A stretch of 63,279 nucleotides of DNA, the filler included, from Patellaria atrata CBS 101060 (Eukaryota), in the NCBI GenBank assembly GCA_010093705.1. It is 13 parts of 8 records of this genome, joined end to end, with 100 filler letters (N's around TTAATTAATTAA, not from the genome) between each part and the next. Parts side by side here need not be neighbours in the genome. Positions count along the whole stretch, not along the records: positions 36,917 to 42,742 come from MU006094.1; 12 more parts are not named here. One strand, given 5' to 3'. The position numbers were made by a program, and so were the translations under genes. A model generated the notes under the pieces. That model saw only the letters and a program-made list of their open reading frames with translations. It was not told the origin of the DNA and ran no database searches. Within the stretch, counting starts at the first letter, position 1, and each line of letters begins with the position of its first letter. Below, one piece after another: positions 1 through 63,279 of the stretch.

Positions 1-119
1 ATACTAGTAGATCGCGCGACTATAACTTCTTCTTTCCTTAACTTAATCTCTTTACACTGTAGTTAGGTTATACTAGTTGCAATCCAATTCGATTCTCTAC
101 AACCGCTACGCCGTCACAA
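1..119 (+). mobile_element. 3' part of a Gypsy-type LTR (truncated by window start)
   Basis: Ends in ...GTCACA and contains TTCCTTAACTTAATCTC, also seen in the family B LTR at 54275-54291. Confidence 0.5.
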
Positions 120-284
120 CTATAAAGAATAAGAATATTTAAGAATAGTTTTTCCCTTATATATTTAGATTTTTTATAGTTATTTTTACTATTAATCTTA
201 TTTATAGATTTAAATATTATAGTTTTAAACTTAACTTTATTTATTATATTATTTCTATATAGTATATCTTATCTTATTATAAGC

Positions 285-460
285 GTCACCGAAAGTTAAG
301 AAGTTAATAAGTTATATTATTAACTTAAAATATCTTTATTATATATATTCTATCACTTTACTAAACCTATTCTAATAATTAACTATATTAAGTGAGAAGC
401 TAGGCGTGTTTCTAGACTTATTCTATTCTATCTTAATAAATATAGACTTTTATTATAATA
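285..460 (+). mobile_element. Heavily RIP-mutated LTR 3' part (family A LTR)
   Basis: Colinear with 48550-48727 and 41657-41825 (AAGTGAGAAGCTAGGCGTGTTTCTAGACTTA); differences are almost all C>T or G>A. Confidence 0.75.
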
Positions 461-2190
461 CTTTATTTAAAATTTCTTATTTTTTAATTTTAATTTTTAG
501 CTTAACTTATATTACTTTATTTAAATCGATTTAACCTTAACTATTTTTCTTTATACTCGATAATTAGTTAATTAATACTTTAATTTATTATAATTAAAGT
601 AATTTCTTATAAATTTTTAAACTATTATAATACTTTAATCTATTAATTATTATAGAAAAGTAATTATACTTAAAACTTTATTTAATTATTAAATTATAGT
701 TTTACTTATTATTATAATATTTAAAGTTATTTTATTAATTTTATATTTTTATTACTTTTTTTATTATTTTTTTAACTTTTATTTTTTATTTTATTTTTTA
801 TAAATTATTTTTAATTTTTAAAATTAAAGATAATAAATATTTATTTTTAATTATAATATTATTTAATTATTTATAATTAATATATAATTTTAATTTATTA
901 TTTTTTTTAATATAAATAAAATTAATAAATTTTTTTTAAATTATATATATTCTTTTTTTAAATTAATATAAATATATTTTTTAAATATTTTATATTATTT
1001 TTATAATAATAAATTAATAAAATTAAATTATAATTTTATATTTTTTTAATATTATTATATTATTTTATATTTAATAATTTAAAAATATAATTTTTATATT
1101 TTTTTTTAAATAAATTTTTAATTTTATTATATTTTTTAAATTTTTTTTATTTTATTTTAATAAATTTTATATTCTTTTATTTAATATTTATTTTAAAATA
1201 AATATATATATATAAAATTTTAATTTTTAAATTTTATTATAATTTTTTATTATTTATAATATAAATAATGATTTTTTTTATATTATATTTATTAAAAAAT
1301 TAAATTATTTTTTATTTTTAATAGAAAATTTAATTATTATTTTTTAATAATTATATTTATATTAAATTTAAATTTAATTAATTTTTAATTTTAAAACTTT
1401 TATTTAAATTATTATTATTATTTTTTTAATTTAATTTATAAAATTTAATTTATTATATATTTTAATATTATATATATATATATAATTTAATATATTTAAT
1501 ATTATAAATTATTTAAATATTTTTTTTAATTAATTTTTTATTATTAAAAATAATATTAATAATTAATTTATTTATTTTTAATATAATATTAATATATATA
1601 TATTAATTATATTATAATAATAATTATATTTTTTATAAATAATTTTTTTTAAAATATTTTATTTTTTTATATTATAAATATATTTTATTTATAAAATATT
1701 TCTTTTTTTTTAAATAAATTTTTATTATTTTTTAATTTTTTTTTATTTTTTAAATTAAAATTAATTAAAATTTATTAAATTTTTTTAATTTTATTTATTT
1801 ATAATTTTTATTATTTTCTTTTTATATTTAATTATAAAATTTTTTTATTTTATTTTTTTTTATTTATATTTATATAATTTATTATTTATTATAATTATTT
1901 TAATTATTATATTTTATATAATTATTTTAATTATTATATTTTATATAATTATTTTAATTATTATATTTTATATAATTATTTTTATAATTAATAATATAAT
2001 TTATTAGTTTTTTAATTTTAAATAATATTTTTAATAAAATAAAATATATTATATAAAAATAATATAATATATAAAATTAAAATTAAAATTATAATATTTA
2101 AATTTATAAATAAAATTAATTATAAAAATAATTATAAAAAATTTAAATATATATAAAAAAAAAATTTTAAAATTTTTTTAAAATTTTTAT
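461..2190 (-). mobile_element. Hyper-RIPped relic of a Gypsy family B gag region (almost pure A/T)
   Basis: 461-730 aligns by eye to the reverse complement of 61037-61306 when C>T/G>A is allowed; extension beyond about 730 is extrapolated. Confidence 0.65.
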
Positions 2191-2277
2191 TATTTTTATT
2201 ATTTTTATTATTTTTATTATTTTTATTATTTTTATTATTTTTATTATTTTTATTATTTTTATTATTTTTATTATTTT
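2185..2277. repeat. (TTTTTATTA)n minisatellite at contig end
   Basis: About ten near-perfect 9-bp units. Confidence 0.85.
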
Positions 2278-2377
2278 NNNNNNNNNNNNNNNNNNNNNNN
2301 NNNNNNNNNNNNNNNNNNNNNTTAATTAATTAANNNNNNNNNNNNNNNNNNNNNNNNNNNNNNNNNNNNNNNNNNNN
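2278..2377. other. Artificial contig linker N-TTAATTAATTAA-N; further copies at 23599, 29795, 35142, 36861, 42787, 46596, 48376, 51401, 56951, 58320 and 59734
   Basis: Identical six-frame-stop 12-mer centred in about 100 N, present 12 times. Confidence 0.97.
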
Positions 2378-3463
2378 CCTCTCCTCCCCCTCCCCACTAG
2401 TATCCCCCCACCCCTCACTCCTCCACCCCGGCCCTCCCTCCCACCATTCCCCCGGCACCCGCTCAACAACACTCCCCACGCCACGGCCCAGGTCCTCATC
2501 ATTCGCCCACTCCGCCCCCCACCCGTCCGCGACCCGCGCCCACGGCATTGGCCCCTCGAGCCTGAAGGCGTAGTTCAGCACATTCGCGAAGGGGCGGAGC
2601 GGGTTAAATCGATCCCGCAGCGCGAGGAGGGAAGTCAGATAGGTGAACACCTCGGGCGAGGGACGGAACAGAAACAAACTGGGTGAGAAACGCTTCGCCT
2701 TCGGGTTCCCGGGGTCCGGGTCCGGACCATCGTGGTCGCGGGATAGGAGTTCCGGTTTACTGGCCAGGAGGTACGTGGGGGGCAGGGGTGCTTCGTCGTC
2801 TTTTACCCCGCGCGAGGGGGAGGGCAGGGAGGTGTGGGATACGCCTGCTGGGTCCCAGAAGAGGGGGGTCAGGGGACGCAGGAGGAGGGTCGAGGGGGAT
2901 AGGTATAGGATTTTGTCGTAGGGTGGGAGGTTGAAGAGGTGCAGTCTGCTGAGGTCGTCTTTGAGCCAGGGGTTGCCGTCGCCGTGGGTGGGGATCCAGG
3001 GGGCGGAGAGGGGCGGGATGGGGAGGACGGTGGCGCCATCGACGCGGAGACGCTTGATGTGGCGTCGGGGGACGGAGGGTGTAGTTAGGATTAGGAGGGG
3101 GATTTTGGTAGTGTTGGCGCCGACGAGGGGGGAATGTAGGAGTTGGTAGATTAGGAGACGTGTGGCGAGGTATTGCGGGTCTCGGTCTTGGAGGGCTTTG
3201 TCGGTTGCGGAGACGTAGTAGGTTGCTGCGCCCGGGGAGGAGAGTTTACGCTCGGTTGGACCGGTAAGGAAGGTTGCGAAGGCGAGAGAGAGGCCCTCGG
3301 CTGGGAGGGATGGGTGTTGGAATTTTGTGGTTTCTGTGCTGCTTCCGGTTGTGGGGATGAGGGAGGAGAGTGAGGGTGAGGAGGGGTGGAGGAGGAGGGT
3401 TAGGAGGGCGGAGAAGATGAAGAGGGTGGTGAGGAAGATTATCGTCCGGAGGGACGGAGCCAT
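2378..3463 (-). CDS. Glycosyltransferase family 8-like (glycogenin/Gnt1-like) type II membrane protein, 3' end cut by gap
   Basis: N-terminal TM anchor; motifs YLATRLLIYQLLH, LSRLHLFNLPPYDKILYL and LNYAFRLEGPMPW typical of fungal GT8; the DxD position reads SPS. Confidence 0.75.
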
Positions 3464-3723
3464 TGTGGTTTGTGGTTATGGTTTGGAGTTTCGAGTTGGA
3501 GATGGTGAGAAGGACAAGAAGTTGTGATATATTGCTTCGTGTCGCGTGGTGGAATGGGTTTCATGCAAGGGCAACGTCAGGGATGCGCAGATATCTCGAT
3601 TACGATATCAGATCCTGAATTAGAGAAAACTGAGCATATATCTTTCTGATAAGGCCTTACAATTTAGCAGATAGTTTACTGTAGGTGCGTGAAACTAAGG
3701 TAATCGATCTAGTGGTACGACTC

Positions 3724-5890
3724 TTACTTCTTCAGTGTCGGCTTGGCTCTAATATAAACCTCACTTATAGGGTCTATATTAGAGCGCTCCCATCTTACCC
3801 ATTCGCCTATACCGAACTCTGGTGGTGCTCGTCTCACGCCTCTCCCACCGCCTCCACAGATTAGGTTCCCTGGCCTATACGTGGGATCTGCCTCCATCCG
3901 TCTCAGAACGGAGTTGTGGACGATGACTTCGTCAGGAATATCCCGGACCTCACCCTTCGGTAATGGCCAAGTGATACTCTTCCATGAACCATCTTCCTGT
4001 AAGTCCATCCTACGGAAGGGTAAATACTCCATGATATTCCAAGAAATAACGGACAAACGTGGAAGACCATTGTTGAATTGGAGTACATCATGGATTTTCC
4101 CTCGAGTCGCAGCTGCATGAAGGATTCGATTGAATTCAGACGTCACATCATGATGTAGAGAACTGGGATTAGGATGTTGTATTAAACGTGGTGCTCCACT
4201 TTCCGGGTCAGGAGAAGCGGGGTCAATTTCTATCTGGGGGATTGGTGCTCCAGGAGGTCCCTCGGAAGTCATCTCAAAATCCAGACAGCAGTTCAACCTT
4301 TGAAGTTTGGTCTCATCGAAGCGAAGGCCAGCGCGCTGAGCTTCTTGCACCATCCATACGAGAGGTACATGGCTCAATGCGGCGTCTTCTCCATCATGTA
4401 AAGGCAAACCACCGCCTATGTCCTAATGCGAATTAGTAGATGAACCACATATTTTCCACTGGGAACGATGGAGTTTGTAGTTGCTGTACACTCCCTACCA
4501 GTAAAATTAATTACCATTGTACAATCTGCCGAAACCGGGTAGTGGGCCGATATTGACCATGTTTGTACAGCCAGTGTAAGTAAAGCGAGGAGCGCTAATT
4601 TCGAATAAAAGAATATTATATGTTTGGGTACTTACAGCGTGACATCCTGGAAACCATACTTCTAATATATCCTGCTCTCGCTCCTCACCCGAGTCCGAAT
4701 CCTCGTAATGCTTAATCTCCAGAACGGATGTCTGGGATATGGAGGTCAAATGCGATTCATGCCCACTCTGAAAGCTCGCCCTACGGTAATTAGGGCTTAA
4801 TGACCGCACACCTGATACCTCCGATGGATCTCGAAATTTTTCAAGCAAGGTGGGTCTCAAGTCATTTCTAGCCGGCTTTTTATAGCGATGATCCTCAGTA
4901 ACAGGCCCTCCACGAGGAATATCATCGTCCCCTTGTCCGGCCGTAATAGCGGAGGACGTCGCATGCCAATACGATCGTCGACGATGGTGTTTTTTCTTAC
5001 ATCTGACCTCAGAAATCAGATCCTGACGAAACTTGGCACGACGTTCATCGATAGCAACGGCATGTCGAATGACCTTAGCTGAGCTACGAGCTGTGTAGGG
5101 AAACCTACTTCGCTGCATCCAGGCATTTTCGAAACGTGGGACGCTATTTACGGTATCAAACAGTCCAAGAAATCTGATCCGGCGTACAGGTCTGCTGAAT
5201 GTTTCTCGAAAAGCACACATGAATTCTAGCAACTGTCTCTTCTCTTTCTTATCCTCCTCTGTTTTATCTTCTCGAATCTGCCAAGTCTGGAAAGTTTTCC
5301 AAGCGAATCGCGCCATCTCTTCATTACCAGGGGAAAGAAGGCCAACATGGTCTAGCATTTCAGCGAGGAACCGCGCTGTATACGCTCCACGTGAAAACCC
5401 AAAGAAAAAGATATCATCACCGGGTGTATAATATCTCATCAGGAACTTTGCTCGTTAGCCAAAACTAAAAGTATGGAGAGACTGATATATAATACCAACA
5501 ATATCAACCTACCTTATACCCTCCCATGACATGTTCAGCGAATGACGAGCCAACAGCAGAGTCTTTTGCTTTAGCATACCATGACTTGATTTTGGACACC
5601 GTTGAGGTATGTGTGAAAGATGTTGTGGTCACATAGGTTCCGATTCCAGGTTGGTAATAGTGGAATTGAGAACCATCTGCTCGATCCATCATCCGGTAGA
5701 TCTTCAAAATGTTTGAATCGGTGTCTGTTCCCGTAAAACGATTTCCGGTTCCATCGAAACAAAGAATGAATTTCTTCCGCTCTCTCTTTCCTACTCTTTT
5801 TGCCGGGTCATAATGTTCGTTGTTAGCTCCATTGGAAGGCGCATGTCGATTCGATGTAGTAGGTAGCTTCTCAGACTGGTTATTCGCCAT
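3724..5890 (-). CDS. DUF2235 (Tle1-like alpha/beta hydrolase) protein; exons 5890-5513, 5445-4636, 4422-3724
   Basis: Motifs LCFDGT, YQPGIGT, GFSRGAYTAR, GLFDTV, HAVAIDERR and WFPGCHA|DIGGG; GT-AG introns with CTAAC/CTAAT branch sites join the three ORFs in frame. Confidence 0.9.
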
Positions 5891-7858
5891 TACTGTTCAA
5901 TTTGAACTTAGGTATGAAACCTTACGCTCTGCATACGGTGGGATTATCGAGCAGTGGAATCCACGGAAAAGGGGACAAGGTTAGAGTATATTTTGTACAA
6001 GTAGATGACAGACGACGTTCGAATGAGCAACACATGTGGAAGCTACTACCCACTTCATCATTTTTAAGCGGGGCTCGATTGATGATAGTCATTATAGAGA
6101 TCGGAAATCAAGACAACAGAGATGACCGTAAAGAACGTCTCTATGATTGGTTTCAGAGCTGTGGTGGTTTCTGTTCTAATTGATGGGCGCCAACTCCTCG
6201 CATGGAGGGGAGTAAAGTAGAGTAGATAGGCACCTGTGGAGGTCAGACATCCGATCTACTGCATATTGAGTGTACTAGTTCGGAGAAGATCAGCAATACC
6301 TGCATATTTGCGTCTGTTCAACGCTAGTCGTAGATTTCAGCTGAAAGCATGCGGAATACTTCGGAGTTAGATTGACTTGGGGCTTGATCCGTCGAATCCA
6401 TGGCGAGAATCGCTGTCAAAGACCATCATGTTAAGTTCGTATAGAGGAGCCTAAGCTAGTACCGGATCGTGCTGGTAGACGGGTTCTGTAGCTAGAAGGA
6501 CAAGTGACTAGCTGGAAATGTCAAGACATAGCTAGAACTTTAATGCATGTTGCAGAAACAAGCTATGCAACTGATTCTTAAGTTCCGAGATTTGCGTAGA
6601 TTCCATCCCTTCAGTGACATTATTGGTTCGGATTGCTTTTCAGATTCATTTAACGCAGAGCCTTGTTTAGAGGGTCCTCGAACGAATCGGTGCCGTCCTC
6701 TGTCTGTCTCAAAGTATGCTTTCAAACGCATCGTCCACTGCTGCTCTTCTTCGTTGCTTTGCATAATGACATCCTTTTGGTGGTTGTTTTGGCGTCAAGT
6801 ATGTTGTACGGTACTTCTGAACTTATGGGTGTGCAAGGGTGGTTCAAACGACCCCTGCCTTTTTGAGGCCGCTTTTGGTACGCTACCCACACCACCGAAG
6901 CCTTAACCCAACCTCTCCCCGTCGTCTTTCGAGCATGACAGAATAGTCCCTTTCACATGTGAATAGAAATTATTTCCTACATCCGCCAGGTAAGACGCAT
7001 TGATATCATTTTGGTTCCGAACAAAGCTGTTCTTCTCTCAATCTTCAATATGAAGTGATATCTTTGTCACCCATTGGGAGATGAAGTTAGTTGAAATGAA
7101 ACGCAACAATTGATCAAAGTAGTAATGCAAGTCAGTTCTATCGGCGACTGCGCTCGTGTACTACCACACTGGATTGTGTTCAAGACCGCATATTTGGGCG
7201 TTGGAGCTGCGGTTGTGGGTAGCACTGCAGTGATAGAGGAGGGCGTCCTTGCAGAATACCATCCTGTGCGCTCCGTACATTGGTGTCGGTTCAAACATCT
7301 ACCCTTAAGGATACTCTCATGTCATCTGTATGGAGCGTTTAAATGCGAATCCGAGTCAGATTTTTACAGTATCCCGTTCAATAAGGATATCCGTACAAGT
7401 GCAATAAACGTATGATAAGAATATGAAATCAACAAAATTAGTTCGTAAGAATGGGGACTGGATATCAGGATTGCATCTTCAACATATTTCAACACAAAGA
7501 ATGCAATAAGTCTTCCAAGATTGGATAAGGGAAACGACACTTACTCTGAAGCTGAATTGAGAGAGATAATAGAGTGATGGAAAACATGCATCGCAAATTC
7601 CGAGATAAAGTATTGTTTGGAACAAATGAGAGGATACTCTGATCACTTAGAGAATTTTAGAAGAAAAAGATAAAGATTAAGATCAAGTGCCCGTAAAGGA
7701 CTATTCATATTCTGGGAACTGGGCCGCAACAACAGAATCCTAGCGGTAGAACCTATATTATGAGCTTTTCGTAGTTTACACTCATTGATATAAATGCTGG
7801 TTCCTCATCTATCCCACTCTATGCCCTGACGCCCACAGTCCGCCACAACTCTTTCCCT

Positions 7859-8687
7859 CTAGTCTAGCTTCAACGGTTTATATATCTCCTCAATCCCGTC
7901 TTTCGTGATGATGAACATTTGTAACCCATCACCAACCTCAATATGCCTCTCCACCGCACTCGAAAACGCATCCTGCACCAACTCCTCTACATCCTTCCTA
8001 GGTAATAGTTCCCGTTCCCTCGCCTGCAATGCATGTCCCTCGCCACTTCCTAGCACATACTGATTTTTGTAATTGACCTGATTATCCAAAAACGGCATGA
8101 TCAGACTGGCCGCCGCGCCTGCTGCCCTACACTGCTCGCGCTCATAGCTGCCCACCGGGTCGTAACTGTATAGTGCGCCTTTGCCCTCCTCATCCAATCC
8201 ACCTAAGATCGCGGTTACATAGTAGGGGAAGAATCGTTTTTGATAGAGGATGTGCGAGAGTCGTTGTGCGCAGGCGGCTACGGACATGGGTTTACCATGC
8301 TGGTAGCGATACATCTTGACGATAGTATCAAGACGCTCTTTTAGGGCCAAGCCGTCGGCGGCAAATCCGACTACGGAGAGCACGATGCGAGAGTCTGCAC
8401 CACCAACTTTGAAGAGTTTGGGCGCGAAGCGGGTGTTGATATTATAGCCGGAGGTGGAGCGGGTGTCACCAGCGAGAATTGCGAAGTCGGCTCCTGTGAT
8501 GCCGAGTGTGCTGCCGCCGTTATCGGTATAGCTATAGATGGATTAACACAAGTACTATGAAGAATTATAGCATATCTTACGGGTAGAAGCCGTGCTGTCT
8601 TGTACCCTCTGGAACGGTTGTGGGTGTTTGTTTGAAGGAGTAACCAGGGCCGCTTTGTGGAGGAGCGGCGGTGAATATGGAGCCCAT
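7859..8687 (-). CDS. PRE7: 20S proteasome subunit beta-6; exons 8687-8581, 8531-7859
   Basis: FYP|YTDNGGSTLGITG, AGDTR, RFFPYY, SYDPVGSYERE, ERHIEVGDGL, C-terminal LKLD; 49-nt GT-AG intron. Confidence 0.95.
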
Positions 8688-8816
8688 TTTGATAGTCTCA
8701 GGTAGTTCGAACCAAATGAGAAGAGTATTGAGGCCCAGAGAATATATTTCTAGAGAGTAGAAGATCAGAAAGGTGGTGTTGACTTGGTTTATGGTTTTGA
8801 GGGTTGGATGTTAATG

Positions 8817-8885
8817 GGAGCTTTGCTGAGACGCGCGAGCTTCAAGCTGCCTGGCCAAGAGCCGCATGACGATCTTTCGAGCTCC
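8817..8885. promoter_or_regulatory. Two GGAGCT/AGCTCC motifs (candidate Rpn4-type proteasome elements) in the PRE7/HCNGP divergent promoter
   Basis: GGAGCT at 8817-8822 and AGCTCC at 8880-8885; the same motif lies upstream of PRE4 at 10151-10156. Confidence 0.45.
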
Positions 8886-8923
8886 GTCGCAACAGCACCA
8901 CTTCCTTGCCAGAACATCTCGGC

Positions 8924-9913
8924 ATGTTGAATCTCACAAATTATGATAGTAGCGATGAGGAGGCATTGGAGCCACCACAGCAAGAGGTAACACGCCCTCA
9001 TTATCTGCATAGAGCTGTTAGGCGGGTATCTACTAATGGAAAAGGCTGTAGACGAAATCGCAAGAAGTAATACAACCCCCAAAGATCAATAGACTAGTCA
9101 ATTGTACGAAATCGAATAATGGGAGTTTTGATGATAAGCTAATGATATGTAGCTACTCTTCCAGCGAGCTCGTCTGCGCAAAAACCACTTTCAACACCCA
9201 CTTCTACAGTGACATCAATTGATGTCCCAGTCCCTGATGCAACTCCATCAGGACCGTCTTTGGGGCCTTCAGCACCTCCTACAACTCAAGAGACTGTCAC
9301 AGAGAATGAATCAGCATCGGCCCAATCCCCATACTCCTCGACTAGGGCTACAATCCGCAACCTTACCATGCCGTCCGTACCTAACTTTGAGATCCCTCCA
9401 TCACCGCCTGGCTCGCCACCACGCGGGTCCACAGCGAAATTTGCGCGCTTTTTAGAACTTAAAAAGCAGGGCGTTCATTTCAACGAGAAACTAGAGAAGT
9501 CAACGGCCTTACGGAATCCTAGTTTGTTACATAAGCTGATGGACTTTGCTGGAATTTCGGAAGAAGACTCTTATGCTTCTACTTTATCACTTGATCTAGC
9601 GATTCCAACGAAGTTTCCAGAGTATGCATATGCGGAGGAGCTGAATAAGAGCCAAGCGCTTATCAGGGAGCGAAGAGAGAAAGAGAAAGCTGTAAGGAGA
9701 GCTCAAGGAGAACAAGTCGAGTTTGTTCCGTCTAGAACATTGGGACATTCAAACCGTACCAGTACGCCTACCAGTGGCAAGGGCTCAAGAGATAGCACGT
9801 CGGAGAGGGTTATGGCGACTTTGAATCAAGGTAAATCTGAACGGGGTTGGGAAGGTGGAAGAAAATCGCGATTTGATGATACTAGAAGGAGAAGATCTAG
9901 ATCGCCTAGATAA
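8924..9913 (+). CDS. SAP30-binding protein / HCNGP-like protein; exons 8924-8986, 9052-9103, 9153-9913
   Basis: N-terminus MLNLTNYDSSDEE; core PPSPPGSPP...KFARFLELKKQGVHFNEKL...RNPSLLHKLMDFAGI; introns with CTAAT branch sites keep the frame. Confidence 0.8.
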
Positions 9914-10329
9914 ATTAGGTATTTAGTCGTGAATTCTACCATCTTTAGACCAACGTGTATGAAATAGGTGCTCTGTAGTTCCCTATTCGAACTCATAACG
10001 GGGCCGGGAGTAGTGTACCAATTTAGCAAACTACGAATCAATCAAGTGAATCGCTCAGCCGATTATTCTACGCATTATTTCACCATCAGCTTTTACCATC
10101 TGAAGTGTTGAACATATTGGTGCCAAGACTAGCGAAGCTGTTAGGCAGAGAGCTCCAACGTAAGAGCTTCAGTTTGTGTCTATAAACAGTTCAACATCAA
10201 CGAACTACCAAATACCCCATCTCCTCTCACTCTGCCTCAAACTAGAGTACCATTTTCTTGAGACATCCTTCTTTACCCTATCTCCCATAGATTCACGTCG
10301 TAACCTTCTATTCGCAAATCACGCGCATA

Positions 10330-11215
10330 ATGAACCACTTACCGCAAGCATGGGGTCGCGTACGTATAAGTCAATTCCTAAGGCTTGAGACTTTGGATTA
10401 ATTATTTATAGCCTCGTGATGATGTCTATGGACCATACAACAACTCATATCTCCAAACATCCGGTCCCAGCCAACATACTCAATCCCCCATCGTCACCGG
10501 AACCTCGGTCCTCGCCATAAAGTTCAAAGATGGCGTCGTAATTGCAGCCGATAATCTCGGTATGTCCAACCCTCACATATCTCCAAACCCCAACTAACAC
10601 CATCTAGCATCATACGGCTCCCTCGCCCGCTTCACCGACGTCAAGCGTCTCCTCCGGTTCAACTCCCGCGCCGTCATAGGCTTCGGAGGCGACGTCTCTG
10701 ACATGCAATACCTAACCCGTCTCCTTTCCTCCCTCGAGATAAACGAAAACTACTCCGTAACCTCCTCCACCGAGCTTGCCGCCAATAACTTACACACCTA
10801 TCTGCACAAAGTGATGTACAAGCGGCGCTCAGACTTCAACCCTCTGTGGAACCAGATTCTGATCGCAGGGTTGGATGTTGCGGACAATCCTTACCTCGCG
10901 AGCGTGGATCTGCTCGGTACTACGTTTTCGAGCCCGACGCTCGCAACAGGGTTTGGGGCTCATCTTGCCGTGCCGATTATGAGACGAGTGTGTCCGGATG
11001 AGGAGGCTGCAAAGGAGTTGACGCAGGAACAGGCGGTGGAAACGGTTAGGGAGTGTATGAAAGTGTTATTCTATAGGGATGCGAGGAGTTTGGACAAGTA
11101 CTCTATTGCTGTCGTCACTAAAGAAGGTGTAGATTTGAAGCATGGGGAGAAACTGGAGAAGCAGAGCTGGGCTTTTGCAGAGGGCATTAGAGGGTATGGT
11201 ACACAGGTCAATTGA
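10330..11215 (+). CDS. PRE4: 20S proteasome subunit beta-7; exons 10330-10359, 10412-10559, 10608-11215
   Basis: [61 protein letters not shown]. Confidence 0.95.
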
Positions 11216-12774
11216 GCGGTTGGGGACGAGATCATAGAAGGTGATGCTCGATAAGAAAGAACTGGATGTTAGGCCGCTATTTGAGTGGCAAATAATACCA
11301 ATCATCTCGATAAGATTCGTAGGTCCTTTGTGATTTTGGAAGATCTATCCCTTGCGGCTGTATTGGATGCGACCGCAAATCGATCGAACGCGTCATGCGT
11401 AGGATACTTTTACTTGGAATCCTCGGGTTATGAACGGGAGTCGTCAATGAATAGGCTTTCATTAATAGAGAGTAGTGACCCTCCAATACTAGATCGTTCC
11501 ATTGTTCCTCCTTTACGTTAGAATCGTCTTCTTTATTGCTTCCTTCTATACGAACAGTGACCGAACAGATACTTCATTTACCTACTTCTTACCACAACCG
11601 CAAAAGAGCGATTCCATGCCCACAGTTGAGCGAGCTGCAATGCTACAGTTAAACCGTCTGTACGACCACATTTTGGGGAGTCGTTTACCCACAGCCAGCC
11701 CGAATCATACGGCTCAGATACGGTCGTAACTCAGTAACCCGCAAGGCTCAGATACGGCCGCAGCTCAGTGTTTCGTACAATCCCAGCTCCAAGATCGATC
11801 GAGCATCACATACAGCGATAACTAGAGCCTTACTGAACCGAACCGAGTCAGTGTGGGTGGCCACCTAAAAGGAGAAATGAAGTAGATGTAGAACTGATAA
11901 GTGTTCTGGTATCCCCCGGCTTCTCTAGTGTGTTGTAAAGTATTGGGAGCTTTGGTTTCCTTCTCCCGTACCTCCTCCACCATTACTTTGTATTATACGT
12001 ACTTCCCAATCCGTCTTTCTATTTTACTAGTTGTTCATATGTCTCTTGGCGGTGGATGGTGATTTTAACGTTGGCGATCTCAACGTTGGTGTACTGGGGT
12101 CACTTAGTCTATGGTATCCGAATGATACCAAGCAGGGCTTTATATCTTTAGCGTATATTGATATTGGTGGATTCTCCACCTTCGCATTGAGTACATTCCT
12201 CAGTTCATCCCTCTTCTTGATCCCCTGTTCCAACCTTGCCTGGCGGTCAGCGGTAGTGAGGACGGTCAGAGGATGGGCCGGGGTTTGCAATCTTCTGGCA
12301 TCTTATGTTATTGCGTGATGCGTGAATGTCTGATCATAACGTACTTCTTGCTCATCTTCTTCCTTGTCGGAGGATGTAATGTCTGTGGGGAGATCGCGGT
12401 TGGAAGCCATCTTCCTATGAGGATTGAGGATTTCGACGGCTGACTGAGTTGGAAGGATGAGAGTTGTGCGGCTAGTTTTATATCTGACTGTCTAAGAAGA
12501 CTCTAAGCAGCTTTTTGATTAAATCCGTCACATTATACAAATAAGTCACACGCGCCACTACAAACGGAACAACAGTGACTTGCAAAGCCTTGCCCCTCGT
12601 TGTTCTTTCCCACAATCTCCACTCCATATTTTTTCGTTGAAGCACATCAACCGAAGGTTTCTCATTGCCTGTTGCTGAATTCATCAAGAAAGGACTTCAG
12701 GTAAGAGTATATCAACCTTCAGTGGGTATACTAGGATTGAGGATTGTGTGATCATAGGCCTTTCACTGAACGCA

Positions 12775-13500
12775 ATGGTGACTTCCGAAACCAACCACGA
12801 ACTCCAGCTCAAACTTGCTAATCTACAGGCAGAGACTGCCTACTGGTAACGCAAATTACAAGATGACATTACAGACCCGGAGATTCTTCAAATGAGGAAG
12901 GAACAAACTGAGATGCGTGAAGAGATGGCAAGGGTTCTCAAAGCTGGAGATGAACCGAATTCCGCATATTCAGCTTGTGTGAACGCGTACTTGTTCTGGC
13001 CAAGACTGAATAAAGGTTTGGCATTCAATGTATCTACACACGCATATGATGGTATAGCCTGAACTCACTGAAATCTCTGCCACGGTTCGAGATCTTCTGA
13101 TAACTGATGAGGCGAAGAAACACTCAGTTTTGGTATGTAATTGATCTACACATGTGATTACATACTAACGTATGTACCATATAGACTAAACTCACTGAAG
13201 TCTCTGCTATAATTCAAGCCGTTCAGGCAACCGATGACGTAGAGAAATACTCAGAATCCACACAAAGGGAGATTCGGAAGTTTGCTGAGGATGCCCTTGA
13301 GAAGTTTCAGTGGCCAGAAAAGCTCTAGAATTCTCCGATATGGGGTACAAGTGTTTACATGAAATACTAAAAGGACTGGACGACGATACTGCGAAGGGCA
13401 ATATTAAGGCGTTCGACAAGAACACCAGGAGTACGCAGATTTTCCACACAATGAATTTAAAATCAAAAGCTGACATACATGCTCTATTAGTCTAGGTTTT
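12775..13500 (+). pseudogene. Decayed multi-exon orphan gene
   Basis: MVTSETNHELQLKLANLQAETAYW*RKLQDDITDPEILQMRKEQ... reads through a TAA at 12847; GT donor at 13016; further coding-like segments follow. Confidence 0.35.
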
Positions 13501-16128
13501 GTATGGGTATACTGATAGCTAGGTACCCTCACTCGGAAACGGGATGGGACAAAAATAGGAAGCGTTGTAAAACACACGATGGATCGAGATGTTAGGACGG
13601 GAGAGAGCGTTCATGCAAGGTTAAACCCTCATCGATGTTTTGGCCGTCTTGATTTCTAAGGCTAGAAGAGACAATCGAATTATAAAATGATTGAGAATCC
13701 AAACATATCGAGACCTTTATACTAATGGAGAACAAGAAAGTTGACCTACTTTACTATCCAGTGGTGATGTATGGAGGGTTGTCGTGAAATTAAAGTTTCC
13801 ACCTGGTCTGGATCCCTTTATGTTGTCTTAGAAGTAGTCTATTTGAAAATCGATTAGGTAATATAAGTCGACCTCCATGCATGATGCATCATGGTAATGT
13901 CTCCTCTCTGCTACCTTGAGACTTTACAATAAGAAGCCTGTGCATTCAGCCCGCTAACGTAGGGTCGTGCACTTTACGTATTGGACTAAGGTATGGCTTC
14001 GTTCTTAGTATTCTTCAACGAAACTTCTATTATTAGAGAACACCACAATTTCATAGCATCAAGTATAGGTTCGGCGTAAAAGGAACAGTGCTTTACGCGA
14101 AGTAGATGCTTGGACTGAGGTGAAAGGTGAAAATTTCTCGTCTTTCTGTGAAACAATACTGCGTCCTGACAAGCAAAGGGATATGTCCTGGTGCTATACA
14201 AAACGCAAAGATCTTGCTCTACGGTAGGGTTACAAAGGTTATGGTTCAGGCTGTTCATCAGATCTCTTTCTTTGTCCAGTTTTTCCCATCTCTAAGCCAT
14301 TGTAAAAGTCACCAACATCTGTTGTATAACCGTATCGACTCGATGCTAGCTACTCGAGCCCACTTTTAATTGCAAATCTATAAGATTCTCCATCGTTAGC
14401 TCCTATTACATAAGAAGGGTTAGTTCTAATTCGGATGCATATTTAGTAGAGCGCTTGTTCACTTAGGAGTGCATAGTATAATTGCATTGCTTGTTTACTA
14501 CTATTGCCGAAGTAGTATGCAGGTCTCCAACATCTCGACTATGCATGTCGATAGTTGAAATTGTAATTATTATTGCTCTGTCTGGCTGTTTTCTGTCCTT
14601 TCTCTGAAACTCATCGCATTGGAAAAGCTCAGATATTGCTGCACGCCTTTCTAGTAGTCGAGGGATGGTAACTCTGGACTCCGCTATGCGCTCTGTTTCA
14701 CCTGTGAATCTGATTTCGGAATCCAGGATAACCCCGGGCTTTCGGATTTCCTCGGCGGGAATCATCTTTTATTCTTTACCAGCTCTCTAAATCCGTTAGG
14801 GCGGCTTGTAACCTTTTTATCTCTGCTTGTTTTGCGTTCAGTCCGGTCCCTTTCTCCAGATCCTGTGGGTTGACCAATCCATCATTGGTACTAATCGGAC
14901 CTACTTGAAATTTAGCCTCTCTGTAAAATATGATGTTTGTATTGATACACCAATTTTTATCGGTGATCGTTCGCCTGTTGCATGAAGCTGTCGAGATTGA
15001 TGGTCTGAACATCCTCTTTATCGCTCTCCTCCATCTGTAAATTGAACTTAGAGTTAGTGAATCAATGAGGTTTCCTCAGACAATGCATTATCAGTGATCG
15101 GCTCTTCAAAACTCACAACCGAACATTCGTTAGGCGATATTATGGATACATTTATTGGGCAAGATACCTTCCATGTCTACCCTTGGTATATGTTCTGACA
15201 CTCGAAGAAGACTTGGGTGCCTCCCATGAGAAGTACTTCGGATAGACTGAGTTCACATACCCATTATAACCTATATTGTCGGAATTGAGGTTCCGGCAAT
15301 GTGTTTGAGACGGCTGGTATGCTACAATAGAGATGGCTGGATAGGCAAAGGTTCAAGATAGCATTAGTGACTGCAGGATGTTAGATAATCAATGAATACT
15401 TTACGCCTTTCCTTTTACCCACTCACCTCATACCTGTGTGTCTATCCAAGTAAGCAAGACAATCGGTGAGTGTGTATGCGGCTACACCTGTATCTACTCT
15501 GAATACTTATCTATATCAAGCACTCAAGACACGATCCGTTGAGTAGTATCTTTCGCACGGAGTGGTTTCCATATTGCGGAATACTTCACATAAATAGATA
15601 CAATCCTCCTTCCCTCTCCTGCTGGAGTGCTCCCTTATGGCCATATATCCATAGTGTGCCCAGTACTGGCCTGCATTTGTACAGTACTGTCTATCTCCAT
15701 AGACTCCAATGCTATATGAATTGTGATAGCAAACTTCAACCATACGTGAAATTGTACATTGGCAAGGGGAAGCCTTCAATGAATTTGGTGTTATCGAAAC
15801 ACAGGATAGTAGCTGCGTCGGACCCTTTTTACGGGGTATTATATAGGCTGCACAAGGGGGGATTGTCGGTCAATCGTAGTTGGATGGAAGTAGGGAATGT
15901 TCGCGCTCAGTGTCTGTGAATAGATACTCATGGAGCATATGTTTCAAGAAATATCAAGGCTTTAATTGTCTGAAAATGATTCATATTTTAAAAAATAATT
16001 GTCGAAAGAATTAGTTTTGAAGGTGCGCAACAAAGCATTGGGCAAGGGGTAAGCGAGAGTGTGGTTTGAGAGTTCATTTGCTTGGCGCATAATGTAAGTT
16101 TATTTACAAATAATTTTAAGTTCTATTT

Positions 16129-16280
16129 GCCTTCGGGCATTTGGTCAATTTGAAACGATACAGAGAAGATTAGCATGGCCCCTGGTAAGTAATTAATCAA
16201 GTCCAACGTTCGAATCCCGCTAACGTCAATTAGCACTAAGGATGACACGCTCAATCAAAGAGAAGCTACAAGATTTTTTT
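16129..16280 (+). ncRNA. U6: U6 snRNA gene with one spliceosomal intron (16185-16233)
   Basis: 5' GCCTTCGGGC stem-loop; ACAGAGA box at 16160-16166; AGCATGGCCCCTG|CACTAAGGATGACACGC after splicing; T7 terminator at 16274-16280; intron GTAAGT...GCTAAC...TAG. Confidence 0.97.
16208..16217 (+). promoter_or_regulatory. RNA polymerase III B-box inside the U6 intron
   Basis: GTTCGAATCC matches the GTTCRANYC consensus. Confidence 0.8.
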
Positions 16281-16904
16281 ATTTGCAATATTCCTACTCA
16301 GTCAACTTTTGCCCCCTGCGGTACTGACTTGGCGACTTGGCCTGATTAGCAATTACGCTTGTGAATCCGGTACCCTACCTAGTCCTAGCCTTCCCTCCTA
16401 GATTCTTTACTTTTAGTCTATCCTACTTCTCGTCTTCCCATAACACGACTATCTGCATTATGCTGAAATAATCATTACGACTGATATGATGTGGTAAAAG
16501 TAATTTATTGAAGAAATGGTATGATAGTGCTGTACTTTCGCTATATATCACTTTTCGGTGACATCCGTAGCTGGATCCTCCCCTGACTCTCTTTGTTTAC
16601 CACTTCTTACAAGACGCGGTATTGGGATATACAACATGTCGGAAGTAGCTAGCATAAGATGCTTCCGGAGAAAACTAAGTCCTACTCTCTAAGTTCGAAA
16701 GTTGGACCTGATACTACCCCGTCTTGTATTTAGAAGAAATCTAGGCTCTCCATCTCCCGTTATAACACTTAGGGCCTACTAAAGATTTAATACGAGAAGG
16801 TATCCCACTAACTACACAAATTGGAGACATTTTACGAAAGGAAGAAGTTAATGATATTTTAGCAAACACATGCCATATTAGAGTAACCGAAGAGTGCGAA
16901 TTAT

Positions 16905-17081
16905 TGTCATGGCTCAACCTCAGATGAAAGCTGAAAGGTATATTGCTATATGTACATGAAACTTAAACTTAAGGAAAGAAAATTTTGAGACAACATATGC
17001 TGTTCTACTAAAGTACAGTATGACTAAGCCGCTGGATCATCCAAGGTATTTATACCTATCGGGTCTAACCCGTCCGTGACA
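16905..17081 (-). mobile_element. Small solo-LTR-like element (TGTCA...TGACA)
   Basis: Inverted termini; 16997-17075 is the reverse complement of 43107-43185 with RIP-type differences; no TSD found. Confidence 0.55.
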
Positions 17082-18411
17082 GGAAGAACTTAGCCATATT
17101 GCACAACTTATGGCCGCTGCAGGATACGGATATGAGCCTAGTGAAGACGAAAATTCGGATAGCACACCATATGATGAACTGCCGGAGGATATGGCATCAG
17201 TCGAGGATGCTGAGAGTATTTCTACACCTATTTCTGGGGAACTGGTGTTGCCGCTTCGATAGTGATGCTGTCAGTATTGCTATGCATTGCCGATCCCGCT
17301 TACCGAGTTACGAGAAGGGGAGATTAAAGAGGATAGAAGATCTTTTGGGAGCGGTGTTTTGAGGTAGGGTTTTTTAAGTCAGACCTGGGATGGTGTGCAC
17401 AATCTATGCATAGAATCGAGAACGTCGACGATATGCCATACAAAGGAAGGTCCACAATCTTCAATGTACGGGAAGGGGGTGGCATACGATACGGAGGACA
17501 GTATGTCATATTGATAGTATAACTAGTTTTATACAGCTAGTACGTGTCCATCTCCCCTACTTTAGATTTGTTTATTGTTAGACTTATAAGTAAAATCGCA
17601 TTTACTGACCACTAGAAGCAGCAGTAGAGATATGTGATTCCAGCGACAATAGAAGAGTAGACGTGATTAACAGCACATTAGCATGGGAAGTACGCACAAG
17701 AGTGCTGGATTAGAGACGGTGAAGGCAAAGCATACCCATAGTCTTTGCCGCTAGAAAGAAGAGATCTTACGCTTACATTGCAACCAGAGTTGCCACTGGA
17801 TAGAGAGGGCCGGGGGAGAAACAGCATATCCCCATGGCCACCTTAGCTCCATTTTTCCCTTCCCTCCTCCAATATAAACAAATGTTCATTTGCTGCCTGC
17901 AATTGGCCCTTTTCAACTTCAACGAACAGAAACTGGCAGAAGGATAACCTGATTAAAGGAGTACAAACACATTAACGAGCTAAACGAGCAGGTCAGTCGA
18001 ACGAGTTCAAACAAGTAAATATCTAAGTCAGACCACTTCCTCGTACTTAGTACAAACCCGTGCCTACCGCACGCCGTTTGCTCCTCGTATCGTCCGACCC
18101 GAGTTAATCTTCATTAAGTATTCATATCTCAATGCTGTCATATCTTCTTCTTCCTTCATCCTAAGCTTCTAGTACCAAGGGCGTTTACATACACCAGCCT
18201 TCCTCAACACCGAAACCTTAGCAGTATAGCTATTTGCTCGGTTCAAACTACCATTCACTGTTAAGAAACACGATCTCGGCTTCAAGCTCCACAAGTCTGC
18301 AGGAACAAGGGTCTTACTACCCAATGTACCCCCTCTGAAACTACTTTATAGATCAAAGTTAACTCAAACTCTAGGGATTCTTACATAGATCTAGACAAAG
18401 GGCTATGGAGT

Positions 18412-19300
18412 ATGCATCAAGAATTTGAGGACAGCTCCGATGACTCCGATGCTGAATGCATTGAGGTTAGAGGAAAGGCGTCCCAGGAAGAGTGGGAAAA
18501 GAGCAAGGAGTTGGAAGAAGCAGAGCAAGAGGACCCCTTTGACGAGACTCCTGCCTATGACCTTACTGAACTCAAGTCAAAGATCGACCCGATGATAGTA
18601 AGCATACTCCCTATCTATGCATACTCAATACTGACGATTCCCTTCTAGAACACTCACCTTGAGGAGCTCAAAGGTCCTTCAAAATCAGTTTGACCAATTA
18701 TGGAAGGACAACAAGCGTACGGAGGCGGCTGATGCATTCCTTGAATATCCCGAAAATGCATAGCTGCTGATTTCGAAGAATCTCTGTATTTTGCACAGCT
18801 TATGACGACTACGGGATCGACACATGGACCCACTTCACCTGCGGAATCGTATTATGAACCAGCTGCGAATGTGGAACTCAGGCCTGATTCATTGAAGGGA
18901 GCAGAGGGGATATAGAAGGAGCTTCGATGGGTGGTCCCAAGGTTAAATGTGCGCGCCCGATATAGTTTTACTACTAGACATGACGGATGGGTGTGCCACT
19001 GGAATGGCGTTTCTTGGGGCTGTCGTAATGAGGATTGGGGTAGGTAGGGGGTATCCCTTAGCAAGCTTCGACCCGGCAGTTTTGCTGAGTTGAATTTGGT
19101 ATGAATTGACATAACTTCGGAATACCATAAGCAAAAATGAGTCTGTATGGCTAAGCCTTTTGCACAATCACAAGTGCCTTGCATCTTTCGACTTTCCTAT
19201 ATAGAAATGTCGGAACTACCTTGAGAACGAGCAAACAGGAGAAGAAGGATATGAGTGCCTGAAAGAGTTCTGTACAATTCTGAGAGTATACCCGTAGCTT
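18412..19300 (+). pseudogene. Decayed orphan gene with acidic N-terminus
   Basis: Exon MHQEFEDSSDDSD..., then a GTAAGC...CTGAC...TAG intron, then coding-like sequence with several stops and frameshifts. Confidence 0.35.
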
Positions 19301-19521
19301 GACGTCAGAGCAGACAATGATACAGCAAGAGTTGAAATTTCGTTATGGTAGAGGAAGTATTTTAGTCTGATATCGACCTAATGTACATTCACCTGGTAAA
19401 AACCATCCACCTTGTATGTCCCTATTCCTCAACCTCAGCTTGTACATAGTCCCCGGTCAGAGTATGACTTGGTTCGCTCTCCATTAAAGCATCTCCATCA
19501 TCTGTATCTTGTACAGGGCTC

Positions 19522-21300
19522 CTATACAGACTCCTCGGGGGCACTCGTGTCCTGCCCTACATATCCGTACTTCTCATACCACATGATCCTTTTCTTTTCG
19601 TATGAATTGATCATCCACTGATAATTTTCTGTACACTCGTTCATGCGCTTCTCAATTCCCTTCTGTACAGATAATGTGTCAGCTCGCACTTTATCATATG
19701 CTATATCTGTACATACAGCTAAAAGCACAATTTCTGCACGGCTTTTAATCCTCCCAAACAGCATTTGCCCACGGCTAGTATTTGTCTCAAGCTTGATCGA
19801 GCATGAGCCATCCGGTTTCAAGACTAGCAGCCTTGTCAGGAGCCTAATGTTGGTCATTACCGTTCGGGTCGCTTTCTCGAACTCCGACAGCATGTTCTCA
19901 TCGTCATCGAAGTACACTGGTACATGATACTTCGTCTCATCGATAAACTTCTCCATCATATCGAACGCCGCCCTTACGGGGTGTGAGTGAAATGTCTCTT
20001 TCCATACTAAAATTTTTAATGAAGCGTTAGCATCTTGCCAAAGTGGAATGTCCATAACGAGTGAAAGATGAATTCACGCATGCGTACCATTGGAGGTGCT
20101 AATTATCCCACAGTCTTCGAAGGCGAAGCCTTAAAGTATCTCCAGTCGTCACATAGGAAGACGATAGAAAGTACCATGATTGGTGAGCACTATAAGCAGT
20201 GGGAGTTTATAAGAGAGCTTGAAAAGATGCTTTGGAAGCTCTGAGGTATGTAAAAGCCGCAGATAATCCAGAGACGTACTCCCATATTCATGAAATTATT
20301 AGACAATTGATTGATACTGAGGCAAGTGCTGTACGGATTAACCCAAAATATTGGTGCTTAGGCTCTCTCAGCGAAGACTTACGTAGCAGATATCTGCAAA
20401 AGAGATTTCTTGTATGCTGGTATGTTGTGTACAATCTCGAATGTCTCTGGTGTGAGGAATGTTTTGGTCGCGAGAGAGCTGGTCGGGGTTGTACGTGTTT
20501 TGGAAAGGAGCGAAGCGTGAGGAAAATATAAACAATCGGTGGTAAAACTGACTGGTGCAAAATAAGGCGGAACAGTTGGGTCATCATGTGATTGTTCGGC
20601 AATGGTTGCCCCAGCAACCAGCTTCACAATAGCTGTATGTAAATGTGTGCACCACACAAATCTATGATTCGGACACAGGTAGAGTCATACTAGTGACTAG
20701 ATTCTTAATCATTCTTTATGCTCGACTTTCGCGAATATATCGCTAAATCAAGCTCGATGCTCTCAAACCTCTTGCGCCTTTTTAGAGCCTCTTGATTAAT
20801 TTTAGCTATGCATAGTGCTCCTACCTAGAGAGCCATAATAATATTCAGAGTCTCCCTCTCCTCCTTAGATATTGTATCGTCCTCCGCAGTTTTATTCATC
20901 CTTGTAACCCAATCAGGATCAAATCCAGCGTCCCTAAGGGCTTGTACAGGGTTTACAAGACCAGGGAATTCGTCCTCAAAAAAATCATGGATTTATATAG
21001 CACAGCAATTCTGTCTCGAATTATCTTGTCTCTGAGGCCCAGTATTCCTTTCCCCCTAGCAGATATTCTTTGTACCTGTCGTCCATATATGGAAATTGGT
21101 CTACCTTTGCATGGCGTCAGTGGCGACATTCAGCCTCTATGTGCACGTATTACCATCAGTTGATCGGAGGATCTCTTCTTCTTTAAGTATTGACAAATTT
21201 CAAAATTGTCCCACCTTCAACCATCCACTCTTCATACTGTTTCTCCAACTTCTGCTTCTCTGCTTCAGGTGGTGCCACCAGTCTCCTCAAACGGTGCCTC
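19522..21300 (-). pseudogene. Decayed orphan gene; the 177-aa ORF is only its C-terminal part
   Basis: The frame continues upstream through in-frame TGA (20074), TAA (20131) and TGA (20149); the upstream boundary is approximate. Confidence 0.35.
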
Positions 21301-23087
21301 AGGACCTCGTTTCGAAATAGCCATGCACCTCGACGTGTCTGTAGTGAAGGCATGATGGTATTTCTGTATAATCAGATTGTTTTCATGGCTAGAGAGAGGA
21401 TCAATGCTGAATTTCTTATCTCTACTACTCACTTATTCCAGGCGACTGGGCCAGCAAAATCTCCGAACTCGACAGTAAAGATCAGTTGTGGAGATGTAGA
21501 AAGTCAAGGTAGGTGATTGACAGTTAAATATTTGAACTCGGAAAGCTCACTAGGGTACCCACGAAGGAGCTTATTAGTTTGTGTGAACCATCAATTGACA
21601 CTGTTCCGTTTGCACAGAATTCCTCTCCCACCTCGATCCCATAATTCCTTTAAGTTCAGATCGAAAATGGTTCATCTTTAACCTATTTCGGTCAACGCTC
21701 AGCTACGCTCATACCCTTTTGATACATGCACACCCCTCTCAACTGCACATGGTCAAAGTATCCGCATGACGTTAACGATGTAATATATGGGCCCATTTTA
21801 GAGAGTTGATCAGGTTCTGGGTCTTCATTCTCCAGACTTACGCGTTTATAGTTACATTACGGATATTGTAATTGCACAATGATCGAGTAGTACAGTATGA
21901 GCCATGGCGAAGGCAGAAAATAGCATTGGACAGCGGAGAATATTGATAGCCTAGAATCTCTGCATTAATCTATCTCTAAGCGATCATAGACATGGAGTTG
22001 AATTCAGGGTCTTTGAGCCCCTGACCGCACATCACTCTCCCCTAGCACATTCTAGAGACGTAAACCTCTGTGCTTGAGACATACATAGACAGAATAGCAC
22101 CGCTATTGTGATATGCCACCATCTCCCTTGATACTCTTCTCAGTCATCATCGCGAGTAGAAGGTTAAGCATTCGTATGACCTTGGCCAGCATCAGTAGCG
22201 ACTGTAGCGTCAGGAGCATTACCTAGACCCATCGAGTGTCCAATGATTCCAACATCTTCTGAAATTGAATCCACAGATCATGTTCATCAACATCAGGCGG
22301 CAAACCTTCATCCCTCTTATCTCCCTCACACAAATTGAGGTTGCGAGTGAGAATGACGATATAAGCCTTCCTTAGGGTGCTGAAACGGGCGAGAAGGCTT
22401 CCGTACGTGGACATTAGTTCTGCCTGAGAGGTTTTGGCAGCCCAGCACACACATATACGGTGGGTAGGTATGTTGAAATTACCTGAGCTAGGAGTTTGAC
22501 TTCCACTGGTACGAAACCGTAGTATTGTTCGCGCTTCGCCTTATCATACATTCCTTTCTCGGCGAAGGAGTTGATATCTGCTTTTAGCTTCTTCGACGCT
22601 TCTTTTAGGGGGTGGCTGGAGTAAATTAGGAAGGCAACTCGTTCCATTTTCAAAATTTTGGCTAACATACCTCTCATCTTTTTAGTGCTAGAGTATTTGT
22701 TATGATCATAATTCTTATTCTTATGGCTGAAAACTTATCGCCAGGCTCTGCCATTTTGATGACTGACCCTATCCTATACGCTGTACTCGGGTTTGATGGA
22801 AAGGATGATACTGTGGACAAATTAGAAGTTGGTGGTAGAAAATGCGGAGATACCTAAGCGTAATTAATCCGTGTGCATGTCATAGAATAATTGAACCGTT
22901 CAGATGCTCGTAATCAACATGGAGGCTATGACATAGACCGTAAGATTTATGGCCAACTAGTTCACAGGGACAACCCTCATGTGCACACATGTCTTCCCTA
23001 CGCCACTTAAAATCTGTGGTTCGAGTCTTTCACCAGGGGATGTGAGATCTCATGTGGTTCTTACCCGGGTTTGAACAACACGTGAGC

Positions 23088-23331
23088 AGATGGCTAATGC
23101 ATGCAGGAGACGTGAACAAAGTAGAAGAGTAGATTCTACAAAAGATAACTAGATGTATGGCATAGAACTGGAAACCAAGAACCGATGGCAATGAGAAAGA
23201 ATAGATGCTTCTACAATTTCCTCTATATGGATTTTAGAGGTCTTAGCTTTCCTTTGTAAATAATATTAGTGGACTAAGCCACTAGAGACTTCACTAAGCA
23301 TATAAGGGCCCTGAAAAGGGATTTATGTATA
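23088..23331 (+). mobile_element. Tad-like LINE 3' fragment
   Basis: Near-identical to 24125-24368. Confidence 0.8.
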
Positions 23332-23654
23332 AGGGTCTTGTTCAAGCCGTGCACGGTTTCAGAGCGTGCACGGTCGCCCACCAAAATTTAGTTCTCAAAA
23401 TACACGTATCCGGAGACAGTGTGGCCAATAATACTTTAGTATTAGATACTATCGAATACGGATTAGTATTGTATCGGATCGATATCGATAAATACCTTAA
23501 TAATACCTTAACAATACTTCGCTTAATATAGCGAAACCCACAATTTAATAGAATNNNNNNNNNNNNNNNNNNNNNNNNNNNNNNNNNNNNNNNNNNNNTT
23601 AATTAATTAANNNNNNNNNNNNNNNNNNNNNNNNNNNNNNNNNNNNNNNNNNNN

Positions 23655-23771
23655 AAGCATATGAGGGCCCTGAAAAGGGATTTATGTATATAGGGAGTTG
23701 CGCCATAGCTTGAAGGCTGCATGCGCAGTATTGTAAGTAATACAATACAATGGAATTAAAAAAAAAAAAAA
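23655..23771 (+). mobile_element. LINE 3' end with poly(A)
   Basis: Same 3' UTR as 24334-24454, ending CAATACAATGGAATT(A)n. Confidence 0.85.
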
Positions 23772-24454
23772 GGGAAACATTATATGCGCATCTGTAGAGA
23801 CCTGGTGCATTTCTCACTTAGTATACCTAAGTCCAATTTACAGAAAAAGATCCAAGCGGCCTACATCCAACTTAAGACTGGTATTGGATTCTTTAAGTCT
23901 TACTCTAAAGTGATTGGAAAAGATGAGGAAGGGAAGTGCTTTGGAGACTGCCAATCACTTCAAACACCAACACACCTTATCTTACATTGCTCTAACTACT
24001 CTAGAGAACGTAAAGAAATGAGAAAACTACTCAGATCAGATCTAACAATGACAAAGCTTTTTTGCACAAAGTTAGGTAAACAAGTGTTACTAAATATATA
24101 GAAAGAACTCAAATCTCTACTGCTAGATGGCTAATGCATGCAGGAGACGTAAATAGAGTAGAAGGGTAGATTCTACAAAAGATAACTAGATGTATGGCAT
24201 AGAACTGGAAATTAAGAACCGATGGCAATGAGAAAGAGTAGAGGCTTCTACAATTTCCTTTATATGGAGTTTAGAGGTCTTAACTTTCCTTTGTAAATAA
24301 TATTAGTGGACTAAACCACTAGAGACTTCACTAAGCATATAAGAGCCCTGAAAAGGGATTTATGTATATAGGAAGTTGCGCCATAGCTTAAAGGCTGCAT
24401 GCGCAGTATTGTAGGTAATGCAATACAATGGAATTTAAAAAAAAAAAAAAAAAA
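23772..24454 (+). mobile_element. 5'-truncated Tad-like LINE: ORF2 C-terminal CCHC finger, 3' UTR and poly(A)
   Basis: QLKTGIG...CFGDC...QTPTHLILHC...Y.RER motif, followed by the shared 3' UTR and an A-tail. Confidence 0.85.
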
Positions 24455-24593
24455 CTAATGTAATATCATCTAGGATTTTTTTGAGCTGTTTTTATATCAC
24501 TAGTAGAAGACAGTGAAAGATATTAGAAGAACTAAATATAAAGTTAACAACATAACTCATAGTTTGATATATAAGTAGTGATCTCTGCACAAT

Positions 24594-27500
24594 TTACAAT
24601 TTTGGTTTCTTCGATATAAGGATAAAAGGGTCCTGAACTTGCAGCCCAAGTGTCCTGAAATAGTGTTGGTGACAGGAGCGTGTAGTTGGGTGATCCTTCC
24701 CAAGAACAGCGCTGTACCCAGCGTATGCTCTTCTGTATAAAGCACTAGATTCCTTATAGTGATCTTGATTTGCAAGTAGATAAGCAAGGGAGTACATGCT
24801 CGCCAGTGTGTCCGGATGCTCTGGCCCAAGCACCTTCTTATGCCGCGCCAGTGTTTGCCTGTACATCAGTTCTGCTTCCTTATACTTGCCTTGGCTGTTA
24901 AGCACTCCCGCCAAGTTGCTCATACTCATCAGCGTATAAGGATGCTCTGGTCCAAGCACCTTCTCACACTGCGCTAGCACCTGCCTATTTATCGATTCCC
25001 CCTCCTTGTACTTTCCTTGGTTGTTTAACATTCCCGCCAAGTTCCCCATGCTCACCAGCATATCTGGATGCTCTGGCCCAAGCACCTTCTCTTTTCGCGT
25101 CAGCGCCTGCCTGGTCATCGATTCCGCCTCCTCGTACTTTCCTTGGTTGTTTAGTACTACTGCCAAGTTGCCCATGCTTGTCAGTGTGGAAGGATGCTCT
25201 GGCCCAAGTACTCTCTCTTTCCGCGCCAGCATCTGCTTGTTCACCGATTCTGCCTCATCGTAATTGCCTCTGTAGTCTAGAACCAGTGCCAAGTTGCTCA
25301 TGCTCGTCAGCGTGTCCGGATGCTCAGGCCCAAGCACCTTCTCTTTCCGCGCCAGCGTCTTCCTGTTCATCGATTCCGCCTCCTCATACTTGCCTTGGCC
25401 GTTGAGCACTTGCGCTAAATTGCCCATGCTTGTTAGCGTGCAAGGATGCTCTGACCCAAGCACCTTCTCGTACCGCGTCAGTGTCTTCCTGTTCATCAAT
25501 TCCGCTTCCTCGTACTTGCCTTGCCTGCTCAGCACTCCCGCTAAATTACTCATGCTAGTTAGTGTGGAAAGATGCTCTGGCCCAAGAGCCTTCTCGCACT
25601 GCACGAGCATTTGCCTGTTCATTAACTCCGCGTCCTCGTATTTTCCCTGCCCTTCAAGTGCTCCTATAACTTCGTTCATGCTTGTAAGTGTCTGATCATA
25701 TTCCTTTCCCAAATTCTTTTCTCTCAATGAAAGCACCCGGCGGTGTGTCGTCTCCGCGGCGGAATATTGCCCTAGACTTGCTTGACATCGACCTATCCGA
25801 TCTAAAAGCGAGGCTCTTACTCTCTTGTCCAGCATGCTGTCTAGCCTAGCTACGTGGATTGCGTGAGGGAGGTATGTTATCCATATTTCCTTGCTCTGAT
25901 GCCCACCATATGGTATTAACGTCTCAAGTCGGGCCGCCGCTTTAGCTGTCCAAGCTGTCAACCCACCATGCTCATCCAACCACCATACCGAGGCCATGTG
26001 GACAAGCTGGTGCATATCAAAGAACTTCTCGCTTTCTAAGCTATGTAGGGGTCGCTGGCGTTCAGAGACGAATGCATATCCCTTTAGAGTTCCAAGCGCT
26101 TTAACCTGCTGCAGCAGCGAACCGCCGGGAGGTAACATGGTCTGGGGAATGTTGATGTGATCAATACATGCCATAAATGAAAGGTATACGCTAGCAAGTG
26201 GATCCTGCCTACATATCTGATCAAACGAGATATGCCATGTTTTGGCAATCGTACTTTCTAACCCTCGATACCTGCTGGGATCCTTAAAATGCTCACTAAA
26301 GAGCTCAGTCTGCGTATCTGCTTGTTGCAATAATGTAATATATCCGGATATTGATATTTGATTATTGCTGATAAAAGCGGCTGCTTGTATGATAGCAAGT
26401 GGTAGATATGTAAGTAACTCTAGCAATTCGCTAACGGCCTTCTCGTTATTAAGTAGCGCTTGATTTTCTATTCGTTGCGCTAGCAGCTGCCTAGCTTCAG
26501 CTTTACTCATCATATCTTTAAGCTCTAAGACACGACTCTGAGTTAAATCACTGGCTGCCTTTCTACTTCGTGTTGTGAACAGGATCTTGCCCCTATGACT
26601 GTAGGGGAGATAGTCGCTTAGTCGAGCTGAACGTGGATCGCCATCAATACTATCTATGAGGACTTCTGGGTCATTAGCATTGTCAATAATCATCAGCCAG
26701 GGACCCACGCTGTCTGAGCTTAATGTGTTCTTAACAAGTTGCTTGATATCTGCATTGTCTTCAGTAATCCCCGGTATACAGAGGCAAATTCCAATTTCTC
26801 GATATGCAAGCTCAAAGCTCTCTGGGCTAATAGCAGGTACCCAGAAAACTAGTCGTCTAGTGTGTCTGGCCAGCGCGCGATATGCAAACTCAAGGGCAAG
26901 TGCTGATTTGCCGCAACCTCCTAGACCGTATATTGTTATGCGGTGAGTGTCAGAGAGGAGGAATTGTTCGAGAGATTGAAGCTGGTCTTCTCGTCCGACA
27001 AAAAGTTCGTTTCTTGGAAAAGGTAATAACGTGAAGACTACACATCGTTAGCTATGTAGTAACTTGGAAAGAAGAATGCTACTTGGCCTAGACTAGAATA
27101 TACCTGTTAAGTTCCGAAGATTTTCTATTCCCCGCCCTTTTTCCCGCTTCTGTATCTCCTCTCTCAACCGTAGGGTTGCATATGCCTCTCCTTCTCCATA
27201 TATAAGCGATAAAAATACCCCGAAGATTCCCAGTAAACAATATACTTTGTCCTCTTTTAATGTTGTTGTGCGTTTTGCTACCCAGCTCATTCGTTCCTCA
27301 AAATTAAACTCGGTGAGACTCTGTCCTCTTAATGCTCCAATAGGAATTTTAGTGATATCATGAATTTCCTGCTCTAACGATGTCCTATTACCCAGATATG
27401 TGCCCTCATTAGAAAAGAACTCAACTGTAGCTGGTGCTAAAAGCTCTTGCAACGTCCAACCTCGTGTGAACCATCGACTCCGTTGAAAGGCTCCCTCCCA

Positions 27501-27881
27501 CGTTATCCGGAACACCTGGGCATTAATAACCTCATCCGGGACCTGGACGTCTGATAGATATACATAGCACTTACTTGCACGCTGATACCAGCGGAACATG
27601 GAATTGATGGCTGTGCTGAGCTCATCACTAGTAGATTTGTTGATGCAGCAGGTATCTACCCATGAATACTCGAGCCCATCGGCTGCTGCTCTCCCAACAC
27701 AGAAGCGAATTTTGGTGTAGCCTGTCTTGTCCTTGCCTGTGCTAGCCACCAGCTCATCATAAGTGACTTCTTGACCTTCAGTCCAGGTGTGTGATAAGAT
27801 GGCATATGGAGGAGGGTTATTATCATTGAAAGAAATCAGCTTGAATTCGCCCTCTGTTGAGTGTTTCAGCAGACGTATCAT
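24594..27881 (-). CDS. Fungal NLR, HET domain - NB-ARC - TPR repeats (about 1073 aa); exons 27881-27104, 27037-24594
   Basis: HET motifs YAILSHTW, WVDTCCINKS and SRWFTRGWTLQELLAP; 66-nt intron; FVGRE, Walker A GLGGCGKS, Walker B WLMIIDNAND, ILFTTRS, YLPLAIIQAA, FDMHQLV; about nine 42-aa TPR repeats; no internal stop. Confidence 0.92.
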
Positions 27882-29035
27882 GCTGCTAGTGTGATCTCTG
27901 ACAACCAAAGAATATTTCTTTAGTTTAACCGCAATGCAATTGAACTATTGGGCTGAGATAGGAAACGCAAAAAGTACTGTAAAAGTACATAGAGCTGCGT
28001 TATATGTCTTGAACTGCTTAACGCTTATACCGAAACTCGGAACGCATCGAGCAAGCTGCAATCTGGCGGTCGGGTGGGCGCTTAGGGCTGTGTAGTTGGT
28101 GGTCGCCGTTGGGATCTATTGTCCATAAGGCTTAGAAGTCTTGGCCAGGTTATGCATCGGGACACACCGTGCACAGCCGCCCACAAAACTGTACTATTGC
28201 CAGATGAAATAAGAGAACTGATATTGAAGCATCTATTGCTATCTACTGCAATGGGGTAGAAAGATTAAGCTGAAGATATCGCACCTGACTAAGCACTCAG
28301 TCGGGTGTATATGCTCTCCTCCTCCAGTCTCCTCTGGATCGGACACTTCAATCCACATTCTTCACTTTACATGCCATTACCACCTTACAGAAGAGGAGAA
28401 GAAAACCCGGATTTTATAAGGCCTTTATTGCTGTGGGCGCTTAGCTGGCCTGTAGCTAAGGTCCAGGAAGGACAAAAAACCTCACAACCAATTTTATCAC
28501 CTGCATTGGAGCTGAAATGCATTCCATTCAAATCAGGACGTTTATTCCGTAACCAGTTCTGAGAGTTGCAGACAATGCAGCCTCAGAATAGTGGAGCAAT
28601 TGATGGCCAAAGTGATGAGATAGAAGGCCTAGTAAAAGCTATTACGGGAGAGAACAGTCCCGCAAAAAAACTTTTTACTACTTTAACGTCAAAAAGCCCA
28701 CTATTAAAATCAGAAATCCATAAAGAACTCAAATCTGAAGGTTGCTGATAATACAGTCTCCAAGCAGGAGTGCTATTGATAATAAAAGAGATAGAAAAAG
28801 AGGAAATGAAAATTCAACATCACTGTCAAACCCAACCTTGACAAATCTAACCAACCAAACTAGGCAAATGAGAGCTGCAAAACCCCAACATCTAGCAGAG
28901 GATATTAATGGAAAAAACCAAGATGACTCTGATCACATGAAGTCGGGTGATGAATCAGAAACTGGTTCAGTAATCGAGTAATCTAAGCATAAACAAAACC
29001 CCTCCATTGCCATTAGTCTCATCTGTTGGGGTAAC

Positions 29036-29275
29036 TGTTAGATAAACTGGATCTGCAGGTGCACTGAATATATCGCTTGGTTTGCTACTACTGAGAGATG
29101 CGGACTATTTGTATACAGAACGAAGACAACGAGCATGAATCAAAGGAAACAGATAAAACAACACAGATAAATGTTGTGTTAGAGATCTGTTTTGATACAG
29201 TTTGACACAACGTCTCAAGCTAACATTCCATACCGCTATTTCCACTAGTCAGCATCAAATTTACCCGATAGTAAG
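29036..29275 (-). mobile_element. Copia-type LTR (diverged copy, interrupted by further TGTTAG-starting LTR fragments at 29276 and 29292)
   Basis: The reverse complement matches the LTR at 43797-44835 (CACCTGCAGATCCAGTTTATCTAACA). Confidence 0.7.
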
Positions 29276-29389
29276 TGTTAGATGGTGGAGCTGTTAGAGT
29301 ATTGGTTCTACCGGCAGCGACTAGGGCTAACGAGCTACTCGCTTACGTGGTATCAGCGTAATCAGGGTTACTAATCTGATACAGTACTA

Positions 29390-29750
29390 TTTTTTTTTCC
29401 CATTGTATTGTATTATCTACAATACTGCGCATGCAGCCTTCAAGCTATGGCGCAACTCCCTATATACATAAATCCCTTTTCAGGGCCCTTATATGCTTAG
29501 TGAAGTCTTCAGTAGCTTAACCCACTGATATTTTATATGCAAAGGAAAGTCAGTACGTTTAAACTCCATACACAGAAATTTGTTAGGAAACCATCTTTCT
29601 TCCTCTTTACCATCTCTTTTCTATTTCCAGTTCTATGCCATACATCTTGTTATCTTCTGTAGACTCTATGCTTCTACTCTATCTATATCTCCTACGTGTA
29701 TTAACCATCTTGCGGTAGAAATTTGAGTTTTTGCTAAAAACTTGAATAAC
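29390..29750 (-). mobile_element. Tad-like LINE 3' end
   Basis: Poly(T) plus the reverse complement of the shared 3' UTR. Confidence 0.85.
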
Positions 29751-29850
29751 NNNNNNNNNNNNNNNNNNNNNNNNNNNNNNNNNNNNNNNNNNNNTTAATT
29801 AATTAANNNNNNNNNNNNNNNNNNNNNNNNNNNNNNNNNNNNNNNNNNNN

Positions 29851-32800
29851 CCTCACTCGTTGTCTGCATGTTCCTACAACTTGTGGCCGTAACACTATCC
29901 TCCCCCTTCTCAACTCTTGTCCAAAGAGTTTGTTTCTTTTGCTTGGGTATATAATAGACGTGTCGCCCATCTATCAAGTCGTACGCACCTCTCTTTCTCT
30001 TTTTCCGAGATGCCAAAAGCTGAACCCCGTCCAGTCCGCCGCCGACGTTACGCTGCCCGTGTTGCTCTACACGGTCGTCCCATGCCGACTCCCTGTTCCG
30101 CTTGTCGTCGTTTCTCTCGTTCTTGTATTGTCGATATTCCTTCTGGTTTCTGTTCTGAGTGTCTCGCTCGTGGTTCAAAATGCGATCTTGTGGTGACACA
30201 AAAGGATTGGGATAAGCTCGATGCTTTAAAGGCTCGTACCCGCTCCGAGCTAGCTGCTGCTGAGGATGAGCAAGAATCCCTCCAGGCTCGTGTGCGTCGC
30301 CTTCGCAAACAACTTCGTTCTCTTGAGGAGAAGGAATTTGAAATGTCTCGCCGTGAGCTTGGTTCCATTGAGGAACTTGAGGCTTTGGAGCGAGCAGCTA
30401 AAGGGCAGCGAGCTTCCTCGGTCGCTCCTTCTTCCTCCGCTGTCGTGTCTCCTTCTGGTTGGTCTGGTTTGGATTTCTCTGCCCTCGAGGGTCTGGAATT
30501 CCCTGGTTTTGGTGATGAAACTGTTCAAGTTTCTGATCGCAGTTCGTCAAGTGTTTAAGTGGTTCCCACGTGTTATCTACGTGTTCGTAGCCTTTCCATT
30601 TTACTAAGTACTTATACTAACCATCTACTCGTTGCAGGTCTAAGATTCGTTCTACCTCGTAGATATCTTCTTCCTCGAGTTCTGTGGGTCGTGTTTGGAG
30701 TTTGGCGTTAGCATGTGCTGGTTTTAGGAGTGATACATGGAAAACTGGGTGTATCTTCATTCCTTATGGTAATTCCAACTCATAATTGACTTTTCCTTTG
30801 ACCTGTTTGATTTTAAAAGGGCCGATTTTCTTGTGGTCTAGTTTCTTGTTAGGTCTTTTGGTTTTGAGGTTTTTCTGTAACAAGTAAACTTTGTCCCCCC
30901 TTTTAAAGGTCGGTTCCAGCGACCTATGCTAGTTACTGTACTTCGTAGCTCTTATCGTCTGGAAAGCTATGTCTCGTGATAGCTGTGCGTGCAATTCCTT
31001 GATTTGCTCGACTTTTAACGCTGCTTCTTGTGAAATACTCTAAATTGTTCTCGGCTCACGATATGCTTCTGGTTCGAAACCATAGTTCGCATAGAAGGGT
31101 GAAACCTTCGTGGTATCGGATTTCGCGCTGTTGTATGCGAATTGTGCCATTGGTAGCAGCTCTACCCAGTTGTTTTGCTGGTAATTCACATAATTGCGTA
31201 AGTATTGCTCTAGAGATTGATTCATTCTCTCAGTTTGGCCATCTATTTGTGGGTGGAAGCTCGTTGATAGCTTATGGTTCGCCCCTAAACTCTGTACTAG
31301 AGTCTGCCAAAACGCTGATTTAAACAGTTTATCTCTATCTGAGATAATCTCTCTCGGCATCTAGTGATTTGCTAGCACTATTTTCATCACTAATGCTGCT
31401 ACTTGTGGTGCTGTCATCGTTGTCTTTACTGGTATGAAGTAGGTGAACTTTGTTAGTCGCTCCACGATAACCAATATCGCGTCATACTCTACTCCTATTG
31501 CTGGATCTTTGGATCCTGGTAGACCTGTGATGAAGTCCATTGTTATTGAGTCCCATGCTCGCTTTAGTGGCTCAATGTATTGCATTTGTCCGTAGGGTGC
31601 GTGTTTTACACTCTTATTCCGTGCGTAGTCATTACACTCTGAGATGACTTGCTTCACTGTACTTCTTACCCCCGGGAAATAGTAGTTCCTTAGGATCCTT
31701 TCCAAGGTTTTGTCAATGCCCTGGTGACCATACGCTGGTGCTTCATGGATCTCTTTGGTAAGAGTCTTTCGCAGTGTCATTGGCACATATACGAGCCCGT
31801 CGTATAGCCATGTTCCTTGAGCTGTTTATGTTGCCCTAGGGTCGTTACCCCTTCGGAACTCCTCTATCATACTGTCCTTCTGATAGGCATCACGAATTTG
31901 TTGTTCTCTCGTGGATTCGATTATTAGCATTGCAGCTAATCTTGGCTGATTGTAGGTGATCGCGTCGTTTTCTTTCTTTAGTACCGCGTCATGTACCGGT
32001 TTTGTTCCTTCTAGGTAGTCGGATCTTCTACTTATAGCATCGGCTAGTTTATTTTCAACTCCTAGTCTATGGAATATCTTGAAGTTGAAAGATACGAGTG
32101 TTTCTGCCCATCTTACTTATCTTCGATTCAACTTCTTTGTTGTGAGGAAGTTTGTCAGGTTTTGATGATCTGACCAAACTTTTACAGTGAACTTAGGTCC
32201 TTTAAGGTATGACCTCCACTATTCAAATGCGTCGACGATTGCTAACAATTCTTTGTCGTGTACGTCGTAATTTAGCTCTGCGGCCGTGAATTTCCGTGAA
32301 TGAAAGGCTACCGGGTGTAGTCGTCCTTTCTCATCTGGCTGACTTATACATGCACCTAGTGTATAATCAGATACGTTAGTCTCTAGCACTATCGATTTCT
32401 CTGGGTTAAATATAACTAAGATAGGTGCTATGGTGAACTTCTTCTTAAGTTCGTCGAATGCTTCCTAGGCCTTCTCTATCTAAATAAAGGTATTTTCCTT
32501 CTTTATTAACTCTGACAGCGGCGTTGTTACCTTCGAGTACCCCTAGATGAACTTTCTATAGTAGTTCGCGAAACCTAAAAACGATTATACATCTTTTACG
32601 TTTTTCGGTGTTGGCTAATCTTGGATTACGGCTATCTTTTTTGGGTCTACTCGTATGCCTTCAGTGGTAACGATGAAGCCTAGAAATTCCGTTTCTTTAA
32701 TATGGAATTCACACTTGTCTGGGTGTACTAGGAGTCTCTTTTCTCGTAGTTTCGTCAATACTTTCTTCACGTGCTCCCTGTGCTCTTCGAATGTTCCGTT

Positions 32801-35097
32801 CGTGTACACTAGCATATCATCTAGGTAAGTAATTATAAATACGTCCAAATACTCTCTTAGTGCATGATTAATCACTACTTGGAACGTTGCTAGGGCGTTG
32901 GTCAAGCCGAACGGCATCACTATGTATTCGTATAGTCCGAACCTCGTTCTTATAGCTGTCTTCCATTCTTCGCCTTCTTTCATTCTAATTCGATAGTAAC
33001 CGTCCCGGATATCGAATTTCGTAAACCATTTTACTCCTTATAACCTATCCTAGATTTCTGAGATTAAGGGCAATAGGTATCTATTCTTGACCGTGGCATC
33101 GTTTAGCTGTCTATAGTCGATATATAATCTCAGCTTACCATTCTTCTTTAGTATAAATAGAATCGGTGAAGCCATCGGGCTTTCGCTAGGTCGTATATAT
33201 CCCTTTTCTAAGTTGGTGCGGATATATTCTTCGAGTGCTTTATATTATTCTCTTGTCAACGGGTAAATTGGACCGGGTCGTAGTTTCGCACCCTCCTTTA
33301 GCACTATCTCATGATCCCACGTCTGGTGATCCGGAAGTACAGTCGCTATATCTTCCTCAAACAAATCTTTGAACTCGCTATACTCTTCGGGTATCTTAGG
33401 TTCTTCGGAAACCTTCTTAGCGTCTATTTTCCTAAGCTATACTACTCCTACGCTCTTAGGTTTGTTTCTGCAGATCTTTATTATCTTGTAGTGCGAAATA
33501 CGTCCTACGGATATACTAGCGTCCGTCTACTTAGTACGTCCTGTTCGCTTAACTCTATCCTTTCGTGAGGTGTCTTAGTTAATCTAGATACTTCTCGTCT
33601 TCCAGTTAATATCTAGGTTCACTATTTACAACCAGTCTATCCCTAGAATCATATCTACATCTCCTAGGTCGGTTATGGGGATGCGCTAAGTAGTTACCTT
33701 CCCTTGCACGTTGACTTCTACTGGTATAGTCCTAAAGTTAATCAGACCTCGTCTATATCCTGTTCCTTCGCCATTTCCTAGTCGCAACGGGACTGGATTT
33801 TCAAGTTTCGTGTAAGGTATACTCTTCTTTTCTACCCATCGGGGTGAGATGAACGAATCGGTGGCGCCGCTATCGACCAGCGCTGTCGTTCTCTTGCCAT
33901 GTATGGTAACATCTACCTAAAGCGTTCTATCATTGCTTCGTAGGGTCTTAAGGAACTTAGGAGCCATACTTCTCGATCGTTCCTGTCTCGAGTGGCTTAG
34001 TAGTTTTTTGCATAGCCATGCGCTAGGCAACCGGGTTCTATACACTCAGCCCAGTGTAGTCTATCGTGTCTATCGTAATACGGGCCTTTGCGGTGTTCTT
34101 CGCATTCGAGCTCTCGACACTCTCTCTTGATAACTACGTCGTGGCTAGGGTTGCTTTTGATTCCTACTCTCCACCTCTGTGCTATATGATAGTCACACCA
34201 CATGCCTCTCATTGCGCATTGTCCGAAGTCTTGTGTATCACACTTAGTAACGTGTTCGGGTACTTCTTTATCGTTTTGGAGTACTTTTGTCTCCCACGGG
34301 AATACTTTTCCTTTATAGAACTCTTCTTCTAATCCTCTATAGTACCGGCAATCCGTGCCATGTTCGCAGTCTTCCCACGTTGTTACTATACATCCTATAT
34401 GGATTAGTGTCCAATAGTGTCGCCTACACCTAAACTTGTCCATGCAGTCGAAACTATCGTACTTTCCATAATCGCCTATTGGTGGTTCGAGTTCTTGATT
34501 CTTCTCAGTTTTTCTTGTTTCATCTTCGTGGATTTTACATCCTTTCACCTGGCATTCGCCTTCAGGTAAGTGTATATGAGTAGGGTCTCGATCCCTAAAC
34601 TTCGCTATGGCCTTCTACTGTTTATGGTATAAGCAGTCATCCTCTTTACATTGCATCCATCGAAAGGCTAAACAGTCTTCTGCCCTCGGTGCAAGGTTCA
34701 ATTGTTGTTCTTCGACGACCGCGTCGGCACTGGATTCGGGTTCGATCGGTTCCCAATCTCGGAACTCTTGTTCGAGCCGTTGTTGTTGTTCCATAATCCG
34801 GTACGTGAGGCCTGGTCCGTCAGATGTTTATACTCTGATTCTCTGACCTTGATTCTGTGCTAGGCATTCTGATGCTGTGTGTGTACATATGTTTCCACAC
34901 GCCTAACATTGTTGGTTGTCTAAACGTTGTCGGAGTGTCTCCTCCTCCAGCCAGTTTCCTGCTGTTGGGAACGGCGTTGGTGGCCTGCTCACCCCCGTCT
35001 AGTATGGTAGCGGCATTTCCTCAATCTCTTCTTCTTCAAGCGATGAGACTGGTGATGGTGGTGTCAGGTGCATGACTCTGAGTTGCATACGTCGGTT
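29851..35097 (-). mobile_element. Ty3/Gypsy chromovirus family A, copy 1 (gag 3' part, PR, RT, RNase H, IN, chromodomain, PPT, start of 3' LTR); RIP-damaged
   Basis: ALVDSGAT (protease), YLDD (RT), integrase HHCC, ITMDFI, SDRD and HPQIDGQTER, GPF motif, chromodomain YLVKWKGY...TWEP; PPT at 29895-29910 next to LTR start TGTTACGG at 29894; many CAR>TAR stops. Confidence 0.95.
30010..30558 (+). CDS. Antisense accessory ORF of Gypsy family A: Zn2Cys6-like cluster plus coiled coil (182 aa)
   Basis: CSAC-x6-C-x8-CSEC-x6-C; TATATAA at 29948; homologous copy at 45005 with many synonymous differences. Confidence 0.75.
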   Translation: MPKAEPRPVRRRRYAARVALHGRPMPTPCSACRRFSRSCIVDIPSGFCSECLARGSKCDLVVTQKDWDKLDALKARTRSELAAAEDEQESLQARVRRLRKQLRSLEEKEFEMSRRELGSIEELEALERAAKGQRASSVAPSSSAVVSPSGWSGLDFSALEGLEFPGFGDETVQVSDRSSSSV

Positions 35098-35197
35098 NNN
35101 NNNNNNNNNNNNNNNNNNNNNNNNNNNNNNNNNNNNNNNNNTTAATTAATTAANNNNNNNNNNNNNNNNNNNNNNNNNNNNNNNNNNNNNNNNNNNN

Positions 35198-36816
35198 CAT
35201 CATCTTGCAGTGCGAAATACGTCCTACGGATATGCTAGCGTCCGTCTGCTTAGTACGTCCTGTTCGCTTGACTCTGTCCTTTCGTGAGGTGTCTTAGTCA
35301 ATCTGGATACTTCTCGTCTTCCAGTCAATATCTGGGTTCACTGTTTGCAACCAGTCCATCCCTAGAATCATATCTACATCTCCCAGGTCGGTTATGGGGA
35401 TGCGCTGAGTAGTTACCTTCCCTTGTACGTTGACTTCTACCGGTATGGTCCTAAAGTTGATCAGACCTCGTCCATATCCTGTTCCTTCGCCATTTCCTAG
35501 TCGCAACGGGACTGGATTTTCAAGTTTCGTGTAAGGTATACTCTTCTTTTCTACCCATCGGGGTGAGATGAACGAATCGGTGGCGCCACTATCAACTAGC
35601 GCTGTCGTTCTCTTGCCGTGTATGGTAACGTCTACCCAAAGCGTTCTATCGTTACTTCGTAGGGTTCTAAGGAACTTAGGAGCTATACTTCTCGATCGTT
35701 CCTGTCTCGAGTGGCTTAGTAGTTTTTTGCATAGCCATGTACCGGGCAACCGGACTCTACGCACACGGTCCAGTGTAGTTTGTCATGTCGGTCGTAGTAT
35801 GGACCTTTGCGATGTTCTTCGCATTCTAACTCTCGACATTCCCGTTTGATAACTGCGTTGTGACTTGGGTTGCTTTTAACTCCTGCTCTCCATCTCTGCG
35901 CGGTGTGGTAATCGCACCACATCCCCCTGATAGCGCATTGTCCAAAGTCTGTTGCGTCACATTTAGTAGCTTGCTCAGTGGTTTCTCCGCCGTTTCTAAG
36001 TACTTCCGTTTCCCATGGAAACACTTTTCCTTTATAGAACTCTTCTTCTAATCCCCTATGGTACCAGCAATCCGTGCCGTGTTCACAATCTTCCCACGTT
36101 GCTGCTACACATCCCGCGTGGATTAGCGCCCAGTAATGTCGTCTGCACTTCAGTTTGTCCGTGCAACTGAAACTGTCATACTTTCCACAGTCGCCTACTG
36201 GTGGTTCGAGTCCTCGGTTCTTTTCAAGTGTTTTCGTTTCACCTTCGTGGGTTTTGCACCCTCTTACCTGGCACTCGCTTTCAGGTAAATGCATATGTAT
36301 AGGGTCTCGGTCCCTGAACTTTGCTATAGCCCTCTGCTGTTTATGGTATAAACAGTCACCCTCTTTACATTGCATCCATCGAAAGGCTAAACAGTCTTCT
36401 GCTCTTGGTGCAAGGTTCAATTGTTGTTCTTCGACGATCACGTCGGCATCGGATTCGGGTTCGATCGGTTCCCAATCTCGGAACTCTTGTTCAAGCTGAC
36501 GTTGTTGTTCCATAATCCGGTATGTGAGGCTTGGTCCGTCAGATGTTTGTACTCTGATCCTCTGACCCTGATTCTGTGCTGGGCATTCTGATGCTGTGTG
36601 TGTGCATACGTTTCCACACGCCCAACATTGTTGGTTGTCTAAACGTTGTCGGAGTGTTCCCTCCTCTAGCCAGTTTCCTGCTGTTGGGGACGGCGTTGGT
36701 GGCCTGCTCACCCCCGTCTGGTATGGTAGCGGCATTTCCTCAATCTCTTCTTCTTCAAGCGATGAGACTGGTGATGGTGGTGTCAGGTGCATGACTCTGA
36801 GTTGCATACGTCGGTT
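35198..36816 (-). mobile_element. Gypsy family A, second gag-3'/protease segment (less RIP; gag open 36807-35716)
   Basis: Colinear with 33480-35097; zinc knuckle CWACGNVCTHTASEC, Cys/His repeats, A_AAA_AAC slip site, ALVDSGAT. Confidence 0.92.
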
Positions 36817-37192
36817 NNNNNNNNNNNNNNNNNNNNNNNNNNNNNNNNNNNNNNNNNNNNTTAATTAATTAANNNNNNNNNNNNNNNNNNNNNNNNNNNN
36901 NNNNNNNNNNNNNNNNGTTCACGAGATAACGTTTATTCAGGGCTTCAAAAAGATATAATATTCAGCTTCAACAGTTATCTGGTTGTAAAGCTACATCAAG
37001 AAACATAAAAATGCGATGATTCTGGCGGGGTGTGGTGTGCGATGATGTGGTGTAGCCAAGAGTTCACGATGTTTCGAAAGTCACAGTAAGGGCAAACCAA
37101 GCTAGTGTAGATTGAGCCGTGGAGCGGTTTCCTAGTAGTAGATTGTGTTAAAGAATATTTATGTGATGGCTCTCCACAATAGGACATTGCAC

Positions 37193-37300
37193 TTTTTTTT
37201 TTTATTGAACTTTACAGCCGAAGCTGTCTAAGCAATCCGCGGCGCCTTAGAGTTTGTTTTGGTTGCCTCTAGTCAGCATTCTCGTCCAGGACATTAAATG
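37193..37300 (-). mobile_element. Short LINE-like 3' tail
   Basis: The minus strand reads ACAGCTTCGGCTGT hairpin, AATAAA and poly(A). Confidence 0.4.
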
Positions 37301-37422
37301 CATACTGTTCGTCTTGCAACCGATTGGTTCGGATTATCCCGCCGGTGTTTTCCCCTAAACCACAACCACTATAAACAAACCTTACCTAACAAATCTCGTC
37401 CCATTATTATCATCGCACCACC

Positions 37423-39774
37423 ATGTCCCAACAATCGCCCGATTACAAACGACTTTGGCTTGAAGAGCAATGCAGGCGGCAAGAAGCGGAACAAGCCCGC
37501 GAAGAAGAGCAGCGCAGACGGGAAGAGGAGCAGCGCAGACGGGAAGAGGAGCAGCGCAGACGCGAAGAAGCAGAGCTGGCACAGGAAAAAGCTGAAGAGA
37601 AAACCCGCAAGACGACTCTTCCCGAGTTCCTCGATGCCTGTCACAATCATCTTCACTCAAATCTCGCCGTTCAGACCAATGTGTCGTTGTCGACGCGAGG
37701 CGGCCCTGCGAATGCGAATAACAAGCTTCGACCCGAAAGGGTCCTTATATGGGACGATTTCGCGGCGCATCAGGAAGCGATCTGGGACGACCTTATGAGT
37801 TTGGATTTTGTCTCGGAGCGGCACTTCACCTCAGTGCATACCCTGACAGAGTCTGGGGAGGCTGTCCGACGGAGGATGTTGAGTTCTGAGCTAGACCTAA
37901 ACGTCTTTCAGCGCTCCACTGTCGAGGACCCGGTATCACTGATTATCAAACAAATGTACAACGACCGATCGCTTCGACGGAAGTTTCGTCTACAAGGTTC
38001 TATAAGCTTCGAGAATCACGCCAACACCCTCAGCACGGAACTACTCGAAGAGGGCATAGAGCAAACGACGCTATCGGGAACTCAGCCACGACGGTCACCA
38101 CGCTTACAGGCTCAGTCCAAAGATGCAAGGCCATTAAGCTCGACAGACCCAACAGAATCGACCGCAATTCGCGTAGCAGCACGACCGTCCCGTCCTCGTG
38201 CAGATCAATTTTGCGTCTATAACATAAGCACTCAGAACATAGAGAATCGCATTGCCGCCTTCATTGTTGAATATAAGGCGCCACACAAGCTCCCGCTCAG
38301 TTATATCTACGAGGGTCTAGATGATATGGAACTCGAGGACGTGATCCAGTGTCGCGAAACTGATACTCCGCGAGACCACTTTCGTCGACTAATGGCTGCA
38401 GTCATCACACAAGCATTTTCTTATATAGTGAAGGTTGGGTTAAAGTATGGTTGCGTGTGCACTGGCGAAGCATTCATCTTCCTACGGGTGCCCGATGATC
38501 CTAGGACGGTGCACTACTTCCTATCCGTCCCCAAGGGTGACGTCGGGGAATCCACAGGATGGACACCAAATTCGGGCGGAGCGAATCGCCTGCACCTAAC
38601 AGCCGTTGGGCAGATGCTGGCTTTTACCCTTCAGGCGCTGAAGACACCGCCTCGGGGTCAGAAGTGGCGGGCCGAGGCCGCCGCTCAACTGAATAGCTGG
38701 GAGGTTGTGTACGATGACATGCTGGATGTCATTCCTCTACAAGACGCGCCATCATCGGAGTACCGACCACCTCGGCACGATGTATTCCTTCGTACGTCGC
38801 CCATCCAGCTCAGGCGAAGACCAGCTCTAACTGGCTCTCCTAACTGCTCGCGACCCCAGGATCAGCATGAAGCTAGTGATGACGAGCCTGATCCGGACAC
38901 TCCAAGTCGACAAATATCCTCACCCCAATGCCCGTCTGGCACCCAAGCCACTGCCGGCAGCTCGTCGCCTAGTCGCAATTCCCGCCGAGGAGCACAAAGT
39001 GGACAATACTGTACGCAAAATTGTTTGCGCGGTTTAGTTGAGGGTGGTCCGCTCGATATGTTGTGTCCAAACGTACGCGATCACGGGGAGAGCTATCATC
39101 AGATTGATACGCCTACCTTCCTTAATCTCATTCGCCAACAACTCTCAAAAACTCTAGATATCGACTGCAATCCTGTAGGTGTTCCTGGAGCATGCGGCGT
39201 CCTATTCCGTGTCAGACTGAGATCGCACGGATACACCGTAGCCGCTAAATGCACCCCTATCGACTTCGTTCATCGCCTCAAACGGGAGGCTACCATCTAC
39301 GAGCACCTCCGTCCAATCCAGGGTATCCATGTGCCGGTCCATTTAGGTAACATAGATCTGGACACTCCCTATTTCTATGAAGGCATTACAGAGCTTGTTC
39401 ACATGATGTTTCTTAGTTTCGGAGGAAAACCTATCTATCAACACCTCACCACCAAGAACAGGCAATACATCACTCAACAGGTTGACTGCGCAGTCCGAGC
39501 AATCCATGAGCTGCGGGTTTTACATAAGGACCTTATGCCTCGTAACATGCTGTGGGATGAGGAGACTAGCCAGGTCATGGTGATCGATTTTGAGCGGGCA
39601 CAGGTTTGCGAACCACGGCCTGCCCTGGGTATCATCTCATCAAATTGGAAGAGGAAGCGAGGATTGGACTCGGAGAGAAGTCTAACGAAGCAGATAGGAG
39701 ACAGGTGTTCTGAATTTACGCGGGAGATACGACGAGCGGCTATTGAATTACACAGCTTAAAGGTGTTCGAATAG
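37423..39774 (+). CDS. Spok-like protein (coiled coil, PD-(D/E)xK nuclease, Cys cluster, kinase-like domain), 783 aa, intronless
   Basis: EEEQRRR repeats, TTLPEFLDACH, RADQFC...VEYKAPHK, ITQAFSY...TGEAFIFL, YCTQNCL...CPN..H, GACGVLF...VAAK, HKDLMPRN...IDFERA. Confidence 0.85.
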   Translation: MSQQSPDYKRLWLEEQCRRQEAEQAREEEQRRREEEQRRREEEQRRREEAELAQEKAEEKTRKTTLPEFLDACHNHLHSNLAVQTNVSLSTRGGPANANNKLRPERVLIWDDFAAHQEAIWDDLMSLDFVSERHFTSVHTLTESGEAVRRRMLSSELDLNVFQRSTVEDPVSLIIKQMYNDRSLRRKFRLQGSISFENHANTLSTELLEEGIEQTTLSGTQPRRSPRLQAQSKDARPLSSTDPTESTAIRVAARPSRPRADQFCVYNISTQNIENRIAAFIVEYKAPHKLPLSYIYEGLDDMELEDVIQCRETDTPRDHFRRLMAAVITQAFSYIVKVGLKYGCVCTGEAFIFLRVPDDPRTVHYFLSVPKGDVGESTGWTPNSGGANRLHLTAVGQMLAFTLQALKTPPRGQKWRAEAAAQLNSWEVVYDDMLDVIPLQDAPSSEYRPPRHDVFLRTSPIQLRRRPALTGSPNCSRPQDQHEASDDEPDPDTPSRQISSPQCPSGTQATAGSSSPSRNSRRGAQSGQYCTQNCLRGLVEGGPLDMLCPNVRDHGESYHQIDTPTFLNLIRQQLSKTLDIDCNPVGVPGACGVLFRVRLRSHGYTVAAKCTPIDFVHRLKREATIYEHLRPIQGIHVPVHLGNIDLDTPYFYEGITELVHMMFLSFGGKPIYQHLTTKNRQYITQQVDCAVRAIHELRVLHKDLMPRNMLWDEETSQVMVIDFERAQVCEPRPALGIISSNWKRKRGLDSERSLTKQIGDRCSEFTREIRRAAIELHSLKVFE
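37501..37563 (+). repeat. 3 x 21-nt tandem repeat encoding EEEQRRR
   Basis: GAAGA(A/G)GAGCAGCGCAGACG(G/C) three times. Confidence 0.95.
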
Positions 39775-40789
39775 CGGTTCCTCGAAAACTAGAGCACCCA
39801 GGGCAAATTCAGGAAGTGAGATCTAAGATTCCCCAATCGAGGACAGGAAGAACCGAGTTTTAGGACTACAATTCAAAATTCCTATTGCATGGAACACCTG
39901 GCGAAAGGGAGGTAATTCACACAATCAGTTAGTGTTCTCGAAAATGCTTCCGCTAAGTCTATTTTCGAAAACCCGCTTATTAGGGGCAATCGGATTACGA
40001 AAGTGATAAACACTCGCGTAAGCGCCTTATTAATGCTATAATTATATATTTTACTTACAGCTACAAATAGTCTTTTGGTTCGTGGCTTTAGACACATTTC
40101 GCTTTAAGATGGGAGGAAATCTTTACTTTGGTACGTAAGCACCTTAGGGATATTGCCCGCACCCTTAGGATTTATCAAGTCTTCGCTATGTCACCCGCTT
40201 CTACAATTTCACAACGATCTTCTGGCAACTACATTCTAATAGCGATCCCTCAAGGTAATCGATCCCGATCCTTCCCATGGCCCGTTGACCAGCTGTCGTT
40301 AATGGTGGTAAGATTTATTGTTCACCTCGTCAGCTCACGGTCTCCATTTGGACGCTGCAATCACACCGCAACCCAGTATTTATCGTCCAAGCACATCCCA
40401 TACCACAAAACAAAAGATCAGACTTACAATAATAGACAATGTTATTAGATCTGCTGGTGGAAATTCCTGTGACGATTTTCAAGTGGATAGGTTTGTTCCA
40501 AAGTCAGTAAAGCTAGACCGGCGAACTTAAACAGCCATGGGAACGTAAGGACTTAAAGCATCTATGCGAAGTTTCAACTCATCTTTCCGACATTATCACC
40601 CCGATATTGTATTAAACAATCGCTTTTGGAACGGAAGACGAAGATTCCCTAGAAGATATAACTAGCTAGAGCCTAATAGTATAGACGTGTCCTGAACCCG
40701 AAGATCAGCCAGTAAGCTTCTCCTTAAACCTGCCCTCGGCCTCTTCTCTTCTTCTTTATCTTGATTGTAGATAGCATCTAGACTAGATA

Positions 40790-41390
40790 GTTGGAATACA
40801 ATTACTAGGGACCGCTCACATCACCCAAGGAACCAGGAACAACAGAACTGCGCATTTAAAGCTACCAGGAATGAATACTTTCACACCATTAGAAAGGCAA
40901 AGTCTAACCATTGGAATAGCTTTCTTGAGAATGCTAGAGGGAAGGAAGTATTCACTGCACTAAAGTAGACTAAAGATAAGACACTTTGCAACACTCCTAC
41001 ACCGTAGTACTCCAGTAATGGCATACTGACACAAGCTGAAAGCTTTGAAGAGAAATGTATAGCTCTCACCACCACATTATTCTCCATACCACCAAGCACA
41101 GCAGCCTGCCAGTGGGAAAGCTACTCACAAGATCCAAGCTGGGACTGGCAGCAATTAACTCAAGCTCACATAGAAAAGCTCCAGGAGGAGATCAGCTCTC
41201 TTTTACCATTATCTAGAAAGTGTACCCAATCATCCTTGACCTTCTCAATAGGCTGTATAAGCTTCTGTTCCAAGTTGGCTATCATCCCAGGATATGAAGG
41301 GAGGCGGTAGGGGTTATATTACCAAAGCCTAACAAAGATAATTACTCCATCCCAAAGGCATACAGAATGATCTCTTTACTTAATTGTTAT
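40790..41390 (+). mobile_element. Degenerate Tad-like LINE ORF2 fragment
   Basis: RNEYFHTIRKAKSNHWNSFL and VILPKPNKDNYSIPKAYRMISLLNC (pre-RT motifs), with stops and deletions. Confidence 0.75.
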
Positions 41391-41458
41391 AAGAGTTATT
41401 AGAGCAACAGTTGTATTACCAATGCTAAGCTAGCATACAAAGTGGTAAAGGTGAGGAG

Positions 41459-41825
41459 TGTCACGGTTCCATTAACACAAATCTCATTCCTCCTATCACG
41501 TGACCTATCTTATCAGATTAGATCTCTGGGCAACTCCAACATCAAGTTGCCCACTCCATAGCTACTGGAAATCTCCAGTCTTAATATATTCGTTAATACT
41601 CGATATACGGTGATTCCCAGTGATTGCAGTTCCTTTACACATTATGAGCATCACCAAGAAGTCAAGGAGTCAGCAAGTTGTATCGACAACTTGAAGTGCC
41701 TTTGTTATACGAATCCTATCACTTGCGGAAACTACCCTAGTGGTTGACCACGTTAAGTGAGAAATCAGGCGCGTTTCTAGACTTATCCTGTTCTATCTCG
41801 ATAAGTATAGACTCCCGTTGTAACA
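41459..41825 (+). mobile_element. Solo LTR related to family A (shared 3' ~170 bp, different 5' part)
   Basis: TGTCACGG...GTAACA termini; 3' half matches 48555-48727; no TSD. Confidence 0.75.
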
Positions 41826-42594
41826 AAAGCGAGGTTCGGAAAGAGAACGCTTTAGCGCTTAGCTAAACAGCAGCTTAATACTGAGATTAAGGCTTCAAGA
41901 GCACGTAAACGAGCATCTACTAAAGGAACTACAACTACTCAAGAGCTTCAAGTTGTTGCTATTAAGGCTTCTTCAAGCCGGGGGGGGTGAGGTCTTAACG
42001 CGGCCTCAACGCTTACGACGGGCTCCACAACATTTTGAGAGATCTGAAAGTTAGCTAGATAGATTCAGCAGTATTAAATTACTACACCATTCCAATCTCC
42101 AGCAGCTAGCACATTAAAAGATAGCTGGGTTCAAATTGCCTAGACGTCTGTGCAACAGCTGATTCGTGCACAAGCCCGATCGGACTTCTACGTAAAGACA
42201 ATATCAACCAGGTCTTCGGTAAACTATCTATGATGTCCATAGAAATACTGCTACTTTAGTACGAAGCCTGTTTATATCATAAGGCATGAGAGGACCTAAG
42301 ATCCTAAGAAAGGTGAGATGGGATGATGGGGTGAGGCTTGTGAGGTGGAGGTTGAGACTAGACTCTGTGGTTGCGGTAGGGCTGAAACGGAGATGGCTTC
42401 TGGATCCCAGCAATTTATCCATTCCTTTTCGAGACGAGATCGCCGGATAATAATCACCTCCATATGTTTCAAACGCTTCATCTATTCAATTAACTGCACC
42501 TCTAATTCTGTGTCTGTTCTCTTTACACAGCTCTGGTCATCAGTTATATCCCAACCAAGAATCAGGATATCGATATGTCCACCTGGATATGGAG

Positions 42595-42742
42595 AGCTGT
42601 GACCCACTCGCGATTGCCTGGCTGTATAACTGCTCGCCGACCTATTGTATCTGAGCTTGTAATGACTTTTGATGTTGCTGTAGCCCCCATCATAAACCCA
42701 GTCTCGTCGAAATTGTACGTATCTTCATCAAGAATGCCGTAT
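42595..42742 (-). mobile_element. pogo/Fot1-like DDE transposase fragment
   Basis: YGILDEDTYNFDETGFMMG...QPGNREWVT. Confidence 0.85.
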
Positions 42743-42842
42743 NNNNNNNNNNNNNNNNNNNNNNNNNNNNNNNNNNNNNNNNNNNNTTAATTAATTAANN
42801 NNNNNNNNNNNNNNNNNNNNNNNNNNNNNNNNNNNNNNNNNN

Positions 42843-43103
42843 CCTAGGCAACCTCTACGCCGACCAAGGCAAGCTGACCGAGGCGGAGAAGCTGTACATT
42901 CGGGCGCTGCAAGGCTATAAGGAGGTACTTGGACCAGACCACACATCGACACTCGATACGATCAACAACCTAGGCAACCTCTATAGGAATTAAGGTAAGC
43001 TAGCCGAGGCGGAGAAGATTTAAATTCGGGTGCTATAAGGCTACGTAGAAACTCTTAGCCTCGAGCTTATACCGTTATATTTACCAACTTTAAACGCTAT
43101 AAT
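42843..43103 (+). pseudogene. RIP-inactivated NLR-type TPR repeat fragment
   Basis: LGNLYADQGKLTEAEKLYIRALQGYKEVLGPDHTSTLDTINNLGNLYRN*GKLAEAEKI*IRVL*GY; two of the three stops sit where the preceding repeat has CAA. Confidence 0.8.
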
Positions 43104-43584
43104 TGTTACGGGTTAGACCCGATAAGTATAAGTGCTTAGATAATCTAGCGGCTTAGTTATATTATACTTTAGTAGAATAGTATAGGTGTCACGGCCATAG
43201 GATAATAAGGGATCCTTAGACTGTTACAACGGGAGTCTATACTTATCGAGACAGAATAGGATAAGTCTAGAAACGCGCCTGGCTTCTCACTTAACGTGGT
43301 CAACCACTAGGGTAGGTTTGGCAAAGTGATAGGATACGTATAACAAAGGCACTTCAAGTTGACGATACAACTTGCTGACTCCTTGACTTCAGGTACTGCT
43401 CGCAATGAGACAAGATATACTGTATAGAAACAGTATGACAAGTGAAGTCAAGTTCAAGACCGTAACATCCAAATCTATGGGTAAGATTGATGGTAAGAAT
43501 AACTACGAAGAATCTAAATACATGAGGGAAAGACCGTCCTTAAATATTCCTATCTTCTATAGTCAATTTAGTGTGCCTACACTC

Positions 43585-43752
43585 TGGTCGTTCTGGTCGT
43601 TTGGTCGTTCGGTCGTTTTCTACGACCAAAACGTCCACACGTCTAAACGTCCAAGTCACATGATCCCCTTTGGTCGTTCTAGTCGTTTGGTCGTTCGGTC
43701 GTTTCCTACGACCAAAACGTCCGCACATCCAAACGTCCAAGTCACGTGACTC
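43585..43752. repeat. 2 x 86-bp tandem repeat rich in GGTCGTT and AACGTCC, inside the family A LTR
   Basis: Units start at 43585 and 43671. Confidence 0.85.
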
Positions 43753-43796
43753 GCTGTTACCCGTTTCACCCGCAGTTCTCCCGAGTGGTGTTCTCT

Positions 43797-44835
43797 TGTT
43801 AGATAGTGAGGCTCGCTACCGGGTAAATGGATGCTTACTAGTTCAAAACAGTGGTGAAAACAATGGTATGGAACGGTAGCTTGAGACAGTGCGTTAAACC
43901 GTATTAAAACAGATCTCTGACGAGAGCACGGATCTATGGTGTTTTATCTGTTCTCTTTCTGACCCAGTATCATTGTCAACTGTTCAGTATATAGTTCCTA
44001 TCTCTCTCAGTAGTTGCAAATCAAGCGATATNNNNNNNNNNNNNNNNNNNNNNNNNNNNNNNNNNNNNNNNNNNNNNNNNNNNNNNNNNNNNNNNNNNNN
44101 NNNNNNNNNNNNNNNNNNNNNNNNNNNNNNNNNNNNNNNNNNNNNNNNNNNNNNNNNNNNNNNNNNNNNNNNNNNNNNNNNNNNNNNNNNNNNNNNNNNN
44201 NNNNNNNNNNNNNNNNNNNNNNNNNNNNNNNNNNNNNNNNNNNNNNNNNNNNNNNNNNNNNNNNNNNNNNNNNNNNNNNNNNNNNNNNNNNNNNNNNNNN
44301 NNNNNNNNNNNNNNNNNNNNNNNNNNNNNNNNNNNNNNNNNNNNNNNNNNNNNNNNNNNNNNNNNNNNNNNNNNNNNNNNNNNNNNNNNNNNNNNNNNNN
44401 NNNNNNNNNNNNNNNNNNNNNNNNNNNNNNNNNNNNNNNNNNNNNNNNNNNNNNNNNNNNNNNNNNNNNNNNNNNNNNNNNNNNNNNNNNNNNNNNNNNN
44501 NNNNNNNNNNNNNNNNNNNNNNNNNNNNNNNNNNNNNNNNNNNNNNNNNNNNNNNNNNNNNNNNNNNNNNNNNNNNNNNNNNNNNNNNNNNNNNNNNNNN
44601 NNNNNNNNNNNNNNNNNNNNNNNNNNNNNNNNNNNNNNNNNNNNNNNNNNNNNNNNNNNNNNNNNNNNNNNNNNNNNNNNNNNNNNNNNNNNNNNNNNNN
44701 NNNNNNTGGTGTTTTATCTGTTCTCTTTCTGACCCAGTATCATTGTCAACTGTTCAGTATATAGTTCCTATCTCTCTCAGTAGTTGCAAATCAAGCGATA
44801 TATTCAGTGCACCTGCAGATCCAGTTTATCTCACA
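43797..44835 (+). mobile_element. Copia LTR insertion (solo LTR or collapsed element across the N gap) with TCTCT target-site duplication
   Basis: TGTTAGAT...ATCTCACA termini; TCTCT at 43792-43796 and 44836-44840; sequence duplicated on both sides of the gap. Confidence 0.85.
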
Positions 44836-45004
44836 TCTCTCTTTCCCTCACTCGTTGTCTACATGTTCTTATAACTTGTGGCCGTAACACTATTCTCCCC
44901 CTTCTCGACTCTTTTCCCAAGAGTTTGTTTCTTTTGCTTGGGTATATAATAGACGTGTCGCCCATCTATTAAGTCGTACGCACCTCTCTTCCCTTTCTTT
45001 CGAG

Positions 45005-45603
45005 ATGCCAAAAGCTGAACCCCGTCCAGTCGTCGACGTTACGCTGCCCGTGTTGCTCTACACGGTCGTCCTATGCCGACTCCCTGTTCCGCTTGTCGTC
45101 GTTCCTCTCGTTCTTGTATCGTGGATATCCCCTCTGGTTTTTGCTCTGAGTGTCTTGCTCGTGGTACCAAATGCGATCTTGTGGTGATATAAAAGGATTG
45201 GGATAAGCTCGATGCTCTAAAGGCCCGAACTCGTTCTGAGTTAGCTGCTGCTGAGAACGATGAAGAGCTTACTCTTGACCACGAGGAGCAAGTCCGTGCT
45301 CAGGCGAGTGCTCAGGTGAGGGCCGCTCGTGCCCGTGCCCGTCGTCTCCGTCGGCAACTCCGTTCTCTCGAGGATAAAGAGTTTGAGATGTCTCGTCGTG
45401 AGCTTAATTCCATCGAGGAACTTGAGGCTTTGGAGCAAGCAGCCGAAGGGCAGCGAGCTTCTTTGGTCGCCCCTTCTTCCTCTGCTGTCGTGTCTCCTTC
45501 TAGTTGGTCTGGTTTGGATTTCTCTGCCCTCGAGGGTCTAGAATTCCCTGGTTTTGGCGATGAAACTGTTCAAGTTTCTGATCGCAATTCGTTAAATGTC
45601 TGA
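45005..45603 (+). pseudogene. Second, disrupted copy of the antisense Zn2Cys6-like ORF
   Basis: 4-nt deletion near the start and a CAA>TAA stop at about 45190; otherwise colinear with 30010-30558, plus 18 extra codons. Confidence 0.8.
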
Positions 45604-46214
45604 GTGGTTCCCACGTGTTGTCTGCGTGTTCGTAGCCTTTCCACTTTACTAAATACTTATACTGACCATCTACTCGTTGTAGGTCCAAGATTCGTTCTAC
45701 CTCGTAGACGTCTTCTTCTTCGAGCTCTGTAGGTCATGTTTGAAGTTTGGTGTTAGCATGCGCTAGTTCTAGGAGTGATACATGGAAAACTGGGTGTATC
45801 TTCATTCCTTGTGGTAATTCTAACTCATAATTGACTTTTCCTTTGACCTGTTTGATTTTAAAAGGTCCGATTTTCTTGTGGTCTAGTTTCTTGTTAGGTC
45901 GTTTTGTTTTGAGGTTTTTCTGTAACAAGTAAACTTTGTCCCCCCTTTTAAAGGTCGGTTCCAGCGACCTATGCTGATTGCTGTACTTTGCAGCTCTTGT
46001 CGTCTGGAAGGCTATATCTCGCGATAGCTGTGCGTGCAATTCTTTGATTTGCTCGACTTTCAACGCTGCTTCTTGTGAAATACTTTGAACTGTTCTCGGC
46101 TCACGATATGCTTCCGGTTCAAAACCATAGTTCGCATAGAAGGGTGAAACCTTCTTGGTATCGGATTTCGCGCTGTTGTGTGCGAATTGTGCCATTGGTA
46201 GTAGCTCTACCCAG

Positions 46215-46352
46215 TTTTTTTTTTTTTTTTTAATTCCATTGTATTGTATTACCTACAATACTGCGCATGCAGCCTTTAAGCTATGGCGCAACTTCCTATA
46301 TGCATAAATCCCTTTTCAGGGCCCTTATATGCTTAGTGAAGTCTTCAGTAGC
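46215..46352 (-). mobile_element. LINE 3' end inserted into the Gypsy integrase
   Basis: Poly(T) plus the shared 3' UTR abuts the integrase sequence. Confidence 0.85.
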
Positions 46353-46551
46353 TGTTAGATGGTGAGGTTCGCTACCGGGTAAATGGGTGCTTACTAGTTC
46401 AAAACAGTGGTGAAAACAATGGTATGGAACGGTAGCTTGAGACAGAGCGTCAAACCGTATTAAAACAGATCTCTAACGAGAGTATGGATCTGTGGTGTTT
46501 TATCTATTCTCTTTCTGACCCAGTATCATTGTCAACTGTTCAGTATATAGT
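46353..46551 (+). mobile_element. Copia LTR 5' part inserted into the LINE
   Basis: Near-identical to 43797-43995. Confidence 0.85.
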
Positions 46552-46651
46552 NNNNNNNNNNNNNNNNNNNNNNNNNNNNNNNNNNNNNNNNNNNNTTAAT
46601 TAATTAANNNNNNNNNNNNNNNNNNNNNNNNNNNNNNNNNNNNNNNNNNNN

Positions 46652-48331
46652 ACACCTGCAGTATATAACAGCTAGATAGAACCTCTCTTTTGAGAATCAA
46701 GCGACATATTCCATGCACCTGCAGATCCAGTTTATCTAACAGTTATGAGCCCGGCCTTTGTGCTATTTTGAAGCCGTACAACTTACTCAAATCTGATCCG
46801 TTTATACTCCTCTTTTGATCCGTTATACTCGTGTCTTTTGACGAACAGTTGAACTGTCTTCACCGTTGTTTATTAAACCCAAAATCTCTTGTGCTATCAA
46901 TTAGTTATGTCGACTTCAACAAACTTCTCGTCGTCTACCACGTCGTCCATCCTTTTAAGAGATGCCTCCGACTGGCAAGCCTGGTTCTTAGTCATCAAAG
47001 GAAGAGCCGAATTCGATCAAATATGGAAGTATTGCGATCCGGATCTCCCGTCAAAGCCGGTGTTACCATCAGGTGGAGAAACGCCACAGCATATCCAAGA
47101 CTGGGTGACGACCGGGAAGACTCCAGACGGAGAGACGAGCCAGACGATGGCACTGTTCTACAACGCCCATAGAGCTATCGCAAAGGAGCAAGACCAGAAG
47201 AGAGCTAAGATAGCCAATCTATTCACGTTGATTATTAATACAGTGCCTGCAGACAACTTACCCCTAAGTGAGGACACTAAGGAACCCTACTCGTTACTTA
47301 AAAAGCTGAAAGATCGCTTTCAGCTTAATGATTAGACGGTAAGAGAAGAGGCTTACAACAAATATAAGCATCATCTCCGTACGGCCAAAAAGACGAATAT
47401 AGACACCTGGTGTACGACCTTTTTGAATCTCTACGATAGATGCGTGTTATATAAAGTAACTGAGCTTAGTGGAGAGCAGCCAACTAGAGATGTACTGAGC
47501 TGTATCTCTAAAGCTTATCCACAGTGGGCAATATCGAAAACCGTGAGTGTGGATGAAAAGCGATTCGCTGGTCTTCAAGTCGAGGTTTCCGATATAATCT
47601 CCCATTTCCGGAACTTCCATAGAGCACAAGTCCTCAAAGAACCAACCGGAAGTGTTTTGGCTACCTTTCAAGGCCAGTCTACCACGGAAACCAACACCCA
47701 AACGTCAGTTTCGTCGGACAAGAAGTCATCCAAACCGGACACCGTGAGGATTTGCCTATGCGGAAAGGAACACCTCTGGTCTCAGTGCCAGTATATCAAC
47801 ACTAAGGTCTCCAAATCGAAAGACTACTCGGAAGCAACGCAACAGATGGTTGACACGAAGATTCCGGAGCTAACACCGTTCGGACAGACGGCTATCCGAC
47901 GTATCAAAGCCAAAGCTGGCAAATCCGACAAAAACGACAAAAGCGACAAAAGCGACTCCAAGCAAGGGGACGTTGTTGCTTTCGTTGGAGGAATCGCCTC
48001 AAGGCCGGTTGGATCCGTTCTATCAACTCTCGATTTGGAGAGCAACAACTGGCTCCATGACTCCGTTCTTTTGGATTCTGGATCTAGCCTTCATATTTGC
48101 AACGATCCAGCTCAGTTTACTATCGAAAGTTACTGTACGGAACAGTGGATTCAGGTTGGAAAGGGAACATGCCAACTCTTGGCAAAGGGTAGGTGGACTG
48201 TGGAAGTGGAAGGTCCTGTAGGAAAACGGAATCTCCACCTAACAGAAGCTTATCTCTGCCCGGATTTCAACGCCTCTGTCGTCGGCTTGAAGCTGATAAA
48301 GAAGAAGCGTGGCATCTACTGGAACCACCGA
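46652..48331 (+). mobile_element. Ty1/Copia element 5' part: LTR end (46741), PBS, gag-protease from ATG 46907 with one in-frame TAG at 47333
   Basis: PBS GTTATGAGCCC; gag DWQAW...IWKYCDP, knuckle CLCGKEHLWSQC, protease LLDSGSSLHICND. Confidence 0.9.
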
Positions 48332-48431
48332 NNNNNNNNNNNNNNNNNNNNNNNNNNNNNNNNNNNNNNNNNNNNTTAATTAATTAANNNNNNNNNNNNN
48401 NNNNNNNNNNNNNNNNNNNNNNNNNNNNNNN

Positions 48432-48727
48432 TTAGATTCTTCGTAGTTATTCTTACCATCAATCTTACCTATAGATTTGGATGTTACGGTTTTGAACTTG
48501 ACTTCACTTGTTACACTGCTTCCATACAGTACGTCTTGTCGCATTGTGAGCAGTACCTGAAGTCAAGGAGTTAGCAAGTTGTATCGACAACTTGAAGTGC
48601 CTTTATTATACGTATCCTATCACTTTGCCGAACCTACCTTTGTGGTTGACCACGTTGAGTGAGAAGCTAGGCGCGTTTCTAGACTTATCTAGTTCTATCT
48701 TGATAAGTATAGACTCCCGTTATAACA
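48432..48727 (+). mobile_element. Family A LTR 3' part
   Basis: Reverse complement of 43222-43517. Confidence 0.85.
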
Positions 48728-51259
48728 TATTTATTTAATTAATAGAGAAAATTATTTAAAAAATATAAAATATAAAAATATTATTATAAATATTATAAGT
48801 TTATATAAAATTAACTCTTTAATATAAAATTAACTTTTAAAAAATAAAAACTTTTTAAATAAAAATAAAAATATTTATAAAATAATAATTTATAAAAAAT
48901 TATTTAAAAAATATTATTATTTAATTTATATATTCTCGAAATTTATATTTAATAAGTTATTATTATTTAGAAAAGATATAAACTATAATATAATATTAAA
49001 TTAAAATAGTAATTTTATTATTAACTTTTTATATAATATATTTATCGAATATTTATAATTAATAAAGAATTATTAAAAAGAATATTTTTAAAAGAAATTT
49101 ATTATTTTAAATAAAATATTATATATATCTTTAATATTATTTATTAAGAAGTTAAAAGAAAATTAAAAATTTTATATTAATTATAAAAAGTTAAATAATA
49201 TTATTAAAAAAGATAAATATTTATTATCTTTAATTAAAGAAATATTAATATATTTTTAATAAATAAAAATATTTATAAAACTTAATATAAAATAAATATT
49301 CTATTAAATTTAAATAAAAAAATTAACTAAAAATCTTATTATCTTTTAAATTAAATATAAATTATTTAAATATAAAATATTATTTTTTAAATTATATAAT
49401 AATTTAGCCTTATTTTAATAGTTTATTAATAAAGCGTTTTTCTAATATTTAGATAACTTTTATATAATATATATTAATAATATATTAATTTATTTTAAAT
49501 ATTTATTAAAGTATTAAATTTATATCACGAAAATATTAAAAGTATTAATTAAAACTAATTTATAAATTAATATTAAGAAAAGTAAATTTTATATAATAAA
49601 AATAAGTTTTTTAACTTTATTATTAATATTAATAAAATAGCGATAAATTTAAAAAAGACTAAAATAGTTTAAAATTAAAAATTATTAATAAATATAAAAA
49701 GAATTTTATTATTTAATAGATTTTATAACTTTTATTAAAAGTTTTTAAAGAAATTTAGATAAATTATATAACTATTAATAATATAAATATAAAAAAAGAT
49801 TTAAAAATTATTTAAATAAAAAAAAGAAAAGATATTTAAAAAAATAAAAAAGTTAATTCTATTAAATTAAATATTAATATATTATAACTTTTTATTTAAA
49901 ATAAAAATTAAATTTAATTATAATAATAAAATTATTATAATAATTATATTATAACTTTATAAATATATTTAAAGACTAATTATCTTTTAAATTAAAATAT
50001 TATTAAAGATAAAATTAAAATATAAAATTTATAATAAGAAAATATTAATTATAATAAAAGTATTAATTAAATAAAAAAATATATTAATAAAATTATAATA
50101 AAATCTTTTTATTATAATTATTAATTATAAAGTATTAAAATATTTTATTATAAAATAATTATTTAATATTAAATAAATTTAATAAAATAAAACTTTCTTT
50201 AATTTTTACTTTTAAATTATATATTAGTTTAAAGTTTAAAATATTATAATAAATATATTTTTCTATAAATAAAAAGATTTAAAGATAATAAAAGATAAAA
50301 ATATTATAATATAAATTTAAATATTAATTAATTTAAATATAATAATAATATCTTTTTAACTTTTAATAAAATAATAACTATTATTTAAGAAAATATTTTA
50401 AAATAATAAAAAATATATAATTTTTAAAGAAAAAATAATAGAAAAATATATTTTAAAGTTAAGATTTAAGACTTAAATAATAATAATTAAAATAATAATA
50501 ATTAAATTTTTATAAAAGATAAAAAAAGTTAAAATTTAAAATTAAAAATTTATAATAATTAAAATCTTAAAAAAGAGAAATAATATATTAAAGAAATATA
50601 TTAACTTTACTTTTAAATTAAAGTTTATATTTATTTATTTTATAATTTTTATTATAACTAAAAAAGAAAAGAAAATTAAATATAAAATAAAAGAAAAAGA
50701 AAATATATTTATAAATTTAAAATAATATATTTAAAATAAGTTTAATTAAAAATAAAAGCTATTAATAATATATTTATTAATAAATTAAATATTAGAAATA
50801 AATTAAAAATATAACTTTTTATTAATATATTAAAAGTAAATTAAAATTAAAAAAAGATATTAAAAATTATAAAATAATTTATTTATTAAATTTAATAAAT
50901 TTATAATTTTAAATATAGATAATCTTAAAATATATTTAATATAAAATATATATAATATATTAATTATAAAATATTTAGAAATTAAAAAGATAAAAAAATT
51001 AATTTAAATATAATATTATTAATTTAAATTAATAGTTAATATAAATAAATATATTTAAAATTATTATATTTATTATTAAATATATATATTAAAAGATAAA
51101 ATTTTTAGTTTACTAAAATTATTATTAATTAAAGATAAATATTAATAATATATTATTTTTAACTTTAAATTATTTTTTAAGAATATATATAAATTTAAAA
51201 TAATATTTATAATAATAAATTAATTAAGAAAAAAAGCGATCTTATTTCTTTTATAATAA
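48728..51259 (+). mobile_element. Hyper-RIPped Gypsy family B pol (RT, RNase H, integrase)
   Basis: Colinear with 56845-59449 when C>T/G>A is allowed. Confidence 0.85.
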
Positions 51260-51260
51260 T

Positions 51261-51356
51261 ATAGTATAGCTATAGTAATCGTATTTTGACTATCTCTATT
51301 ACTAACTACTAAGTGTGGAGATTAAGTTAAGGAACAATAATATCGTGGGCCGAATA
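51261..51356 (-). mobile_element. Family B LTR 3' end
   Basis: Matches 53409-53503. Confidence 0.8.
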
Positions 51357-51456
51357 NNNNNNNNNNNNNNNNNNNNNNNNNNNNNNNNNNNNNNNNNNNN
51401 TTAATTAATTAANNNNNNNNNNNNNNNNNNNNNNNNNNNNNNNNNNNNNNNNNNNN

Positions 51457-53680
51457 CTTCGATCTCCTAGTCTATCTTTCTAACTTCGATTCCGAGGCGT
51501 TATTTTAGAGCGGGTAGCTATCTCTTATTTAGTAGGGTATACCCTTAAGCTTTAGTGTCGATTAGGGCTCTAAGCTATATTACGATTCCGTTCTTCGAAA
51601 TTCGGCACGATATTATAAATAACTTTTCTAATACTGGATCGCTAATCGGTGTTACTAATACTTCTACTATTAGCTCTAATATAGAGTCTCTACTTAGGGT
51701 TTCTCGTTTTCTAAATCTAACCCTAAATCTAACTTTAAGCTCTAATACTCGTCTTTCTAGACTAACTTTACTTCGATTATCTTCTTTAGTCCCCGGCATT
51801 CTAACGCTCTATATCCGGCCTTACTATAGTTGAAGTAGTTACCCGTAAACTTCCGAATAGTTATAGTCTACTCCGTCACTTATAGTGTTATAGGTGAGGT
51901 GGTTCCTCCGCTCCCTAATCGGTATAAAGTTCTATTTATCGTTATTAAGGTGGAAGTTATTCTAGTCGGTTTACCACGCTTCTAACTCTCTCTATAGGCC
52001 TTACTAGCTTTACCTAACCTTTCTAGCTCTCGTGTCTACGTCGTAGCTTTACTATAGTACTTCTAGAAGCTAATTTCGTCGTTACCTACGGCTTCCACTA
52101 TTATTAGTCTTAGACTATCGTAGAGTCTATCGTGGAGTTTCTCTTTCCACTAATCGCGTGATAACCTAGCTTTATTAGCTAGCCGGATAAACGTAGACTA
52201 GAACTTTAGAAAGTCCGCTAGATAGCCTTACCTTAACTTCTTTAGTTTATCTCTAGCTTTTAGTCGCCTATTTAAATCTTTATAGATCTAGTCTAGGAAT
52301 CTTATTAGCCTTATTAAAATTACGTCGTCCTCCTCCGATTCTAAGAAAGAGTATATATATTTAGCTACCTCGCCACTAATCCGTATCTTAATATAAGTAG
52401 TCTTCGCTCTTTTATCTTAGAACTAGTCACTATTAATATAGAGCTTATCGTTTATCTTACTCTTTCATTCCTTATAGGTTAGCTTCTTATTATCGGTTAG
52501 TTCTAGTGGATCGGGGAACTTCTTTATCTTATCGTCGCCCCTACTCCTAACGCTTCCGGTTAAGTCGACTATTCTAGCTTAGTCATTACGACTATATAAT
52601 ACTAATAGTTCTTCGTCGTTAGATTCGTCGTTAAACCGGACGTTTCTTTAGTCTAGTTTAGATTACTTAGTCTATTCTTTTAAGTTATCGATCTTATTCT
52701 AAAGGCGTTTTATAGCTTCTTCGTTCGTTTAGTATACTTATAGCTTTAGCTATAAGTCGGGCGCTATTTTATTAATAAGGTTTACTATCTTTCTAAGTTA
52801 TATCTCTCGAGTTATAAGCTTCACTCTCGTATAGAGGTACTCCGTTACGAACTAGTCTAGGTTTTTAGCTACCTATTCCTTCGCTCCGTCGATCGTATCG
52901 GCGTTTTAATCGTCTATAATAGTGGTATATTTAAGAGACTTCCCTTCTTCTATTATTCCGGGGATTCCTCTTAGTAGGTTCTATAGATTCGTTTCTAGAA
53001 TATTATTAGTAATCTATTAGTCGACTACTTCTAGCGTCGATTTACGTTAGTGTATTTTTTCTTTTCCTTTTAATCTAGTGTTACTCTCTACTCCTAGATT
53101 TATAGTTAGCTCGTTATTTATCTACTTCGCTAAGGTTACTAAAGGTTTAACTATCTTATTTAGTTTACTATAATATTTACTTCTCTAAGTAATTCGTATT
53201 CGTTAGTCCTAATCTCTTTTAAGTACTAGGTCGTCGTTATCGTCGGCGTTAATACTCTTAGACACTAGATATCTTATTATTAGTAGAGCTTAGCTACTTA
53301 TAAATCCCCGATTAGTCCGATAATCGTTTATTAGCTAGACTAATATCGTGCTCCGGTTAGAATATTATATCGCCTTTCTAGAGGCCGTTAAAGGTGAACT
53401 TAATTTAGTGTAATAATATAGTATAGCTATAATAATTATATTTTAACTATCTCTATTACTAACTACTAAGTGTGGAGATTAAGTTAAGGAATAATAATAT
53501 CGTGGGCCGAATATCTATATATAATAGTCCCGTCTTATTAAGCCTCGGCCCGACTATCTTCTATTTAACTAATTAGCGCTTAGAGATCTTTTCCGCGTCC
53601 GACCCGGTAAAGATCTCTTATAAATAAACTAAACACTTAGTATAGGAAATACGGGATTAGTATCGTAACACGTCGTCACA
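51457..53680 (-). mobile_element. Gypsy family B 5' LTR (53409-53680) plus gag and start of protease, RIP-damaged
   Basis: Reverse complement of 54086-56309. Confidence 0.9.
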
Positions 53681-54085
53681 CCCGCCTTACTAAGTCTTAA
53701 CCTAATTATCTTTTATTTAACTAATTATAGTCACGAGATCTTTTCCGCGTCTAAGCTAGTTAAAATCTCGTATAAACTCACTAAATATAGAAATAAGACT
53801 AGTATTATAATAAGTTATTATACTCTCTATTTATCTTTTCTCGAACTATTTTATATATATTAAGATCTATCCACTTTTATTAGTCGAAATATATTTATAG
53901 TTAGTAATTAAATTTTAACTTATAAGAGGAAATATCTATTAATTCGTAAACTAATATAATTTAGATAAAATCTATTATAGATAATAGTTTTAATTAATTA
54001 CTTTAATAGTGATTTATAAAGAGCCGAAACCGTAAATTTATATACTAGTTAATAATCTTTATATCTTTATTCGTCTATAAATAGT
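53681..54085 (-). mobile_element. Older, more RIPped family B-like 3' LTR fragment, PPT and internal remnant
   Basis: GAGATCTTTTCCGCGTC shared with the adjacent LTR; pyrimidine tract next to the LTR edge. Confidence 0.5.
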
Positions 54086-56906
54086 TATAACGACGTGTTA
54101 TAATGCTAATCCCGTATTTCCTATACTAAGTGTTTAGTTTATTTGTAAGAGATCTTTACCGGGTCGGACGCGGAAAAGATCTCTAAGCGCTGATTGGTTA
54201 AACGGAAGATAGTCGGGCCGAGGCTTAGTAAGGCGGGACTATTATATATAGATATTCGGCCTATGATATTATTATTCCTTAACTTAATCTCCACACTTAG
54301 TAGTTAGTAATAGAGATAGTCAAAATACGATTACTATAGCTATACTATATTATCACACTAGATTAAGTTCACCTTTAACGGCCTCTAGAAAGGCGATATA
54401 ATATTCTAACCGGAGCACGATATTAGTCTAGCTGACGAACGATTATCGGACTAATCGGGGATCTGTAAGCAGCTAAGCTCTACTAGCAACGAGATATCCG
54501 GTGCCTAAGAGTATTAGCGCCGACGATAACGACGACCTAGTACTTAAAAGAGATTAGGACTAACGAATACGAATTACTTAGAGAAGTAAATATTATAGCA
54601 AACTAAATAAGATAGTTAAACCTTTAGTAACCTTAGCGAAGTAGACGGGTAACGAGCTAACTATAGATCTAGGAGTAGAGAGTAGCACCGGATTAAAAGG
54701 AAAAGGAAAAATGCACCGACGTAGATCGACGCTAGAAGTGGTCGACTAGTAGATTACTAACGATATTCTAGAAGCGGATCTATAGAACCTACTAAGAGAA
54801 ATCCCTAGAATGATAGAAGAAGGGAAGCCTCTTAGGTGTACCGCTATTATAGACGATCGAAACGCCGATACGATCGACGGAGCGAAGGAATGGGTAGCTG
54901 AAAACCTAGACTAGTTCGTAACGGAGTACCTCCACACGAGAGCGAAGCTTATAGCTCGAGAGATATAACTCGGAAAGATGGTAAACCTTATTAACGAGAT
55001 GGCGCCCGACTTACAGCTAAAGCTATAAGTATATTAAGCGAACGAAGAAGCTATAGAACGCCTCTAGGACGAGATTAATAACCTAAAGAGGTAGACTAAG
55101 TAGTCTAAACTAGACCGAAGGAGCGTCCGGTTCGACGACGAATCTAACGATAAAGAACTATTGGCACCACGTAGTCGTAACGACCGAGCTAGAATAGTCG
55201 ACTTAACCGGAAGCTTTAGGAGTAGGGGCGACGATAAGATAAAGAAGTTCCCCGATCCACTAGAACTAACCGATAGTAAGAAGCTAACCTATAAGAAGTA
55301 GAAGAGTAAGATAAACGATAAGCTCCACGTTAATAGCGACTAGTTCTAAGACGAAAGGGCGAAGACTACCTATATTAAGACACGGATTAGTGGCGAGGCA
55401 GCTAAATATATATACCCTTTCTTAGAATCGGAGGAGGACGACGTAACCTTAATAAGGTTAATAAGATTCCTAGACTAGATCTATAAGGACCTAAATAGGC
55501 GACTAAAAGCTAGAGACGAACTAAAGGAGTTAAGGTAAGGCTACCTAGCGGACTTTCCGAAGTTCCAGTCTACGTTCATCCGGCTGGCTAATGAAGCTAG
55601 GTTATCACGCGACTAGTGGAAAGAGGAACTCCACGATAGACTCTACGATAGTCTAAGGCTAACAATGGCGGAAGCCGTAGGTAACGACGAAATTAGCTTC
55701 TAGAAGTACTATAGTAAAGCCACGACGTAGGCACGAGAGCTAGAAAGGTTAGGCAAAGCTAGTAAGGCCCGTAGAGAGAGTTAGAAGCGTGGTAAACCGA
55801 CTAGAATAACTTCCACCTCAATAACGACGAATAGAACTTTATACCGATTAGAGAGCGGAGGAACCACCTCACCTATAACACTATAAGTGACGGAGTAGAC
55901 TATAACTATTCGGAAGTTTACGGGTAACTACTTCAACTACGGTAAGGCCGGATATAGAGCGTTAGAATGCCGGGGACTAAAGAAGATAACCGAAGTAAAG
56001 TCGGTCTAGAAAGACGAGCATCAGAGCTTAAAGTTAGATTTAGGGTTAGATTTAGAAAACGAGAAACCCTAAGTAGAGACTCCGTATCAGGGCTAATAGT
56101 AGGAGTATTAGTAACACCGATTAGCGATCCGGTATTAGAAAAGCCATTCACGATACCGTGCCGAATCTCGAAGAACGGAATTGTAATATAGCTTAGGGCC
56201 CTAATCGACACTAGAGCTTAAGGGTATACCCTACTAAATAAGAGATAGCTACCCGCTCTAAAATAACGCCTCGGAATCGAAGTTAGAAAGATAGACTAGG
56301 AGATCGAAGTTAATACCTTCAATAATTCGAAGGTAGCACCAATTAACCAAGTACTCAAGGCGAGCCTCGTGATTAGAGGACGAAGGTGGCTAACACCGAT
56401 TATAGTGACGGATACGGGCTATAATAATATACTTATAGGTAAGGAGTAGTTCTCTAAGACTAGTGGCCTACCTAATTATAGGCACTATCGGATTGTTTAG
56501 CCGGAATAGGCTACTATAGTTGAAGACCAGCAACGAGATATCGTGATTCCGAAGAGCGAGCTACGAACCTAAACTGACCCACAGCACTAATTCGACATGG
56601 AACGACGAGACAAAGCCATCGATGAACGAGAACGTAACCGATAGAAAGCATTAGTTAACTAGAGGAGGAAACCGTAACTATTCCAATAGAAGTAACCGAG
56701 TTTATAGGCTAAGAACGTCGGCTCCGATTTTCGAAAGATGAAATTAGAACTATCGGACCTAACGGAGAGAGAGACGCCGGAACTCTCTAAAAAGCCGAAG
56801 CCGAAGCCGAGTAAGCGGGTCAATATTGCCGGGATCTATATAAATATCTACTTAGTTAGCGGAGAAAACTACCTAAGGAACGTAAAGCGTAAAGACGTCG
56901 TTATAG
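54086..56906 (+). mobile_element. Gypsy family B 5' LTR (54086-54357), self-priming PBS, gag and protease, RIP-damaged
   Basis: KFPDP gag motif, RIPped knuckle (YFNYGKAGYRALEC), ALIDT protease. Confidence 0.9.
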
Positions 56907-57006
56907 NNNNNNNNNNNNNNNNNNNNNNNNNNNNNNNNNNNNNNNNNNNNTTAATTAATTAANNNNNNNNNNNNNNNNNNNNNNNNNNNNNNNNNNNNNN
57001 NNNNNN

Positions 57007-59689
57007 CTAGACGAAGACGAAGACGCTTATAAAGCGATAATCTACGAAAAGTTACCCAAGGAATACCACCACTTGGCCCACGTGTTCTCGAAATCTGTAT
57101 CCGATAAGCTACCACCGCTTAGAGAAGGCGTAGACCACGATATAGTACTAGACCAAGATAGTAATCTTACTACTAGCCCCTTATATAACATGCCTATCGA
57201 ACACTTATAGCTAGTAAAGGACTATCTAGAGGAGCACCTTTAGAAGAGGTTTATCGTTCCGAGCGAGGCACTATACGCGTCTCTAGTGTTATTCGCTAAG
57301 AAGCTAGGGGGAGGTTAGAGATTCTACGTTAACTATAGAAAGCTAAATAGCATTACTAAGAAGGATAAGTATTCGTTACCCCTAATCGAAGAAACACTAG
57401 CGCGCCTTCGACGAGCAAAGATATTTACGAAACTCGACGTGAGATAAGCATTCTACCGAATCCGGATAAAAGAGTTAGCCGAAGATCTTACCACCTTCCG
57501 AACGAGATATAGATCGTTTAAGTATAAGATACTACCCTTCGAGTTATATAACAGCCTAGCCTCGTTCCAACGATTTATTAATAAGGCGCTCTTCCAATAC
57601 CTAGACGACTTCTATATAACATATATTAACGATATACTAATCTACTCTAAGTGCCCACTAGAGCACTAGACCCACGTCGCGAAAGTGCTAGAAGCACTAG
57701 CTAAGGCCGGCCTATAAGCCGATATTAAGAAAAGCGAGTTCCACGTGATAAAGACGAAGTTCCTCGGCTTTATTATTAGCACCGACGGAATAGCGATAGA
57801 TCTAGAAAAGACTAAAGTAGTCCGAAACTAGAAGTTACCAACAAACGTAAAGGGGATCTTATCGTTTAACGGATTCTATAACTTCTACCGGAAGTTCCTA
57901 GAGAAATTCGGACGAGTCATACGACCATTAACGATACGGACACGAAAAGGGGTTTAGAAACCACTTAAGTAGAAAGAAGAAGAGGTATTTAAGAAAGTAA
58001 AAGAGCTAATTCTATTAGATTAAGTGCTGGCGCACTACGACCCTCTACTCGAGACGAAAGTCGAGTCCGACTATAGTGACGAGGTTGCCGTAGCAGTTAT
58101 ATCGCAGCTCTATAGACACGTCTAGAGGCTAGTTACCTTCTGGACTAAGACGTTATCGGAGACAGAACTGAGGTACGAAATCCACGATAAGGAAATACTA
58201 GCCGTAGTGAGAGCACTAGCCGAGTGGAGAAGTATACTAGTAGGGCTATAGTAAGTTCCCTTCACCGTAATCACTNNNNNNNNNNNNNNNNNNNNNNNNN
58301 NNNNNNNNNNNNNNNNNNNTTAATTAATTAANNNNNNNNNNNNNNNNNNNNNNNNNNNNNNNNNNNNNNNNNNNNGAGTGAAGCTCTCTCTAATTTCCAC
58401 TTCCGAATCACGTATCGGCCCGGAGCCTAAAACGTCGTGGTAGACGCGCTCTCCCGTAAATAAGAAGACCTAAAAACAGCGAAAGATAAAGATATTATAG
58501 CACGGACCTAGGTGCTAATCGACCTGAATATAACGGTGGCACCTCTTCGGCTCTTAATAAAATAATAACTACTGCCTAAGAAGATATCTTAGAGTAGTAA
58601 GAAACGTGTAACCTCTAGAGAGGGGGCGGTAGAAAAGTACGCTCTAAAGTTAAGGCCCGGGACCCGGGTGGCGGTAGCCGAGGTGGCGATAGCCGAGCCT
58701 TCGTAGGGGACGGAGGGAGCTAAAGCTTAGGACTAAGGGTCTATAGCAACTAAAACCTTGAAAGGGAGGAATAATATATTAAAGAAGTGCATTAACCCCG
58801 ACCCCGACCCTAGGCCGGGGCCCACGTCCATCCACTCCACAATTCCCACCATAACTGAAAAAGAAAAGGAAGTCAGGTATAAGGTAGAAGAAAGGGAAGA
58901 TATATCTATAGATCTAGAGCGGTATATCTAAAATAAGCCCGATCGGAAATAAGAGCCGCTGGTAACGTACTTACTAATAGATCGAATATTAGAAGCGAAC
59001 CGGAAGTATAACTCTCTATCGGTATACCGAAAGTAAGCCGAAGCTAAAGAGAGGCACTAGGAACTATAGAACGGCCTACTCGTTAGATTTAGTAGACTTA
59101 TAGTCCTAGACGTGGATAACCTTAGAACGTATCTAATACGAGACGTGTATAACGCACTAGTTATAGGATATCTAGGAACTAAGAAGACGAAAGAACTAAT
59201 CCGAGCGCGATACTACTAGCCCGGATTAGTAGCTAATATAGATAGATATGTCTAGAACTATCACACCTATCGTCGGACGTATACACTAAGAGATAAAACC
59301 CCCGGTTTACTAAAATCACTACTAATCGGAGATAGATATTAGTAACACGTCACCTTCGACTTTAAATCGTTCCCTAAGGACACGCACGGATTCGAAATGG
59401 CGTTTATAGTAGTAGATCGACTAGGAAAGAGAGCGATCTCACTCCCCTATACTAAAGACATCTCGGCTAAGGTAGCCGCAAAGCTATACTACGAACACGT
59501 ATAACGGATATACGACACACCGGAGACAACGACATCAGACCGTGGTCCATAGTTTATTTCTACATTTACAGATAAGCTTTACAAACTGACGAAAGTGAAA
59601 TAGAAGCTATCCACAGCTTACCACTCATAGACGAACAGAGGTACAGAGATTATTAACTAGTATATAGATCTACGGCTCCGGCCCTTCGT
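57007..59689 (+). mobile_element. Gypsy family B pol fragments (RT/RNase H 57007-58275; RNase H end and integrase 58375-59689)
   Basis: DKLPP...[11 protein letters not shown], RIPped YIND, YEIHDKEILA, DALSR, SDRG; split by a linker. Confidence 0.9.
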
Positions 59690-59789
59690 NNNNNNNNNNN
59701 NNNNNNNNNNNNNNNNNNNNNNNNNNNNNNNNNTTAATTAATTAANNNNNNNNNNNNNNNNNNNNNNNNNNNNNNNNNNNNNNNNNNNN

Positions 59790-62700
59790 GCTTGAGAGTA
59801 TCAAGACCGAAGACCACGAGTTTATCCGGCACTCGAGAGTATCAAGACCGACGACGAGCAAACCACTACAAGATGGTTAGACCATCAGGAACAACGACGC
59901 GGGAAGACACCGTGAGAGACACCGGACCTACAGACCACCTTACTACGGAGCATAATACTAGACTAAAAGGGAAGAGTACTAGACATAACCGGCGCTCCTC
60001 AAAAGTCGCGCTAGTTAGCGTACCGATCACGGAGAAAATGCTCGAGGAGGACCTCCAAGATATGCTACAATGGTGCGAGGATAGGTGTGAGCGGCAGGAG
60101 CTAGGATATAAGACTACCCTAGGTCAAGAACATATTAATAGTATTGAAGATATTAAACGAGTACTGTAAGATGACCTAGATAACTTCGCAGAAGAATATT
60201 TACAAAGCCTATTACGACTAGTAGCCCGCGAGGAGCAAGTGAAGACACTAGCCGGGATAACTAGATAGCACCACGAAGAGATAGCGTAGAAGATAGCTAT
60301 ATATGAAGCTAACGAGGAGATTATAGAGGACCTCCAAAATGAGAATTAGGCCCTACGTGATTAGCTGGCGCGAGCACGGGCTAACCGGAACCGAACCGAC
60401 CGTGCTATAACGGAAGATATAATAGGAAACGCGAGAACCCTAGGGAGTAGAAGCGATAAGTCGAGCAAGTTCCCCGACCCACCTATACTAACCGATGGTA
60501 AGGATCCAACTTACCGAATATGGAAGAGCCAGTTGATGGACAAACTCGAGTGCAATGCCGACTAGTACCCAACGGATAGAGATCAGGTAGTATACACTAA
60601 GACGAGGATAGGTGGATGGTCAGCCGACCAGGTATATCCATACCTAGAGTCAAAAACGGAAGATAGCGAGACCGTCACACTTAAGGACCTACTTAGGTTT
60701 ATTCACCAGATTCATGAAGACCCTAATAGGCGTCTTAAGGCTAAAGATAAGCTGAGAAAGCTAAACTAGAGCTACCTAGCGGACTTTACGAAATTCTAGT
60801 TAGACTTTATCCGTCTAGCTACGGAGGCTAAGTTGTCTAGAGACTAATAGAAAGAAGAGATCCACGAGAAGCTATATAGTTCTCTACGATAGGTTATAAC
60901 GTTAGACGTGGTGAACGACAATATTAGTTTTAAAGAGTTCTGTCAACGAGTAACGCTCCAAGCACGAGGCCTAGAGAAGTAGAGCTAAGAGTCGAAAGAG
61001 CGACGAGAGAAGCAATAGAAGCGTAAGACCACCGGAGCAGCTTTAAATACCACGGTAACGAGTAGAACCACGACCTAGCGATCGGATAGAGTTTCGGGCA
61101 CAGCTACTCCTCTATAACAATTAATAGACTAGAGTACTACAACGGTTCGAAAGTTCACGGGAAATTGCTTCAACTGCGGCAAGCCGGGGCACCGATCGGC
61201 TAATTGCCGAGCATAAAGAAAGACAGCCGAGGTTAAGTCGGCTTAAGCGGAGCAAAACGAGTTAGGCCAGGAATTAGAACCGGAAAACGAGGAACCCTAA
61301 GTAGAGACTCCGCTTTAGGGTTATCAGTGGGAGTATTAAGAGCACTAGTAAGCGATCTAATCACGGAGGAACCTTTCACCATACCGTGCCGAGTATCAAG
61401 AAACGGAATCGTAATACAGCTTAGGGCCCTAATCGATATAGGAGCCTAAGGGTACGCCCTTCTAAATAGGAAGTGGTTACCTGTATTGAAACAACGACTA
61501 GGCATCGAGCCGAAGAAGATACCACGTATCGACGTGAAGGGTTTTGACAGCTTAATAGTAGAACCAATCGACGAGATAGTTGAAGCTAGTCTCGTGCTCG
61601 CTGGTAGGCGATGGAAAACCCCTATCCTAGTAACTAACACGGGCCGTACCGATATGCTGATCGGAAGAGAGTGGTTCTCAAAGACGGGCGGCCTACTAGA
61701 CTGTAAGCACAACGCGATCTTCTAGCCACTATAGGCCACAGCGATCGAGGACCAGCAACGAGACATTGTAATACTAAAGAGAGAATTGTAGACTATAGTA
61801 GATCCAGTCCACTAAGTCGATATGGAACGGAGAGATAAAGCATCCGATAAACGAGAGGCGCAGCGTCTAAAGGCCAGGGCCAGATAGAAGGAAAAGCCCA
61901 CACTATTTAGATGGAAACAACCGAGATCGTGGAGACGAGAACTAAATTCGAGTATACGAAGGATAGAGATAGAGCTATCGGATATAGTAGAAAAAGAGAC
62001 CCTAGAGCTTTTAGAGAAGCCGAAAGTAGGCCGACGTGTCGACGTATCCGGAATAGAGTTGAACATTTGTATAGTCGGTGCTGAAGGTTACCTACGGAAT
62101 GCTCGGAGACCGGACATGGTTATTGGAGCCACGAGTTTACACGAGATTAATTCTCTAATCCAAGATAGGCTCGGGGAAGACGAAGATCTATTACCAAACG
62201 ACGAGGAAGGGCTTAAGGCGATGGTACTAGAAAAGCTACCTATAGAGTATCATCACCTCTCTCACGTGTTCTCAAAGCACGCATCAGACCAGCTACCTCC
62301 CCATCGAGAGGGAGTTGACCATGACATTGTACTAGAGCAAGATAACAATCTGGCAACGAGCCCGCTATATAATATGCCGATCGAGCATCTTCAGTTGGCA
62401 AAGGACTACCTAGAAGAGCACCTCCAAAAAGGGTTTATCGAGCCGAGCGAGGCACCGTATGCATCTCCAGTATTGTTCGCCAAGAAGCCGGGTGGTGGTT
62501 GGAGATTCTGCGTGGACTACCGAAAGCTTAATAGTATCACTAAGAAAGATAAGTACCCATTACCACTTATAGAAGAGACGTTAGCCCGGCTACAACGCGT
62601 AAAGATATTCACGAAACTTGACGTACGGTAAGCATTCTACCGGATACGGATGATGGAGTCAGCTAAAGATCTCACCACGTTCCGAACCCGGTACGGCTCC

Positions 62701-63279
62701 TTCAAATATAAGGTGTTACTATTTAGTCTATATAATGGCCCCGTCTCTTTCTAACGGTTTATTAATAAGGCTCTCTTTAAATATCTAGATGACTTCTATA
62801 TAGCCTACGTGGACGACATTCTAGTCTATTCTACGTGCCCGATGGAGCATAGAGCGCACGTCACTAAGGTGCTGGAAGCGTTGGCCGAAGCTGGCCTACA
62901 GGCCGATATCAAGAAGAGCGAGTTCCACGTGACTAAGACAAGGTTCCTTGGATTTATTATTAGTACAGACGGCCTAGCTATGGACCTAGAGAAAATAGAA
63001 GTAGTCCGGAATTAGTAACTACCAACGAGCGTTAAAGGTATATAATCTTTTATCGGATTCTGTAACTTCTACCGGAAGTTCCTCGACAAGTTCGGACGAG
63101 TAATACGGCCACTGATGAGCCGTGTCAAGAAAGGAGTACCCTGGCAGCCGCTCGGGCTGAGAGAACGTGAGGCCTTTGAGAGAGCAAAACAACTGATACT
63201 ATCAGACCAAGTGATAGCGCACTACAGCCCCTTGCTAGAAACTAGGGTCGAATCAGACTGTAGCGACGGGGTAATGGCT
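59790..63279 (+). mobile_element. Gypsy family B sister subfamily: gag, frameshift site, protease and RT, lightly to moderately RIPped
   Basis: KFPDPP, CFNCGKPGHRSANC, G_GAA_AAC, WRFCVDYRKLN, YVDDIL. Confidence 0.92.

Follow-up and report, generated by a model that had tools for sequence, protein, structure and literature searches.

Among the single-gene meiotic drivers of fungi, Spok genes are the best understood, and the family to which they belong comprises thousands of proteins across Pezizomycotina. Spok2, Spok3, and Spok4 are distinct, mutually non-resistant killer types. To our knowledge, the tested members come only from Podospora and a few from Fusarium, and we know of no tested member of the Dothideomycete-dominated clade that holds the Patellaria atrata gene described here. 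In SPOK3, the K240A substitution abolishes killing, while D667A renders the protein toxic (PMC6660238). Similarly, D680A makes SPOK1 toxic in E. coli, and the killing by this protein targets DNA (PMC9972908). The family is designated IPR052396 in PMC12693581.

The open reading frame and its relatives

The window analyzed here is a joined stretch of 63,279 nucleotides, in which positions 36,917 to 42,742 come from MU006094.1 and adjoining parts are not necessarily genome neighbours. Judged from its sequence, 37423..39774 (plus strand) is a genuine, intact Spok-family gene, and an ordinary member of a very large family. The complete, intronless CDS runs from ATG to TAG as a single ORF of 783 aa plus stop, just as the first-pass annotation had described it, uninterrupted by any frameshift or stop. 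All eight residues named at that stage (D261, E283, K285, C530, C534, C548, D703, and D722) were found in place, with ADQFC starting at residue 260, EYKAPHK at 283, HKD at 701, and DFE at 722. A chance origin of the frame is excluded, because it holds 783 open codons and has homologues at E = 0. The gene is already on deposit for Patellaria atrata CBS 101060 as the hypothetical protein KAF2839597.1. The deposited model contains a 3′ intron of 83 nt with GT..AG borders (39680..39762, plus strand), which is probably false because it would remove a C-terminal helix (39685..39753, plus strand; aa 755-777) that homologues share and that the structure prediction models with confidence. Spok annotations “often ... 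contain false introns” (PMC12693581). Read as one ORF that keeps this conserved tail, the locus is the single intronless gene typical of the Spok family.

Searching with the ORF returned 630 homologues at E<=1e-3, the best at 97% identity, while representative clusters numbered 2705 at E<=1e-3 and 765 at <=1e-30; these are fungal, and the homology is full-length. A further sign of the family's size is one atlas cluster of 2593 members. The SPOK2_N domain (PF27653) is precomputed on a second genomic copy (97% identical) and on 120 of the 120 listed close homologues, and is carried by 95-99% of members in the three nearest atlas clusters. BLASTP aligned the protein with one from Fusarium poae (34% identity over 745 aa, E 2e-110), identified as FuSpok-type by comparing its N-terminus with the matching FuSpok rows of a published alignment (PMC12693581), and with AJ80_09569 of Polytolypa hystricis (33% identity over 724 aa, E 2e-100), a species whose homologue is described as closely related to the Podospora Spoks (Vogan 2019, PMC6660238). 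Through these Fusarium and Polytolypa members, the gene is homologous to the published Spok clade. A lack of SPOK homology had been named beforehand as an outcome that would speak against the assignment; what was found is strong homology (E 2e-100 to 2e-110). Podospora proteins were absent from the best 120 matches of each of two further homologue searches, whose matches reach Fusarium, Beauveria, Metarhizium, Polytolypa, and Lasiosphaeria. When the retrieved proteins were ranked by the residue numbers in print for SPOK3, none matched exactly, and a cluster look-up of ten candidates gave Microsporum and lichen-fungus rows instead.

An alignment of 92 sequences contains 24 invariant columns, which include all proposed catalytic residues, and each of 14 key positions is kept in 96-105 of the 105 homologues of Sordariomycete type that aligned fully. 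The tree of the family is patchy and conflicts with taxonomy, with several genomes carrying more than one copy. The Patellaria gene's own clade is Dothideomycete-dominated, and three Sordariomycete rows nest separately within Dothideomycete groups.

Domain architecture

The protein has the Spok-like domain order first proposed for it, in which a repeat-bearing N-terminus is followed by a PD-(D/E)XK nuclease, then a Cys cluster, and lastly a small kinase, as read from the sequence, from profiles on near-identical proteins, and from predicted folds. At the N-terminus, Tandem Repeats Finder reports a 21-nt tandem repeat (37462..37570, plus strand; 5.2 copies, 77% matches) encoding charged heptads. 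In-frame translation gives three exact REEEQRR heptads at 37498-37560, the others being degenerate. The first-pass annotation had placed this repeat within a coiled coil; the repeat is present, while the coiled coil is unverified, as a hydrophobic heptad core is absent. Of residues 18-60, 72% are charged and a single one is strongly hydrophobic, and at most 2 of 16 a/d positions are hydrophobic in any heptad register of this segment. A single charged helix would be as likely here as a coiled coil.

The region that follows (residues 60-420; 37600..38682, plus strand) is predicted to adopt a PD-(D/E)XK, or restriction-endonuclease-like, fold (pLDDT 86.7, pTM 0.84), which a loop modelled with low confidence breaks at about aa 204-259. 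Aligning the model with VIA-align placed BpuSI at the top (Z 9.7), followed by DrdV (7.4) and HsdR 3h1t (6.8). At Z>=5.0 there are 15 rows, and 13 of them are restriction-endonuclease-like nucleases, one being the V. vulnificus HsdR that was reported as the top HHpred match for SPOK3 (PMC6660238). A Foldseek search of the same model against the PDB gave no match at E<=1e-3, the best being BpuSI at E 0.16. The nuclease core, D261 ... E283-x-K285 ... K289 (38203..38289, plus strand), is invariant in 92 of 92 homologues and is, on its motif, the counterpart of the SPOK3 killing residue K240. Further downstream lies Q330-x3-Y334 (38410..38424, plus strand), a form of the QxxxY motif described for SPOK3 and HsdR (PMC6660238), where Q330 is invariant (92/92) and Y334 is kept in at least 90%. 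The nuclease signature of the Spok family (D, E-x-K, and QxxxY) is therefore present, both in the 92-sequence alignment and in the fold match. E156 (37888..37890, plus strand) is also invariant in all 92 homologues, sits at the start of a long helix, and may be an additional acidic active-site residue. In the predicted structure, the nuclease fold takes in “domain 1” as well as “domain 2” of the SPOK scheme in print, which suggests that SPOK “domain 1” could be part of the nuclease fold.

Upstream of the kinase lies a Cys/His cluster, C530-x3-C534-x13-C548-x5-H554-x4-H559 (39010..39099, plus strand). Within the 92-sequence alignment, C530, C534, C548, and H554 are invariant, and H559 is found in at least 90% of homologues. 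This agrees with the cluster published for SPOK, C-x3-C-x13-C-x5-H-x7-H (PMC6660238), apart from the spacing of the last His, which is x4 rather than x7 both here and in at least 90% of the 92 homologues. The small kinase domain (approximately aa 575-735; 39145..39627, plus strand) is delineated by Pfam profiles (Pkinase 1e-7, Kdo 3.6e-7, APH 5.2e-6, all exceeding their cut-offs), by alignment to p38, and by a predicted fold of pLDDT 90.7, to which at least 500 kinase chains match at E<=1e-3. It contains a G-rich loop (G589, G592), K609, E622, the catalytic loop H701-K-D703, N708, and D722-F-E; the last three elements, along with K609 and E622, are invariant in the alignment. The C-terminal kinase with a subdomain VIb catalytic Asp that characterizes the Spok family is thus present in sequence and predicted fold. 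A PDB sequence search matched kinase chains only, among them the aligned p38, and found no solved SPOK structure.

Second copy and surroundings

The same assembly holds a second copy, KAF2843551.1, on another scaffold, of 3.6 Mb. A fixed single-copy gene had been named as a finding that would weigh against selfish behaviour, and there are instead two loci in one assembly. KAF2843551.1 differs from the window copy by seven amino-acid substitutions, none of which touches an invariant alignment column, and by two fewer repeat units, seen as a 14-aa gap. The DNA of the second copy is known as mosaic contigs only, which stop matching upstream of about 37100 (loose ends 37088-37100), leaving a shared 5′ flank of 37100..37422 (plus strand); 36977-37088 is a high-copy repeat in the read-depth table. 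Compared from 37100 onward, the other form present in the reads differs from the window at 18 sites, 17 of them transitions, with 12 of those 17 in the CpA/TpG context preferred by RIP (repeat-induced point mutation). The CDS itself is without a RIP signature in its composition (TpA/ApT 0.70; (CpA+TpG)/(ApC+GpT) 1.14), and neighbouring blocks are heavily RIP-mutated (GC 7-10%, RIP indices 0.21-0.37).

Retrotransposon remains and RIP scars mark the island around the gene. Directly upstream in the window are pieces of a Ty3/gypsy-type LTR retrotransposon (31361..36864, minus strand), with integrase, RT, protease, and a gag-like ORF. Along the window, a HET + NB-ARC + TPR (NLR) gene (24594..27944, minus strand) lies 9.5 kb upstream, housekeeping genes for a proteasome subunit and HCNGP (7859-11212) are 26 kb off, and a Tle1-like hydrolase is found at 4507-5451. 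The remainder of the contig had initially been described as LINE, LTR, and pogo debris. LTR pieces and RT fragments are indeed there, but the rest is not all debris, given the proteasome, HCNGP, Tle1-like, and NLR genes, and no pogo-type transposase domain was detected among the 80 ORFs scanned. With KAF2839597.1 on a 1.5-Mb contig, the window is no stand-alone contig of debris. No Starship captain (DUF3435) occurs among the 80 window ORFs (20 of >=150 aa and 60 of >=85 aa), a scan that covers 63 kb against the 1.5 Mb of the contig and that RIP-degraded captains would escape.

Function and comparison with known systems

We consider it reasonably probable that this intact SPOK-family ORF works as a self-contained toxin-antidote selfish gene, its killing and resistance activities being inferred from work on Podospora and Fusarium. 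The N-terminal two-thirds would act as a PD-(D/E)XK nuclease (E156, D261, E283, K285, Q330-Y334) that damages DNA, while the C-terminal Cys cluster and small kinase (K609, D703, N708, D722) would neutralize this toxicity for as long as the protein is made. Loss of the gene would then be lethal to a cell or spore. Action at meiosis as spore killing, rather than vegetatively, appears doubtful. Drive is still not demonstrable from sequence, as was recognized at the outset. Counting against the toxin-antidote reading are the 33-34% identity to the nearest members of the tested-Spok clade, the x4 His, the missing hydrophobic heptad core, and, as set out below, the clade I homologues argued not to drive, the FuSpoks without a yeast phenotype, and the changes that could impair either copy. 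Within the portion of the literature on Spok, Starship, and Dothideomycetes that was covered, no printed test of a Dothideomycete Spok was found, which leaves the absence of one unproven.

The protein could instead be a genuine SPOK-family member that does not drive, serving the host or being neutral as a nuclease-kinase in DNA-damage signalling, defence, or non-self recognition beside an NLR, such as the HET-NLR gene 9.5 kb off along the window. Some SPOK homologues (clade I) have been argued to be non-driving orthologues (Vogan 2019, PMC6660238), and several FuSpoks had no phenotype in yeast as presented in Supplementary Figure 4 of PMC12693581. The sheer size of the family (2705 clusters, one atlas cluster with 2593 members) fits such a role, as does the strict retention of 24 columns over 92 sequences, which suggests long-term purifying selection. 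However, two near-identical copies stand on different scaffolds, the family is scattered and multi-copy in several species with three Sordariomycete rows inside Dothideomycete groups, and the island around the gene is scarred by TEs and RIP, all of which fits mobile selfish genes rather than a stable orthologue. We therefore regard a non-driving role as unlikely, though as the strongest competitor to the toxin-antidote reading.

Still less probable is that the open frame is a recently disabled or silent passenger, inactive or unexpressed, with RIP decay under way after duplication. RIP-type base changes and seven substitutions between the copies mean that either copy could be impaired: the differences are nearly all transitions, 12 of 17 in CpA/TpG context, the seven amino-acid differences are all substitutions, and the neighbouring blocks are RIP-mutated. 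Yet 783 codons are free of stops and frameshifts, none of the seven differences falls in an invariant column, and the composition of the CDS shows no RIP. Finally, a Pfam search of the ORF matched kinase families only, and the matches were weak (Pkinase scores 32.1 bits, the cut-off being 31.7), as would be seen for a common protein kinase gene whose N-terminal extension is unrelated. To this we give practically no credence; a reading that is not Spok-related is refuted by the end-to-end homology with SPOK2_N-bearing, Fusarium, and Polytolypa Spok-clade proteins, together with the nuclease fold in the N-terminal part.

If both Patellaria copies are active Spok-type killers, they would provide the first spore killing or toxin-antidote drive of this type that functions outside Sordariomycetes, in a clade whose identity to any tested Spok is only about one third. 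Because the two copies differ in repeat number and seven residues, they might represent distinct, mutually non-resistant killer types. The fuller proposal, that both are active Spok-type killers, perhaps of such distinct types, and that “domain 1” in the nuclease fold supplies E156 to the active site, is speculative and rather unlikely. Overall, the locus is a credible selfish-gene candidate by homology, with nothing surprising to a specialist. Intact and accompanied by a sister copy, this clean candidate belongs to a divergent clade and comes from a Dothideomycete saprobe; it is useful for asking how general killing and resistance are, and the RIP-type differences between the copies bear on the survival of duplicated drivers in RIP-competent genomes. 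By-products are the probable false 3′ intron on deposit and the suggested place of “domain 1” in the nuclease fold.

At the level of fold, the nearest analogues are type I, IIG, and IIL restriction enzymes (HsdR 3h1t and 2w00; BpuSI 3s1s; DrdV 7lo5), whose nuclease domains share the same fold (VIA-align Z 9.7 to 5.8) and the D...ExK core with QxxxY. With identity of 7-17%, and a Patellaria protein without a helicase or methylase module, these are fold-level analogues rather than family. The small eukaryotic-like kinases (Kdo/WaaP, APH, RIO) likewise have a short kinase that ends soon past the DFx motif, whereas the Patellaria kinase has a nuclease fused to it, a conserved Cys/His cluster ahead of it, and a conserved helix behind it at the C-terminus. 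The Fusarium FuSpoks share the architecture, catalytic residues, E/R/Q-rich N-terminal tandem repeat, and false-intron annotation trouble (PMC12693581), as well as a location in accessory or TE-rich DNA (PMC12693581; bioRxiv 10.64898/2026.10.04.756499). FuSpoks are linked to accessory chromosomes and Starships and act vegetatively (PMC12693581; bioRxiv 10.64898/2026.10.04.756499), while the Patellaria gene, at 34% identity, lies within a 1.5-Mb scaffold and has housekeeping genes 26 kb off along the window. Podospora SPOK1-4 were compared through their published descriptions, the 33-34% being identity to the nearest retrieved clade members. The Patellaria protein differs from them in the x4 rather than x7 spacing of the second cluster His and in an almost purely charged repeat heptad, and neither a Spok block nor a Starship captain was seen within the window. 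In common with SPOK1-4, it is encoded by a single intronless gene with a variable-length 5′ repeat, combines D...ExK and QxxxY, C-x3-C-x13-C-x5-H, and a small kinase with a catalytic Asp, and is present more than once per genome, with repeat numbers that vary between the copies, in a TE-rich setting and with V. vulnificus HsdR as structural analogue (PMC6660238).

An intact reading frame of the Spok family

The window contains an uninterrupted ATG-to-TAG frame at 37423-39774 (+), comprising 783 codons and a 2352-nt CDS, as the first-pass annotation had proposed for an intact Spok-like spore killer, and all eight residues which that annotation named are in place in the protein. A homologue search with the protein returned 630 homologues, with precomputed PF27653 (SPOK2_N) on 120 of 120 homologues among the matches listed. 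The three atlas clusters closest to the protein carry the same family on 95-99% of their members, and the largest of these clusters has 2593. An exhaustive search recovered 2705 representative clusters at E ≤ 1e-3, including 765 that reach E ≤ 1e-30. Against a Pfam set lacking the SPOK2_N model, the protein matched Pkinase (1e-7), Kdo (3.6e-7), and APH (5.2e-6), all over cut-offs. The link to the published Spok family is one step removed, running through Fusarium poae and Polytolypa hystricis rather than the Podospora SPOKs. The protein is 34% identical over 745 residues (E 2e-110) to P0392, an F. poae homologue whose N-terminus matches Fusarium Spok (FuSpok) rows in the PMC12693581 supplement, and 33% identical over 724 residues (E 2e-100) to P. 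hystricis AJ80_09569; a P. hystricis homologue is described as closely related to Podospora Spoks in Vogan 2019 (PMC6660238). The proposed Spok-like identity is thus upheld, and by homology the protein almost certainly belongs to this family.

The tandem 21-nt repeat noted earlier was recovered by Tandem Repeats Finder as an array of 5.2 copies at 37462-37570, which translates in frame into three exact REEEQRR heptads with degenerate heptads on either side. The N-terminal coiled coil ascribed to this region is open to doubt: hydrophobic residues at a/d positions number at most 2 of 16 in any heptad register, and residues 18-60 are 72% charged, with one strongly hydrophobic residue. Such a composition suits a charged single helix no less than it suits a classical coiled coil. 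The N-termini of Fusarium homologues P0392, P0356, and P0382 likewise start with E/R/Q-rich units in tandem (AERERQEERQRA...), which vary in number, and because these Spok-type proteins begin in this way, a charged, length-variable repeat, instead of a hydrophobic coiled coil, may be a family-wide trait.

Conserved residues and predicted folds

Across 92 aligned full-length homologues, which share 30-99% identity with the query, 24 columns are invariant. These are E156, D261, E283, K285, K289, Q330, and L354 in the N-terminal part; C530, C534, C548, N550, and H554 in the Cys cluster region; and G589, G592, K609, E622, Y626, Q633, G634, P638, G668, D703, N708, and D722 in the kinase part. Fourteen key positions are kept in 96-105 of 105 fully aligned Fusarium/Beauveria/Metarhizium/Polytolypa-group proteins.

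Residues 60-470 were modeled from 92 sequences (pLDDT 86.7, pTM 0.84). Foldseek returned no match to this model in the PDB at E ≤ 1e-3. VIA-align, run against 48,161 representative chains, ranked the nuclease domain of BpuSI highest (Z 9.7, with 152 residues aligned at rmsd 3.8), followed by DrdV (Z 7.4), Vibrio vulnificus HsdR 3h1t (Z 6.8), and then SgrAI, NgoMIV, and EcoR124I HsdR. Since a VIA-align Z under 8 can arise from a common arrangement, weight is placed on BpuSI and on the dominance of one superfamily, with 13 of the 15 rows at Z ≥ 5.0 being restriction-endonuclease-like nucleases and two being mitoribosomal proteins. HsdR 3h1t is also the best HHpred match reported for SPOK3 in Vogan 2019 (PMC6660238). 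Because the nuclease-fold alignments cover model residues ~10-350, the model suggests that the regions published as SPOK 'domain 1' and 'domain 2' belong together in a single nuclease fold. Invariant E156, which opens a long helix in the model, could be a catalytic residue. The model of residues 515-783 (pLDDT 90.7) matched at least 500 kinase chains at E ≤ 1e-3, and when the sequence is aligned with p38, K609 coincides with the ATP-binding lysine.

Deposited model, second copy, and genomic setting

The product of this frame has already been deposited publicly, annotated as a hypothetical protein. Entry KAF2839597.1, from a 1,498,792-base contig of the same assembly, is identical to the ORF protein over residues 1-753 and divergent thereafter, with its alternative tail coded in the window from 39765 onward, so that on sequence the entry is this same locus as deposited, modeled with a GT..AG intron of 83 nt at 39680-39762. 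Splicing in this way swaps a conserved C-terminal helix for an unconserved tail. The unspliced tail (F765, E768, then helix) is conserved, ending at a similar place, in most of 60 homologues printed, and is a confident helix in the AlphaFold model; PMC12693581 also remarks that false introns are frequent in Spok annotations. The intron is therefore probably false, an annotation error.

KAF2839597.1 shares a 90% cluster with KAF2843551.1, the best database match of the ORF protein and also from P. atrata CBS 101060, which is identical at 762/783 aligned positions, with 14 residues missing (two repeat units) and seven substitutions. Contigs of two runs (X1 and X2, probably DNA) of one sample carry both the window bases and those expected for KAF2843551.1 at 38058, 38153, 38563, and 39124 (codons 212, 244, 381, and 568); being mosaics, they do not give exact haplotypes or a copy number above two. 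One contig departs from the window upstream of ~37100, marking the end of the tract common to both copies. Of the 18 differences listed from 37100 on, 17 are transitions, and 12 of these 17 lie in CpA/TpG context, a pattern characteristic of light RIP following duplication. The frames are open in both copies, and none of the seven substitutions falls at an invariant column. At 40029-40251, the two read forms differ at 10 sites in ~220 nt, all transitions, compared with far fewer listed differences within the CDS; inter-copy divergence therefore climbs sharply ~250 nt past the stop codon, for which selection on the CDS, gene conversion, or uneven RIP are possible causes. RIP indices of the CDS give no RIP (GC 0.526, TpA/ApT 0.70, (CpA+TpG)/(ApC+GpT) 1.14). 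Heavy RIP is found at 1-2200 (GC 0.066), 48450-51350 (GC 0.096), and 51460-63279, with the first two (7-10% GC, (CpA+TpG)/(ApC+GpT) 0.21-0.37) indicating extreme RIP degradation.

Pfam scans of 80 ORFs in the window do not bear out surroundings made up wholly of transposon debris. A Tle1-like hydrolase ORF at 4507-5451 (-) (T6SS Tle1-like phospholipase catalytic domain PF09994, E 6e-59) adjoins proteasome-subunit and HCNGP genes (7859-11212) in window coordinates. At 24594-27944 (-), 9.5 kb upstream of the Spok homologue in window coordinates, two adjacent ORFs of 817 and 283 aa jointly encode HET, NB-ARC, and TPR domains, and their predicted product is a fungal NLR of heterokaryon-incompatibility type. 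Common Starship cargo includes both NLRs and Spok homologues (PMC9156397); no DUF3435 captain was found among the 80 ORFs scanned. Transposon sequence comprises gypsy-type retrotransposon pieces at 31361-36864 (-), integrase and copia-like fragments at 45734-48376, and RT fragments at 61888-63012. Direct repeats of ~750 nt (29851-30585 and 44846-45630, 88-93% identical), possibly two copies of a single element, flank 15 kb in window coordinates within which lie the Spok gene and the gypsy pieces. Downstream of the gene, 42843-43043 holds degenerate TPR-like units in tandem (126-nt spacing, 79% alike), the second of which contains stop codons; they resemble what RIP would leave of a TPR array from another NLR. 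The window also contains twelve pairs of 44-N runs, with 12 bases between pair members (e.g. 36817-36916 and 42743-42842), one pair lying 500 nt before the start codon of the Spok homologue, and a single 675-N run (44032-44706).

Predicted function and likeness to known Spoks

In a quick LG+G4 phylogeny with 55 rows (the window protein, 49 named homologues, and five distant named rows as outgroup, with unnamed rows excluded), the two Patellaria copies pair (support 100), with Zopfia nearest, and many species have several copies per genome. With class labels checked for three species, the three rows labelled Sordariomycete fall in three separate places within Dothideomycete groups. Spok homologues in the literature are similarly patchy.

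By homology, a single-protein toxin-antidote is the favored function, held with some confidence, in which the nuclease domain would damage DNA and the kinase domain would protect carriers, following the scheme in Vogan 2019 (PMC6660238), PMC9972908, and PMC12693581. Meiotic drive in nature is a more doubtful proposition. The gene comes from a divergent clade of a well-known family, and its interest is modest. For SPOK3, Vogan 2019 (PMC6660238) describes a PD-(D/E)XK core with K240 as its last residue, a QxxxY motif, C-x3-C-x13-C-x5-H, and catalytic D667, and conserved residues of the ORF map onto the SPOK3 nuclease core, QxxxY, Cys cluster, and catalytic Asp. The sole departure from that description is the last cluster His, four residues past H554 as opposed to seven in the published pattern, a spacing also found in at least 90% of the 92 aligned homologues.
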